Part shown: positions 1 through 64,000 of the stretch, piece after piece
How the letters are laid out: each line of letters starts with the position of its first letter
Numbering within the stretch: the first letter of the stretch is position 1
Assembly (NCBI GenBank): GCA_010909165.1
Contig: MU008174.1
Span: 186,001 to 250,000, forward strand
DNA from: Anthoceros angustus
Taxonomy: Eukaryota > Plantae > Anthocerotophyta
Direction: 5' to 3'
Length of the DNA stretch: 64,000 nt
Made by a program: the position numbers and the translations under genes
The notes under the pieces: generated by a model
Seen by the model: the letters and a program-made list of their open reading frames with translations, nothing else
What the model was told of the DNA's origin: nothing
Databases searched by the model: none

Positions 1-957
1 TGACTAATGTTCGGGACAACTTGAGTTTTCTACACTGCAATTCTGCCTGCTTTTCCGCATCTCATGCTGCCCTCCTCCAGGCTGCAAGATAGATAGAGTC
101 GATTTATTAGAGATTCCTCTCATCCTGAAGGTCTCGCAGCAACACTGCATCCAAATGTGCTGGACGTACCAGAAACAAGGAGTGCAAAGGGGTCGGATGG
201 TACATGCCCAAGTGTGCCACTCATGACGGGCTTAGGCAAATGTGGAGGTGGATTGAAAGAAGATTTGGACGACTGACCTCCACAGGTAAGGACTACAGTA
301 TCTATTTCCACCAAGGACACGTGATGTCAGTTATCGTGACTCAAACCAGAAGCCAACCGGGAACAGTCAGCTCTGCGTAAGCAGATAGATATACTATGAC
401 CGAAAGGGAGCTGCATTTGGAGTCAATTAATATATGGTTTTCACGGTAAAAAAACAATATGCGGTATCTACACACAGAATCGAAAGGTACATACTTTCAC
501 TAAAAAGAAAGGTACATATGTACATAGTGGTCACTACGCATGTGCAGTAGCTGATCGTGCAAAGGCCAAGGAATCACGGCTGAAGTCGCGATTCCCTGGA
601 AATCATGCACGTGAGGAGGTGTCAGACCACCAGCTACATATGTACCTGGCAACGCAATCCCTCTCACCAATCCTGAGCGGGAGCAGAAACTCTCTCAGTT
701 CGGTTTTGATAGACCCAAGTTACAATGTCAAAACCGAACTATAGGTTCCGGTTTTAACATTTTCAAGGAAGAAGCCGCAACGCTCTTCAATCGAGCTGCA
801 GCTTGCGAGAGTCTTTAACCTGCAAGGCAATGTGAAGATATCACCCACATGTGACCGGAAACCTCACAAGCTCTGATTGCAAACACCCGTCCTTGGAGGG
901 AGGGTTCTCCTGTCATACAAGTTGTTCCTTTCCACTAAGAAGCGGAACCACCGCCTA

Positions 958-1710
958 GAATAACACATCAAGTTAAGAATGGCACCTAGATGATGACGAT
1001 GACTATCTACACATAAGGGCTCAGAAGGAAGGCAGTATAGGTTCGTTCCTTCATGGAAAATTCAGCTGCATATGCAGAAACCTTCGTCATCACAGTCCAA
1101 TATAGTGGGCAACATCACAAATGCCTAAGGGGGACCTCAACTCACGGTAACACTTGTAGAACAAGACAAAAAACTGTATCTGCACGGAGTTCTCGTAACC
1201 TAGGTCGACTTACCTGTACTCTGCATGGATTGAAGCACCACCATCAAAACTTGCTGACTCTTGGCTCCGAAGAAGACAATATTAGTTCATCCCCTGGTTG
1301 AGAATAACACACCAACTTACGAATAGCACCTAGACGATGACGACGACTATCTACAGATAAGGACTCAGAAGGAAGGCAGTGTAGGTTCGTTCAGCCTTCA
1401 TGAGAAATTCAGCTGCATATGCAGGAACCGTCTTCATCACAGTCCAATACGGTGGCCACATGATACTGGATCACAAATGCCTGAGCGTCTCAAGGGGATG
1501 TCTCTAGAGGCTGATCAAACACAGAACCTCGGTTGCGTAAAAGAACTTGTAGGAACACAACCCGGACTCAGCACGAAGTTCAAGTACCCTCCAAGATGGG
1601 ATCAACTGGACCGCCAGCAGCGTCTTGGCTCAGAAGGAAGGCAGTATTAGTTCAAACGATCTTCATCAGAGGATCAGCTGCAGTTTGCAAGAACCTTCTT
1701 CATCATAGAC
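958..1710. repeat. Diverged direct repeat, ~343-bp period, two copies plus a partial third
   Basis: GAATAACAC..GCACCTAGA(T/C)GATGACGA(T/C)GACTATCTACA..CTCAGAAGGAAGGCAGT..TTCAGCTGCATATGCAG..CATCACAGTCCAATA occurs at ~958 and ~1301; partial copy (CTCAGAAGGAAGGCAGTA..CAGCTGCA..CTTCATCA) at ~1628-1705. Confidence 0.7.
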
Positions 1711-1965
1711 AAGGCTGGCTGCGAAAAAACACTCACGACCATCTACAACAAACAACGACCAAGGCCCACTTCTCCTGCTACAAAGCAACTGGAACGTAAC
1801 CCTAACAGCGGCAGTGGCAACTCAGTCAGTCAATGACGCAAAATTTGGGAGGCAGACCCGTGAGGCTTCAACCAAAACCCATTTCTCATAAAGAAACAAG
1901 ACCCCCAATGCATAGAAGCAAGACCCTTTCAGGCTTCAAGCCAGTACGTCGTATCTGTGTCATGA

Positions 1966-2457
1966 TCATGTCCTTGTGACCTGAATACTCAGCGGATTGA
2001 ACTTCAGCTCGGCACTGTAGGAAGGCAACTCCTCCATCAACTGGACCCATCTGTCCGCAGCTTTAGTGATACTGTCCGCAGCTCCAGAGATGCTTTCCGC
2101 CATGCTGCGTACACTGTCGGCAGCTGTAATGATGGATGGAACAGCTGTAATCACGGCCGGTATTTTGCTGGTAATGCTACCCAAAGCACCAACGATCGGT
2201 TTTATGTTGGTGATGCTATCCGCAGCAGAAACAGTCGATTTCATACTGGTCATGCTACCCGCAACAGCAAAGATAGGCGGCTGCATCTGGATCACACTCC
2301 TTTCCCATAGCCATATGCCTCTTTGCAATCGCCATATGGCTGCACCAACGAAGATGCCGACGACAACACTCACTATCCCGTCGAGGAATGCCCTAGCACG
2401 AACTCCGGTCTGTCTTCCCCTAGGTCGACCCCCGCCTCCTCGACCCGCAGGTCGCAC
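1966..2457 (-). CDS. Putative membrane-anchored protein (or exon) with degenerate heptad repeats; start uncertain
   Basis: ORF with hydrophobic segment FLDGIVSVVVGIFVGAAIW followed by ~10 degenerate 7-aa repeats (xAADSIT). No ATG in frame; possible acceptor (CACAG) near 2492 on the minus strand; TATAAA-like on the minus strand near 2690. No recognisable homolog. Confidence 0.3.
   Translation of the reverse strand: MRPAGRGGGGRPRGRQTGVRARAFLDGIVSVVVGIFVGAAIWRLQRGIWLWERSVIQMQPPIFAVAGSMTSMKSTVSAADSITNIKPIVGALGSITSKIPAVITAVPSIITAADSVRSMAESISGAADSITKAADRWVQLMEELPSYSAELKFNPLSIQVTRT
2066..2268. repeat. Degenerate 21-bp tandem repeat (about 10 units)
   Basis: Units such as GTGATACTGTCCGCAGCTCCA / GTGATGCTATCCGCAGCAGAA / GTCATGCTACCCGCAACAGCA; both strands are open through the array. 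Confidence 0.55.
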
Positions 2458-2879
2458 ACCCCACGCGCTGTATTCATTTTGGGTAAATTTCCCTGTGGTT
2501 CAATAAGAGCCCAAGCGATTGAATCTCCACCGCGTCATAGCCACTCAACTCCTTTCCCGAGTCTGGAAGATTGGAGAACCATCTCTACGAACGACTTGGA
2601 CGTGACCTCACAAAACTAGGAGCAGCAGCTTTGACGGGCATGGGCAAGGAGGAGGGCGCCTACAACGGAGCAAGCCGAAAAACGTCCTTTATAGTGATAT
2701 CAGCTGAGTTTTAAATGTTATCAAGGCTCACCACTTGTTAAATCCTAAACCCTAGGGCTGAGAAAAAAACCTTTTGTAGCACTGCGATCTATCTCCTGCT
2801 CTGCTTCGAGACTCATAAATGTGAACCTAATTCACAGCAATCCGCCCTTCAGCGATTCACATATCCAGCCTTCACAAAA

Positions 2880-4160
2880 CGTACAGGTGCCCAGAGGACA
2901 ACAGGATAAATTGAACTTAGTCGGTAGCAAGTAGCATGTTAGGGATCAGTACTCCTGAAAAACCCTCAATGCATCCCGCAGGTCCTGAAGCTCAAAAATG
3001 AACTTCTTGGAAACCTGACAGATTTGGTTGTTGCTTCTGGATCACCACCAGATGTTTTACAGCTGGTCACTTGCCACTAGATTTTCATGGAGCATTGAGA
3101 AAGACTCAACAGGCAACGAACTTTCTTAGCCACCTCGAAGCACAGCAAAGTTTTGTCTGGGTCCAGGGAAGTATCAGTTGCTCTACCGGCAAAAGCCAGG
3201 TCCACTTATTGCTTTGCCTCCACAATGCAAGCAGTAGTCAACTGTGCTGCAGGAGGAACACACGTATCATTTCAAAATATGCATTTCAGGGCGTGCCTCA
3301 CTGTGATAGTACTCACAGAACCTAACCCGGGAGGAACACCAAAGTAATCCTGCATCCACTTGCAGTTTTTACTGGGCTTGCTGGCAAAGGATGTTACTCG
3401 TCTAATTTGCTTCCCTCGATCCGATTCCCTGGAGGGTGATGTCCCTTGAATCCTTGATTGAAACTGCTGTCGTCTGATGCCGTCTTCAGTTCTCGTGGCC
3501 TGAACAAAGTTGCGGAACCTCAAAAGCCTGATCAGACTCGGCTTCAGCAAACTCCTGGACCAGTTTTAGCCTCTTCGACCTCCTCAGCAACTGGTGAAAT
3601 TTTCAGTTGGCTTTCAAGCCAGAATCACCACCCACTTGGAAACGACGAATTCTGAAAGCAGTCGTCACCCCTTGCTGAGGAGACAAATTGATGTTCTGCG
3701 TGGGAGCCAGATATGCAGAAGCACTTGTTCTCCTCTCCACACCGGTTTTCTCCCGGCCAGGCACGTGGGAGTCCCCTACCTTGTTTTCCAGTCCACCTTC
3801 ACTCTCAGATGCATGCGCGATTAGCCTCCTCTACATGTATTTCGTGCAATACCTTCACAGGCTTCCCGGCAATATAACAAAGGCTTCCAGCTGTGCATGA
3901 GCTCCCCTTGTGTCATAGTACACTCTTCTTCCCTTCGCTGAGCTTTCCAGCAGCTCTTATGCGTTCCTGACACAATATGTGCGGTCCTCACCTACATCTC
4001 GTAAGTCATTCAGAAGCCAATCAGCCTTTTTTACAGCCCACTCAACCAAGATGCTTTGGGGATCTCCTGTTGCAATTCTGCTCGGCCTGTGCTGGAGAGA
4101 GGCTCCGCACACCATCTGTCTTGTAAGAGAGCCTCAGCTTTTCTCAAGGCTGCATTTGGT
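2880..4160 (-). pseudogene. Possible decayed coding fragments; the 3774-4160 part is co-amplified in every tandem unit
   Basis: Stop-interrupted protein-like frames (..AVKKADWLLNDLRDVGEDRTYCVRNA*ELLESSAKGRRVYYDTRGAHAQLEAFVILP.., ..SKKFIFELQDLRDALRVFQEY*), a donor AAG|GTAGGG near 3779 and an acceptor (CTCCTCAG) near 3674. No family recognised. Confidence 0.25.
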
Positions 4161-4465
4161 GCTTAGTTCCAGTTTAAAATTGTGGGAAGGAGATCTCGAG
4201 CGATCCTTTGGTGCACAATGCGCGAGAGAAAAAATCCATTGATAGAGCGGGGATCCCACCTGGCCAGCTGTGAGTACACGCACGCTGACACGGAACATAA
4301 ACGAAAGAGACGATTGCCACCTGAATGCATTCGCAGCTATTTATTACTTATAATGATAATGATGGAATGTTTACACAAATCATTAACCTTAGCATTAAAA
4401 ATAATGCAAGGATAAAATCAATTGAAATATACCTCCATCATAAAAAGAAGAAACTTCGCTAGTAT

Positions 4466-4751
4466 CTAGCAATGCGAATTCGGAGGAAATGGACAATGCT
4501 CGATGTAGTTCAATATAATGGGCGGTGCAATACCCGAGTCCTCCATCGCCTTGCACATGCAACTCACTCCAGCTGCCACAACAACGTTGCAACAATTCGA
4601 GGGGATGGCCACTTTCCATCGCTTCCCTCACATTGGGAATCTATGTATGCTTCATCGCATCTTGTCACAACTCTTGCTCTTGCTCCAAGGACCAGACAAG
4701 AGTCACCATCAAGAAAGTCAACTGTGTATCATGGACATCTTCAACATGCAT
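4466..4751 (-). CDS. nsLTP-like secreted 8-cysteine-motif protein, copy 1 (frameshifted as given)
   Basis: Aligns with the consensus MAVVKMSMIRLKLTFLMVTLVLVLGARARVVTSCDEAYIDSQCEEAMESGHPSPRNCCNVVVAAGVSCMCKAMEDSGIAPPIILNYIEHCPFPPNSHC; TATATAT at 4843-4849 upstream. Indels may be read errors. Confidence 0.7.
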
Positions 4752-5790
4752 GACAAGAATGGAGGAGAAATGGAAGATGATGAAATGAGAATGGCAGCTC
4801 AAAAGGAAATAGCTCAATGCTTTGTCTTTGGTAGGTGTCCACATATATACCTTTTGATTCACTCTTATCTCGATATCTCAAGTGTTAAAAATCAAGGAAA
4901 TGTTCACTAATGACATTAGAAATATCATATTAAACTTGTGTGAGAAGAGTTTTCAAGGTTCTTGCAATTACTTATTTAATGCAACTAAAAGATATTACTA
5001 TGCAAAATATATCCTAGTGAAGCCAAGCGAACATTAAGAAGTACTAGAGGTAGTACACGCTGGGCAATCTACCATGGCCATGACAAGAGGAACAGGACAA
5101 GTACAAGTCACTTATTGATCAAATGATCAAGCGCAAGTCGGGCCCTACCTTGTTTTCCACCACCTCCACTCGGATGCATGCGCGATTAGCCTCCTCTACA
5201 TGTATTTCGTGCGGTACCTTCACAGCTTCCGGCAATATAACAAAGGCTTCCACTGTATGAGCTCCCCTTATGTCATAGTACACTCTTCCATTCGTTGAGC
5301 TTTCCAGCTCTTATGCGTTCGACACAATATGTGCGGTCCTCACCTACATCTCGTAAGTCATTGTGGCCAATCACCTTTACAGCCCACTCAACCAAGATGC
5401 TTTGGGGATCTCCTGCACTCGTCACCGGAGAGAGGCTCCACACCATCCGTCTTGTAAGAGAGCCTCGCTTTTCTCAAATTTGCATTTGGTGCTTAGTTCA
5501 GTTTAAAATTGTGTGGGGAAGGAGATCTCGAGCGATCCTTTGGTGCACAATGCGCGAGAGAAAAAATCCATTGATAGAGCGGGGATCCCACCGCCGGTGT
5601 GAGTACACGCACGACACGGAACATAAACGAAAGAGACGATTGCCACACCAATGCATTCGCAGCTATTTATTACTTATAATGATAATGATGGAATGTTTAC
5701 ACAAATCATTAACCTTAGCATTAAAAATAATGCAAGGATAAAATCAATTGAAATATACCTCCATCATAAAAGAAGAAACTTAGCTAGTGT

Positions 5791-6068
5791 CTAGCAATGC
5801 AATTGGAGGAAATGGACAATGCTCGATGTAGTTCAATATAATGGGCGGTGCAATACCCGAGTCCTCCATCGCCTTGCACATGCAACTCACTCCGCCACAA
5901 CAACGTTGCAACAATTCCGAGGGGACGGATGGCCACTTTCCATCGCTTCCTCACATTGGGAATCTATGGCGTTCATCGCATCTTGTCACAACTCTTGCTC
6001 TTGCTCCAAGGACCAAAGACAAGAGTCACCATCAAGAAAGTCAACTTGGTATCATGGACATCTTCACA
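5791..6068 (-). pseudogene. nsLTP-like copy 2, separated from its ATG (56043) and promoter by the 50-kb nested insertion
   Basis: Left flank reads ..TGTGAAGATGTCCATG (codon 3 onward) on the minus strand; ATGGC(TG) lies at 56039-56043. Confidence 0.75.
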
Positions 6069-6465
6069 TGTTGTGGACTACGGACTTCACGGGGTTAGAC
6101 ATTAGGTAGGATTTTGTTTTTTGTGTGGGAGCGAAGGATAAAATGTGGCGAAAGGAGGAAATAAGCGGTTAGCACTCGACGGCACTCGAGTATACTCGAC
6201 TCGGGAGTGAGGAACGTGCCAGACCTCGATGGCGGCGGCGAGGGTAAGACCGGACCCACGTGACCGAGAGAAATACGCCAGTGGAAGGTAACTTAGAAGT
6301 TGGAGAGACTGACGGACGCCGTGGACACTCGAGTGGAGGACGGCATGCGGTCGACTAACCTGGCTGCAGGCCGTTATAGCGGTATTCACGCTGCGCTGCG
6401 CGGCGGGCGAGGGGCGTGAGCAGGCGGAGTAAGGCGGAGACGCGGCAACAGAGCGCGAGTAAGCC

Positions 6466-7689
6466 ATGCGAGACCTCGCCACGGCAGGAAGAGGCGCCCG
6501 CCACGGTTACTCCGGCGGGGTCGCGAAGAAGGTCATTTCAAGCACCGAGACACCGCGATCTCTTGCGCTCCGCAGTCCGGCTCTCTGGCGGTATCTCGTG
6601 GGACACTCGGACGTCTTCGTGCGCGGCTCACCGTTGAGGTCGGAGAAGCGAACGCGGCGAAGGAGGCTCAACGTGCCAGCAGTCTTGACAAGCGGCGACA
6701 GCAACCAAGGGAGAAGAAGGCGATGGCACCCAAAAAGCCAGCGGAAGTTTGGGAGCCATGGAACCTTGTGGAGCGCAACATTGTGACCCGGCGCTATCCG
6801 GACTTTGGGCTCGGCTCCGAGGCGGGGTGGTGCGAGTGGCATTTGGACGTGTTCCAAATGGTCCGACCTTGACAGTTCACTCAGGGAGTTTGCGGAAGAT
6901 CTGGCGGTCAACAAGGAGGTGCGGTCCAAGAACCTCGAGAGGACCCAAGGCGATGGACCTTGAGGTCGGGCGAGCAGCGAAGGCTCAACGTGCGGCCGGT
7001 CTTGACAAGCGGCGGCGGCAACCAAGGAGAAGGCGTGGCACCCAAAAACTCCAGCGGAAGTTTGGGAGCCATGGAACCTTGTGGGCGCAACATTGTGACC
7101 CGCGCTATCCGGACTTTGGGCTCGGCTCCGAGGCGGGGAATTGGTGCGGGAGTGGCATTTGGGCGTGTTCCAAATGGTGCGGACCAGATGTCACTCTGGT
7201 CGGGAGTTTGCGGAAGATCTTGTGGCGGTCAACAAGGAGGTGCGGTCAAGAACCTCGAGAGGACCCAAGGCGATGGACCTTGGAGGTCTGAAGGCGGCCT
7301 ACGCCCAAGGAGGAAGAGGGGAGTGGTGCCGAGCCTCAAGGCGAAGGGGAAAATAGGTCCGGCCCACAGCCGATGCTAAGGCACAGGGCGCGGACCACCA
7401 ACGGTTATTGATATCCGACTGTTGGACGGTCGAGTCGAGGCGGTGGCCGGATCATCGCTCCATCGGAACCTACTCACCAAGGTGGATCACCTTGGTGATA
7501 ATCTATTAGTGTTCACCGCAGCGTTGCGGCGGGGAAGAGGCGGGCGGGGAAGGATTATCTTCGCCCGGTTTGCAGAAGCTCAGCTCGGGAGGCGAAGCCC
7601 TCGCCATCGCATCCCCATGCACGATCCATGTATGGGGCATTTCAACTCCTCGGGAAGAGCAGGCGCTCGGGAAAGGGCTGGAGGCCCTC
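6466..7689 (+). CDS. Outer-LTR ORF, N-terminal conserved domain (frameshifted; ~320-bp internal duplication)
   Basis: Fragments MAPKKPAEVWEPWNLVERNIVTRRYPDFG, EPREDPRRWTLEV, TTNGY.ISDC.DGRVEAVAG, GRIIFARFAEAQLG..KPSP.HPH..MYGAFQLL; these are collinear with the inner LTR ORF domain. Confidence 0.55.
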
Positions 7690-8365
7690 TGTGGAGTGTG
7701 GATTCGTGTCCGAGGACGTGAGGTCCACATTCACCCCTCAATGTCGTTGTAGGCTTAGGATTCGCTCCCAAGGGAATGGTTTGTGCCAGGCGCTAACTTC
7801 TATCACTCGACCTTCACCTAAGTCAAGACTTGCACCTCCTCTTACCTATCTACTCAACCACTACTACCCCGACTTGTCCTACCACGGCTCTTATTCCACG
7901 ACCAAATCTCATTCCACGACCGCAAATCTCCACGACCGCGGGCTCTCACCGGTAGTTGCTTCGACCACCGAGGTGGGTCCACACCCAAACCCTAGCGACT
8001 TATTTCCGGCGCCGGCGCGGATCCACCGCAGGCGTCACGTGCGGATCCGGCTTTATTCACTCCACACTTCATGCACACACACACCGATTCCTAGGGGCTA
8101 AATTCCACAAATCCTCACGCTCCACACACACACAAAGGCGCCACACTCACACAACTTTACAAGGAACTGTTCCCCTTGACGCTTCCACCGGTGACACCGG
8201 TTTGGTTTCTTTTGGATTCACACAAATCTCCTTTGCTAGCCTCTCAATTAGTTCCCTTCTCAACCCCTCTCACACCTCGCGCATCGTGTTTAGTCACTCC
8301 TTCACCCAATCTTCTCCTCTCTCTCTCTCTCAACTCGCAGCTTCCAACCATCCACTCAACACTTC

Positions 8366-9920
8366 TCAATTGAACACAACTAGCGGGGACAAGTGTGAAG
8401 GAAAGAAGAACCCCGGCGTCACGGCGTTGAGCAAGCTCCGGACCCGCGCCAATCCCTTGGTTTCCTCCTCCTTTGTCGGCAAGATTGCTTTATCACCCCT
8501 CCTCCCAGTGCGGAGCAAGCTCTCGACCACCCCTAGGAGCTCGCCACCGCCTCTGTCAATCGGACGTCTCCAACCAGCCACAGGCGTGGGGATCTCAACG
8601 AGTGCTCGGCGTGAGGGACCTAATTCGCCCCTCTTATACATCGGTGGGGCACCCCCAGTTTTAGGTCCTAAGATGGCTATCGCGAAGAGCGCCCACAATT
8701 CGGGCGATCCTAGGTCGGTCGACATCCTAACCAAATTATCTTTAGGTTGCTACCACCTCGACCTCGCTATCTGCGCCCTACCTCGACTTGGCCGTCGGCC
8801 TCGTCCTCCATTGCGCCGAGCTCTCACCTTGCACGCTGGTCGGACGGGTTCTCCACACTACTTCCTCACCGCCCACACACACACAAAGGCGCCACACTCA
8901 CACAACTTTACAAGGGAACGCTGTTCCCCTTGCACGCTTCCACCAGACCGGTTTGGTTTCTTTTGGATTCACACAAATCTCCACCGCTAGCCTCAATTAG
9001 TTCCCTTCTCAACCCCTCTCACACCTCGCATCGCGCGTGTTTAGTCACTCCTTCACCCAATCTTCTCCCTCTCTCTCTCTCCTCAACTCGCCGAGCTTCC
9101 AACCATCCACTCAACACTTCTCTCAATTGAACACAACTAGCGGGGACAAGTGTGAAGGAAAGAAGAACCCCGGCGTCACGGCGTTGAGCAAGCTCCGGAC
9201 CCGCGCCAATCCCTTGGTTTCCTCCTCCTTTGTCGGCAAGATTGCTTTATCACCCCTCCTCCCAGTGCGGAGCAAGCTCTCGACCACCCCTAGGAGCTCG
9301 CCACCGCCTCTGTCAATCGGACGTCTCCAACCAGCCACAGGCGTGGGGATCTCAACGAGTGCTCGGCGTGAGGGACCTAATTCGCCCCTCTTATACATCG
9401 GTGGGGCACCCCCAGTTTTAGGTCCTAAGATGGCTATCGCGAAGAGCGCCCACAATTCGGGCGATCCTAGGTCGGTCGACATCCTAACCAAATTATCTTT
9501 AGGTTGCTACCACCTCGACCTCGCTATCTGCGCCCTACCTCGACTTGGCCGTCGGCCTCGTCCTCCATTGCGCCGAGCTCTCACCTTGCACGCTGGTCGG
9601 ACGGGTTCTCCACACTACTTCCTCACCGCCCACACACACACAAAGGCGCCACACTCACACAACTTTACAAGGGAACGCTGTTCCCCTTGCACGCTTCCAC
9701 CAGACCGGTTTGGTTTCTTTTGGATTCACACAAATCTCCACCGCTAGCCTCAATTAGTTCCCTTCTCAACCCCTCTCACACCTCGCATCGCGCGTGTTTA
9801 GTCACTCCTTCACCCAATCTTCTCCCTCTCTCTCTCTCCTCAACTCGCCGAGCTTCCAACCATCCACTCAACACTTCTCTCAATTGAACACAACTAGCGG
9901 GGACAAGTGTGAAGGAAAGA
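8366..9920. repeat. Exact 757-bp tandem duplication inside LTR-A
   Basis: ORF-track translations at 8366/9123 and 8747/9504 are identical with an offset of 757. Confidence 0.9.
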
Positions 9921-10229
9921 AGAACCCCGGCCGAAAGGCACGAGCAAGCTCCGACCCGCGCCAATCCCTTGGTTTCCTCCTCCTTTGTCGAAGATTGCTT
10001 TATCACCCCTCCTCCCCGGAGCAAGCTCTCGACCACCCCTAGGAGCCTCGCGACACCGCCTCTGGACGTCTCCAACCAGCCACAGGCGTGGGGATCTCAA
10101 CCAGAATTATCTCACGTGAGGGACCTAGTCGCCCCTCTTATACATCGGCCGGGCACCGCCCGGATTTTAGGTCCTAAGATGGCTATCGCGAAGAGCGCCC
10201 ACACCGGAGCGATCCTAGGTCCGCAGATC

Positions 10230-12671
10230 CTAACCAAATTATCTTTAGGTTGCTACCACCTCACCACGCTTCGCGCCCTACCTCGACTTGGCTGCGGCCA
10301 CGTCCTCCATTGCTGCCGCCACGAGCTCCCGCCACGCGGTCTGACAGTTCTCCCACACTACTTCCACCTCACCGCCACCGCTGACGTCCGAATTTGAGGT
10401 GTACCGCCTGGGCTTCGCATCTTCGCTGGCCGCCTATTCTTGAGGATTATTACGGCTCCTCGTCCACCCAAGCTGGACCTCCTCCTCGCTCAACTCCTCC
10501 AAAGTCGCCTCCATAATAGGGAGCCAACCCCGGGCGCGGTGGTAGAAGTATGCACTTGGTCCTCACTTGCGATGGTAGGCCCCGATCCCTCCTATTTCCA
10601 CACACATGGACGGTGAGGTTAAGCACGCGTTCTCCATTCACATATAGACCGGGCACATAAGTTTCCTCATCCATGTGCCGTAATATAATAGGACCCCTAC
10701 TGCGGTGGTGCTTACCCCCTCCTCCGTAGGCTACACAGTTGCACGGCCTATGTCCTCGCGCCACGTCGCATCCACGCCGCCCGCCGCTTCCGGGTTGGTT
10801 GCGCCAATGTCGGTGGCGGTTTCGACTACATGAGTGGACTCCACCGTCGTTCGTTCGACAACATGAGGTGAGGTTTCGCTACCTCGGTTCTTTGCTTCCT
10901 TCCGCTCGTCCCTTCCGCTACTCGATCGTGGTCCTGCTACCCGCTTCCTTCCCTTTGTCTTTTCGGGCCACGTGCCTCATCCGCTCCGCTTATATCGCTC
11001 CGCTAGCTTATGGGCCTTTTCCAGAGGCCGCTTCACGCTCTGGGCTCGCAACAACTCCCCGCATCTCTGGTTCGTCTGGGCATCCTTAATTTGAGCCATG
11101 AGTGCTTCCTGCGGCTCGTCATGGCTTGCAACTTCTCACAGGCCTGCACAAATCTTCTTGAATCTTGGCCCTTATTTCCTCTAGGTTCCGCTTGTCTTCC
11201 TCCGATTGCTTGCGCTTGGCCTCCTCTTCGTCAAACTGGCCTTCACCACTTCCTCCGTCGCCCCCTGAGCGGTGAGAGCTAAAGCCGCTTGATCCAACAA
11301 ATGCTTGGGCCCGGATCGCCGTGGTCGGCTCACCAAGTCCACTTGTTGTGGCGGCCCGACGCCATCCCTCATCGAGAACTTTCCTCCCCGGTGCGCACCC
11401 TCACCAATTCGGTTGCATCCACCTCTGTTGCCGGTGGAGTCCCTTGAAAATCTCTTCCCATCGAGGAGGGTCCGCCTCGAGGTCGCCCTAAACCCTCGGA
11501 GTTGATTCATCATCGCATCCAGTCGGCAAAATTGTCCTCGGATCGCGCCTCCTCTTCCACCTCCAAGCTGCCGTTTGGCTTTCATTTTCTTTATTTTTCG
11601 TAGCACCAGTGTGACCGCGTCCACCTTCACCTTTTTATTTGATACCTTTTCACCCCGGTCTTCCTCCTTTTCTTTGGTGGGAATTTCCTTCTCCTCCTCC
11701 GGCGCTCGCCACCGACTCCCGGCTATCGATTTTTCCTCCTTGGGCTCCTCCGCCTTCCATTTCACCTCCCTAACCGGCTTCCACATGTGGAGGAGGCTAC
11801 AATCTCCACCTCGCGGGGCAGTTAGCGTAAACATAAAGATGGACCGAAATGGTGAGATTAGAGAGGCCGAGGCGAGGAAATCAAGTTCAACCTCTCTTCA
11901 CACAACTTGTCGAGAGAATTCGCCCAATCGATCTTCGCCCCTTGACCACTTCATGAAGGAAGCAGAGTGGTCGGACAAATAATCCCGCTTCTTGTCTGCG
12001 AAACATAGGAGCCACGGCGGACCCATCAAGCTGTTGCCAAATCCTCGTCAACCGTTGGGTTCACGCCCGCTTTAACGGGCTGCCTGCCGTGCTTCTTTTC
12101 TGACGGCTCCATCACCAACCGCCCGCCTCCTCCTTGCTTGGCCACCCTCTAACCACCTCCGGTCCCAATCCTGCGGCCGCTCTAAATCCCCTTTGTCTCA
12201 TCCTTGGTGTGCGCACACTCCTGCACAGTCCAGTTCATGTAATTCCACCGCTCTTCCATGAAACCCGGCTTGACTCCTTCACAGCTCCATCGAACTTTCC
12301 AATGATCCATGTTCGGCCATTGGGCAAGCACAATTTCGGTGGTGACCTTGGGCGCCATCCCTCTCAGTCTTCGGTCTCGCGCCACAAACCAACGCCACCT
12401 CGCTGCGAATTTCACGGAGGTCGGTCTCGGTTCCTACCTCCTCGGCAAGGGCGGTCATGCGCCTTCCTCTGCGTCGCGCCTCGCTGTCGGCGGGGTTGGG
12501 CTCCTTCCCGCCGTCGTTGCCTCGCGCCTCCTGCGATCACGGTGCCCCGGACGGCTCCTCGACTTGTCGCGCTTGCCGCTCGTCGCGCTCCGTTGTTTGA
12601 GCAGGATTGTCATTTCCTAGGGTTAAGTTTCCCGGGTTCCCCTACTCTGTTAGACCTCTCGCTTCCCACAT
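10230..12671 (-). CDS. LTR-encoded accessory ORF, LTR-A copy
   Basis: Same fragments as the LTR-C copy (ORF-track 10450-10764, 11181-11834, 12182-12415). Confidence 0.6.
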
Positions 12672-12983
12672 CCCAATCCACAACCCCACACTCATTCGGC
12701 TACCGCGTCAGTCGACCCCAACTTATAGACTCTAATTATTCCAAACCCCCTATCTCACATATATAGACTTTTTAGGAACATTCCGAGTCCATGGGCCAAG
12801 GAACACCAAATTCCGGACCATTTATTTTCTAACCTAGGCAATAAAACAAAAAGAACTCCATAGGCCAAGGACATTTTTACTATGAATACCCCAACTACCA
12901 ATCGACTTATTTTCACACCACTCCCAAAAAACAAAAAATTCACTTGAGCACATTTTAAGGGTTTCGAGACTAGATCGTTTACA

Positions 12984-12998
12984 TACTCCCTTCTCATT
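12984..12998 (-). other. Polypurine tract (also at 35020-35034 and ~36133-36147)
   Basis: Minus strand AATGAGAAGGGAGTA immediately before TG of the LTR. Confidence 0.85.
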
Positions 12999-13016
12999 TG
13001 TTGGCGTCCCGCCAAC

Positions 13017-16000
13017 TTATGTATAATACTTCTTGACCCTCCACCCATTGACTCGGGTGGTAGTGGAGTCCCACCTAACTCTTGCGGTTGTCTTGAGCCA
13101 TTCTGAAGACTTGAGAACCCTATGGCCCCATCCATCGAAGGTGGAGCTTGCGAAAGTGCATGTACCTATTGTCGCAATGAGGCCAAGTCACCGGAACTAC
13201 CCACTCTTGCTTCGCAACCGATTGTCATGCCATATTTTCCGTTTCGCTTTGAATATCACACGCCTCGCCCCTATCCTCTGTATGTTTAGCGAAGGCGACC
13301 AGGCGTTCGGTGACTTTCCTCTGCCATGCGGTTAGTTTCACAGATACGCGGTGGGAATTTCAAACTCAATAGGCATTAGGAGAATGGCCGTAGGTGAGGT
13401 AGTACGGTGTTTGTTGCGTTGTTATTTTCTCTGCGATCTGTATGCCCGGGCGGAGTGAAGCTTAAGATCCCGATCGTCGCGTATTCCACCGTTAGCTTGT
13501 TGAGGATCCACAAGAGCCCATTCGCCTTTTCCGTTAAGCCATTTGCCTTGGGATTATAAGGAGTCGTTTTCTGTGGCGAGCGTTGAAGTAGATCGTCATA
13601 TGAGATATAACCGTTGGAAATGTGACCCTCACGACAAGCTCCAAGGACACCATATCGAGTGATAATCATAGAGGAACGCCACTACATGGTGTGTCTACTG
13701 CGGTGCTTGGGCTTCCACCATACGCGTGCAATAGTCAGCCACGAGGATGTATTGGTTTTGTCGCGTCCTCGTTTTGGTATGGGACCAACAAAGTCTATTC
13801 CCCATTTCTCGAATGGCGCAGGCCAATATCGGAACCATTGGCCATTGAGTGGTTGACGGTTTCCCAACCCTCGGCGAGCATCGCGTTTAACAAACTCCTA
13901 GCATCCGATGCATGGTTTGCCACCAATACCCGTTTCAAGCACCTTCTTGCGTGATATGTGCGAAATGTCCTCCGCTTCCCCTCGTGCATCTCGTCGGCCT
14001 CGGATAACTGCTCCTTGTTACCCATAACGTCCGCCCATCCGGTCCCGATTGCAGATTGTCTTTCGTCGTACAAGCGGACGCGAATAGTGCACACGCTTTG
14101 CCGGGGGTTTGAAAGATCCGATGGTATTTTCCCGTTCCAAGAATTCCATCATCTCCTCGTGAGTGGGCCTTGTGTATCCGTTCTCCCTTCTCATTTCTGC
14201 CGAGCCACCATTTACCCTCGCCTTATGGTTGGTGCCTTCCCCTCTAACTCTGTGACAGCTTCATCGGGAAAATCGTCGTTTTGGTCTGTAACCTCCTCTG
14301 TTTTCGACCTCGAAATGTAATCGCATTCACATGTTTACTCCCTCCTCTGGTCTCCACCGTGAGCGTGAATTCTTGCGGAGTAGGATCCATCTTGCTATGC
14401 GTCCGGACAAGTCGGTTTTGTTTACCGGTGTTTGAGGCGAAGTGGTCCACATGGAAGACGAACTCGTGGGATAGCAAATAGTGGCGAAACTTGCGAACCG
14501 AGTACACCATCCCTAGCGCCTCCTCTCGGTGGTGGTATACTTCTTCTGCGTCGGTGCTGCCTCCTGCATAATAGATTGGATAATCGTGCTTCTTGTCATC
14601 CCTTTGGCTTAGAATGGTACCGATTGCATAGGCGAAGCGTCTACAAACACGTGGAATTCTTGCTCGATCCCCCGCGTGGGTCTTTGTGATCGGTGGTCGA
14701 AGATCATTGAAGGCCTCCTCTCGTTTTGCGTCCATTCCACTCCGGTCCTTGCGAAGCAATTACATGTGGCCTTTGGAAAATTCTTCACAAACCTTCGATA
14801 ATAGCCTACCATTCCGAGGAATCCCTAAGCTCCTTGATGTGGTAGGTGGCTTGAGGCGGTAATGATTTTGACCTTATCCGGTCGACCTCTATCCCCAGCA
14901 ATCACGGTGCCCCAACAAAATACCCTCGGCATGCCGAAATAACATTTCTCGGGATGTAGACACAATTGGTCTGTTGACACCGTTCGGACATTTGCGAAGG
15001 TGGTTGAGGTGATCTTTGCTCCAAACACGCGAAGTCATCCGGAAGACCTCCATGAAGTCCCTAAGGTATTCCTTGAAAATCTTGACAATCGCATGAAGGA
15101 TCACGGTGCCCTGTTAATCCGAGCAGCGCTCCGTTTGTAGGCATAGGTTCCCGATCATAGTGAAGGCATTGGTGGCCAATCACTCTCCACGAGATGTGGT
15201 GGTTATACCGAATACCCATCCGAGCAGGTAGACCATTCTCCGCAACTAAGTCCGATTATGTTGTCTATGAATGGAAGCGGGTAATGGTCTTTTTGGTCAC
15301 CTTGTTTAACTTCCTCCAATCACAGCGGACCGTATCTTCCCTTCTTTTTGGGAACCACCACAATTGGGGCTACCCACTCCGATGTCACAATAGGATATAT
15401 AGCGTCGCAAGTAGAGCTCAATTCCTTTACCTTGAATACTTTGGATTTAGCTTGTATTGCGGTATCCGGTGTACGGCACCGGCTCGAGATCAATCTTGTG
15501 CTCCCCACTCCTCGGTATACCCTTCATGTCGTAACGTCAAAAGCAAAACGTGGATAAATTCCATGTGTTTCATACCCCTTTCCAAGTCTGCATTCATCCT
15601 GTTCGAAAACTTAAGGACCTTGCCGGGCAACACTTCCACATCCTTGACCTCATCCGTCTGCCCTCTCTCTCCACCGGCGGATGTGATGCGAACCCTTCCT
15701 CCGGCTGTCTTGGTTCTCCTTCACGCATTCCCCATTCCCGGAATAGGTCGTCTGAGGTAAAACGTGAGACACCCTCCTCGCATCCCTCCGAAGTTTGTCC
15801 AGATGCGTCGCTCTCCGGCTCAGCCACCTCTACTTCCTGTTCCTCGACCTCGTCCGGTCTCCTCGGTCCGACCACCGGGTTGTCAACTGTGACTCCATAG
15901 CAACCTAATAGGTTGATGGAATGGGGAATATCTCTCCGGTAGTCGTCCTCTTCATCTGACCACGAAATATGCGAATGGGAATTTCTCCTTCTCATCCTCT

Positions 16001-16890
16001 CCCAGAGGTATCTTGAGGTGTATCCCTCCGTTTGTGGGTGTCTCCCTGCGTCGTATCTGCTCCAAGTCAAACATATCCTTCCTCCTTAATTTTGGGGTCC
16101 CAGTCCAGGTTTGAATCCCACTTCCTTTCTCGCCCATTTGAAGGTGCAACGTGCCCCATACATCCATGTTCGTCAATGAGAACCTCATACCACAGCGCTT
16201 TTGTTTAATGACCACGTAGTCCATGAGGTGCGGAATGGTACCAATATGGGTTAGGACTCATCCTCTCCCAGGTATCTTGAGAGGTGTATCCCTCCGTTTG
16301 GTGGGTGTCTCCCTGCATCGTATCTCTGCTCCAAGTCAAACATATCCTTCCTCCTTAATTTTGGGGTCCCAGTCCAGGTTTGAATCCCACTTCCTTTCTC
16401 GCCCATTTGAAGGTGCAACGTGCCCCATACATCCATGTTAGTCAATGAGAACCTCATACCTGGCGCTTTTGTTTAATGACCACGTAGTCCATGAGGTGCG
16501 GAATGGTACCAATATGGGTTAGGACTCCGTCGGCTCCCCTAGGCGCCATTTTGGACATGTCCGCCCGCAACACCTTTGATGTATGTTCTATCTGCAACCC
16601 AAGCTTCCGAGCGGTCTCCTCTGTCATGATGTTGACCCCTGACCCGGAATCTAGCGGCACCTTCTTGATTACACATCCCGCAATTTCTATCTGTAGCTCC
16701 GCGGGACCCTGGTCCATCATGGCCACCATATTCACAGCAAGGGGTTTCGGCCTTGGGGTGGAAAGGTTCCGTCTCTTCTTGGGTTGTGCCGCCTTCAATG
16801 CCCCACGGATTTGCTGGCGGTACCGCGGATTGTCCCTGAGAAGCTGTCCGAACGTTATCATGAACTTTTGGTCCATGATAGCTTCCGCCA
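13017..16890 (-). CDS. pol: pol of internal unit 1: protease, RT, RNase H, integrase (frameshifted as given)
   Basis: PR: KVPLDSGSGVNIM (~16650). RT: EWVAPIVVVPKK, KIFKEYLRDFMEVF, LHPEKCYFG. RH: FHVFVDAS, DYPIYY, RKFRHYLLSHEFVFHVDH. INT: EKWGIDFVGP, TTPYNPKANGLTEKANG, GPY/F-like C-terminus. Confidence 0.9.
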
Positions 16891-19800
16891 AATTGAAAGG
16901 AACACCTGACTGTGCTTTCTGTTTCTCCTTGCCAACCCCACCGTCATTTTTCCCTTCTTCCTTCCCGCTGTTGTTTGAGATGTTGCGGTCGTTGAAGCAG
17001 TGGCGGTAGGTGGGTCGGTGGGTCGATGGCCAAAATACGGTTGTGTCTGTTCGATTCTTGTCGGATCATATCCATAACTTCCCGACATCGGGCGGAACGC
17101 CGACTCATCCTTTTTCCTCTTGCGGGTTTTCGCCCCATGTGTCGACTCGAGTCCCACTGCCGTCCATTGTCCTCGTTTTGCACTTCACCCTCGAATCCAG
17201 CGGTCTCGGCGCTAAGGGAGTTACACACTGATGCCATCCAAATCGCAACCCTCGCGTTAGTGTGGCGTTCGTGCCTTGCTCCCGTCCTGGATTCGCATGC
17301 CCTTTTTTTCGGCGACTCCCATACCGAGTCCCTCGGTATACCCCTTCATGTCCGTAACGTCAAAAGCAAAACGTGGATAAATTCCATGCAATTTGTTTCA
17401 TACCCCTTTCCAAGTCTGCATTCATCCTGTTCGAAAACTTAAGGACCTTGCCGGGCAACACTTCCACATCCTTGACCTCATCCGTCTGCACTCTCTCTCT
17501 CCACCGGCGGATGTGATGCGAACCCTTCCTCCTGTCTTGGTTCTCCTTGGCGCATTCCCCATTCCGGAATAGGTCGAGGTAAAGCGTGAGACACCCTCCT
17601 CGCACCCCTCAGTTTGTCGGATCGTCGCTCCGGCTCACCTCTACTTCTGTTCCTCGACCTCGTCCGGTCTCCTCGGTCCGATCCTCCTCCACGACCACGG
17701 GTTGTCAATTGTGACTCCATAGCACCCTAATAGGTTGATGGAATGGGAATATCTCTGTCGTCCTCTTCATCGACCACGAAATATGCGAATGGGAATTTCT
17801 CCTTCTCATCCTCTCCCAGGTATCTTGAGGTGTATCCCTCCGTTTGTGGGTGTCTCCCTGCGTCGTATCTGCTCCAAGTCAAACATATCCTTCCTCCTTA
17901 ATTTTGGGGTCCCAGTCAGGTTTGAATCCACTTCCTTTCTTGCCCATTTGAAGGTGCAACGTGCCCCATACATCCATGTTCGTCAATGAGAACCTCATAC
18001 CACAGGCGCTTTTGTTTAATGACCACGTAGTCCATGAGGTGCGGAATGGTACCAATATGGGTTAGGACTCCGTCGGCTCCCCTAGGCGCCATTTTGGACA
18101 TGTCATGACCCAACACCTTTGATGTATGTTCTATCGCAACCCAAGCTTAGGCGGTCTCCTCATCATGATGTTGACTCGACCGGAATCTAGCGGCACCTTC
18201 TTGATTACACATCCGCAATTTCTATCTGTAGCTCATGAGTCAGTCCATCATGGCCACCATATTCACAGCAAGGGTTTTCGGCCTTGGGGTGGAAAGGTTC
18301 CGTCTCTTCTTGGGTTGTGCCGCCTTCAATGCCCCAGTTCTTTGGCGGTCGCGGATTGTCACGAGAAGGCTGTCGAATGTTATCATGAACTTTTGGTCCA
18401 TGATAGCGTCCAAATTGAAAGGAACACTGTGCTTTCTTTCTCCTTGCCAACCCCACCGTCATTTCAACCGCGGTAGCTGTTTGAGATGTTGCGGTCGTTG
18501 AAGCAGTGGCGGTAGGTGGGTCGGTGGGTCGATGGAGCGGTCAGTTCGATTCTTGTCGGATCATATCCATAACCTTCCCACGACGCCAGGCGGGCGCCGA
18601 CTCATCCTTTTTCCTCTTGCGGGTTTTTCGCCCCATGTGTCGACTCGAGTCCCACTGCCGTCCGGCTGTCCTCGTTTTGCACTTCACCCCTCGAATCCGC
18701 GGTCTCGGCTGCTAAGGGAGTTACACCTGTGATGCCATCCGAAATCGCAATCCTCGCGTTAGGTGTGGCGTTCGTGCCTTGCTCCCCGTCCGCTGGATTC
18801 GCATGCCCCTTTCTTTTTTCGCTGATTCCCATACCGAGTCCCTCGTCGGCCTTTTGTGGTTGGACTTCTCTTCCTTCCCCGCCTGATGAAGACGCCTCTT
18901 CCTCCTCACTTGCGGACGTTATGGAGGCTCCCACTCCGTTCTTCTTCCTCTTTTTCCCCCGTTCTCCCCTTCTTAGGGTGTCCGCCTTCCTCTCGCTCCC
19001 CTTCTTAGGGTGTCCGCCTTCCTCTCGCCGCTCCGCGTCCGAACAGCCATCGCAGGAGTTCCGTAATACCCACTGTCCACATCCCCCAACCCTTCCAGGC
19101 TCCTCGGTGCAGCCTCGGAATCCTCCATCTGAGCGCATCTTCGACTTGCATTGCGGCAGGCTTTCTTTATGCGGGGTGGGTCGCCGTAACCGGAGGTTGA
19201 GCGATCCTCACTGTTTTCGGTGTCTGGCGGAGGCCTGCCGGCTCGTGACGATTGCTTGCAATCCACACACACCTTTCAAAATCACCATTCCCTGGCGAGA
19301 TGCGGAGGGGCATCCACCGGCGGATGTGATGCGAACCCTTCCTCCTGTCTTGGTTCTCCTTGGCGCATTCCCCATTCCGGAATAGGTCGAGGTAAAGCGT
19401 GAGACACCCTCCTCGCACCCTCCGAAGTTTGTCCGGATCGTCGCTCCCGGCTCACCACCTCTACTTGTTCCTCGACCTCGTCCGGTCTCCTCGATCCGAC
19501 CACCGGGTTGTCAATTGTGACTCCATAGCACCCTAATAGGTTGATGGAATGGGAATATCTCTCCGGTAATCGTCCTCTTCATCGACCACGAAATATATGC
19601 GAATGGGAATTTCTCCTTCTCATCCTCTCCCCAGAGGTATCTTGCAGAGGTGTATCCCTCCGTTTGTGGGTGTCTCCCTGCGTCGTATCTGCTCCAAGTC
19701 AAACATATCCTTCCTCCTTAATTTTGGGGTCCCAGAGGTTTGAATCCCACTTCCTTTCGCCCCATTTGAAGGTGCAACGTGCCCCATACATCCATGTTCG

Positions 19801-22800
19801 TCAATGAGAACCTCATACCTGGCGCTTTTGTTTAATGACCACGTAGTCCATGAGGTGCGGAATGGTACCAATATGGGTTAGGACTCCGTCGGCTCCCCTA
19901 GGCGCCATTTTGGACATGTCCGCCAACACCTTTGATGTATGTTCTATCGCAACCCAAGCTTAGGCGGTCTCCTCTGTCATGATGTTGACTCGACCCGGAA
20001 TCTAGCGGCACCTTCTTGATTACACATCCCGCAATTTCTATCTCAGAGCTCAGACGTCCATCATGGCCACCATATTCACAGCAAGGGATTTCGGCCTTGG
20101 GGTGGAAAGGTTCCGTCTCTTCTTGGGTTGTGCCGCCTTCAATGCCCCACGGATTTGCGCGGCTGGATTGTCCGAGGCTGTCGAGCGTTATCATGAACTT
20201 TTGGTCCATGATAGCGTCGCCAAATTGAAAGGAACACTGTGCTTCTGTTTCTCCTTGCCAACCCCACCGTCATTTTTCCTCTTGCGGGGGTGGGTCGGTG
20301 GGTCGATGGCCAAAATACGCAGCCGAGTCTGTTCGATTCTTGTCGGATCATATCCATAACCTTCCCGACATCGGCGGAGCGACTCATCCTTTTTCCTCTT
20401 GCGGGTTTTTCGCCCCATGTGTCGACTCGAGTCCCACTGCCGTCCGGCTGTCCTCGTTTTGCACTTCACCCCTCGAATCCGCGGTCTCGGCTGCTAAGGG
20501 AGTTACACCTGTGATGCCATCCGAAATCGCAACCCTCGCGTTAAGTGTGGCGTTCGTGCCTTGCTCCCGTCCATTTTGGATTCGCATGCCCTTTTCTTTT
20601 TTCGCTGACTCCCATACCGAGTCCCTCGTCAGATTTTTGTGGTTGGACTTCTCTTCCTTCCCCGCCTGATGAAGACGCCTCTTCCTCCTCACTTGCGGAC
20701 GTTATGGAAGCTCCCACTCCGTTCTTCTTCCTTTTTTTCCCTCGCTCCCCCCTTCTTAGGGTGTCCGCCTTCCTCTCGCCGCTCCGTGTCCGAACAGCCA
20801 TCGCAGGAGTTCCGTAATACCCACTATCCACATCCCCCAACCCTTCCAGGCTCCTCGACCTCGTCGGCCTCGGAATCCTCCATCTGACCATGAGCGCATC
20901 TTGACTTGCATTGCGCAGCGGGCTTTCTTTGCGGGGTGGGTCGAGAACGGAGGTTGAGCGATCCTCACTGTTTTCGGTGTCTGGCGGAGGCCTGCCACGT
21001 GACTGATTGCTTGCGGTCCACACGACCTTTCAAAATCACCATTCCCCTGGCGAGATGCGGAGGGGCATCCACTGGCAAGATGCCCGAACCCTCGGCAATT
21101 GTAACACTGACGGCACTCATTTGCGGGGTTCCTTGCCATCGATTGCGAATGCCCATGCACAGGGTTTTCGCAAACTCGAGGTACAAAGTTTTGGTACCGA
21201 GATCGGTGTTGCCTCTTGAATTTGGTATGTATCTTCCAAGCACATCTCCTCATCCTCCTCCTCGTAGCCCGATGGTTGCACTTTTGTTTGTGGGCAGTTC
21301 GACCTCGAGTGCCCTGTCCACAAGTTGAGCGAAGAGATTCGCGCTCCGGTAGCAACCCTTCTTCTATCATGGTCCTTGATGGCATTAAGATGGAGTTTCT
21401 CCGGTTTGACCATCATTTCCTCCATCTTGTTCCCTTGTTGCTCCACTTTTTGGCTGCTTCCACCTCTCTTCTCACACTGCTCGCGTCCTTTCGTGCATAT
21501 AGCAGCTCCTTCCCTTTTGCACGTCGTCTTGTTTCCAGATCATTTTTCCCTTCTTCCTTCTATCCCTTGATTGCGCTCACCTTCGGCGAATTCTCCTCCG
21601 AATCCTCATGGTCTCCTCTTCCGTGGAGCTACCCGAGGAGTCGGTTGAAAACTATCCTCCTCATGAACTGTCGAGGACGAATAGTACTTCTTCTTCTTTT
21701 GTATTTCTTTTTGTCCTTCCGTGCGCCCTTGTTCGAGTTCTTCTTCTCTTCGCGTTGGACTCCTCATAGTTCGAGCGCTTTGATGAAGACGCCTCTTCCT
21801 CCTCACTTGCGGACGTTATGGAAGCTCCCACTCCGTTCTTCTTCCTTTTTTCCCTCGCTCCCCTTCTTAGGGTGTCCGCCTTCCTCTCGCCGCTCCGTCC
21901 GAGCGACCATCGCAGGAGTTCCGTAATACCCACTATCCACATCCCCAACCCTTCCGGGCTCCTCGGTGCAGCCTCGGAATCCTCCATCTGACCATGAGCG
22001 CATCTTCGACTTGCATTGCGCAGCGGCTTTCTTTGCGGGGTGGGTCGCCGTAACCGGAGGTTGAGCGATCCTCACTGTTTTCGGTGTCTGGCGGAGGCCT
22101 GCCGGCTCGTGACGATTGCTTGCGGTCCACACACCTTTCAAAATCACCATTCCCTGGCGAGATGCGGAGGGGCATCCAGCAAGATGCCCGAACCCTCGGC
22201 AATTGTAACACTGACGGCACTCATTTGCGGGTTCCTTGCCATCGATTGCGAATGCCCATGCCTGGGGTTTCGCAAACTCGAGGTACAAAGTTTTGGTACC
22301 CAGATCGGTGTTGCCTCTTGAATTTGGTATGTATCTTCCAAGCACATCTCCTCATCCTCCTCCTCGTAGCTGATGGTTGCACTTTTGTTTGTGGGCGATT
22401 CGACCTCGAGTGCCCTGTCCACAAGTTGAGCGAAGAGATTCGCCCGCGCTCGAGCAACCCTTCTTCTATCATGGTCCTTGATGGCATTAAGATGGAGTTT
22501 CTCGGTTTGACCATCATTTCCTCCATCTTGTTCCCTTGTTGCTCCACTTTTTGGCTGCTTTCCACCTCTCTTCTCACCGCTCCGTCCTTTCGTGCATATA
22601 GCGCTCCTTCCCTTTTGCACGTCGTCTTGTTTCCATCATTTTTCCCTTCTTCCTTCTATCCCTTGATTGCGCTCACCTTCTGACGAATTCTCCTCCGAAT
22701 CCTCGCTGGTCTCCTCTTCCGTGGAGCTACCCGAGGAGTCAGTTGAAGAGCTATCCTCCTCCGCGGAACTGTCATCGGAGGACGAATAGTACTTCTTCTT

Positions 22801-25800
22801 CTTTTTGTATTTCTTTTTGTCCTTCCGTGTGCCCTTGTTCGAGTTCTTCTTCTCTTCCGCATTGGACTCCTCATAGTTCAGAGCAGCTTTAATCGCCCGA
22901 TCCAAATCTTTCTCGGCTGGACGTGCCTTCCCATCTCCGCCCAATCCTCTTGCAAACCGGTGAATGGCCATTAGCTCAGTGCGGACCGGCCCGATCCGTG
23001 GGGCTGGAACCTTTCCACATAAGCTGCGGTCTCCTTCTTCCCTCGCCCCTTCTTAGGGTGTCCGCCTTCCTCTCGCCGCTCCGTGTCCGAGCGACCATCG
23101 CGGGAGTTCCGTAATACCCACTATCCACATCCCCAACCCTTCCGGGCTCCTCGGTGCAGCCTCGGAATCCTCCATCTGACCATGAGCGCATCTTGACTTG
23201 CAACGGGCTTTCTTTGCGGGGGTGGGTCGCCGGAGGTTGAGCGATCCTCACTGTTTTCGGTGTCTGGCGGAGGCCTGCCGGCTCGTGACGATTGCTTGCG
23301 GTCCACACACGACCTTTCAAAATCACCATTCCCTGGCGAGATGCGGAGGGGCATCCAGCAAGATGCCCGAACCCTCGGCAATTGTAACACTGACGGCACT
23401 CATTTGCGGGGTTCCTTGCCATCGATTGCGAATGCCCATGCCGTGGGGTTTCGCAAACTCGAGGTACAAAGTTTTGGTACCAGATCGGTGTTGCCTCTTG
23501 AATTTGGTATGTATCTTCCAAGCACATCTCCTCATCCTCCTCGTAGCCCAGTGGTTGCACTTTTGTTTGTGGGCGATTCGACCTCGAGTGCCCTGTCCAC
23601 AAGTTGAGCGAAGAGATTCGCCCGCGCTCGAGCAACCCTTCTTCTATCATGGTCCTTGATGGCATTAAGATGGAGTTTCTCGGTTTGACCATCATTTCCT
23701 CCATCTTGTTCCCTTGTTGCTCCACTTTTTGGCTGCTTTCCACCTCTCTTCTCACCGCTCCGCGTCCTTTCGTGCATATAGCAGCTCCTTTTGCACGTCG
23801 TCTTGTTTCCATCATTTTTCCCTTCTTCCTTCTATCCCTTGATTGCGCTCACCTTCGGCGAATTCTCCTCCGAATCCTCATGGTCTCCTCTTCCGTGGAG
23901 CTACCCGAGGAGTCGGTTGAAAACTATCCTCCTCCGCAGGCCCGGAGGACGAATAGTACTTCTTCTTCTTTTTGTATTTCTTTTTGTCCTTCCGTGCGCC
24001 CTTGTTCGAGTTCTTCTTCTCTTCCGTTGGACTCCTCATAGTTCAGAGCAGCTTTAATCGCCCGATCCAAATCTTTCTCAGCCTGGAGACGCACGTGCCT
24101 TCCCATTTCCGCGCCCAATCCTCTTGCAAACCAGCGAATGGCCATTAGCTCCGAGTGCGGACCAGCCCGATCCCGTAGGCTGTGGAACCTTTCCACATAA
24201 GCCTGCAGTGTCTCCTTCTTCCCTCTCCGCAGTCCCTCGAGTTTGGACAAGACATATCCTTCCACATCGACCCCTCAGATCTTTCACAAAAGCTCTCTTC
24301 AAGGCCCCAAAGGTAGGCGGGGTGTGGCGAAGCTATGTACTCCCGCTTGTACCACTTGGCGCCGCTCGCGTAAGACTCCATAAAGCAGTGGGCACGATCG
24401 CATCCTCACGGTTGTGGCGTCAAGCTCAAAACGCCGACTCATCCTTTTTTCCTCTTGCGGGTTTTCGCCCCATGTGTCGACTCGAGTCCCGTCATGTCCT
24501 CGTTTTGCACTTCACCCTCGAATCCAGCGGTCTCGGTGCTAAGGGAGTTACACTGATGCCATCCGAAATCGCAACCCTCGCGTTAAGTGTGGCGTTCGTG
24601 CCTTGCTCCCGTCCATTTGGATTCGCATGCCCTTTTTTCGCGACTCCCATCGAGTCCCTCGTCGTTTTGTGGTTGGACTTCTCTTCCTTCCCGCTGATGA
24701 AGCGCCTCTTCCTCCTCACTTGCGGACGTTATGGAAGCTCCCACTCCGTTCTTCTTCCTTTTTCCCTCGCTCCCCTTCTTAGGGTGTCCGCCTTCCTCTC
24801 TCGCCGCTCCGTGTCCGAGCGACCATCGCGGGAGTTCCGTAATACCCACTATCCACATCCCCAACCCTTCCGGGCTCCTCGGTGCAGCCTCGGAATCCTC
24901 CATCTGACCATGGCGCATCTTGACTTGCATTGCGGCAGGCTTTCTTTGCGGGGGTGGGTCGCCCGTGGAGGTTGAGCGATCCTCACTGTTTTCGGTGTCT
25001 GGCGGAGGCCTGCCGGCTCGTGACGATTGCTTGCGGTCCACACACCTTTCAAAATCACCATTCCCTGGCGAGATGCGGAGGGGCATCCAGCAAGATGCGA
25101 ACCCTCGGCAATTGTAACCTTGGGCGGCACTCATTTGCGGGGTTCCTTGCCATCGATTGCGAATGCCCATGCACAGGGTTTCGCAAACTCGAGGTACAAA
25201 GTTTTGGTACCGAGATCGGTGTTGCCTCTTGAATTTGGTATGTATCTTCCAAGCACATCTCCTCATCCTCCTCCTCGTAGCTGATGGTTGCACTTTTGTT
25301 TGTGGGCGATTCGACCTCGAGTGCCCTGTCCACAAGTTGAGCGAAGAGATTCGCGCTCCGGTAGCAACCCTTCTTCTATCATGGTCCTTGATGGCATTAA
25401 GATGGAGTTTCTCGGTTTGACCATCATTTCCTCCATCTTGTTCCCTTGTTGCTCCACTTTTTGGCTCTTTGTTTCCACCTCTCTTCTCACACTCCGCGTC
25501 CTTTCGTGCATATAGCGCTCCTTCCCTTTTGCACGTCGTCTTGTTTCCAGTCATTTTTCCCTTCTTCCTTCTATCCCTTGATTGCGCTCACCTTCGGCGA
25601 ATTCTCCTCCGAATCCTCATGGTCTCCTCTTTGGAGCTACCCGAGTCGGTTGAAAACTATCCTCCTCCAGCTATGGGGCGAATAGTACTTCTTCTTCTTT
25701 TGTATTTCTTTTTGTCCTTTGCGCCCTTGTTCGAGTTCTTCTTCTCTTCCGCGTTGGACTCCTCATAGTTCGAGCTTTAATCGCCCGATCCAAATCTTTC

Positions 25801-26637
25801 TCACTGGAGGCACGTGCCTTCCCATCTCGCGCCCAATCCTCTTGCAAACCGGTGAATGGCCATTAGCTCGAGTGCGGACCGGCCCGATCCGTGGGTGGAA
25901 CCTTTCCACATAAGCTGCGGTCTCCTTCTTCTTCCCTCTCCGCATCCCTCGAGTTTGGACAAGACATATCCTTCCACATCGACCCCTCGAACCTTTCACA
26001 AAAGCTCTCTTCAAGGCCCCAAAGTAGGCGGGGTGTGGCGGAAGCTATGTACTCCCGCTTGTACCACTTGGCCGCGCTCGCGTAAGACTCCATAAAGCAG
26101 TGGGCACGATCGCATCCTCCTCACGGTTGTGGCGTCAAGCTGCTCAAAAGCGCTCGACAAACTCGTCGGGATCCTCATGGCCCTTCTTTTCTCCATACAG
26201 CGGGTAAGATTGCTTAGTAGTAACAAGCGGTCTTGCCATAACTACCGGGGTAGTACTTTCAGCAATGGTAGTTGGCCGCCACTACGTGCGGTGACCTCTA
26301 CATTCACGAAGTTTTGGGACTGCGCGGATCTAGGCAATGGGCGAGATCAAAAGACAAGGTGGGATCGTACTTACCGCTTCAGTCGAGAGTTGGGAATCAA
26401 TCCGTTAAGATCCGATCCCTAGTTCCGAGTTGACTCCTCCCCTTCCTCGTCCCAAGTGTGATCTCCGCCGTGCTCTCCTCGTAACTCTCTGCAATCTTTC
26501 CGCTTGGCGTTGCCGTCTTGCGAGCGTTTCCCCAGTCGGATCGAATCGCTTGTCTCCACCGAGGCATCCATCAATCTAGTAATGCTAGACTCTCGTAAGC
26601 TATGGTTAGTCCTTCCTCGTCCTTGATTTGATTCCAT
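16891..26637 (-). CDS. gag: gag and gag-pol spacer of internal unit 1, with repeated partial RT/PR/gag blocks
   Basis: Gag core (LSKLEGLRRGKKETLQAYVERFHSL..KDLDRAIKAALNYEES) and CCHC knuckles (CRQCYNCRGFGHLASGC) recur 3-4 times through step-back duplication; ATG at 26637. Confidence 0.8.
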
Positions 26638-26653
26638 TCCCGCAGCGGCGCCA
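26637..26653 (-). other. Primer-binding site variant (repeated at 27285-27301; degenerate near 29110-29121)
   Basis: TGGCGCCGCTGCGGGAA, 3 nt from the LTR end. Confidence 0.8.
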
Positions 26654-26656
26654 AAA

Positions 26657-29600
26657 TGTGGAGTGTGGATTCGTGTCCGGGGACACCGTGAGGTCCACAT
26701 TCACCCTCAATGTCGTTGTAGGCTTAGGATTCGCTCCCAAGGGAATGGTTTGTGCCAAGAGGCGCTAACTTCTATCGCTCACCTTCACCTAAGTCAAGAC
26801 TTACTTGCTATTACTCCACTTACCTATCTACTCAACCACTACTACCCCCGACTTGTCTAGCTACCACGGCTCTTATTCCACGACCGCAAATCTCATTCCA
26901 CGAGCGGTGGCTCTCACCGGGTAGTTGCTTCGACCACCGAGGTGGGTCCACACCAAACCCTAGCGACTTATTTCCGGCCGCGGCGGATCTAGGCAATGGG
27001 CGAGATCAAAAGACAAGGTGGGAATGGCCCTTGTACGTAGTCGAGGTTGGGAATCGAATCCGTTAAGATCCGATCCCTAGTTCCGAGTTGACTCCTGCCC
27101 CTTCCTCGTCCCAAGTGTGATCTCCGCTCTCCTCGTAACTCTCACAATCTTTCCGCTTGGCGTTGCCGTCTTGCGAGCGTTTCCCCAGTCGGATCGAATC
27201 GCTTGTCTCCACCGAGGCATCCATCAATCTAGTAATGCTAGACTCTCGTAAGCTATGGTTAGTCCTTCCTCGTCCTTGATTCCATTCCCGCAGCGGCGCC
27301 AAAATGTGGAGTGTGGATTCGTGTCCGGGGACACCGTGAGGTCCACATTCACCCTCAATGTCGTTGTAGGCTTAGGATTCGCTCCCAAGGGAATGGTTTG
27401 TGCCAAGAGGCGCTAACTTCTATCGCTCGACCTTCACCTAAGTCAAGACTTGCTATTACTCCTCTTACCTATCTACTCAACCACTACTACCCCCGACTTG
27501 TCTAGCTACCACTCTTATTCCACGACCGCAAATCTCATTCCACGACCGCGGTGCTCTCACCGGTAGTTGCTTGACCACCGAGGTGGGTCCCACACCCAAA
27601 CCCTAGCGACTTATTTCCGGCGCCGCGCGCGGATCCCCACGCAGGCGTCCGTACCGGATCGGCTTTATTGCACTCCACACTTCATGCACACACACACCGA
27701 TTCCTAGGGACCTAAATTCCACAAATCCTCACCGCTCCACACACACAGGCGCCACACTCACACAACTTTACAAGGGCCTGTTCCCCTTGCGCCGCTTCCA
27801 CCAGCACCGGTTTGGTTTCTTTTGGATTCACACAATCTCCGCTAGCCTCTCAATTAGTTCCCTTCTCAACCCCTCTCACACCTCGCCAGCGTCTGATGTT
27901 TAGTCACTCCTTCACCCAATCTTCTCCCTCTCTCTCTCTCCCTCAACTCGCCCGAGCTTCCAACCATCCACTCAACACTTCTCTCAATTGAACACAACTA
28001 GGGACAAGTGTGAAGGAAAGAAGAACCCCAGGCGTCCACGCTCGGATCGGCTTTATTGCACTCCACACTTCATGCACACACACACCGATTCCTAGGGACC
28101 TAAATTCCACAAATCCCTCACCGCTCCACACACACACACACAAGGCGCCACACTCACACAACTTTACAAGGAGCTGTTCCCCTTGCACTTCCACCAGAGT
28201 TTGGTTTCTTTTGGATTCACACAATCTCCGCTAGCCTCTCAATTAGTTCCTTCTCAACCCCTCTCACACCTCGCCAGCGTCTGATGTTTAGTCACTCCTT
28301 CACCCAATCTTCTCCCTCTCTCTCTCTCCCTCAACTCGCCCGAGCTTCCAACCATCCACTCAACACTTCTCTCAATTGAACACAACTAGCGGGGACAAGT
28401 GTGAAGGAAAGAAGAACCCCAGGCGTCACGGCGTTACGAGCAAGCTCCGGACCCGCCCAATCCCTTGGTTTCCTCCTCCTTTGTCGGCAAGATTGCTTTA
28501 TCACCCCTCCTCCCAGTGCGGAAGCTATGTACTCCCGCTTGTACCACTTGGCCGCTCGCGTAAGACTCCATAAAGCAGTGGGCACGATCGCATCCTCACG
28601 GTTGTGGCGTCGGTGCTCAAAAGCAGCTCGACAAACTCGTCGGGATCCTCATGGCCCTTCTTTTCTCCATACAGCGGGTAAGATTGCTTAGTAGTAACAA
28701 GCAGATCGCCATAACTACGGGGTAGTACTTTCAGCAGCTGCGGTAGTTGGCCGCAGCCACTACGTGCGGGTGACCTCTACATTCACGAAGTTTGACCTGC
28801 GGCGGATCTAGGCAATGGGCGAGATCAAAAGACAAGGTGGGATCGGGGCCTTGCACATACGTAGTCGAGGTTGGGAATCGAATCCGTTAAGATCCGATCC
28901 CTAGTTCCGAGTTGACTCCTCTTCCTCGTCCCAAGTGTGATCTCCGTGCTCTCCTCGTAACTCTCTGCAATCTTTCCATTGCTTGGCGTTGCCGTCTTGC
29001 GAGCGTTTCCCCAGTCGGATCGAATCGCTTGTCTCCACGAGGCATCCATCAATCTAGTAATGCTAGACTCTCGTAAGCTATGGTTAGTCCTTCCTCGTCC
29101 TTGATTCCATTCCCCGCGCCAAAATGTGGAGTGTGGATTCGTGTCCGGGGACACCGTGAGGTCCACATTCACCCTCAATGTCGTTGTAGGCTTAGGATTC
29201 GCTCCCAAGGGAATGGTTTGTGCCAAGAGGCGCTAACTTCTATCGCTCGACCTTCACCTAAGTCAAGACTTACTTGCTATTACTCCTCTTACCTATCTAC
29301 TCAACCACTACTACCCCCGACACCACGACTCTTATTCCACGACCGCAAATCTCATTCCACGACCGCGGTGGCTCTCACCGGTAGTTGCTTCGACCACCGA
29401 GGTGGGTCCACACCAAACCCTAGCGACTTATTTCCGGCCGCCTATTCGAGGATTATTCGGCTCCTCGTCCACCCAAGCTGGACCTCCTCCCAGTGCGGAT
29501 CGGCTTTATTGCACTCCACACTTCATGCACACACACACCGATTCCTAGGGACCTAAATTCCACAAATCCTCACCGCTCCACACACACACACACAGGCGCC

Positions 29601-32600
29601 ACACTCACACAACTTTACAAGGGCCTGTTCCCCTTGCGCCGCTTCCACCAGCACCGGTTTGGTTTCTTTTGGATTCACACAAATCTCCGCTAGCCTCTCA
29701 ATTAGTTCCCTTCTCAACCCCTCTCACACCTCGCCAGCGTCTGATGTTTAGTCACTCCTTCACCCAATCTTCTCCCTCTCTCTCTCTCCCTCAACTCGCC
29801 CGAGCTTCCAACCATCCACTCAACACTTCTCTCAATTGAACACAACTAGGGACAAGTGTGAAGGAAAGAAGAACCCCAGGCGTCCACGCTCGGATCGGCT
29901 TTATTGCACTCCACACTTCATGCACACACACACCGATTCCTAGGGACCTAAATTCCACAAATCCCTCACCGCTCCACACACACACACACAAGGCGCCACA
30001 CTCACACAACTTTACAAGGAGCTGTTCCCCTTGCACTTCCACCAGAGTTTGGTTTCTTTTGGATTCACACAAATCTCCGCTAGCCTCTCAATTAGTTCCT
30101 TCTCAACCCCTCTCACACCTCGCCAGCGTCTGATGTTTAGTCACTCCTTCACCCAATCTTCTCCCTCTCTCTCTCTTCCTCAATTCGCCCGCAAGCTTCC
30201 AACCATCCACTCAACATTTCTCGCTTAATTCGGAACACAACTAGCAGGGACAAGTGTGAAGGAAAGAAGAACCCCCGGGCGTCACAGCAGGCGTTACGAG
30301 CAAGCTCCAGACCCGCCCCGCGCCAATCCCTTGGTTTCCTCCTCCTTTGTCAGCAAGATTGCTTTATCACCCCTCCTCCCCCAGCTGCGGAGCAAGCTCT
30401 CGACCACCCCTAGGAGCGTCTCGCGCACACCGCCTCTGTCAATCGGACGTCTCCAACCAGCCACAGGCAGCGTGGGGATCTCAACCAGAATTATCGGCGT
30501 GAGGGACCTAGTCGCCCCTCTTATACATCGGTGGGGCACCACCCCGGATTTTAGGTCCTAAGATGGCTATCGCGAAGGCGCGCCCACAATTCGGGCGATC
30601 CTAGGTCGGTCGACATCCTAACCAAATTATCTTTAGGTTGCTACCACCTCACGCTCTGCGCGCCCTACCTCGACTTGGCGTCGGCCTCGTCCTCCATTGC
30701 CGCCACGAGCTCTCACCTTGCGCCCGGTGGACGGGTTCTCCACACTACTTCCACCTCACATCGCTGGGCGTCGAATTTGAGGTGTACCACCTGGGCTTCG
30801 CATCTTCCGCTGGCCGCCTATTCGAGGATTATTCGGCTCCTCGTCCACCCAAGCTGGACCTCCTCCTCGCTCAACTCCTCCAAAGTCGCCTCCGCGCATA
30901 ATAGGGAGCCAACCCCACACCGGGCGATGGTAGAAGTATGCACTTGGTCCTCACTTGCGATGGGTAGGCCACATCCCTCCTATTTCCACACGCACATGGG
31001 CGGTGAGGTTAAGCACGCGTTCTCCATTCACATATAGACCGGGCACATAAGTTTCCTCATCCATGTGCCGTAATATAATAGGACCCCTGCTGCGGTGAGG
31101 TGCTTACCCCTCCTCCGTAGGCTACACAGTTGCTGGCCTATGTCCTCGCGAGGCGCCACGTCGCATCCGCCGCCGCCCGGGTTGGTTGCGCCAATGTCGG
31201 TGGCGGTTTCGACTACGCGGTAGTGGACTCCACGACGGCCGTCGTTCGTTCGAACCGGTAGGTGAGGTTTCGGCTACCTCGGTTCTTTGCTTCCTTCCGC
31301 TCGGTAGGCCCTTCCGCTACTCGATCGTGGTCACGCTACCCTTCCCCTTCCCTTTGTCTTTTACGGCCCCGCCACGTGCCTCATCCGCTCCGCTTATATC
31401 GCTCCGCTAGCTTATGGGCCTTTTCCCGAGGCCGCTTCACGCTCTGGGCTCGCAACAACTCCCCTGCATCTCTGGTTCGTCTCGTGGGCATCCTTAATTT
31501 GAGCCATGAGTGCTTCCTGCTGGCTCGTCATGGCTTGCAACTTCTCCTGGGCCCTGCACAAATCTTCTTGAATCTTGGCCCTTATTTCCTCTAGGTTCCG
31601 CTTGTCTTCCTCCAGTTGCTTGCGCTTGGCCTCCTCTTCGTCAAACCTGGCCTTCACCACTTCCTCCCGTCGCCCCTGCACACTGAGCCAGGTGAGAGCT
31701 AAAGCCGCTTGATCCAACAAATCTGCTTGGGCCCGGATCATCGACGTGGTCAGCTCCTGCAAGTCCACTTGTTGTGGCGGCCCCGACGCCATCCCTCGAG
31801 AACTTTCCTCCCAGTGCGCACCCTCACCAATTCGGTTGCATCCACCTCTGTTGCGGTGGAGTCCCTTGAAAATCTCTTCCCATCGAGGAGGGTCCGCCTC
31901 GAGGTCAGCCTAAACCCTCGGAGTTGATTCATCATCGCATCCAGTCGGCAAAATTGTCCTCGGATCGCGCCTCCTCTTCGCCACCTCAAGCTGGTTTGGC
32001 TTTCATTTTCTTTGCTTCCTTCCTCCTTGGGCTCCTCCGCCTTCACCTTTTCGACACAGTGGCCGCATCCGCCTTCACCTTTTTTTGATGCCCGCCTTCA
32101 CCCCGGTCTTCCTCCTTTTCTTTGGTGGGAATTTCCTTCTCCTCCTCCAGGCACTGTCGCCACCGACTCCCGGCTATCCGATTTTTCCTCCTTGGGCTCC
32201 TCCGCCTTCCATTTCACCTCCCTAACCGGCTTCCACATGTGGAGGGAGGCTACAATCTCCACCTCTGGCGGGGCAGTTAGCGTAAACATAAAGATGGACG
32301 GAAATGGTGAGATTAGAGGCCGAGGCGGAAATCAAGTTCAACCTCTCTTCACACAACTTGTCGAGAGAATTCGCTAATCGATCTTCGCCCCTTGACCACT
32401 TCATGAAGGAACAAGCAAGTGGTCGGACAAATAATCACGCTTCTTGTCTGCGAAACATAGGAAACCACTGGCGGACCCATCAAGCTGTTGCCAATCCCTC
32501 GTCAACCGCCGTTGGGTTCGCGAATTCGCCCGCTTTAACGGGCGGCTGCTGCTTCTTGCCGTGCTTCTTTTCTGGGCGGCTCCATCACCAACCGCCGCCT

Positions 32601-35600
32601 CCTCCTTGCGCACCCTCACCAATTGTTGCATCCACCTCTGTTGCGGTGGAGTCCCTTGAAAATCTCTTCCCATCTTTGAGGAGGGTCCGCCTCGAGGTCA
32701 GCCTAAACCCTCGGAGTTGATTCATCATCGCATCCGGTCGGCAAAATTGTCCTCGGATCGCGCCTCCTCTTCGCCACCTCAAGCTGGTTTGGCTTTCATT
32801 TCTGTAGCGGGCGCCTTTTCGACACAGTGGCCGCATCCGCCTTCACCTTTTTTTGATGCCCGCCTTCACCCCGGTCTTCCTCCTTTTCTTTGGTGGGAAT
32901 TTCCTTCTCCTCCTCCAGGCCTGTCGCCCGACTCCCGGCTATCCGATTTTTCCTCCTTGGGCTCCTCCGCCTTCCATTTCACCTCCCTAACCGGCTTCCA
33001 CATGTGGAGGAGGCTACAATCTCCACCTCTGGCGGGGCAGTTAGCGTAAACATAAAGATGGACGGAAATGGTGAGATTAGAGGCCGAGGCGGAAATCAAG
33101 TTCAACCTCTCTTCACACAACTTGTCGAGAGAATTCGCTTCGATCTTCGCCCCTTGACCACTTCATGAAGGAACAAGCAAGTGGTCGGACAAATAATCGC
33201 TTCTTGTCTTTGCGAAACATAGGAAACCACTGGCGGACCCATCAAGCTGCTGTTGCCAAATCCCTCGTCAACCGCCGTTGGGTTCGCGAATTCGCCCGCT
33301 TTAACGGGCGGCTGCTGCTTCTTGCCGTGCTTCTTTTCTGGACGGCTCCATCACCAACCGCCGCCTCCTCCTTGCGCACCCTCACCAATTGTTGCATCCA
33401 CCTCTGTTGCGGTGGAGTCCCTTGAAAATCTCTTCCCATCTTTGAGGAGGGTCCGCCTCAGGTCAGCCTAAACCCTCGGAGTTGATTCATCATCGCATCC
33501 GGTCGGCAAAATTGTCCTCGGATCGCGCCTCCTCTTCGCCACCTCAAGCTGGTTTGGCTTTCATTTCTGTAGCGCCGTTTTCGACACAGTGGCCGCATCC
33601 GCCTTCACCTTTTGATGCCCGCCTTCACCCCGGTCTTCCTCCTTTTCTTTGGTGGGAATTTCCTTCTCCTCCTCCAGGCCTGTCGCCACCGACTCCCAGC
33701 TATCCGATTTTTCCTCCTTGGGCTCCTCCGCCTTCCATTTCACCTCCCTAACCGGCTTCCACATGTGGAGGCTACAATCTCCACCTCTGGCGGGGCAGTT
33801 AGCGTAAACATAAAGATGGACCGAAATGGTGAGATTAGAGGCCGAGGCGGAGAAATCAAGTTCAACCTCTCTTCACACAACTTGTCGAGAGAATTCGCTA
33901 ATCGATCTTCGCCTTGACCACTTCATGAAGGAAGCGGCAGCAAGTGGTCGGACAAATAATCCACTTCTTGTCTGCGAAACATAGGAAACCACTGGCGGAC
34001 CCATCAAGCTGCGTTGCCAAATCCCTCGTCAACCGTTGGGTTCGCGAATTCGCCCGCTTTAACCGGGCGGCTGCTTGCCGTGCTTCTTTTCTGACGGCTC
34101 CATCACCAACCCGCCGCCTCCTCCTTGCCGCCACCCTCTAACCAGCTCCGGTCCCAATCCTGCGGCCGCTCTAAATCCCCTTTGGTTCATCCTTGGTGTG
34201 CGCACACTCTGCACAGTCCAGTTCATGTAATTCCACCGCTCTTCCATGAAACCCAGCTTCAGCTCCTTCACCAGCTCCCCAGCTCGAACTTTCCAATGAT
34301 CCATGTTCGGCCATTGGGCAAGCACAATTTCGGTGGTGACCTTGGGCGCCATCCCTCTCACGGTCTTCCTGGTCTCGCGCCACAAACCAACGCCACCTCG
34401 CTGCGAATTTCCTGGGGGGTCAGTCTCCAGGGTTCCTACCTCCTCAGCAAGGAGCGCCGCTGTCTGTCGCGCCTTCCTCCTCCTGCGTTGCGCCTCGCGA
34501 TGTCGGCGGCGGGGTTGGGCTCCTTCCCGCCGTCGTTGCGCCTCGCGCCTCCTGCGATCACGGTGCCCCGGACGGCTCCTCGACTTCGTCGCGCTCCGCT
34601 TATATCGCTCGCTCCGTTGTTTGAGCAGGATTGTCATTTCCTAGGGTTAAGTTTCCCGGTTCCCCTACTCTGTTCGACCTCTCGACCGCTTCCCACATCC
34701 CAATCCACAACCCACACTCATTCACTACCGGGCGTGGTCGACCCCAACTTATAGACTCTAATTATTCCAAACCCCCTATCTCACATATATAGACTTTTTA
34801 GGGAACATTCGAGTCCATGGGCCAAGGAACACCAAATTCGGACCATTTATTTTCTAACCTAGGCAATAAAACAAAAAGAACTCCATAGGCCAAGGACATT
34901 TTTACTATGAATATCCCCAACTACCGTCAATCGACTTATTTTCACACCACTCTCAAAAAAAAAAAAAACAAAAATTCACTTGAGCACATTTTAAGGGTTT
35001 CGAGACTAGATCGTTTACATACTCCCTTCTCATTTGTTGGCGTCGCCAACTTATGTATAATACTTCTTGACCCTCCACCCATTGACTCGGGTCGGTAGTG
35101 GAGGTCCACCTTCTTGCGGTTGTCTTGAGCCATTCTTGAAGACTTGAGAACTTTGTATGGCCCCATCCATCGAAGGTGGAGCTTGCCGGAAAGTGCATGT
35201 ACCTATTGTCGTCTGTGAGGCCAAGTCACCGGAACTACCCACTCTTGCTTCGCCCATACACCCTTCTAACCAGCTCCGGTCCCAATCCTGCGGCTTCGCT
35301 CTAAATCCCCTTTGGTTCATCCTTGGTGGCGCACACTCTGCACAGTCCGAGTTCATGTAATTCCACCGCTCTTCCATGAAACCCGGCTTGACTCCTTCAC
35401 AGCTCCCAGCTCGAACTTTCCAATGATCCATGTTCGGCCATTGGGCAAGCACAATTTCGGTGGTGACCTTGGCGCCATCCCTCTCACGGTCTTCACGGTC
35501 TCGCCACAAACCAACGCCACCTCGCTGCGAATTTCACGGAGGTCGGTCTCGGGGTTCCTACCTCCTCGGCAAGGCGCGCCTTCCTCCTCTGCGTCGCGCC

Positions 35601-36134
35601 TTCCTCCTCTGCGTCGCGCCTCGCGATGTCGGCGGGGTTGAGCTCCTTCCCCGTCGTTGCGCCTCGCGCCCTCCTGCGATCACGGTGCCCCGGACCCGGC
35701 TCCTCGACTTCGTCGCGCTCGCTCGCTCGCTCGCTCGCTCCGTTGTTTGAGCAGGATTACATCATTCCTAGGGTTAAGTTTCCCGGGTTCCCCTACTCTG
35801 TTCGACCTCTCGACCGCTTCCCACATCCCAATCCACAACCCACACTCATTCCCCATTTCTGGAGTCGACCCCAACTTATAGACTCTAATTATTCCAAACC
35901 CCCTATCTCACATATATAGACTTTTTAGGGAACATTAGTCCATGGGCCAAGGAACACCAAATTCCGGACCATTTATTTTCTAACCTAGGCAATAAAACAA
36001 AAAGAACTCCATAGGCCAAGGACATTTTTACTATGAATATCCCCAACTACCGTCAATCGACTTATTTTCACCACTCTCAAAAAAACAAAAATTCACTTGA
36101 GCACATTTTCAGGGTTTCGAGACTAGATCGTTTA
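26657..36134 (-). repeat. LTR-B (central shared LTR), heavily expanded by step-back duplications
   Basis: LTR left edge at 26657, again at 27305 and 29125; right edge at 35019, again near 36134. PBS on the left side, PPT on the right side. Confidence 0.8.
30640..34700 (-). CDS. LTR-encoded accessory ORF, LTR-B copy (internally duplicated)
   Basis: ORF-track 31412-31792, 32222-32404, 34059-34637; the middle block is repeated three times. Confidence 0.55.
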
Positions 36135-36165
36135 CTCCCTTCTCATTTGTTGGCGTCCCGCCAAC

Positions 36166-39100
36166 TTATGTATAATACTTCTTGACCCTCCACCCATTGA
36201 CTCGGGTGGTAGTGGAGGTCCACCTAACTCTTGCGGTTGTCTTGAGCCATTCTTGAAGACTTGAGAACTTTGTATGGCCCCATCCATCGAAGGTGGAGCT
36301 TGCCGGAAAGTGCATGTACCTATTGTCGTCTGTGAGGCCAAGTCACCGGAACTACCCACTCTTGCTTCCGCAATTGTCATGCCATATTTTCCGTTTCGCT
36401 TTGAATATCACGCATGACGCTCAACGCCTGTTCCCCTATCCTCTGTATGTTTAGCGAAGGCGACAGGCGTTCGGTGACTTTCCTCTCGCCATGCGGTTAG
36501 TTTCCGGATCGCGGTGGGAATTTCAAACTCAATAGGCATTACCGGAGAATGGCCGTAGGTGAGGTAGTACGGTGTTTGTTGCGTCGTTATTTTCTCTGCA
36601 GTCCTGTATGCCCAGAGCGCGGAGTGAAGCTTAAGATCCCAATCGTACGCATATTCCACCGTTAGTTTGTTGAGGATCCTGCACAGGAGCCCATTCGCCT
36701 TTTCCGTTAATCCATTTGCCTTGGGATTATAAGGAGTCGTTTTCCTGTGGCGAGCGTTGAAGTAGATCGTCATATGAGATATAACCGTTGTGAAATGTGA
36801 CCCTCATCGTGACAAGCTCCAAGGGACAACCATATCAGTGATAATCATTCATAGAGGAACACAGCCACTACATGGTGTCTACTGCGGTGCTTGGGCTTCC
36901 ACCATACGCGTGCAATAGTCGTGGCCACGAGGATGTATTGGTTTTGTCGCGTCCTCGTTTTGGTATGGGACCAACAAAGTCTATTCCCCATTTCTCGAAT
37001 GGCGCCGGGGCCAATATCGGAACCATTGGCCATTGAGTGGTTGCGACGGTTTCCCAACCCTCGGCGGGCATCGCAGCGTTTAACAAACTCCTAGCATCAC
37101 GATGCATGGTTTGCCACCGATACCCGTTTCAAGCACCTTCTTGCACGTGATATGTGCGCAAAATGTCCTCCGCTTCCCCTCGTGCATCTCGGACTTTCGG
37201 ATAACTGCTCCTTGTTACCCATAACTTTGTCCGCCCATCCGGTCCCGATTCTGATTGTCTTTGCGTCGTACAAGCGGACGCGAATAGTGCCTAGCGCTGC
37301 TGGGGTTTGAAAGATCCGATGGTATTTTCCCCGGTTCCAAGAATTCCATCATCTCCTCGTGAGTGGGCCTTGTGTATCCGTTCTCCCTTCTCATTTCTGC
37401 CGAGCCACCATTTACCCTCGCCTTATGGTTCGGCGTGCCGCCCCTCTAACTCATCATGACGAGCTTCATCGGAAAATCGTCGTTTTGGTCTGTGTAACCT
37501 CCTCTGTTTTCAGCCTCGAAATGTAATGCATTCACATGTTTACTCCCTCCTCTGGTCTCCACCGTGAGCGTGAATTCTTGCGGGAGTAGGATCCATCTTG
37601 CTATGCGTCCGGACAAGTCGGTTTGTTTACCGGTGTTTGAGGCGAAGTGGTCCACATGGAAGGCGAACTCGTGGGATAGCAAATAGTGGAAACTTGCGAA
37701 CCGAGTACACCATCCCAGCGCCTCCTCTCGGTGGTGGTATACTTCTTCTGCGTCGTGAGCTGCCTCCACATAATAGATTGGATAATCGTGCTTCTTGTCA
37801 TCCCTTTGGCTTAGAATGGTACCGATTGCATAGGCGGCGTCTACAAACACGTGGAACTTCTTGTTCGATCGGCCCCGTGGGTCTTGTGATCGGTGGTGCG
37901 AAGATCATTGAAGGCCTCCTCTCGTTTTTCGTCCATTCCCACTCCTGGTCCTTGCGAAGCAATTCTGTACAGCAGCGGAGCTGCCCTTCTGGAGAAATTC
38001 TTCACAAACCTTCGATAATAGCCTACCATCCCGAGGAATCCCTAAGCTCCTTGGTGGTAGGTGGCTTGAGGCGGTAATGATTTTGACCTTATCCGGTCGA
38101 CCTCTATCCCCAGCAATCGGTGCCCCAACAAAATACCCTCGGCATGCCGAAATAACACTTCTCGGGATGTAGACACAATTAGTCTGACACCGTTCGGACA
38201 TTTGCGAAGGTGGTTGAGGTGATCTTCGCTCCAAACACGCGAAGTCATCCAGAAGACCTCCATGAAGTCCCTAAGGTATTCCTTGAAAATCTTGACAACT
38301 CGCATGAAGGATCACGGTGCCCTGTTAATCCGAGCGCTCCGTTTGTAGGCATAGGTTCCCGATCAGTAGTGAAGGCATTGGTGGCCAATCACTCTCCACG
38401 AGATGTGGTTATACCGAATACCCATCCGAGAAGCAGGTAGACCATTCTCCACCGCAACTAAGTCCGATTATGTTGTCTATGAATGGAAGCGGGTAATGGT
38501 CTTTTTGGTCACCTTGTTTAACTTCCTCCAATCTGGCGGACCGTATCTTCCCTTACGCTTTTGGGAACCACCACAATTGGGGCTACCACTCCGATGTCAC
38601 AATAGGATATATGACGTCCGCAAGTAGAGCTCCAATTGTTCCTTTACCTTCGAATACTTTGGATTTAGCTTGTATTGCGGTATCCGGTGGCCGACACGGC
38701 TCGAGATCAATCTTGTGCTCCCCACTCCCTCGGTATACCCTTCATGTAACGTCAAAAGCAAAAACGTGGATAAATTCCATGCAATTTGTTTCATACCCCT
38801 TTCCAAGTGCATTCATCCTGTTGAAAACTTAAGGACCTTGCCGGGCAACACTTCCACATCCTTGACCTCATCCGTCTGCCACTCTCTCTCCACCGGCGGA
38901 TGTGATGCGAACCCTTCCTCCATGTCTTGGTTCTCCTTGGCGCATTCCCCATTCCGGAATAGGTCGTCGAGGTAAAGCGTGAGACACCCTCCTCGCACCC
39001 TCCAGTTTGTCGGATCGTCGCTCCCGGCTCACCTCTACTTCTTGTTCCTCGACCTCCGTCTGGTCTCCTCGATCCACCACGGGTTGTCAATTGTGACTCC

Positions 39101-41700
39101 ATAGCACCCTAATAGGTTGATGGAATGGGAATATCTCTCCGTGTCGTCCTCTTCATCGACCACGAAATATGTGCGAATGGGAATTTCTCCTTCTCATCCT
39201 CTCCCAGGTATCTTGAGGTGTATCCCTCCGTTTCGTGGGTGTCTCCCTCGTCGTATCTGCTCCAAGTCAAACATATCCTTCCTCCTTAATTTTGGGGTCC
39301 CAGTCCAGGTTTGAATCCCACTTCCTTTCTCGCCCCATTTGAAGGTGCAACGTGCCCCATACATCCATGTTCGTCAATGAGAACCTCATACCACAGCGCT
39401 TTTTGTTTAATGACCACGTAGTCCATGAGTGCGGAATGGTACCAATATGGGTTAGGACTCCGTCACTCCCCTACGGCGCCATTTTGGACATGTCCGCCAA
39501 CACCTTTGATGTATGTTCTATCGCAACCCAAGCTTCCGGTCTCCTCATCATGATGTTGACTCGACCGGAATCTAGCGGCACCTTCTTGATTACACATCCA
39601 TAATTTCTATCTGTAGCTCAGAGTCGTCCATCATGGCCACCATATTCACAGCAAGGGATTTCGGCCTTGGGGTGGAAAGGTTCCGTCTCTTCTTGGGTTG
39701 TGCCGCCTTCAATGCCCCAGTTCTTTGGCGGTCGCGGATTGTCCACGAGAAGTCGACGTTATCATGAACTTTTGGTCCATGATAGCGTCCAAATTGAAAG
39801 GAACACTGTTGTGCTTCTGTTTCTCCTTGCCAACCCCCCGTCATTTCAGCATGATGTCTTTGAGATGTTGCGGTCGTTGAAACATGGTAGGTGGCTTGAG
39901 GCGGTAATGATTTTGACCTTATCCGTCGACCTCTATCCCCAGCAATCGGTGCCCCAACAAAATACCCTCGGCATGCCGAAATAACATTTCTCGGGATGTA
40001 GACACAATTGGGTGTGACACCGTTCGGACATTTGCGAAGGTGGTTGAGGTGATCTTCGCTCAAACACGCAGAAGTCATCCGGAAGACCTCCATGAAGTCC
40101 CTAAGGTATTCCTTGAAAATCTTGACAATCGCATGAAGGATCACGGTGCCCTGTTAATCCGAGCGCTCCGTTTGTAGGCATAGGTTCCCGATCGTAGTGA
40201 AGGTTAGGCCAATCACTCTCCACGAGATGTGGTTATACCGAATACCCATCCGAGCAGGTAGACCATTCTCCGCAACTAAGTCCGATTATGTTGTCTATGA
40301 ATGGAAGCGGGTAATGGTCTTTTTGGTCACCTTGTTTAACTTCCTCCAATCTGACGTATCTTCCCTTACGCTTTTGGGAACCACCACAATTGGGGCTACC
40401 CACTCCGATGTCACAATAGGATATATGACGTCCGCACGCAAGTAGAGCTCCAATTGTTCCTTTACCTTCAGCGAATACTTTGGATTTAGCTTGTATTGCG
40501 GTATCCGGACTGGCACGGCACCCGGCTCGAGATCAATCTTGTGCTCCCCCCACTCCCTCGGTATACCCTTCATGTCTGTAACGTCAAAAGCAAAAACGTG
40601 GATAAATTCCGCCAACAGCTGTTTCATACCCCTTTCCAAGTCTGCATTCATCCTGTTCGAAAACTTAAGGACCTTGCCAGGCAACACTTCCACATCCTTG
40701 ACCTCATCCGTCTGTACCCACTCTCTCTCCACCGGCGCGGATGTGATGCAACCCTTCCTCCATGTCTTGGTTCTCCTTCGCGCATTCCCCATTCCGGAAT
40801 AGGTCGTCGAGGTAAACGTGAGACACCTCCTCGCACCCTCCGAGTTTGTCCGGATCGTCGCTCCCGGCTCGACCACCTCTACTTCTGTTCCTCGACCTCG
40901 TCCGGTCTCCTCGACCACCGGGTTGTCAATTGTGACTCCATAGCACCCTAATAGGTTGATGGAATGGGAATATCTCTCCGGTAATCGTCCTCTTCATCGA
41001 CCACGAAATATGTGCGAATGGGAATTTCTCCTTCTCATCCTCTCCCAGGTATCTTGAGAGGTGTATCCCTCCGTTTGTGGGTGTCTCCCTGCGTATCTCT
41101 GCTCCAAGTCAAACATATCCTTCCTCCTTAATTTTGGGGTCCCAGTCCAGGTTTGAATCCCACTTCCTTTCTCGCCCCATTTGAAGGTGCAACGTGCCCC
41201 ATACATCCATGTTCGTCAATGAGAACCTCATACCACAGCGCTTTTTGTTTAATGACCACGTAGTCCATGAGGTGCGGAATGGTACCAATATGGGTTAGGA
41301 CTCCGTCGGCTCCCCTACCGGCGCCATTTTGGACATGTCCGCCAACACCTTTGATGTATGTTCTATCTGCAACCCAAGCTTCCGGCGGTCTCCTCATCAT
41401 GATGTTGACTCGACCGGAATCTAGCGGCACCTTCTTGATTACACATCCGCAATTTCTATCTCAGAGCTCAGACCCCAGTCCATCATGGCCACCATATTCA
41501 CAAGGGATTTCGGCCTTGGGGTGGAAAGGTTCTCTCTTCTTGGGTTGTGCCGCCTTCAATGCCCCAGTTCTTTGGCGGTCTCCTCGACCACGAAATATGT
41601 GCGAATGGGAATATCTCTCCGTGTCGAGCGTTATCATGAACTTTTGGTCCATGATAGCGTCCGCCAAATTGAAAGGAACACTGTTGTGCTTCTGTTTCTC
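36166..41700 (-). CDS. pol: pol of internal unit 2 (RT-PR block duplicated at ~39883-41580; frameshifted)
   Basis: HRKTTPYNPKANGLTEKANGLLCRILNKLTVEYAYDWDLKLHSALWAYRTAEK..TPYYLTYG (INT); same RH, RT and PR motifs as unit 1. Confidence 0.9.
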
Positions 41701-44065
41701 CTTGCCAACCCCACCGTCATTTCGCGGTAGCTGTTTGAGATGTTGCGGTCGTTGAAACAGTGGCGGTAGGTGGGTGGGTCGTGGGTGGGTCGATGGCCAA
41801 AATACGGCCGTCTGTTCCGATTCTTGTCGGATCATATCCATAACCTTCCCGACATCGGGCGGAAGCGCCGACTCATCCTTTTTCCTCTTGCGGGTTTTCG
41901 CCCCATGTGTCGACTCGAGTCCCGCTGTCGTCCTCGTTTTGCACTTCACCCTCGAATCCAGCGGTCTCCTGCTAAGGGAGTTACACGTGATGCCATCCAA
42001 TCGCAACCTCGCGTTAAGTGTGGCGTTCGTGCCTTGCTCCCGTCCGGATTCGCATGCCCTTTTTTTGACTCCCATACCGAGTCCCTCGTCGGTTGTGGTT
42101 GGACTTCTCTTCCTTCCCTTTGATGAACGCCTCTTCCTCCTCACTTGCGGACGTTATGGAAGCTCCACTCCGTTCTTCTTCCTTTTTCCTCGCTCCCCTT
42201 CTTAGGGTGTCCGCCTTCCTCTCGCTCGTGTCCGAGCGACCATCGCGGGAGTTCCGTAATACCCACTATCCACATCCCCAACCCTTCCAGCTCCTCGGTG
42301 CAGCCTCGGAATCCTCCATCTGACCATGAGCGCATCTTGACTTGCATTGCGGCAGGCTTTCTTTGCGGGGTGGGTCGCCGTCGGAGGTTGAGCGATCCTC
42401 ACTGTTTTCGGTGTCTGGCGGAGGGGCGCCCTCGTGACTGATTGCTTGCGGTCCACACACCTTTCAAAATCACCATTCCTGGCGAGATGCGGAGGGGCAT
42501 CCAGCAAGATGCCCGAACCCTCGGCAATTGTAACATGGCACTCATTTGCGGGGTTCCTTGCCATCGATTGCGAATGCCCATGCACATGGGGTTTCGCAAA
42601 CTCGAGGTACAAAGTTTTGGTACCCAGAGATCGGTGTTGCCTCTTGAATTTGGTATGTATCTTCCAAGCACATCTCCTCATCCTCCTCCTCGTAGCCCAG
42701 TAGTTGCACTTTTGTTTGTGGACAGTTCGACCTCGAGTGCCCCTGCTGTCCACAAGTTGAGCAGAAGAGATTCGCCCGCGCTCCAGTAGCAACCCTTCTT
42801 CTATCATGGTCCTTGATGGCATTAAGATGGAGTTTCTCCAGTTTGACCATCATTTCCTCCATCTTGTTCCCTTGTTGCTCCACTTTTTTGGCTGCTGTTT
42901 CCACCTCTCTTCTCACACTCCGCGTCCTTTCGTGCATATAGCAGCTCCTTCCCTTTTGCACGTCGTCTTGTTTCCCAGTCATTTTTTCCCTTCTTCCTTC
43001 TATCCCTTCGGTTGCGCTCACCTTCTGACGAATTCTCCTCCGAATCCTCGCTGGTCTCCTCTTCCGTGGAGCTACCCGAGGAGTCAGTTGAAGAGCTATC
43101 CTCCTCCGCGGAACTGTCATCGGAGGACGAATAGTACTTCTTCTTCTTTTGTATTTCTTTTTGTCCTTCCGTGCGCCCTTGTTCGAGTTCTTCTTCTCTT
43201 CCGCGTTGGACTCCTCATAGTTCGGGCGACTTTAATCGATCCAAATCTTTCTCACTGAGGCGCGTGCCTTCCCATCTCCGCCCAATCCTCTTGCAAACCG
43301 GTGAATGGCCATTAGCTCGAGTGCGGACCGGCCCGATCCGTGGGTGGAACCTTTCCACATAAGCTGCGTGTCTCCTTCTTCCCTCTCCAGTCCCTCGAGT
43401 TTGGACAGACATATCCTTCCACATCGACCCCTCGAACCTTTCACAAAAGCTCTCTTCAAGGCCCCAAAGTAGGCGGGGTGTGGCGGAAGCTATGTACTCC
43501 CGCTTGTACCACTTGGCCGCTCCGCGTAAGACTCCATAAAGCAATGGGCACGATCGCATCCTCACGGTTGTGGCGTCAAGCGCTCGACAAACTCGTCGGG
43601 ATCCTCATGGCCCTTCTTTTCTCCATACAACGGGTAAGATTGCTTAGTAGTAACGAGCAGATCGCCATAACTACCGGGTAGTACTTTCAGCAGCTGCGGT
43701 AGTTGGCCACTACGTGCGGTGACCTCTACATTCACAGTTTGGACTGGCGGATCTAGGCAATGGGCGAGATCAAAAGACAAGGTGGGATCGGTACGGCCCC
43801 TTATGCATCGAGAGTTGGGAATCGAATCCGTTAAGATCCGATCCCTAGTTCCGAGTTGACTCCTGCCCCCTTCCTCGTCCGCAAGTGTGATCTCCGCCGT
43901 GCTCTCCTCGTAACTCTCTGCAATCTTTCCATGCTTGGCGTTGCCGTCTTGCGAGCGTTTCCCCAGTCGGATCCGAATCGCTTGTCTCCACGAGGCATCC
44001 ATCAATCTAGTAATGCTAGACTCTCGTAAGCTAGGGTTAGTCCTTCCTCGTCCTTGTGATTCCAT
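41701..44065 (-). CDS. gag: gag of internal unit 2 with two CCHC zinc knuckles (frameshifted)
   Basis: MESQGRGRTNPSLRESSITRLMDAS.., SYPLYGEKKGHEDPDEFVER, CSTCGQQGHSRSNC (~42722-42763) and CYNCRGFGHLA-GC (~42480-42535). The lower boundary is approximate. Confidence 0.85.
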
Positions 44066-44082
44066 TCCCGGCAACGGCGCCA
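44065..44082 (-). other. Primer-binding site, tRNA-Asp
   Basis: TGGCGCCGTTGCCGGGAA; 17/18 complementary to the plant tRNA-Asp(GTC) 3' end as recalled (TCCCCGGCAACGGCGCCA). Confidence 0.88.
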
Positions 44083-45029
44083 AAATGTGGAGTGTGGATT
44101 CGTGTCCGGGGACACCGTGAGGTCCACATTCACCCTCAATGTCGTTGTAGGCTTAGGATTCGCTCCCAAGGGAATGGTTTGTGCCGAGGCGCTAACTTCT
44201 ATCGCTCGACCTTCACCTAAGTCAAGACTTACTTGCTATTACTCCTCTTACCTATCTACTCAACCACTACTACCCCCGACTTGTCTAGCTACCACACTCT
44301 TATTCCACGACCGCAAATCTCATTCCACGGCTGGGGCTCTCACCGGGTAGTTGCTTGACCACCGAGGTGGGTCCCACACCAAACCCTAGCGACTTATTTC
44401 CGGCGCCGGCGGATCCACCGCAGGCGTCCACGTGCGGATCCGGCTTTGTGCACTCCACACTTCATGCACACACACACCATTCCTAGGGACCTAAATTCCA
44501 CAAATCCTCACGCTCCACACACACACAAAGGCGCCACACTCACACAACTTTACAAGGGAACTGTTCCCCTTGCACTTCCACCAGACCGGTTTGGTTTCTT
44601 TTGGATTCACACAATCTCCGCTAGCCTCTCAATTAGTTCCCTTCTCAACCCTCTCACACCTCGCATCGCGTCTGATGTTTAGTCACTCCTTCACCCAATC
44701 TTCTCCCTCTCTCTCTCTCCCTCAATTCGCCCAGCTTCCAACCATCCACTCAACACTTCTCTCAATTGAACACAACTAGCGGGACAAGTGTGAAGGAAGA
44801 AGAACCCCAGGCGTCACGGCGTTGAGCAAGCTCCGGACCCGCCCGCCAATCCCTTGGTTTCCTCCTCCTTTGTCGGCAAGATTGCTTTATCACCCCTCCT
44901 CCCAGTGCGGAGCAAGCTCTCGACCACCCCTAGGGCGTCTCGCACACCGCCTCATCAATCGGACGTCTCCAACCAGCCACAGGCGTGGGGATCTCAACCA
45001 GAGTTATCGGCGTGAGGGACCTAATTCGC

Positions 45030-45040
45030 CCCTCTTATAC
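45030..45040 (-). promoter_or_regulatory. Probable main LTR TATA box (GTATAAGAGGG), downstream of the LTR ORF
   Basis: Present in every inner LTR copy and identical to outer element 55439-55449. AATAAA lies ~360 nt from the LTR 3' end in LTR-B copies (27664-27669, 29505-29510). Confidence 0.55.
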
Positions 45041-45149
45041 ATCGGTGGGGCACCACCGGATTTTAGGTCCTAAGATGGCTATCACGAAGGCGCCCACAAT
45101 TCGGGCGATCCTAGGTCGATCGACATCCTAACCAAATTATCTTTAGGTT

Positions 45150-47643
45150 GCTACCACCTCACCTCGCTGTCTGCGCCCTACCTCGACTTGGCCGTCGGCC
45201 TCGTCCTCCATTGCTGCCGCCACGAGCTCTCCGCCGCGCCCGGCTGGACGGGTTCTCCCACACTACTTCCACCTCACATCCTTCTGGGCGTCCGAATTTG
45301 AGGTGTACCACCTGGGCTTCCGCATCTTCCGGCCTATTCTTGAGGATTATTCGGTTCCTCGTCCACCCAAGCTGGACCTCCTCCTCGCTCAACTCCTCCA
45401 AAGTCGCCTCCGCGCATAATAGGAGCCAACCCCACACCGGCGCGGTGGTAGAAGTATGCACTTGGTCCTCACTTGCGATGGTAGGCCACGATCCCTCCTA
45501 TTTCCACACGCACATGGGCGGTGAGGTTAAGCACGCGTTCTCCATTCACATATAGACCGAGCACATAAGTTTCCTCATCCATGTGCCGTAATATAATAGG
45601 ACCCCTATGCGGTGAGGTGCTTACCCCTCCTCCGTAGGCTACACACAGTTGCTGGCCTATGTCCTCGCGGCGCCACGTCGCATCTGTCGCCCGCCCGCTT
45701 GGGTTGGTTGCGCCAATGTCGGTGGCGGTTTCGACTACGGTAGTGGACTCCACGGCCGTCGTTCGTTCGACAACCGCGGTAGGTGAGGTTTCGGCTACCT
45801 CGGTTCTTTGCTTCCTTCCGCTCGGTAGGCCTTCCTACTCGATCGTGGTCCTGCTACCCGCTTCCCTTCCCTTCCCTTTGTCTTTTCGGCCCGCCACGTG
45901 CCTCATCCGCTCCGCTTATATCGCTCCGCTAGCTTATGGGCCTTTTCCACGAGGCCGCTTCACGCTCTGGGCTCGCAACAACTCCCCATCTCTGGTTCGT
46001 CTGTGGGCATCCTTAATTTGAGCCATGAGTGCTTCCTGGCTCGTCATGGCTTGCAACTTCTCACAGGCCTGCACAAATCTTCTTGAATCTTGGCCCTTAT
46101 TTCCTCTAGGTTCCGCTTGTCTTCCTCCGATTGCTTGCGCTTGGCCTCCTCTTATCAAACGCCTTCACCACTTCCTCCGTCGCCCGAGCCGGTGAGAGCT
46201 AAAGCCGCTTGATCCAACAAATGCTTGGGCCGGATCGCCGTGGTCGGCTCACCAAGTCCACTTGTTGTGGCGGCCCGCGCCATCCCTCTCGAGAACTTTC
46301 CTCCCAGCAGTGCGCACCCTCACCAATTCGGTTGCATCCACCTCTGTTGCGGTGGAGTCCCTTGAAAATCTCTTCCCATCTTTGAGGAGGGTCCGCCTCG
46401 AGGTCAGCCCTAAACCCTCGGAGTTGATTCATCATCGCATCCGGTCGAAAATTGTCCTCGGATCGCGCCTCCTCTTACGCCACCTCCAAGCTGGTTTGGC
46501 TTTCATTTTCTAGCTGGCCGTTTTCGACACAGTGGCCGCGCATCCGCCTTCACCTTTTTCGATGCCGCCTTCACCCCGGTCTTCCTCCTTTTCTTTGGTG
46601 GGAATTTCCTTCTCCTCCTCCTTGCCGCCACCGACTCCCAGCTATCCGATTTTTCCTCCTTGGGCTCCTCCGCCTTCCACTTCACCTCCCTAACCGGCTT
46701 CCACATGTGGAGGGAGGCTACAATCTCCACCTCTGGCAGACAGTTAGCGTAAACATAAAGATGGACCAGAAATGGTGAGATTAGAGAGGGCCGAGGGGCA
46801 GAGGAAATCAGGTTCAACCTCTCTTCACACAGCTTGTCGAAGAGAATTCGCCCCCAATCGATCTTCGCCCCCTTGACCACTTCATGAAGGAGCGGCAAGT
46901 GGTCGGACAAATAATCCACTTCTTGTCTGCGAAACATAGGAGCCACTGGCGGACCCATCAAGCTGTTGCCAAATCCCTCGTCAACGGCCGTTGGGTTCGA
47001 ATTCGCCCGCTTTAACGGGCGGTGCTGCTGCCGTGCTTCTTTTCTGGGCGGCTCCATCACCAACCGCCCGCCTCCTCCTTGCCCATACACCCTTCTAACC
47101 ACTCCGGTCCCAATCCTGCGGCCGCTCTAAATCCCCTTTGTTCATCCTTGGTGTGCGCACACTCTGCACCAGTCCAGTTCATGTAATTCCACCGCTCTTC
47201 CATGAAACCCGGCTCCTTCACAGCTCCCAGCTCGAACTTTCCAATGATCCATGTTCGGCCATTGGGCAAGCACAATTCGGTGGTGACCTTGGGCGCCATC
47301 CCTCTCACGGTCTTCACGGTCTCGCGCCACAAACCAACGCCACCTCGCTGCGAATTTCACGGTCGGTCTCGAGTTCCTACCTCCTCGGCAAGGCGCGCTG
47401 TCATCGCGCCTTCCTCCTCTGCGTCGCGCCTCGCGATGTCGGCGGGGTTGAGCTCCTTCCCGCCGTCGTTGCGCCTCGCGCCTCCTGCGATCACGGTGCC
47501 CCGGACCGGCTCCTCGACCGTCGCGCTCCGCTCGCTCCGTCCGGCCGCCGTTGCGCTCCGTTGTTTGAGCGGGATTACATCATTCCTAGGGTTAAGTTTC
47601 CCGGGTTCCCCTACTCTGTTAAACCTCTCGACCGCTTCCACAT
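45150..47643 (-). CDS. LTR-encoded accessory ORF (~830 codons, reconstructed across indels), LTR-C copy
   Basis: Collinear fragments: WEAVERSNRVGEPGKLNPRNDVILLKQRS; GMAPKVTTEIVLAQWPNMDHWKV..PGFMEERWNYMNW; KGAKIDWGRILFDKLCEERLNLIS..LVHLYVYANC; coiled coil EEIRAKIQEDLCRAQEKLQAMTSQQEALMAQIKD; C-terminal GPIILRHMDEETYVPGLYVNGERVLNLT..EATLEELSEEEVQLGW. Confidence 0.65.
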
Positions 47644-47731
47644 CCCAATCCACAACCCCACACTCATTCGGCTACCGGCGTCAGTCGACCCCAACTTATA
47701 GACTCTAATTATTCCAAACCCCCTATCTCAC

Positions 47732-47738
47732 ATATATA
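47732..47738 (-). promoter_or_regulatory. Second TATA box (TATATAT) near the LTR 5' end, upstream of the LTR ORF
   Basis: AAAAAGTCTATATATGTGAG, ~230 nt inside the LTR and ~90 nt before the ORF start; conserved in all LTR copies. Confidence 0.5.
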
Positions 47739-48739
47739 GACTTTTTAGGGAACATTCCGAGTCCATGGGCCAAGGAACACCAAATTCGGACCATTTATTT
47801 TCTAACCTAGGCAATAAAACAAAAGAACTCCATAGGCCAAGGACATTTTACTATGAATATCCCCAACTACCGTCAATCGACTTATTTTCACACCACTCTC
47901 GACCAAAAAACAAAAATTCACTTCAGAGCACATTTTAACAGGGGTTTCCGAGACTAGATCGTTTACACCCTCCCGGAGTGGAGGCGGGCAAGGCGTCGGA
48001 GGAGGAGGCGGTCGACAAACCAAGCGGACTCGGGAGGAGGAGGCGGGAGGGATTCGGACTCCATACGTCAGAGCGGACCCCCTCTCACGGTCTTCACGGT
48101 CTCGCGCCACAAACCAACGCCACCTCGCTGCGAATTTCACGGAGGTCGGTCTCGAGTTCCTACCTCCTCGGCAAGGCGCCATCCCTCTCACGGTCTCGCG
48201 CCTTCCTCCTCTGCGTCGCGCCTCGCGATGTCGGCGGGGTTGAGCTCCTTCCCGCGTTGCGCCTCGCGCCCTCCTGCGATCACGGTGCCCCGGACCGGCT
48301 CCTCGACCGTCGCCGGTTGGTGCTCCGTTGTTTGAGCGGGATTACATCATTCCTAGGGTTAAGTTTCCCGGGTTCCCCTACTCCTGTTCGACCTCTCGAC
48401 CGCTTTCCCACATCCCAATCCACAACCCCACACTCATTCATTCACGCCGCTTGGGTCGACCCCAACTTATAGACTCTAATTATTCCAAACCCCCTATCTC
48501 ACATATATAGACTTTTTAGGGAACATTCCGAGTCCATGGGCCAAGGAACACCAAATTCCGGACCATTTATTTTCTAACCTAGGCAATAAAACAAAAAGAA
48601 CTCCATAGGCCAAGGACATTTTACTATGAATATCCCCAACTCAATCGACTTATTTTCACACCACTCACTCGACCAAAAAACAAAAATTCACTTGAGGCAC
48701 ATTTTAACGGGGTTTCGAGACTAGATCGTTTACACCCTC

Positions 48740-51700
48740 CCGGAGTGGAGGCGGGCAAGGCGTCGGAGGAGGAGGCAGTCGACAAACCAAGCGGACTCGG
48801 GAGGAGGAGGAGGCGGGAGGGATTCGGACTCCATACGTGGCGGACCCCTCACCACCCAGTATGGGAAGCAATTCCCGCCTCCCTCCTCGGCAAGGCGTCG
48901 GAGGAGGCGGAGGCGGCCCGGCCCAGCGGCCCGCCACGGCTATCACTCGGTGAGGCCCCCGGACCGAGAGGCCGAAGCGCAAGACCACGGCTACCAGCGG
49001 TACCCGGTCGGTGCAGTACCTCTTCCCTGCGGAGTGGCAAGCGGAGGAAGCGATGGGAGGCGAGAAAGGGCCGCCGAGGCGGAGGACAGCGGCGGCCGCA
49101 TCGAGCCGGTCTGTCGCCCGGCAGGAAGGGCAAAAGGCGTGCTCCGGACTCCATCACCTCCGCGAGCCCGGGAGAAAAGAGGCGGAGAAGGGCTCATGAC
49201 CAAAAGGGCCAAGGAGGAAGCTCGGGAGCTCGGCCTCGGGACCTAAGGGTCTGAGTCCGAGAACCGTCCGGACTTGCTCGGCTGCGGTATGGAGGTCCTT
49301 GACCGTGAGATCAGCTCCCATAGCGGACTTTGTGGGAGCCTCACGGCGGCCGTGGAGGAAACAGGCGGGTCACAGCTACCGTCATGGGCGGTATGCTCAC
49401 AGGGTCATGCGGGATGGCGAGAAGGCCCGGAGGTGGAAGCCACCGGGCGCATGGTGCTCCTCCGGGAGGCGGTTGGAGGAGCCAGGAGGCGAGAAGGAGG
49501 AAGCTCTCGGCGGATTGAGGAAGCGATGGGAGGCGGAGGAGAGGAGGTCTGGTCCATCGCAGGGGCCGGACCAAATTCCTTCAGTGGAGGAGGCGGAGGA
49601 GGAGGCCCAAGCAGGCGGAGGAAGCCTTTGGAGGAAGCGATGGGAGGCGGAGAAGGGCTCATGTGGAGGCGGAGGAGGAGGCGGAGGAAGCGATGGGAGG
49701 CGGAGGAAGCGATGGGAGGCGGAGAAGGAAGTGGAGGAGGCGGAGGACAGCGGCGGCCGTCGCGATCACTATCGGCGTGATCGGGCCGGTGGAGGAGGCG
49801 GAGGCGGGCAAGGCGTCGGAGGAGGCGGAGAAGGGCTCATGTGGAGGCGGAGGCTGGAGGCCGGCACCGGAGATTGGGGACCTCGAGTGCAGTGCGAGGT
49901 AGAAGAGGCGGGCGGGCTGGAGGACAACAAGGACACCTTGGGTTGCAACTCCAAGATGCATCAGGCGGCGGGGTTCTCAGAGAATCCAAGACTTGACGAG
50001 AGGTGGAACGCCTCCGGCTCGCAGACGGAGGAGAGCGGCGGTGCAAGGAGTTCGGCGTCGCCGGTTGCGGCGGGGCGTGGCGGAAGCCGAGTCGGACGGG
50101 GATCTCCGCTGGAGAAGGAAGTGGAGGACCTCAGGAGAATAGAAGAAGGAGGAAGCCTTTGGAGGAAAAGTGCTCGTCCGGTTGCGAGGCGAAGGGAGCT
50201 CGGCTCCATGGCCCATAATGGCGGGCTGGAGGACAACAAGGAGGAGGAGGCAGCGGCGAAGGTTGCAAGAGTAGCAGGCGGCCTTGGCGGCCTCAAAGTC
50301 CGCCCGCCTACGGTGGTGAGCTTGGCCACGGAGGCAGGCCCGGCGGCGGGCGGTCTGCTCGATTCTGGAGCACCTTTGGAGGAGAGTCTGGGTGCTCGGG
50401 CTCATGTGGAGGAGGCGATTCGGCAAGTCGATTCCGACTTCGCCTACTACCAGAGCTCCTCAAGGCTCTGGAGGTCTGCGCCACCCTAGGCGGGAGGTGG
50501 ACTTCGGAAGGACGGAAGGAGGCGAGGGAGGGCGGACCGGGGCACTGGCAGGAGTCCTAGGGCTGTTTGGCAGCAGCGGCGGCGAAGGAGGCGGAGGAGG
50601 AGGAGGAAGGCCGGACCCGGAGGAAGCCTTTGGAGGAGAGCGGCGGCGGAGGCGGAGGCTGGAGGTCTGCGCCACCCTAGGCGGAGGAGGAAGGCCGGAC
50701 CAAATTCCTTCAGTGGAGGAGGCGGAGGAGGCAGGAGGAGGCGGAGGCGGAGGACCTCTGCGAGGCGGAGGCGGAGGCGGAGGAAGCGATGGGAGGCGGA
50801 GGCGGAGGAGGCGGAGGACAGCGGCGGCCGTGGACGAGCCAAGGGAGGCTCGGTGAAGGTGGCCAGGAGGCGGAGGACAGCGGCGGCCGTCGCGATCACT
50901 ATCGGCGTGATCGGGCCGGTGGAGGAGGCGGAGGAGAGCGGCGGCGAAGGAGGCGAGAAGGAAGTGGAGGAGGCGGAGGCTGGAGGCGGAGGAGGCAGGA
51001 GATTGGGGACCTCGAGTGCAGTGCGGGAGAGTAGAAGAGGCGGCGGGGAGGCTGGAGGACAACAAGGACACCTTGGGTTGCAACTCCAAGATGCATCAGG
51101 CGGCGGGGTTCTCAGAGAATCCAAGACTTGACGAGAGGTGGAACGCCTCCCGGCTCCGCTTGAAGGAGGAAGCAGTGCAAGGAGTTCGGCGTCGCGAGTT
51201 CTGGCGGGGCGTGGCGGAAGCCGGGAGGCGGAGAAGGAGGAAGCCTTTGGAGAAGGAAGTGGAGGACCTCAGGAGAGAATAGAAGAAGGAGGAAGCCTTT
51301 GGAGGAAAAGTGCTCGTCCGGTTGCGAGGAAGCGAAGGGAGCTCGGCTCCATGGCCCATAAGCGGCGGAGGCTGGAGGACAACAAGGAGGAGGAGAGCGG
51401 CGGCGGCGAAGGTTGCAAGAGTAGCAGGCGGCCTTGGCGGCCTCAAGGGTCCGCCCGCCTACGGTGGTGAGCTTGGCCACGGAGGCAGGCCCGGCGGGGC
51501 GATCTGCTCGATTCTGGAGCACCTTTGGAGGAGTGCTGGGTGCTCGGGCTCATGTGGAGGCGATTCGGCAAGTCGATTCCGACTTCGCCTGAGCTCCTCA
51601 AGGCTGGAGGTCTGCGCCACCCTAGGCGGGAGGTGGACTTCGGAAGGACGGAAGGAGGCGAGGAGGAGGAGGCGGACCGGGGCAACTGGCCGGAGTCCTA

Positions 51701-54700
51701 GGGCTGTTTGGCAGCGGCGAAGGAGGCAGGAGGAGGAGGAGGAAGGGCGCCACAGGAGGTAAGCCCTCGGCACCCTCGCATGGAAGGACGAGGAGGATCT
51801 TGAAGGGAAAGGGTGCAACGGGCATTCGGGAACCAAGGGAGGCTCGGTGGATGAACCCGTGGCTAGCCGTGAGGAGGCAGGAGGAGGCGGACCGGGAGAT
51901 TGGGGACCTCGAGTGCAGTGCGGGAGAGTAGAAGAGGCGGAGGCTGGAGGACAACAAGGACACCTTGGGTTGCAACTCCAAGATGCATCAGGCGGCGGGG
52001 TTCTCAGAGAATCCAAGACTTGACGAGAGGTGGAACGCCTCCAGCTCCGCTTGAAGGAGGAGGAGAGGCGGCGGTGCAAGGAGTTCGGCGTCGCAAGGTT
52101 GCGGCGGGGCGTGGCGGAAGCCGAGTCGGACGGGGATAAGCGCTGGAGAAGGAAGTGGAGGACCTCAGGAGAATAGAAGAAGGAGGCGGAGGAGGAAGCC
52201 TTTGGAGGAGAGGCTACGATTGCTCGTCCGGTTGCGAGGCGAAGGGAGCTCGGCTCCATGGCCCATAAGCGGCGGGCTGGAACAGCAGCGGAGGAGGAGA
52301 GCGTCGGCGGCGAAGGTTGCAAGGCGGCCTTGGCGGCCTCAAGAGTCCGCCCGCCTACGGTGGTGAGCTTGGCCACGGAGGCAGGCCCGGCGGGGCGATC
52401 TGCTCGATTCTGGAGCACCTTTGGAGGAGTGCAGGTGCTCGGGCTCATGTGGAGGCGATTCGGCAAGTCGATTCCGACTTACCTGCGAGCTCCTCAAGGC
52501 TCTGGAGGTCTGCGCCACCCTAGGCGGGAGGTGGACTTCGGAAGGACGGAAGGAGGCGAGAGGAGGAGGCGGACCGGGGCAGCACCACAGGAGTCCTAGG
52601 GCTGTTTGGCAGCAGCGGCGAAGGAGGCGGCGGAGGCAGGAGGAGGAAGGGTCGCCACAGGAGGTAAGCCCTCGGCACCCTCGCATGGAAGGAAGAGGGA
52701 GGATCTTGAAGGAGGAAGGGAAAGGGTGCAACGGGCATTCGGGAACCAAGGGAGGCTCGGTGGATGAACCCGTGGCTAGCCGTGAGGAGGCATGCCGAGG
52801 CACGAGGTCGGACTTTGTCCGGACTCCGGCGGATCCAGTCCGGCCCCAGAAATCTGGACTTAGGGATCCGGACTCTAGTAGTCCGGACCCGAGGTCCGGA
52901 CCCGAGGAAGGTTGGGTCAGGCCGGACCCAGGCGATCCGGTCCCAGGGCCGGACTCGGCGGCGGGCCGGACCCGGAGGAAGGCCGGACCTAGAGGTCCGG
53001 ACTCGGTCGAGACAGTCTGAGGTCCAAACTCGGGAGTGGGGAGAGCCACATCCCAATGAGATCCACCCTTGGAGGCCGGACCCGGAGGAAGGCCGGACCC
53101 GGAGGAAGCGATGGGAGGCGAGGAGGACTTGGTGGTGACCGCCGTTGTCGAGGCCGCCGGTGGCGCGGCAGACCCTCGGGAAGAGGAAGGGTCGCCTCGC
53201 GGATCATCCGATTGGGTCGAGGCGGGGAGCTCGGCCTCGGGACCTAAGGGTCACGGTCGGAGAACCCGGTCCGGACTTGCTCGGCTGCGGTATGGAGGTC
53301 CTTGACGGACCGTGAGATGCGGCTCAAGCGGACTTTGTGGGAGCCTCACGGCGGCCGTGGAGGAAACATGGCGGGTCACAGCTACCGTCATGGGCGGTAT
53401 GCTCTAGATGCATGCGGGATGGCCGAGAAGGCCCGGAGGTGGAAGCCACCGGGCGCATGGTGCTCCTCCGGGAGGCGGAGGAGGCGGCCAGGAGGCGAGA
53501 AGGAAGGCCGGACCCGGAGGAAGCCTTTGGAGGAAGCCGGGAGGCGAGAGGAGGTTTGGTCCATCCGCAAGGACGGACCAAATTCCTTCAGTGGAGGAGG
53601 CAGGAGGAGGCAGCCAAGGAGGCCCAAGCAGGCGGAGGACAGCGGCGGCGAAGGAGGCGGAGGAGGCGGGAGGTGGACTTCGGAAGGACGGAAGGAGGCG
53701 GAGGACAGCGGCGGCCGTGGACGAGCCAAGGCTGGAGGCTCGGTGAAGGTGGGAGGCGGAGGAGGCAGGCCCGGCCGATCGCGATCACTATCGGCGTGAT
53801 CGGGCCGGTGGAGAGGCGGCCGAGAGGCCGGCCAATCGAAGGCCGGACCTAGAGGTCCGGACCCGGAGGAAGCTCGGGCTCATGTGGAGGAGGCGGAGGA
53901 CCTCAGGAGAGATTGGGGACCTCGAGTGCAGTGCAGGAGGTAGAAGAGGCGGCGGAGGCTGGAGGACAACAAGGACACCTTGGGTTGCAACTCCAAGATG
54001 CATCAGGCGGCGGGGTTCTCAGAGAATCCAAGACTTGACGAGAGGTGGAACGCCTCAGCTCCGCTTGAAGGCCGGAGGAGAGCGGCGGCGGTGCAAGGAG
54101 TTCGGCGTCGCGTTGCGGCGGGGCGTGGCGGAAGCCGAGTCGGACGGGGATACCGGCCGCTGGAGAAGGAAGTGGAGGACCTCAGGAGAATAGAAGAAGG
54201 AGGAAGCCTTTGGAGGAAAAGGTACTGCTCGTCCGGTTGCGAGGCGGAGGAAGCGAAGGGAGCTCGGCTCCATGGCCCATAAGCGGCGGCGAAGGAGGCG
54301 GAGGACAACAAGGAGGAGGAGGCGGCGGCGAAGGTTGCAAGAGGTAGAAGAGGCGGAGGAGGCAGCCTTGGCGGCCTCAAGAGTCCGCCCGCCTACGGTG
54401 GTGAGCTTGGCCACGGAGGCAGGCCCGGCGGCGGGGCGATCTGCTCGATTCTGGAGCACCTTTGGAGGAGAGGTGCTCGGGCTCATGTGGAGGCGGTCGG
54501 CAAGTCGATTCCGACTTCGCCTACCGCAGAGCTCCTCAAGGCTCTGGAGGTCTGCGCCACCCTAGGCGGGAGGTGGACTTCGGAAGGACGGAAGGAGGAG
54601 GAGGAGGAGGAGGCGGACCGGGAGACAACTGGCGGGGAGTCCTAGGGCTGTTTGGCAGCAGCGGCGAAGGAGGCGGAGGAGGCGGAGGAAGGGCGCCACA

Positions 54701-55330
54701 GGAGGTAAGCCCTCGGCACCCTCGCATGGAAGGACGAGGAGGATCTTGAAGGAGGAGGAGGATCTTGAAAGGGTGCAACGGGCATTCGGGAACCAAGGGA
54801 GGCTCGGTGGATGAACCCGTGGCTAGCCGGCGAGGCATGCCGAGGCACGAGGTCGGACTTTGTCCGGACTCCAGAAAGGCGGACCGGTCCGCCCCGGAAA
54901 TCTGGACTTAGGGATCCGGACTCTAGTGGGTCCAGGCCGAGGTCCGGACCCGAGGAAGGTTGGGTCAGGCCGGACCCGGAGGAAGGCCGGACCCGGAGGA
55001 AGGCCGGACCCGGAGGCGGAGGCGGACCCGGAGGAAGGCCGGACCTAGAGGTCCGGACTCGGTCGAGACAGTCTGAGGTCCAAACTCGGGAGTGGGGAGA
55101 GCCATCGTCCACCACTGATCCAACCCTTGGAGGCCGGACCTAGAGGTCCGGACCCGAGGAAGGGGCGAGGAGGACTTGGTGGTGACCGCCGTTGTCGAGG
55201 CCGCCGGTGGCGCGGCAGCAGACCCTCGGGAAGAGGAAGGGTCCGCCTCGCGGATCATCCGATTGGGTGCGCGCCGGCGGCAGGGCTCGGCTTTGGGCCG
55301 CCGGTGCCAAGAAGGAATGAGGGGCCATCC
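48740..55330 (+). CDS. Outer-LTR ORF continuation: low-complexity E/G/A/R-rich region with internally repeated modules (frameshifted)
   Basis: Continues after the CCCTC TSD; GGA/GGC-rich. Module LEDNKDTLGCNSKMHQAAGFSENPRLDERWNA appears four times (~49920, 51055, 51945, 53960). The true length cannot be determined. Confidence 0.4.
54969..55045 (+). repeat. 17-bp minisatellite GGCCGGACCCGGAGGAA
   Basis: Three to four adjacent copies; also scattered near 52965, 53075-53105, 53510 and 55630-55695. Confidence 0.65.
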
Positions 55331-55438
55331 CGGCCCACCACACGGCGATAGGTGGAATAAGCGGGTAGTAGGCGGTGGTTAGGGTACCACAGTGGCCCTC
55401 GGGAATAGAGGTGTAATAAAGGCGCCGACCTTGGCGTA

Positions 55439-55449
55439 GTATAAGAGGG
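55439..55449 (+). promoter_or_regulatory. Outer-element TATA-like motif GTATAAGAGGG
   Basis: 11-nt identity with the inner LTR motif; ~590 nt from the element end; AATAAA at 55415-55420. Confidence 0.5.
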
Positions 55450-57080
55450 CTAAGGCATACAGATAAATCATCTTTCTCTTGGTGTTGATGCGCGTTCTTG
55501 CGGACCTTTGTGTGTCTTCTTGCTAACGTGAGTCTGAGTCAGGCGAGGCACGGCTCGGGAGATTGATCAAGGTCACGGTGGCGGACCTAACGCGTTGTGG
55601 TGTGTGCGGGGAAGGGTGGCGGTGACCCGTGCTCGTCGGAGCAGCGGAGGAAGGCCGGACCCGAGGAAGGTTGGGTCAGGCCGGACCCGGAGGAACTCGG
55701 GAGGCGTCTGAGCCGGACGGAGGCCGGAGCAGCGGAGCAGCGGAGGAGGTCGGGGCATGTAACCAGCGTCTTTTCTAAGGCGAGAGTGTAGCGTGAGGGG
55801 AGAGGAAAGGCGGATGTGAGGGACGGATGTGAGCGATCTTGACAGGTCCTTAAGCGTTTAGCCATCTGGGCTGTCACGGTGAAACGTTGTGAGTAGTTAG
55901 GAGTATGTGTGTGTTGAGCGAGCAGGCGCTAAGGGCGGTAGGAATCACAAGCAGTGGAGCCTATCATTCCCTTAGGGCGGACTTCTTCCTACAACGACCT
56001 TGCAGGATTGTGGCGCGGCCATCGTGAGTCGCGCCACAGCCATGACAAGAATGGAGGAGCAATGGAAGATGATGAAATGAGAATGGCTCAAAAGGAAATA
56101 GCTCAATGCTTTGTCTTTGGTAGGTGTCCACATATATACCTTTTGATTCACTCTTATCTCGATATCTCAAGTGTTAAAAATCGAAGGAAATGTTCACTAA
56201 TGACATTAGAAATATCATATTAAACTTGTGTGAGAAGAGTTTTCAAGGTTCTTGCAATTACTTATTTAATGCAACTAAAAGATATTACTATGCAAAATAT
56301 ATCCTAGTGAAAGCGAACATTAAGAAGTACTAGAGGTAGTACGCTGGGCAATCTACCATGGCCATGACAAGAGGAACAGGACAAGTACAAGTCACTTATT
56401 GATCAAATGATCAAGCGCCAAGTCGGGCCCTACCTTGTTTTCCGGTCCACCTCCACTCTCGGATGCATGCGCGATTAGCCTCCTCTACATGTATTTCGTG
56501 CGGTACCTTCACAGCTTCGGCAATATAACAAAGGCTTCCGGTATGAGCTCCCCTTATGTCATAGTACACTCTTCCATTCGTTGAGCTTTCCAGCAGCTCT
56601 TATGCGTTCGACACAATATATGCGGTCCTCACCTACATCTCGTAAGTCATTGAAGCCAATCAGCCTTTTACAGCCCACTCAACCAAGATGCTTTGGGGAT
56701 CTCCTGTTGCAATTCTCGGCTGCTGAGAGAGGCTCACACCATCTCTTGTAAGAGAGCCTCAGCTTTTCTCAAGGCTGCATTTGGTGCTTAGTTCCAGTTT
56801 AAAATTGTGTGGGGAAGGAGATCTCGAGCGATCCTTTGGTGCACAATGCGCGAGAGAAAAATCCATTGATAGGCGGGGATCCCACGGCCAGCTGTGAGTA
56901 CACTGACACGGAACATAAACGAAAGAGACGATTGCCACAGATGCATTCGCAGCTATTTATTACTTATAATGATAATGATGGAATGTTTACACAAATCATT
57001 AACCTTAGCATTAAAAATAATGCAAGGATAAAATCAATTGAAATATACCTCCATCATAAAAGAAGAAACTTCGCTAGTGT

Positions 57081-57371
57081 CTAGCAATGCGAATTCGGAG
57101 GAAATGGACAATGCTCGATGTAGTTCAATATAATGGGCGGTGCAATGCAGTCCTCCATCGCCTTGCACATGCAACTCACTCCACCGCCACAACAACGTTG
57201 CAACAATTCCGAGGGGACGGATGGCCACTTTCCATCGCTTCCCTCACATTGGGAATCTATGTATGCTTCATCGCAACTTGTCACAACTCTTGCTCTTGCT
57301 CCAAGGACCAGACAAGAGTCACCATCAAGAAAGTCAACTTCAGCGTATCATGGACATCTTCACATGACCAT
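57081..57371 (-). CDS. nsLTP-like 8CM protein, copy 3 (frameshifted as given)
   Basis: ORF-track fragment ..SCDEAYIDSQC..GVSCMCKAMED..IILNYIEHCPFPPNSHC*; signal-peptide part in another frame. Confidence 0.72.
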
Positions 57372-58428
57372 GACAAGAATGGAGGAGCAATGGAAGATGA
57401 TGAAATGAGAATGGCAGCTCAAAAGGAAATAGCTCAATGCTTTGTCTTTGGTAGGTGTCCACATATATACCTTTTGATTCACTCTTATCTCGATATCTCA
57501 AGTGTTAAAAATCAAGGAAATGTTCACTAATGACATTAGAAATATCATATTAAACTTGTGTGAGAAGAGTTTTCAAGGTTCTTGCAATTACTTATTTAAT
57601 GCAACTAAAAGATATTACTATGCAAAATATATCCTAGTGAAATAGCGAACATTAAGAAGTACTAGAGGTAGTACACGCTGGGCAATCTACCATGGCCATG
57701 ACAAGAGGAACAGGACAAGTACAAGTCACTTATTGATCAAATGATCAAGCGCAAGTCGGGCCCTACCTTGTTTTCCAGTCCACCTCCACTCGGATGCATG
57801 CGCGATTAGCCTCCTCTACATGTATTTCGTGCAAGACCTTCACAGCTTCCGGCAATATAACAAAGGCTTCCAGCTGTATGAGCTCCCCTTATGTCATAGT
57901 ACACTCTTCCATTCGCTGAGCTTTCCAGCAGCTCTTATGCGTTCCTGACACAATATGTGCGGTCCTCACCTACATCTCGTAAGTCATTCAAGCCAATCAG
58001 CCTTTTTACAGCCCACTCAACCAAGATGCTTTGGGGATCTCCTGTTGCAATTCCGCTCGGCTTTGTCTTTGAGAGAGGCTCCGCACACCATCTGTCTTGT
58101 AAGAGAGCCTCAGCTTTTCTCAAGGCATTTGGTGCTTAGTTCCAGTTTAAAATTGTGTGGGAAGGAGATCTCGAGCGATCCTTTGGTGCACAATGCGCGA
58201 GAAAAAATCCATTGATAGAGCGGGGATCCCACCGCCACCGTGAGTACACGCGACACGGAACATAAACGAAAGAGACGATTGCCACCGAATGCATTCGCAG
58301 CTATTTATTACTTATAATGATAATGATGGAATGTTTACACAAATCATTAACCTTAGCATTAAAAATAATGCAAGGATAAAATCAATTGAAATATACCTCC
58401 ATCATAAAAGAAGAAACTTCGCTAGTGT

Positions 58429-58724
58429 CTAGCAATGCGAATTCGGAGGAAATGGACAATGCTCGATGTAGTTCAATATAATGGGCGGTGCAATACCCGA
58501 GTCCTCCATCGCCTTGCACATGCAACTCACTCCACCGCCACAACAACGTTGCAACAATTCCGAGGGGACGGATGGCCACTTTCCATCGCTTCCCTCACAT
58601 TGGGAATCTATGTATGCTTCATCGCATCTTGTCACAACTCTTGCTCTTGCTCCAAGGACCAGACAAGAGTCACCATCAAGAAAGTCAACTTCAGGCGTAT
58701 CATGGACATCTTCACAACAGCCAT
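58429..58724 (-). CDS. nsLTP-like 8CM protein, copy 4 (frameshifted as given)
   Basis: MAVVKMSMIRLKLTFLMVTLV in one frame and LVLGARARVVTRCDEAYIDSQC..CMCKAMEDSGIAPPIILNYIEHCPFPPNSHC* in another. Confidence 0.75.
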
Positions 58725-59765
58725 GACAAGAATGGAGGAGCAATGGAAGATGATGAAATGAGAATGGCAGCTCAAAAGGAAATAGCTCAATGCTTTGTAC
58801 TGGTAGTTGTCCACATATATGCCTTTTGATTCACTCTTATCTCGATATCTCAAGTGTTAAAAATCGAAGGGAAATGTTCACTAATGACATTAGAAATATC
58901 ATATTAAACTTGTATGAGAAGAGTTTTCAAGGTTCTTGCAATTACTTATTTAATGCAACTAAAAGATATTACTATGCAAAATATATCCTAGTGAAGCCAA
59001 GCGAACATTAAGAAGTACTAGAGGTAGTACACGCTGGGCAATCTACCATGGCCATGACAAGAGGAGCAGGACAAGTACAAGTCACTTATTGATCAAATGA
59101 TCAAGCGCAAGTCGGGCCCTACCTTGTTTTCCAGTCCACCTCCACTCTCGGATGCATGCGCGATTAGCCTCCTCTACATGTATTTCTGCGGTACCTTCAC
59201 AGCTTCCGGCAATATAACAAAGGCTTCCAGTGTATGAGCTCCCCTTATGTCATAGTACACTCTTCCATTCGTTGAGCTTTCCAGCTCTTATGCTCGTTCG
59301 ACACAATATGTGCGGTCCTCACCTACATCTCGTAAGTCATTGAGCCAATCACCTTTTTACAGCCCACTCAACCAAGATGCTTTGGGGATCTCCTGTTCTC
59401 GCTCGGTTTGGCCGGAGAGAGGCTCCGCACACCATCCTCTTGTAAGAGAGCCTCGGCTTTTCTCAAGGCATTTGGTGCTTAGTTCAGCTTTAAAATTGTG
59501 TGGGGAAGGAGATCTCGGCGATCCTTTGGTGCACAATGCGAGAGAAAAATCCATTGATAGAGCGGGGATCCCACCGCCATGTGAGTACACGCACGACACG
59601 GAACATAAACGAAAGAGACGATTGCCACCGAATGCATTCGCAGCTATTTATTACTTATAATGATAATGATGGAATGTTTACACAAATCATTAACCTTAGC
59701 ATTAAAAACAATGCAAGGATAAAATCAATTGAAATATACCTCCATCATAAAAAGAAGAAACTTCG

Positions 59766-60053
59766 CTAGTGTCTAGCAATGCAATTCGGAGGAAATGGAC
59801 AATGCTCGATGTAGTTCAATATAATGGGCGGTGCAATACCCGAGTCCTCCATCGCCTTGCACATGCAACTCACTCCAGCTGCCACAACAACGTTGCAACA
59901 ATTCCGAGGGGACGGATGGCCACTTTCCATCGCTTCCTCACATTGGGAATCTATGTATGCTTCATCGCAACTTGTCACAACTCTTGCTCTTGCTCCAAGG
60001 ACCAGCACAAGAGTCACCATCAAGAAAGTCAACTTCAGGCGTATCATGGACAT
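59766..60053 (-). CDS. nsLTP-like 8CM protein, copy 5 (open 95-aa frame from Met6)
   Basis: MSMIRLKLTFLMVTLVLVLGARA (signal-peptide-like) + C-X8-C-X13-CC-X9-CxC-X19-C-X5-C. This is the canonical 8CM of the nsLTP/prolamin superfamily with type-II-like spacing. Confidence 0.85.
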   Translation of the reverse strand: MSMIRLKLTFLMVTLVLVLGARARVVTSCDEAYIDSQCEEAMESGHPSPRNCCNVVVAAGVSCMCKAMEDSGIAPPIILNYIEHCPFPPNCIARH

Positions 60054-60157
60054 TTCACAACAGCCATGACAAGAATGGAGGAGCAATGGAAGATGATGAA
60101 ATGAGAATGGCAGCTCAAAAGGAAATAGCTCAATGCTTTGTGCTTGTAGGTGTCCAC

Positions 60158-60164
60158 ATATATA
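60158..60164 (-). promoter_or_regulatory. TATA box of nsLTP-like gene (equivalent in every unit)
   Basis: TATATAT on the minus strand ~90 nt upstream of the ATG; AATAAA occurs ~130 nt after the stop in each unit. Confidence 0.6.
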
Positions 60165-60198
60165 CCTTTTGATCCACTCTTTATCTCGATATCTCGGG

Positions 60199-60246
60199 TG
60201 GTGGGTTTCGATACCAACGGAGCATAGATGGTATCGAGACCCACCA
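60199..60246. other. 18-bp inverted repeat (hairpin, 12-nt loop) at the array boundary
   Basis: TGGTGGGTTTCGATACCA ... TGGTATCGAGACCCACCA; one mismatch (a G-T pair on this strand). Confidence 0.8.
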
Positions 60247-60869
60247 AGTCGTGGATTTGCTGTGCAGTCGACAAGTCCAGCAAACGAGAGACATCCCTCA
60301 TCTTCAAACTTGCGTCCGCCAGGGAGAGGAATAAGGGGGGGCATGGGGATGGTCTTCTCTCTGAAATGAAGCAGGGCTACGCGTACAGCAGCTAAGAGGA
60401 TGCGGTTGACATCGGCTCCACATTCATAGACTGGCGCATATTCGAGGAGGGCGTTGCATTTTCGTTATGAAGGCAGGCAGTCCCCATGCCACCACCTCTT
60501 GCCGAGTAAGTACCCAGTCCCAGGATGAAGGGGATTCCACCTCAACCAAAATCAGGAGGTTAAGTTTGGCGGTGCAAGAGTCTCCGACCCGGGCATTGGG
60601 GATTGCCGGGTCCTGATTGTGGCCCGCCCGAGGTCGTTGTCATTGTTGTCATTTGTAACTCCTAGACAAAGATTTGCAGGAAATGGGGCTGAGAAATGAA
60701 TGCCACGATACGGGGGATCCTAAAATATCCGCTTTCCATGGGCATGGCAACCCGGCGGTTGATAGCTCGAGGGCCGGCATGTGCGGAAAGAACCAAGATG
60801 CAAGAAGAACGTGCTGGGGTGCGGGGTTAGGCAACGCCCCCATCGCCAACGCGAACTCCAACGCCATTA

Positions 60870-62033
60870 ATGGAAAACACAATGCGGGAAGAAGCTGAGC
60901 AAGAACCGGGAGACTCGGGATGGGACCAGTCCAGAACTCCAGCAGCAGCAGCAGCAGCGGGAGCCGCAGCTGGAGCAGGAGGAGCAGCAGCAGCAGCCAT
61001 GACCCAGGTCGAGGGGAAGGCCTACGCTGTGGTCCCCGTGGTGGTCGGCTACGCGCTCTGCTCCAGCCTGCTGGCCGTGATTAACAAGTACGCCATCACC
61101 TTCTTCCCCTTCCCCAGCCTCCTGACGGCTCTCCAGTACGTGAGCAGCGTGGTGGGCGTGTTGGGTCTGGGGAGGCTGGGCCTCCTGCACCACGACGCCT
61201 TCCGGTGGGAAACGGCGAGGCAATTTCTCCCAGCCGCCGTCGTCTTCTACCTCGCTATCTTCACCAACACCAACCTGCTGAAGCACGCCAATGTGGACAC
61301 ATTCATCGTCTTCCGGTCCTCCACTCCCCTGCTAGTGGCCCTGGCGGACACCCTGTTCCGGAAGCAGGCACTTCCGTCGAGAGGAACCTTCGTGGCGCTG
61401 CTTGTCATTCTGGGGGCTGTGGGCTATGTGCTCACCGACTCTGCTTTCACAGTAACTGCCTATGCCTGGGCTGTGGCGTACCTGGTGGTGATCACCGCTG
61501 AGATGGTGTACATCAAGCACATGGTGTCCAACCTGGGGCTCAACACCTGGGGCTTCGTGTACTACAACAACCTCCTGTCCCTGCTGCTGTCGCCCATCTT
61601 CGCCATAGCCACTGGGGAGATGTGGGACGTCCGGGGCGCTGCCCAGCCTGGGTTTCAGATGGTGCTGTCCGTGGCTTTGTCCTGTCTCTTCGGCCTGGCT
61701 ATCAGCTTCTTCGGGTTCGCTGCCAGGAGGGCACTTTCCGCCACTGCATTCACTGTCACCGGGGTGGTGAACAAGTTCCTGACGGTGATCATCAATGTGC
61801 TGATCTGGGACAAGCACGCCAGCAATGTGGGTCTCGCGTACCTGCTGCTCACGCTTGTCGGGGGTGTGATGTACCAGCAGTCCACGAGCTCGCCTGCTCG
61901 GGTTGCTCCTCCTCCTGCTAAGAATGTTGATGACCAGGAGCTGGGGCTTGGGCAGGGCTTCGTGAAGATGGAGGAGGAGAAGCTGCCGCTGCTGTCGATT
62001 AAGCCCAAGTCCAGGTTTCTAGGTGGGACGTAG
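60870..62033 (+). CDS. GONST4: Golgi nucleotide-sugar transporter, GONST4/GFT1 (GDP-fucose transporter)-like; intronless, 387 aa
   Basis: GYALCSSLLAVINK, FYLAIFTNTNLLKHANVDTFIVFRS, EMVYIKHMV, YNNLLSL, SATAFTVTGVVNKFLTV.INVLIWDKHA closely match the plant GONST3/4 clade, nearer GONST4/GFT1 as recalled; Ala/Gly-rich N-terminal extension. Confidence 0.93.
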   Translation: MENTMREEAEQEPGDSGWDQSRTPAAAAAAGAAAGAGGAAAAAMTQVEGKAYAVVPVVVGYALCSSLLAVINKYAITFFPFPSLLTALQYVSSVVGVLGLGRLGLLHHDAFRWETARQFLPAAVVFYLAIFTNTNLLKHANVDTFIVFRSSTPLLVALADTLFRKQALPSRGTFVALLVILGAVGYVLTDSAFTVTAYAWAVAYLVVITAEMVYIKHMVSNLGLNTWGFVYYNNLLSLLLSPIFAIATGEMWDVRGAAQPGFQMVLSVALSCLFGLAISFFGFAARRALSATAFTVTGVVNKFLTVIINVLIWDKHASNVGLAYLLLTLVGGVMYQQSTSSPARVAPPPAKNVDDQELGLGQGFVKMEEEKLPLLSIKPKSRFLGGT

Positions 62034-62291
62034 ATACGTATGTATGTACATGCATGTAAGCATGGAGGTGCGTGGCCACTTGGCTTGCTCTTGAGCCTGG
62101 GTTTTTTGGTACAGTGACGAATGCCTTGCTTAGATAAGTCCATGGAAGATCCCTCATGGCTTGTAACGTATCAGGAGCTTGGTGAGAGGCTGCCACACAT
62201 GCATTGCACAGTGTTAGTCTCAGGAATGCTATCTTTGGTAGAGGAGTAGAACCAGGCGCGGCGTGGTGCTCGCAGAACAGTCGTTGTGGCA

Positions 62292-63414
62292 TCATAACTT
62301 TGGCACAAAGACCTTGCGGAATGTGAGGTTGATCCGCAATCCAGCTGATTTTGTACGTTTTGGCACAGAATGGTCCCAATCCCTCTGCATGTTGCCTTTC
62401 ATAACAAGGAGGGAGCCATGCTTGAGGATGAAAGAATACTGTTCCTTCGGGGTAGCACAATGTACAGTGGTAGTGAGAGGTGAGCAGCTTGGGGCAGAAT
62501 GCCCGGAGTGTAGCCGCCGCATCTTCGTTGCAGGCTGGTTCATGTTGTGGTCCCCCTCGTGTTTGCCAGGTGAGTGATGAACAGGCTCTTCTCGTGCTCC
62601 CGCCACATCTGCACGTCCGCACTCCCCCTTGTCAGAAGGCTTGGTCATAGAACGTGGGACTCTGTTGGATTCCGCCTTCCTTCTGGGTCTTTGGACCTGC
62701 ATACTCCTGCCATTCCTCTCCTTCTCCTTTTGCAACTTGTAACCCTTCTTCATTCTCACAAAAAACTCCCTTTCAGCACCCAAGCTGACAGACGCAATGA
62801 CGGGGGATGGCCCATACAGTTTCTCGTTATCGCTGTGCCAGGCAGCGTAGTCTGACCCATTTGCATACCGGTTGATCAGAACACTGTTGAACTCCGTGTC
62901 TGGCACAGCCTGTTGAACCTGACAACAAACACCCAGAACCCCTGAGCAGGACTGCTTCGTGGACAACAGCACACAACAAGATGTCGAGGCTCACCGAATG
63001 CAGAATGGTTTTCAGAACCGGGAATTCGTCCCAATGATACGCAACAGGCTGATGCCCGCTGTATTTCAAGTTCGGCAGATTTCTGTCAGCCACGTAACAT
63101 GATTCTCTTGGCTGCAAAAATAACCTCTTATCAGTACACTAAGAATCCGCACGCAAGCAACCCTGAGCTCCAGTAATCCTCACCCTGGCGCTCCACAACA
63201 AAACACAAAGGACACGATTGCACGCAAGAACCTGAATACAGGGCCGACCATAAATGAACAGGGTTGGCCGAGTCCATGGCATCTCTTTGTCCAAGACCTG
63301 AAGCCAAAGGTCAGCCTCCGCTCTGGTGAAAAATCGTGGATACCACTCAATCTCCGATTCATCTCCCAAATCCACATGCACCACACTCCTGACCGGCTCG
63401 CCCTGTGATTCCAT
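62292..63414 (-). CDS. ALKBH2: AlkB homolog 2, 2OG-Fe(II) DNA dealkylase; exons 63414-63232, 63111-62995, 62918-62292 (308 aa)
   Basis: GT-AG introns keep the frame; motifs PWTRPT..YGR..QPRESCYVA, LKYSG, FNSVLINRY.NGSDY.AWHSDNEKLYG, ASVSLGAER, LKHGSLLVM.G..QRDW.HSVPKR, RINLTFR. An extra upstream exon cannot be excluded. Confidence 0.92.
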
Positions 63415-63874
63415 ACATCCTGAACGTGAGTAGCCCGCACAGTCAGGACAACAAAACGTCTAGTGGCTTGCAAGGACTTAGAGAGTGACCTCTACAGAGG
63501 AATCAGATGTGCCAGCTGAGGTTCCTTCACAAACAGTGGCGCACCTAGCTGTCGCCCTGGCTGCTGCCATAGTACTGCCATCCTTGTCCAAAGGCACGAA
63601 CGGAAGCTTGGACTGGAATGCCATCAAATTGGCCTGCAGGTGTGCTGAACATGAACCTGCAATCCAGGAGACCGTGGAATCGCTTCATCCTCTTCACACG
63701 GCAGAAGAAACGACAGTTGCTTAAGAACAGGGTCATACCAGCTCGCTAGTAGCTGAAGGTGATCAGAGCTGCCTTGACTCCTCACTTGATCTGCCTGAAC
63801 CATGAATTTAGTGATCCATCGGTGGATCACCCAGGTTGCAACTTTGGATGAGCGATTTATTGTCAGAAACAAAG

Positions 63875-63887
63875 TTTAGGGTTTAGG
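63875..63887 (-). promoter_or_regulatory. Telo-box-like motif (AAACCCTA) upstream of ALKBH2; another at 63972-63979
   Basis: TTTAGGGTTTAGG and TAGGGTTT within ~570 nt upstream of the ATG; telo-boxes are known plant promoter elements. Confidence 0.35.
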
Positions 63888-64000
63888 CTGGCCAACTGGG
63901 ATTTCAGCGATATGCTAAACACAGGTTCTCTCTTCTAGTAGATCAAATGCCGACATGGGGACGTTGTTGCATAGGGTTTAGAGTTGGCCACTTGATACTG

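Follow-up and report, generated by a model that had tools for sequence, protein, structure and literature searches.

A 3.9-kb LTR enclosing a probable accessory gene in a likely Athila/Tat-type retrotransposon of Anthoceros angustus

HIV nef and foamy-virus bel overlap the U3 part of their LTRs, and among plant elements the LTRs of the Cassandra TRIM contain a 5S rRNA unit. In MMTV, sag/naf lies in U3 together with an extra U3 promoter, P2 (PMC9412291). The extra ORFs of Athila elements instead normally sit between pol and the LTR, with PF03078 recorded as 3'F in 166 elements (PMC6317226 Additional file 4). The sense 3' extra ORFs of this group comprise env-like ORFs, ATHILA ORF-1 (PF03078) and Transposase_32 (PF20167) (PMC6317226, PMC7264820, PMC11728184); the Athila domain is predicted to form coiled-coil pentamers (PMC13547354), and the ENV ORF of Athila6A has an internal promoter of its own (PMC4977677). 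Tat elements lacking aRH, Z1 and Z2, have also been described (PMC10508981). Very long LTRs are known from Retrosat2, RIRE3, RIRE8 and FRetro3 (over 3.2 kb, with an ORF0; PMC3485330) and from Ogre (up to about 5 kb; PMC6317226). Literature phrase searches, whose scope excluded most subscription papers and the element tables and sequences of PMC6317226, which possibly list these elements, gave no description of an LTR-borne ORF in the plant papers checked; the matches for an ORF inside an LTR otherwise concerned mouse ERV, retroviruses and MMTV.

Here we analyzed a window of 64,000 nt from Anthoceros angustus (GCA_010909165.1, MU008174.1, 186,001-250,000, forward strand). The explanation that we prefer, and hold to be reasonably probable, is that it contains a Ty3/gypsy element, likely a member of the Athila/Tat group, with a 3.9-kb LTR around a probable accessory gene that was likely brought into U3 by a shift of the PPT.

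Limits and architecture of the element

The LTR is real and measures 3,882 bp, its limits being fixed by the agreement of the TSD with three PPT and four PBS junctions (Table 1), so that the length of about 3.9 kb given in the initial annotation holds. The PPT, AAATGAGAAGGGAG, stands directly before the LTR start at three internal junctions (about 36135, 35019 and 12983), and the PBS, beginning TGGCGCCG, follows the LTR end at four places (44086, 29125, 27305 and 26657). The PBS motif is putatively of the tRNA-Asp type; no tRNA gene was found within the window. The first internal region is about 6.1 kb long when its stutter copy is subtracted. Profile matches were obtained for zf-CCHC (E 0.002-0.003), protease (E 0.025) and RT_RNaseH (E 2e-10 and 2e-11), and RT and integrase motifs are readable by eye in broken frames. 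The order gag-PR-RT-RH-INT, together with TG...CA LTRs, TSD, PBS and PPT, is that of Ty3/gypsy, and the element is likely a member of the Athila/Tat group. The 5-bp TSD is that of Athila (PMC6317226 Additional file 5). Athila as defined by Neumann 2019 lacks both an aRH and a chromodomain. Inspection by eye of the broken frames from RH to INT and beyond INT revealed neither of the two here, and two likewise frame-broken pieces between protease and RT had no Pfam match. Only 33 nt separate the integrase stop from the TG of the LTR, leaving no 3' internal region. Apart from this element, L001 is a distantly related gag-pol fragment without an LTR.

Table 1. Positions of the features discussed in the text, numbered from the first nucleotide of the window.
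Feature	Position	Strand	Remark
5' LTR (copy A), TG...CA	44086..47967	-	TSD at 5' end, PBS at 3' end
TSD GAGGG	47968..47972	-	second occurrence, 48735-48739, where the junction is stuttered
TSD GAGGG, match	7685..7689	-	just past the 3' LTR
PBS TGGCGCCGTTGCCGGG	44067..44082	-	sequence motif
Internal region: gag (zinc knuckle), protease, RT, RNase H, integrase	36136..44085	-	
PPT right after integrase stop	36135..36148 (also 35022-35035)	-	
Middle LTR (copy B)	26657..36134	-	patchwork of overlapping pieces spanning whole LTR and ORF
Second internal region	12984..26656	-	heavily stuttered; ends with integrase stop and PPT (12986-12999)
3' LTR (copy C)	7690..12983	-	ORF at about 12357-10270
Upstream TATATAT, candidate ORF promoter	47732..47738	-	identical in 5/5 pieces
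GC-rich leader	47300..47590	-	without 3-base periodicity (z +0.2)
Probable LTR ORF, MAPK... to ...EVVAT-stop	45143..47299	-	~720 codons nominal
Three-copy identical block closing all sense frames	45893..45949	-	57 nt
Downstream TATA word GTATAAGAGGG	45030..45040	-	~100 nt past ORF stop
AATAAA position in 5 other pieces	44444..44449	-	not intact in copy 44086-47967
Second element, left part	6069..7689	+	TG 6069, MAPK ATG 6723
Second element, right part	48735..56038	+	stuttered; ORF remainder, GTATAAGAGGG at 55439, CA 56038

Stutter is found throughout the window, non-TE DNA included. The middle LTR copy consists of nine overlapping pieces, and copy C contains a triplicated block of ~750 bp. Indel events per 100 columns amount to 1.9-5.0 when LTR pieces are compared, to 3.8 for pol copies and to 2.1-2.5 for non-TE duplicates, with substitutions between copies at ~1-3%, and gag and pol are broken to the same degree as the LTR ORF. 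The stretch 47640-45140 contains 121 indel clusters, of which 78 were private to one piece and 43 ambiguous or shared. Since the indel rates are alike in LTR, pol and non-TE DNA and the indels mostly private, the breaks in the LTR ORF look like assembly error. One-base deletions were barely enriched in base runs (90/160, against a background of 51%), and a homopolymer cause of the break shared by the copies is therefore not supported. Sixteen biallelic sites fall within the ORF span or close to it, and the spacing modulo 3 of shared stop triplets (11 pairs) was uninformative. Among the sequencing runs listed, one DNA run (X1, share 0.35), which may be the source of the window itself, and no RNA run contained the window; run X2 gave no contigs over it, an outcome without bearing on expression. 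Summed short-read contig depth was on average higher in the LTR and ORF bins than in the integrase bins, a figure not usable as copy number because adjacent bins swing more than 100-fold.

The reading frame inside the LTR

The sense frame in the LTR extends over ~2.15 kb, and by eye consists of a globular N-terminal part, a charged linker, a coiled-coil-like part and a beta-rich C-terminal part, the last two as initially annotated. No copy holds it uninterrupted, as indels break every one of them. What remains of the same long sense frame first described for all copies is a probable coding frame, broken in each copy. Stop-free pieces reach at most 207 and 238 codons in the ORF, compared to 152 and 171 in pol. 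A gene of ~2.5 kb, as first proposed, is less well supported than ~2.15 kb because the leader is aperiodic and the upstream ATG is closed in three of the five pieces (ATG-ATG-TAA; open frame in 2/5). The basic N-terminus assigned earlier falls in this leader, and such an N-terminal extension is not supported in those three pieces. The best 19-residue Kyte-Doolittle mean in the sense frames of five pieces was 1.43, i.e. no segment of transmembrane grade, in line with the earlier view that the product is not env-like. An Arg/Lys stretch near 46620 was dropped as a nuclear-localization signal, as it lies in another frame in other copies.

Several properties of the span suggest that it is probably protein-coding. 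Its 3-base periodicity reaches z +4.3 in copy A and +3.5 in copy C, with pol at +2.2/+2.4, and sense stop triplets are depleted (z -1.9/-1.8) while antisense ones are not. Among exact blocks of at least 60 nt, none of the 19 in the ORF had all sense frames closed, where 6.6 were expected; the corresponding figures were 7/11 for the 3' part of the LTR, 5/9 for its 5' part and 2/11 for pol. The periodicity and the openness of these error-free blocks favor a real gene. Base composition contributes to the openness, since most of the ORF blocks (18/19) are open in antisense as well. The globular part alone is without periodicity (z +0.4), and one non-coding 3' part of the LTR reached z +2.5.

The broken query frames weakened the homologue searches. 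Pfam, including PF03078, PF20167, PF10536 and PF04195, gave no match for 18, 6 and 42 frame-broken pieces. The stretch IDWGRILFDKL...LISPFLVHLY possibly resembles PF20167. With stop-free ORF pieces, 779, 138 and 448 candidates were returned from protein collections, none of which scored (longer proteins only), and an HMMER scan that covered all 1.84 billion representatives gave no match at E 0.001. A metagenome scan produced 256 pattern matches, none confirmed, and the PDB sequences no match beyond a best E of 1.5. One 154-residue piece modeled with AlphaFold2 without an alignment (pLDDT 45.5, pTM 0.22) was too poor for a fold search to have a point.

Both TATA words named in the initial annotation are present (Table 1), and a second TATA-like word, TATAAG, lies near the upstream one at 47700. 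The AATAAA said to follow the downstream word was found ~590 nt after it in five other pieces, but is not intact in copy A. We infer that the downstream word is the promoter of the genomic RNA, and the ORF would then likely lie in U3 with two candidate promoters. The genomic RNA would start after the downstream TATA and end near the AATAAA, in the order gag-pol-PPT-ORF-R, and reverse transcription would provide each of the two LTRs with the ORF and the promoter upstream of it; solo LTRs would retain the promoter-ORF-poly(A) unit. As the most likely cause, the PPT may have shifted to a position upstream of a 3' extra-ORF cassette of the Athila type, which we propose because the integrase stop is 33 nt from the LTR, at the place where Athila normally has its 3' extra ORF together with the promoter of that ORF. 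No relic PPT was seen by eye near the ORF stop. By analogy with Athila ORF1/Transposase_32 or VANC, which likewise combine a globular domain with a coiled coil, the product may be an accessory factor that is soluble, oligomeric and probably nuclear and that would act in trans on silencing or on partners in the host.

A second element and the alternative explanations

The minus-strand retrotransposon is inserted inside a second TG...CA element, whose TG and CA coincide with the points at which a repeated flank is broken and whose TSD is not cleanly readable. No gag-pol similarity was found in it (tblastx against the internal region), and it is likely a solo LTR of ~4.6 kb from another family. 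Its MAPK ATG lies 654 nt from the TG, compared to 668 nt in the first LTR, and the 11-mer GTATAAGAGGG is confined within the window to the LTRs of these two families; the upstream TATA word was not seen in the second element. The coding signal of its ORF is z +4.0. In a frameshift-tolerant protein alignment of the N-terminal domains, a region chosen after the motifs had been seen, the cross-family scores were 87 (A) and 96 (B2), with control maxima of 78 and 74 for 114 window chunks and 76 and 71 for 100 Markov shuffles, while DNA similarity over the same domain was at z 0.7. Copy C scored 61, inside the control range, and only one of 16 C-terminal comparisons passed the controls, that one outside copy A; protein-level similarity is hence found in two of three copies and in the N-terminal part only. 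The second element likely carries a distant relative of the LTR ORF at the same place. With the same layout and no gag-pol, it lends structural support to the earlier suggestion that a solo LTR is an expression unit.

The block closed in all copies makes two ORFs possible, of ~465 (globular and coiled-coil parts) and ~255 codons, which would be coupled by an ATGA overlap at 45906-45903 (ATG 45906-45904, TGA 45905-45903), likely through termination-reinitiation, with all else as in the preferred explanation. The three copies are identical here over 56-59 nt, none of the best 12 of 89 short-read indel rows falls in the block, and the cross-family similarity is confined to the N-terminal part. 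Still, we think a coupled pair unlikely, given that blocks common to two copies and closed in all frames, a fault known from this assembly, occur in gag and in the RT core too (2/56 blocks), and that an A preceding TGA is common by chance. Transcription could also start at the upstream TATATAT, which would place the ORF in R or U5 as the first cistron of the genomic RNA, a functional counterpart of Ogre ORF1 or Retrosat2 ORF0 that differs from them in lying 5' of the PBS. This option, to which we give slightly less weight, draws on the 5' end of the LTR, which is AT-rich, contains two TATA-like words and is identical in 5/5 pieces. It is, however, the downstream word that is common to the second family, and that is followed by GA/GT tracts, AATAAA and CA; LTRs usually have the order U3-R-U5, with TATA, then the poly(A) signal and the CA end. 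Moreover, gag would begin only after a long ORF, ~3.7 kb from the start of the RNA, and the strong-stop DNA would be ~3.6 kb.

That the ORF is instead a decaying relic, an old accessory gene that has become a passive passenger of the LTR, silent and broken in most genomic copies, appears improbable. Such a relic would account for the lack of an open frame in any copy, the weak or absent periodicity of the globular part, the shared closed block and the lack of homologues in the protein collections, but pol, which by the ~1-3% substitutions must have worked recently, is equally broken, none of the 19 long exact blocks is closed, and the protein-level likeness extends across families without DNA similarity. 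We give very little credence to an assembly chimera, in which a true LTR of ~1.1 kb and an internal ORF were misjoined by stutter. While the whole window stutters and the three-LTR tandem may be an artefact, the same TG start follows the TSD in both stutter copies of the outer junction and the PPT at three inner junctions, a short-read contig crosses the PPT/LTR junction at ~36132 (indel row, depth 170 of 268), no PPT-TG occurs near 45140, and the second family has the same layout.

Implications and comparison with known systems

Plant LTRs are usually treated as non-coding, and solo-LTR formation as disarming by the host. If an LTR holds a gene of ~700 codons, solo LTRs would still be protein-coding, and the gene would be doubled at each insertion. 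Surveys that search for extra ORFs on either side of the polyprotein may have failed to register such a class as LTR-borne. A move of the PPT would be a simple route from the Athila pol-ORF-PPT layout to an MMTV-like U3 gene, and solo LTRs, by splitting the gene from transposition, would offer a natural test of the role of plant extra-ORF proteins. More speculatively, and in our judgement rather doubtful, an old Athila/Tat-like lineage may have turned its LTR into a gene cassette of 4-5 kb, in which at least two families unalignable at the DNA level keep a homologous U3 protein of an unnamed family under its own promoter, with solo LTRs as dispersed genes supplying a trans (e.g. anti-silencing) factor after the loss of gag-pol.

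Among plant elements, Cassandra likewise has a gene-like unit in its LTR, but a non-coding Pol III unit in a short one. Very long LTRs and an extra ORF without assigned function are shared with the Retrosat2 group and Ogre, which are different lineages whose extra ORFs are described as upstream of gag-pol or in the gap between pol and LTR, not as LTR-borne. The likeness to Athila includes the Ty3/gypsy type, with no aRH visible in the broken frames here, the 5-bp TSD and the TGGCGCCG PBS, which presumably matches that of Athila. It further includes an extra ORF in sense orientation that follows pol on the RNA (by the likely order here), a second promoter for it (here a candidate TATA word) and a globular and coiled-coil product (here by eye). 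No extra ORF fits between pol and PPT, the integrase stop being 33 nt from the LTR; the PPT is instead 5' of the ORF, which lies inside the LTR, is doubled and would survive in solo LTRs, with neither a Pfam match nor a TM segment. The contrast to internal Athila ORFs drawn by the initial annotation is consequently less sharp than it seemed, as the gag-pol-ORF order on the RNA would be that of Athila and only the PPT position differs. With MMTV-type elements, the locus shares an LTR-borne ORF, which here lies upstream of the probable main promoter, and a candidate second promoter. It differs in belonging to a plant retrotransposon and in the ~720 codons spanned by its ORF, which likely lies in U3, animal retroviral LTRs and their ORFs being much shorter.

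Limits of the LTR and quality of the assembly

The ~3.9-kb LTR of the initial annotation was measured at 3,882 bp, with concordant TSD, PPT (three) and PBS (four) junctions. At the outer junction the TSD precedes its opening word, twice through a stutter copy (overlapping re-copying in the assembly), and at three inner junctions the PPT takes that place; the word that closes the LTR leads into the PBS at four places. The PPT/LTR junction near 36132 is crossed by one contig of the DNA short-read run X1, and 33 nt separate the integrase stop from the LTR TG. We hold these limits to be practically certain, and they stand regardless of whether the LTR-internal-LTR-internal-LTR tandem within one TSD pair (7690-47967) is real; that tandem is either genuine unequal recombination or large-scale stutter. 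AACCCTAG words, presumably telo-box-like, lie near 47590, ahead of the leader, and near 44035, just 3' of the PBS (both minus strand). A distant Ty3/gypsy gag-pol fragment without LTR was also found in a metagenome contig (L001:1-4906).

Features of the retrotransposon, the second element and the flanking DNA
Feature	Position	Strand	Details
TSD GAGGG	47972-47968	-	outer junction, before TG 47967
LTR	47967-44086	-	3,882 bp; starts TG 47967, ends CA 44086
Downstream order	3' of CA 44086, to CA 7690	-	TTT, PBS, gag-PR-RT-RH-INT, PPT, LTR, onward
TSD GAGGG, far end	7689-7685	-	after CA 7690
Second element	6069-7689 + 47968-56038	+	TG 6069, CA 56038, at break points of repeated flank
Array of ~1.33-kb units	3774-6068 + 56039-60195		each with small Cys-rich ORF on minus strand
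Nucleotide-sugar-transporter-like gene	60831-62033	+	intact, intronless, 400 codons; TPT E 7e-11
2OG-Fe(II) oxygenase (AlkB-like) piece	62292-62990	-	PF13532 E 5e-25

The DNA is eukaryotic and plant-like, as indicated by the sugar-transporter gene, the AlkB-like piece and the arrayed Cys-rich ORFs, which we take to be lipid-transfer-protein-like. Self-comparison revealed overlapping tandem re-copies of 0.3-2.9 kb throughout the window, in TE and non-TE DNA, which differ mostly by indels and look like unmerged noisy long reads. Divergence between copies (0.7-3.2% substitutions, 1.8-5.0 indel events per 100 columns) is alike in LTR, pol and non-TE DNA. The X1 contigs disagree with the window at 89 indel sites over 43600-48070 and at 109 over 35260-37400, which together with the copy differences marks the repeats as unpolished and thereby limits all the tests that follow. 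Some unique DNA, unlike the repeats, is well polished, judging from the intact transporter gene.

The reading frame within the LTR

No copy contains the frame as a single uninterrupted ORF, the longest stop-free pieces being 207 codons in the 5' LTR copy (A) and 238 in the 3' copy (C); pol does no better, with maxima of 152 and 171 codons. The region 47640-45140 holds 121 indel clusters: 32 occur in A alone, 46 in a single other piece, and the remaining 43 are ambiguous or shared. Frame-independent tests favour coding. Three-periodicity reached z +4.3 and +3.5 in the LTR ORF and +2.2 and +2.4 in pol, with controls at +0.3 and +2.5 (LTR 3' parts) and -1.9 (5' part), and stop triplets are depleted in the sense direction only (z -1.9 and -1.8). 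Among identical blocks of at least 60 nt common to two places, all sense frames were closed in 0 of 19 from the LTR ORF versus 6.6 expected from shuffles; the corresponding counts were 7 of 11 for the LTR 3' part, 5 of 9 for its 5' part and 2 of 11 for pol. In the sense-open LTR ORF blocks, antisense frames were also mostly open (18 of 19), so base composition contributes. A real coding gene, or genes, is highly probable.

The best-supported span runs from the MAPK start at 47299 to the stop at 45143. The leader upstream shows no periodicity, and its ATG is closed immediately in three of five pieces, which renders both the ~2.5-kb length and the basic N-terminus initially described doubtful. 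Overall, the initial observation is confirmed in part, and its interpretation is likewise partly supported. Between 45949 and 45893, A, C and B5 (a piece of the middle LTR patchwork) share an identical block with all sense frames closed and a TGA overlapping an ATG. Either faulty assembly or a genuine two-ORF layout could account for this break, leaving one continuous frame from start to stop as a candidate. Shared closed blocks occur elsewhere, in 2 of 56 RT blocks of at least 30 nt and as 7 pairs among 166 gag blocks; the LTR ORF has one such site among 100 blocks. A 19-nt word in the leader of another middle piece, B2 (~34600, minus strand), is identical to part of the closed block (45925-45907, minus strand), possibly through mis-correction or an internal repeat; at this leader position the other copies differ from B2.

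Pieces of the LTR ORF gave no meaningful Pfam match among sets of 18, 6 and 42 proteins, and homologue, representative-protein, metagenome and PDB-sequence searches were blank; a single-sequence structure model was too poor to use. The stretch IDWGRILFDKL...LISPFLVHLY may resemble Transposase_32. No transmembrane-grade stretch was found, in keeping with the earlier view that the product is not env-like. Purely by analogy, it could be a soluble oligomeric accessory factor, given the PF20167 domain and nuclear signal of sunflower Athila 14 ORF(+) (PMC11728184, in part) and the prediction that Arabidopsis Athila-domain and VANC proteins assemble into coiled-coil pentamers with numerous contacts in the host (PMC13547354, in part).

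A second element with the same layout

The retrotransposon is inserted in a second element, nested inside the latter's own long ORF (~3.2 kb span; element ~4.6 kb after stutter-copy removal). The second element in turn interrupts the Cys-rich array, at most a few bases away from a start codon of one unit. The MAPK ATG is offset from the TG by 654 nt here and 668 nt in the retrotransposon, TTTTGTTTTTTG stands ~45-55 nt from the start of both LTRs, and GTATAAGAGGG, the downstream TATA word, is confined within the window to position 55439 and five pieces of the retrotransposon LTR. A coding signal is seen in the ORF region of the second element, with periodicity at z +4.0 and stop triplets at z -2.0 and -2.3. 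Neither gag-pol similarity (tblastx), DNA similarity between the two LTRs (blastn), a legible TSD nor an upstream TATA word was seen. The motif region scored 57 (z 4.0) in the best of 15 frame pairs, and in a frameshift-tolerant protein alignment collinear matches extended across ~160 codons, in a region picked after the motifs had been seen. Under stricter penalties A (87) and B2 (96) scored higher than each of 114 window chunks and each of 100 Markov shuffles, which C (61) did not; antisense scored 37-44, and DNA similarity had z 0.7. C-terminal similarity was not established (1 of 16 comparisons passing). We read the second element as a likely solo LTR from a remote family with a homologous gene; nothing else argues as strongly for a layout that is biological and old.

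Probable placement in U3 and known systems

The ORF span begins after the LTR start and stops ~100 nt short of the downstream TATA, which is followed by GA/GT tracts, AATAAA (five pieces) and CA. If this TATA, common to both families, starts the genomic RNA, with a leader of 1,013 nt and nine ATGs ahead of gag, the ORF would fall in U3 and the RNA order would be gag-pol-PPT-ORF-R; U3 placement is, in our estimate, probable.

The retrotransposon is a Ty3/gypsy element with Athila-like marks, namely a 5-bp TSD, no aRH seen, and a PBS motif which we take to be Athila-like. Tat Z1/Z2 lineages are, however, a further candidate group, being devoid of an aRH (PMC10508981 and PMC13468544, in part). 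Plant extra ORFs are placed in the internal region by reviews (PMC7264820, in part) and by PMC6317226 (Additional files 4, 5); none of the literature searched describes a plant LTR that contains a protein-coding ORF, and PMC7251063 and a cranberry preprint (both in part) contributed nothing on this point. Athila has the order pol-ORF-PPT, and its ENV ORF an internal promoter (PMC4977677, in part). A shift of the PPT to a position upstream of such a cassette would yield exactly gag-pol-PPT-ORF-R, an origin we propose tentatively; no intermediate between the two layouts was found. The LTR length is no obstacle, as LTRs of 3-5 kb are already known (PMC3485330 and PMC6317226, in part). The layout matches that of MMTV, whose U3 contains sag and a second promoter (PMC9412291, in part).

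Follow-up and report, generated by a model that had tools for sequence, protein, structure and literature searches.

A conserved U5 box complementary to the 5' end of tRNA-Asp in Ty3/gypsy retrotransposons: a possible second contact for the primer

The U5 region of tRNA-Asp-primed Ty3/gypsy elements harbors a short box, CTACAACGAC, that is real and conserved and is probably related to the primer. The most likely role of this putative cis-element, proposed tentatively from sequence comparison, is that of a second contact for the primer tRNA outside the PBS. Both families that carry the box in the window (the whole 64-kb stretch of Anthoceros angustus DNA analyzed here) lie in one big nested retrotransposon insertion. 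Self-comparison reveals that this insertion splits a ~1.34-kb satellite array, whose unit copies are 92-95% identical to one another, into two parts (3774-6070 and 56041-60195). The nested elements are as follows.

6071-56038, forward strand: outer LTR-like element, sitting in the 1.34-kb satellite array and broken by the inner complex
7690-48734, reverse strand: inner Ty3/gypsy complex (LTR-internal-LTR-internal-LTR), lying inside the outer element

The outer insertion begins with TGTTGTGG at 6071 and ends with CGCGCCACA at 56038. No similarity exists between the left part of this insertion (6071-7689) and its right part, and at the insertion point the satellite copies differ too much for an exact target-site duplication to be read. 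Searches within the 64-kb window found for the outer element neither a second LTR nor a PBS from which its primer tRNA could be read. The inner complex is bordered by a single 5-bp target-site duplication, CCCTC (7685-7689 and 48735-48739). The inner LTR starts with TGTAAACG, ends with CTCCACA and measures ~4.65 kb in the copy at 44086-48734; its copies align as direct repeats with TG..CA ends, as befits an LTR retrotransposon, and a purine-rich tract adjoins the copy at about 12987. The middle inner LTR (about 26657-36140) is used by both units of the tandem array. The internal parts contain fragmented gag ORFs with a zinc knuckle, an RT-like ORF (40295-40918, reverse strand) whose relatives contain RVT_1, an RT_RNaseH region (37446-37850, reverse strand) and integrase-like ORFs assigned by eye (36408-37107, reverse strand). 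The inner element is thus a Ty3/gypsy LTR retrotransposon with the pol order RT, RNase H, integrase, all of its ORFs being fragmented.

The sequence CCTACAACGAC has six exact matches in the window against 0.03 expected, a number reached by none of 100 shuffles. All six start where an earlier note on this DNA had placed them, one on the forward strand and five on the reverse. The U5 features of the outer element, of the inner 5' LTR and of the remaining inner LTR copies are listed in that order.

55965-55973, forward strand: second conserved U5 block of the outer element, CATTCCCTT, common to the inner family
55988-55998, forward strand: outer U5 box, of which the final 10 nt (CTACAACGAC) exactly complement nt 1-10 of tRNA-Asp
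56009-56038, forward strand: outer terminal hairpin (TGTGGCGCG / CGCGCCACA), ending at the terminal CA of the LTR
44168-44176, reverse strand: inner copy of the CATTCCCTT block, containing CCATTCCC
44159-44167, reverse strand: U5 block GGGAGCGAA, which a post hoc comparison places a single mismatch away from a full complement to nt 54-62 in the T loop of tRNA-Asp
44141-44151, reverse strand: U5 box of the inner 5' LTR, with the 10-mer at 44141-44150
44086-44128, reverse strand: inner nested terminal hairpin (TGTGGA..GTGTCC/GGACAC..TCCACA)
44067-44082, reverse strand: inner PBS TGGCGCCGTTGCCGGG, exactly complementary to the 16 nt at the 3' end of plant tRNA-Asp
29180-29190, reverse strand: box of the array's middle LTR, whose PBS has suffered an internal deletion
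27360-27370, reverse strand: box of a partial LTR copy whose PBS (27286-27301) is degenerate
26712-26722, reverse strand: box of another partial LTR copy, again with a degenerate PBS (26638-26653)
7743-7753, reverse strand: box in the 3'-most inner LTR copy, with no PBS after it, as this copy abuts the outer LTR

The box ends 40 nt before the end of the outer LTR (56038) and 55 nt before that of the inner LTR (44086), exactly as claimed, and the two terminal hairpins described in the earlier note fold as it stated, each closing at the terminal CA. The outer hairpin is the MFE structure, with 56009-56017 paired to 56030-56038 (z = -2.3). In the inner element the LTR end is followed by TTT and then directly by the exact 16-nt tRNA-Asp PBS. 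Across the elements, 40-58 nt separate the box from the LTR end or the PBS downstream, and one or more hairpins lie between. The outer stem of the inner MFE fold is formed by CCATTCCC in U5 (44170-44177) and GGGAATGG in the leader (44059-44066), both on the reverse strand. This predicted stem, whose leader strand comes directly after the PBS, encloses the box, the hairpin and the PBS, and the stability of the whole inner U5-PBS fold does not exceed that of shuffled sequences (z = -0.8).

The outer and inner families are related. Sequence neighboring the box had been thought otherwise unrelated, a view that fails here: an alignment of the two U5 regions extends ~60 nt beyond the box on its upstream side, and their longest identical runs are the 11-nt box itself and then the 9-nt CATTCCCTT. 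Because the regions are alignable and share this second 9-nt block, the two families are homologous. Since the five inner matches are copies of one LTR, the window offers two related families, so that the claim of two LTR families sharing a motif holds for their number but not for their independence. Recurrences of the box therefore represent conservation in one deep lineage rather than convergence or independent inventions. An alignment of nine U5 regions likewise reveals deep homology, with the box as the best-kept U5 segment.

The tRNA-Asp sequence given in the earlier note is backed by the literature. A forward primer for plant tRNA-Asp begins with GTCGTTGTAGTATAGTGG (PMC6521008), a 15-mer present in 16 papers, for the most part plant small-RNA studies among those listed, and the tRNA-Asp 3' fragment GTTCGATCCCCGGCAACGGCGCCA is listed for tobacco and pitaya (PMC8871844, PMC7510087). 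The two ends form an acceptor stem with a U2-G71 wobble and thus fit one tRNA. ARAGORN detects no tRNA gene in the window or in six scanned loci. The box complements nt 1-10 of this tRNA at 10/10 positions, all Watson-Crick (-14.7 kcal/mol). Its 10-nt length equals the tail that is single-stranded after opening of the acceptor stem plus the first base of the D stem. The companion claim, that the PBS pairs with the 3' end of the same tRNA, is exact for the inner element; for the outer element the window contains no PBS.

Variation within the species leaves the box intact. Of the public sequencing runs, one small DNA run (X1) and no RNA run contain this stretch, and contigs, not reads, of X1 were mapped onto positions 43800-44600. 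Their depth peaks at 44124-44177, reaching 5949-7282 against about 2400-2500 on both sides, so the U5 core is common to more copies or families than the remaining LTR. No variant at or above 5% falls inside the 10-mer at 44141-44150 in these contigs, from which rare variants are lost. The flanking base at 44151 is polymorphic, and its majority form (2227/3528) pairs with U11 of the tRNA to give an 11-nt match.

The box recurs in other organisms. Metagenome contigs were scanned for CAACGAC followed, after a gap of 32-62 nt, by TGGCGCCGTTGCCG, with the three bases upstream left free. At least 120 loci match, and 115 of the 120 listed are GC-rich bacterial chance matches, none of which (0/115) has CTA upstream of CAACGAC. 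Five loci among the matches listed have less than 45% GC, and CTA is present in three of these five against an expectation of 1/64 (P about 4e-5); Fisher's test of low-GC against other loci among the matches listed returns a P of the same order. All three clear LTR-spacer-PBS junctions among the matches listed (L128, L133 and L135) carry the unselected CTA. The full 10-mer stands 52 nt (L128), 47 nt (L133) and 54 nt (L135) before the PBS, across spacers that are unlike one another. It is preceded by A in L128, for an 11-nt match, by TA in L133, for a 12-nt match that reaches A12 of the tRNA, and by G in L135, which makes a G-U wobble with its partner, U11 of the tRNA. The L133 junction, TATCA+ATT, is of the type reported for Brassicaceae ATHILA and is followed 440 nt downstream by a Retrotrans_gag ORF; the box is therefore present in an ATHILA-type contig. 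A one-base variant of the box, CTACCAACGAC, occurs in L098. In phage contigs, used as a negative control, the 10-mer is upstream of none of 155 PBS-like matches, themselves due to chance. A leader resembling the tRNA 3' end (GGCAACG, GCAATTGGCG, GCGCTA) comes just after the PBS in L128 (4671-4950, reverse strand), L135 (800-1079) and L181 (11673-11830), and by eye these leaders can fold back onto the PBS.

In some tRNA-Asp elements the box is missing or decayed. L181, found by RT similarity and not by its box, has two decayed tRNA-Asp-type junctions, one (L181a) with a 7/10 box 36 nt upstream and the other (L181b) with CAACGA only. L095 matched the scan through a leader CAACGAC after a duplicated PBS, and its U5 has no box. 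In all three tRNA-Asp-type junctions not selected on a U5 box (L181a, L181b and L095), the box is thus degraded or absent. The best RT relatives of the inner element are ~50% identical fragments, and longer relatives use other PBSs. Most matches in the RT-similarity sample are short fragments, the long loci being L181 and three with other PBSs (L058, L180 and L182). The Asp box is absent from these three relatives. No convincing box for their own primer tRNA was found in the U5 of L058 and L182. L180 (L180:8380-8470; assembly GCA_000143415.2, probably Selaginella) has the PBS TGGTGCACTGCCCGGGA, and GCAGTG in its U5, with 48 nt left to the end of the LTR, is a 6/7 acceptor-strand match, to the strand that would pair with the 5' end of its own tRNA (chance about 0.12).

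If the box is a second primer contact, annealing of the 3' 16 nt of tRNA-Asp to the PBS would open the acceptor and T stems, and the freed 5' tail of the tRNA (nt 1-9, with G10 at the start of the D stem) would pair with the U5 box. The acceptor stem would thus be swapped for two intermolecular helices, which might stabilize or activate the initiation complex. This model presumes a host tRNA-Asp with the 5' end GTCGTTGTAG and expects its nt 1-11 to read GTCGTTGTAGT. Pairing itself, and any effect on reverse transcription, we infer from the observed complementarity, conservation and preference for the tRNA over the PBS. The original proposal that the freed 5' strand pairs with U5 gains from the 10/10 match, from the retention of CTA and from that preference, but energy calculations and RNAcofold give it no preference. 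The duplex energy is ordinary, being equaled by shuffled 18-mers in 10-13% of trials on a GC-rich 200-nt target. Cofolding with tRNA-Asp, which the earlier note had proposed as a check, leaves the U5 box unused, and scrambling the box leaves the binding energy unchanged (RNAcofold, with nt 19-52 of the tRNA model provisional). The cofold puts the tRNA 5' end on a leader site, ACAAGGAC (44050-44057, reverse strand), that is 7/8 like the box. As a rival tRNA site this leader sequence was rejected, since the family's other three copies do not have it.

A broader version of the second-contact model, possible and somewhat more speculative, would make the box one part of a multipartite primer site that extends from this genome to Brassicaceae ATHILA. 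The site would consist of the PBS, the U5 box for the 5'-terminal 10-12 nt of the tRNA and possibly a block for its T loop; a four-strand exchange of the acceptor stem would take place there, which would explain why sites exploitable by 5' tRNA fragments are kept. The candidate T-loop block is a second U5 block, GGGAGCGAA, GGGATCGAC or GGGATCAGA, about 8-20 nt upstream of the box (44159-44167, reverse strand; L181:11673-11808; L095:2710-2845). The block has 1-2 mismatches to the complement of tRNA-Asp T-loop nt 54-62. Over nine U5 regions the mismatch total is below that of all 2000 shuffles, a comparison made post hoc on related sequences.

The strongest competitor, though an unlikely one, holds that the box is a conserved U5 signal of another kind, serving integrase or att-proximal recognition, packaging, dimerization, polyadenylation or translation control, and that its match to the tRNA is coincidental. 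The box does form part of a longer stretch of conserved U5 sequence, together with CATTCCCTT and the GGGAGCGAA-like block, and energy modelling shows no preference for tRNA pairing at the box. However, the probability of meeting an exact 10-12-nt complement that begins at nt 1 of the tRNA is about 1e-4 per 100 nt, and invariance stops where complementarity stops, the major variant lengthening the match. Moreover, the box occurs with tRNA-Asp PBSs and not in the three relatives examined that have other PBSs.

Less probable still is that the box mimics the 3' acceptor strand of the tRNA and pairs with the PBS inside the element RNA, masking or presenting it as retroviral U5-IR or U5-leader stems do. 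Because the complement of an acceptor 5' strand resembles the acceptor 3' strand, any such box can also pair with the PBS, and CAACGAC is indeed complementary to GCCGTTG of the PBS at 6/7 positions; the tRNA-3'-like leaders of L128, L135 and L181a also fold onto the PBS by eye. Yet this pairing, at about -8.4 kcal/mol, contains an A-C mismatch where a G would suit both partners, so that the A of the box opposite U2 of the U2-G71 wobble favors the tRNA over the PBS. The CTA extension is likewise conserved although it is unable to pair with the PBS and pairs only with U8-A9-G10 of the tRNA. In MFE folds of eight elements the box is never paired with the PBS, which counts against the U5-PBS hairpin that had been suggested as an alternative. 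In its complementarity the box tracks the 5' end of the tRNA, not the PBS.

It is similarly improbable, by a slight further step, that the box is a functionless relic, namely an ancient read-through antisense copy of the primer tRNA that was left in U5 after a downstream duplicate PBS took over. Tandem PBS units do exist in L095, where two of tRNA-Asp type lie ~100 nt apart (2547-2826, reverse strand), each with TTTCAACGACA, and thus CAACGAC, 20 nt after it; PBS regions can therefore duplicate, and duplication could shift old leader sequence into U5. The order of U5 is also that of an antisense tRNA, with a PBS-like TAGCGCC stretch, a block resembling the T-loop complement and the 5'-end complement. 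Against a relic, its derivation requires a 13-nt insertion and a ~38-nt deletion, and a functionless box would not stay exact where spacers have diverged beyond alignment. Such an origin would in any case be compatible with a present function as a primer contact.

Very unlikely is a reading of the box as a target of host 5' tRNA fragments (tRF-5) that cleave or repress the element RNA. Arabidopsis 19-nt tRF-5s direct the cleavage of transcripts that are mostly Gypsy (PMC5605234), and 5' fragments of tRNA-Asp are common in the plant small-RNA literature. Like the box, the tRF-5 sites of Gypsy elements can pair with tRNA 5' ends, and the conservation of these sites extends in part to rice and maize (Martinez et al. 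2017, PMC5605234). Those sites are complementary over nearly the full 19 nt and are read as silencing targets, whereas the box matches 10-12 contiguous nt, with the bases beyond mostly mismatched, and holds a fixed U5 position by a cognate PBS. A match of 10-12 of 19 nt makes a poor tRF-5 site, too short for the plant miRNA-like cleavage described in PMC5605234, and the box was rejected as a tRF-5 target site on that count. An element would moreover keep a silencing site only if it were needed for replication, which returns to the second-contact model; a replication role, if true, would explain why complementarity to tRNA 5' fragments persists. Chance inflated by copies of one LTR is hardly credible as a source of the match, for although five of the six window matches are such copies and a complement to any tRNA part could have been noticed (about 0.6% per family), elements of other organisms carry the box beside spacers that are unrelated, and the match is lengthened by flanking bases.

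The HIV-1 primer activation signal (PAS) is a U5 motif that precedes the PBS, beyond an intervening hairpin, and pairs with the TpsiC arm of the primer tRNA. Like the PAS and the RSV U5-TpsiC interaction, the box is a short U5 motif from which the PBS is tens of nucleotides distant, with a hairpin between, and it matches a part of the tRNA that annealing would free. As expected of a PAS-type signal, the candidate motif lies outside the PBS and is complementary to this segment at 10/10 positions, and over 11-12 nt in some families. It differs from the HIV-1 and RSV motifs, which pair with the TpsiC arm, in matching the 5' acceptor strand and nt 8-10 of tRNA-Asp, and in belonging to a plant retrotransposon. 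We know of no retroelement that uses the 5' acceptor strand of its primer; the elements described here, if the pairing is real, would to our knowledge be the first.

The segments of the extended PBS of Ty1 pair with the T and D arms of its primer. Ty1, with this extended PBS, and Ty3, with a bipartite PBS, are likewise LTR retrotransposons in which tRNA beyond the 3' end pairs with element RNA (PMC5371799). In Ty1 the two PBS segments are close together, whereas the box is upstream in U5 and matches the tRNA 5' end; in Ty3 the other half of the PBS is found about 4.8 kb away in U3, and not in U5. Contacts of the tRNA outside the PBS are established for HIV-1, FIV, RSV, Ty1 and Ty3 (PMC5371799), and an extra contact is also known for Gypsy. 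A candidate drawn from a different priming mode, Tf1-type self-priming, was rejected: the box pairs with the PBS at 6/7 positions with a mismatch, and the PBS is an exact tRNA-Asp complement.

Judged by their PBS, the tRNA-Asp-primed elements with the box are ATHILA-like. The inner element combines TGGCGCCGTTGCC with a short AT-rich spacer, and the same PBS with an AT-rich 3-6-nt spacer is described for ATHILA in passages of a recent paper on its junctions and PBS (bioRxiv 10.64898/2026.03.20.713144). The same passages give TATCA as the LTR end in Brassicaceae ATHILA, whereas the window LTRs end in CCACA. No U5 box was found in the searched passages of that paper (bioRxiv 10.64898/2026.03.20.713144), and a full-text search of the literature turned up no account of a primer activation signal in plant elements. 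A second docking site for the primer is likewise not described for these elements in the literature searched. The start of reverse transcription in plant LTR retrotransposons is modelled almost wholly on yeast and retroviruses, as a 2025 review agrees (PMC12786077). ATHILA-type elements shape centromeres, according to passages of the ATHILA paper (bioRxiv 10.64898/2026.03.20.713144). A conserved second primer contact, if true, would supply a testable rule of primer choice and a new sequence seed with which to annotate the ATHILA-like lineage. It would also explain why these elements cannot dispense with a site to which abundant 5' tRNA fragments are able to pair.

Other features of the window concern its repeats and their surroundings. 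Nearly all segments of 7690-55268, LTRs and internal parts alike, are present in two to four local tandem copies of 84-95% identity, with periods of about 650-1850 bp, which might be real duplication or an effect of assembly. Beside the repeats lie two apparently intronless host ORFs, one for a triose-phosphate-transporter family protein (60870-62033, forward strand; 387 aa) and the other for a 2OG-Fe(II) oxygenase (62292-62972, reverse strand; 226 aa).
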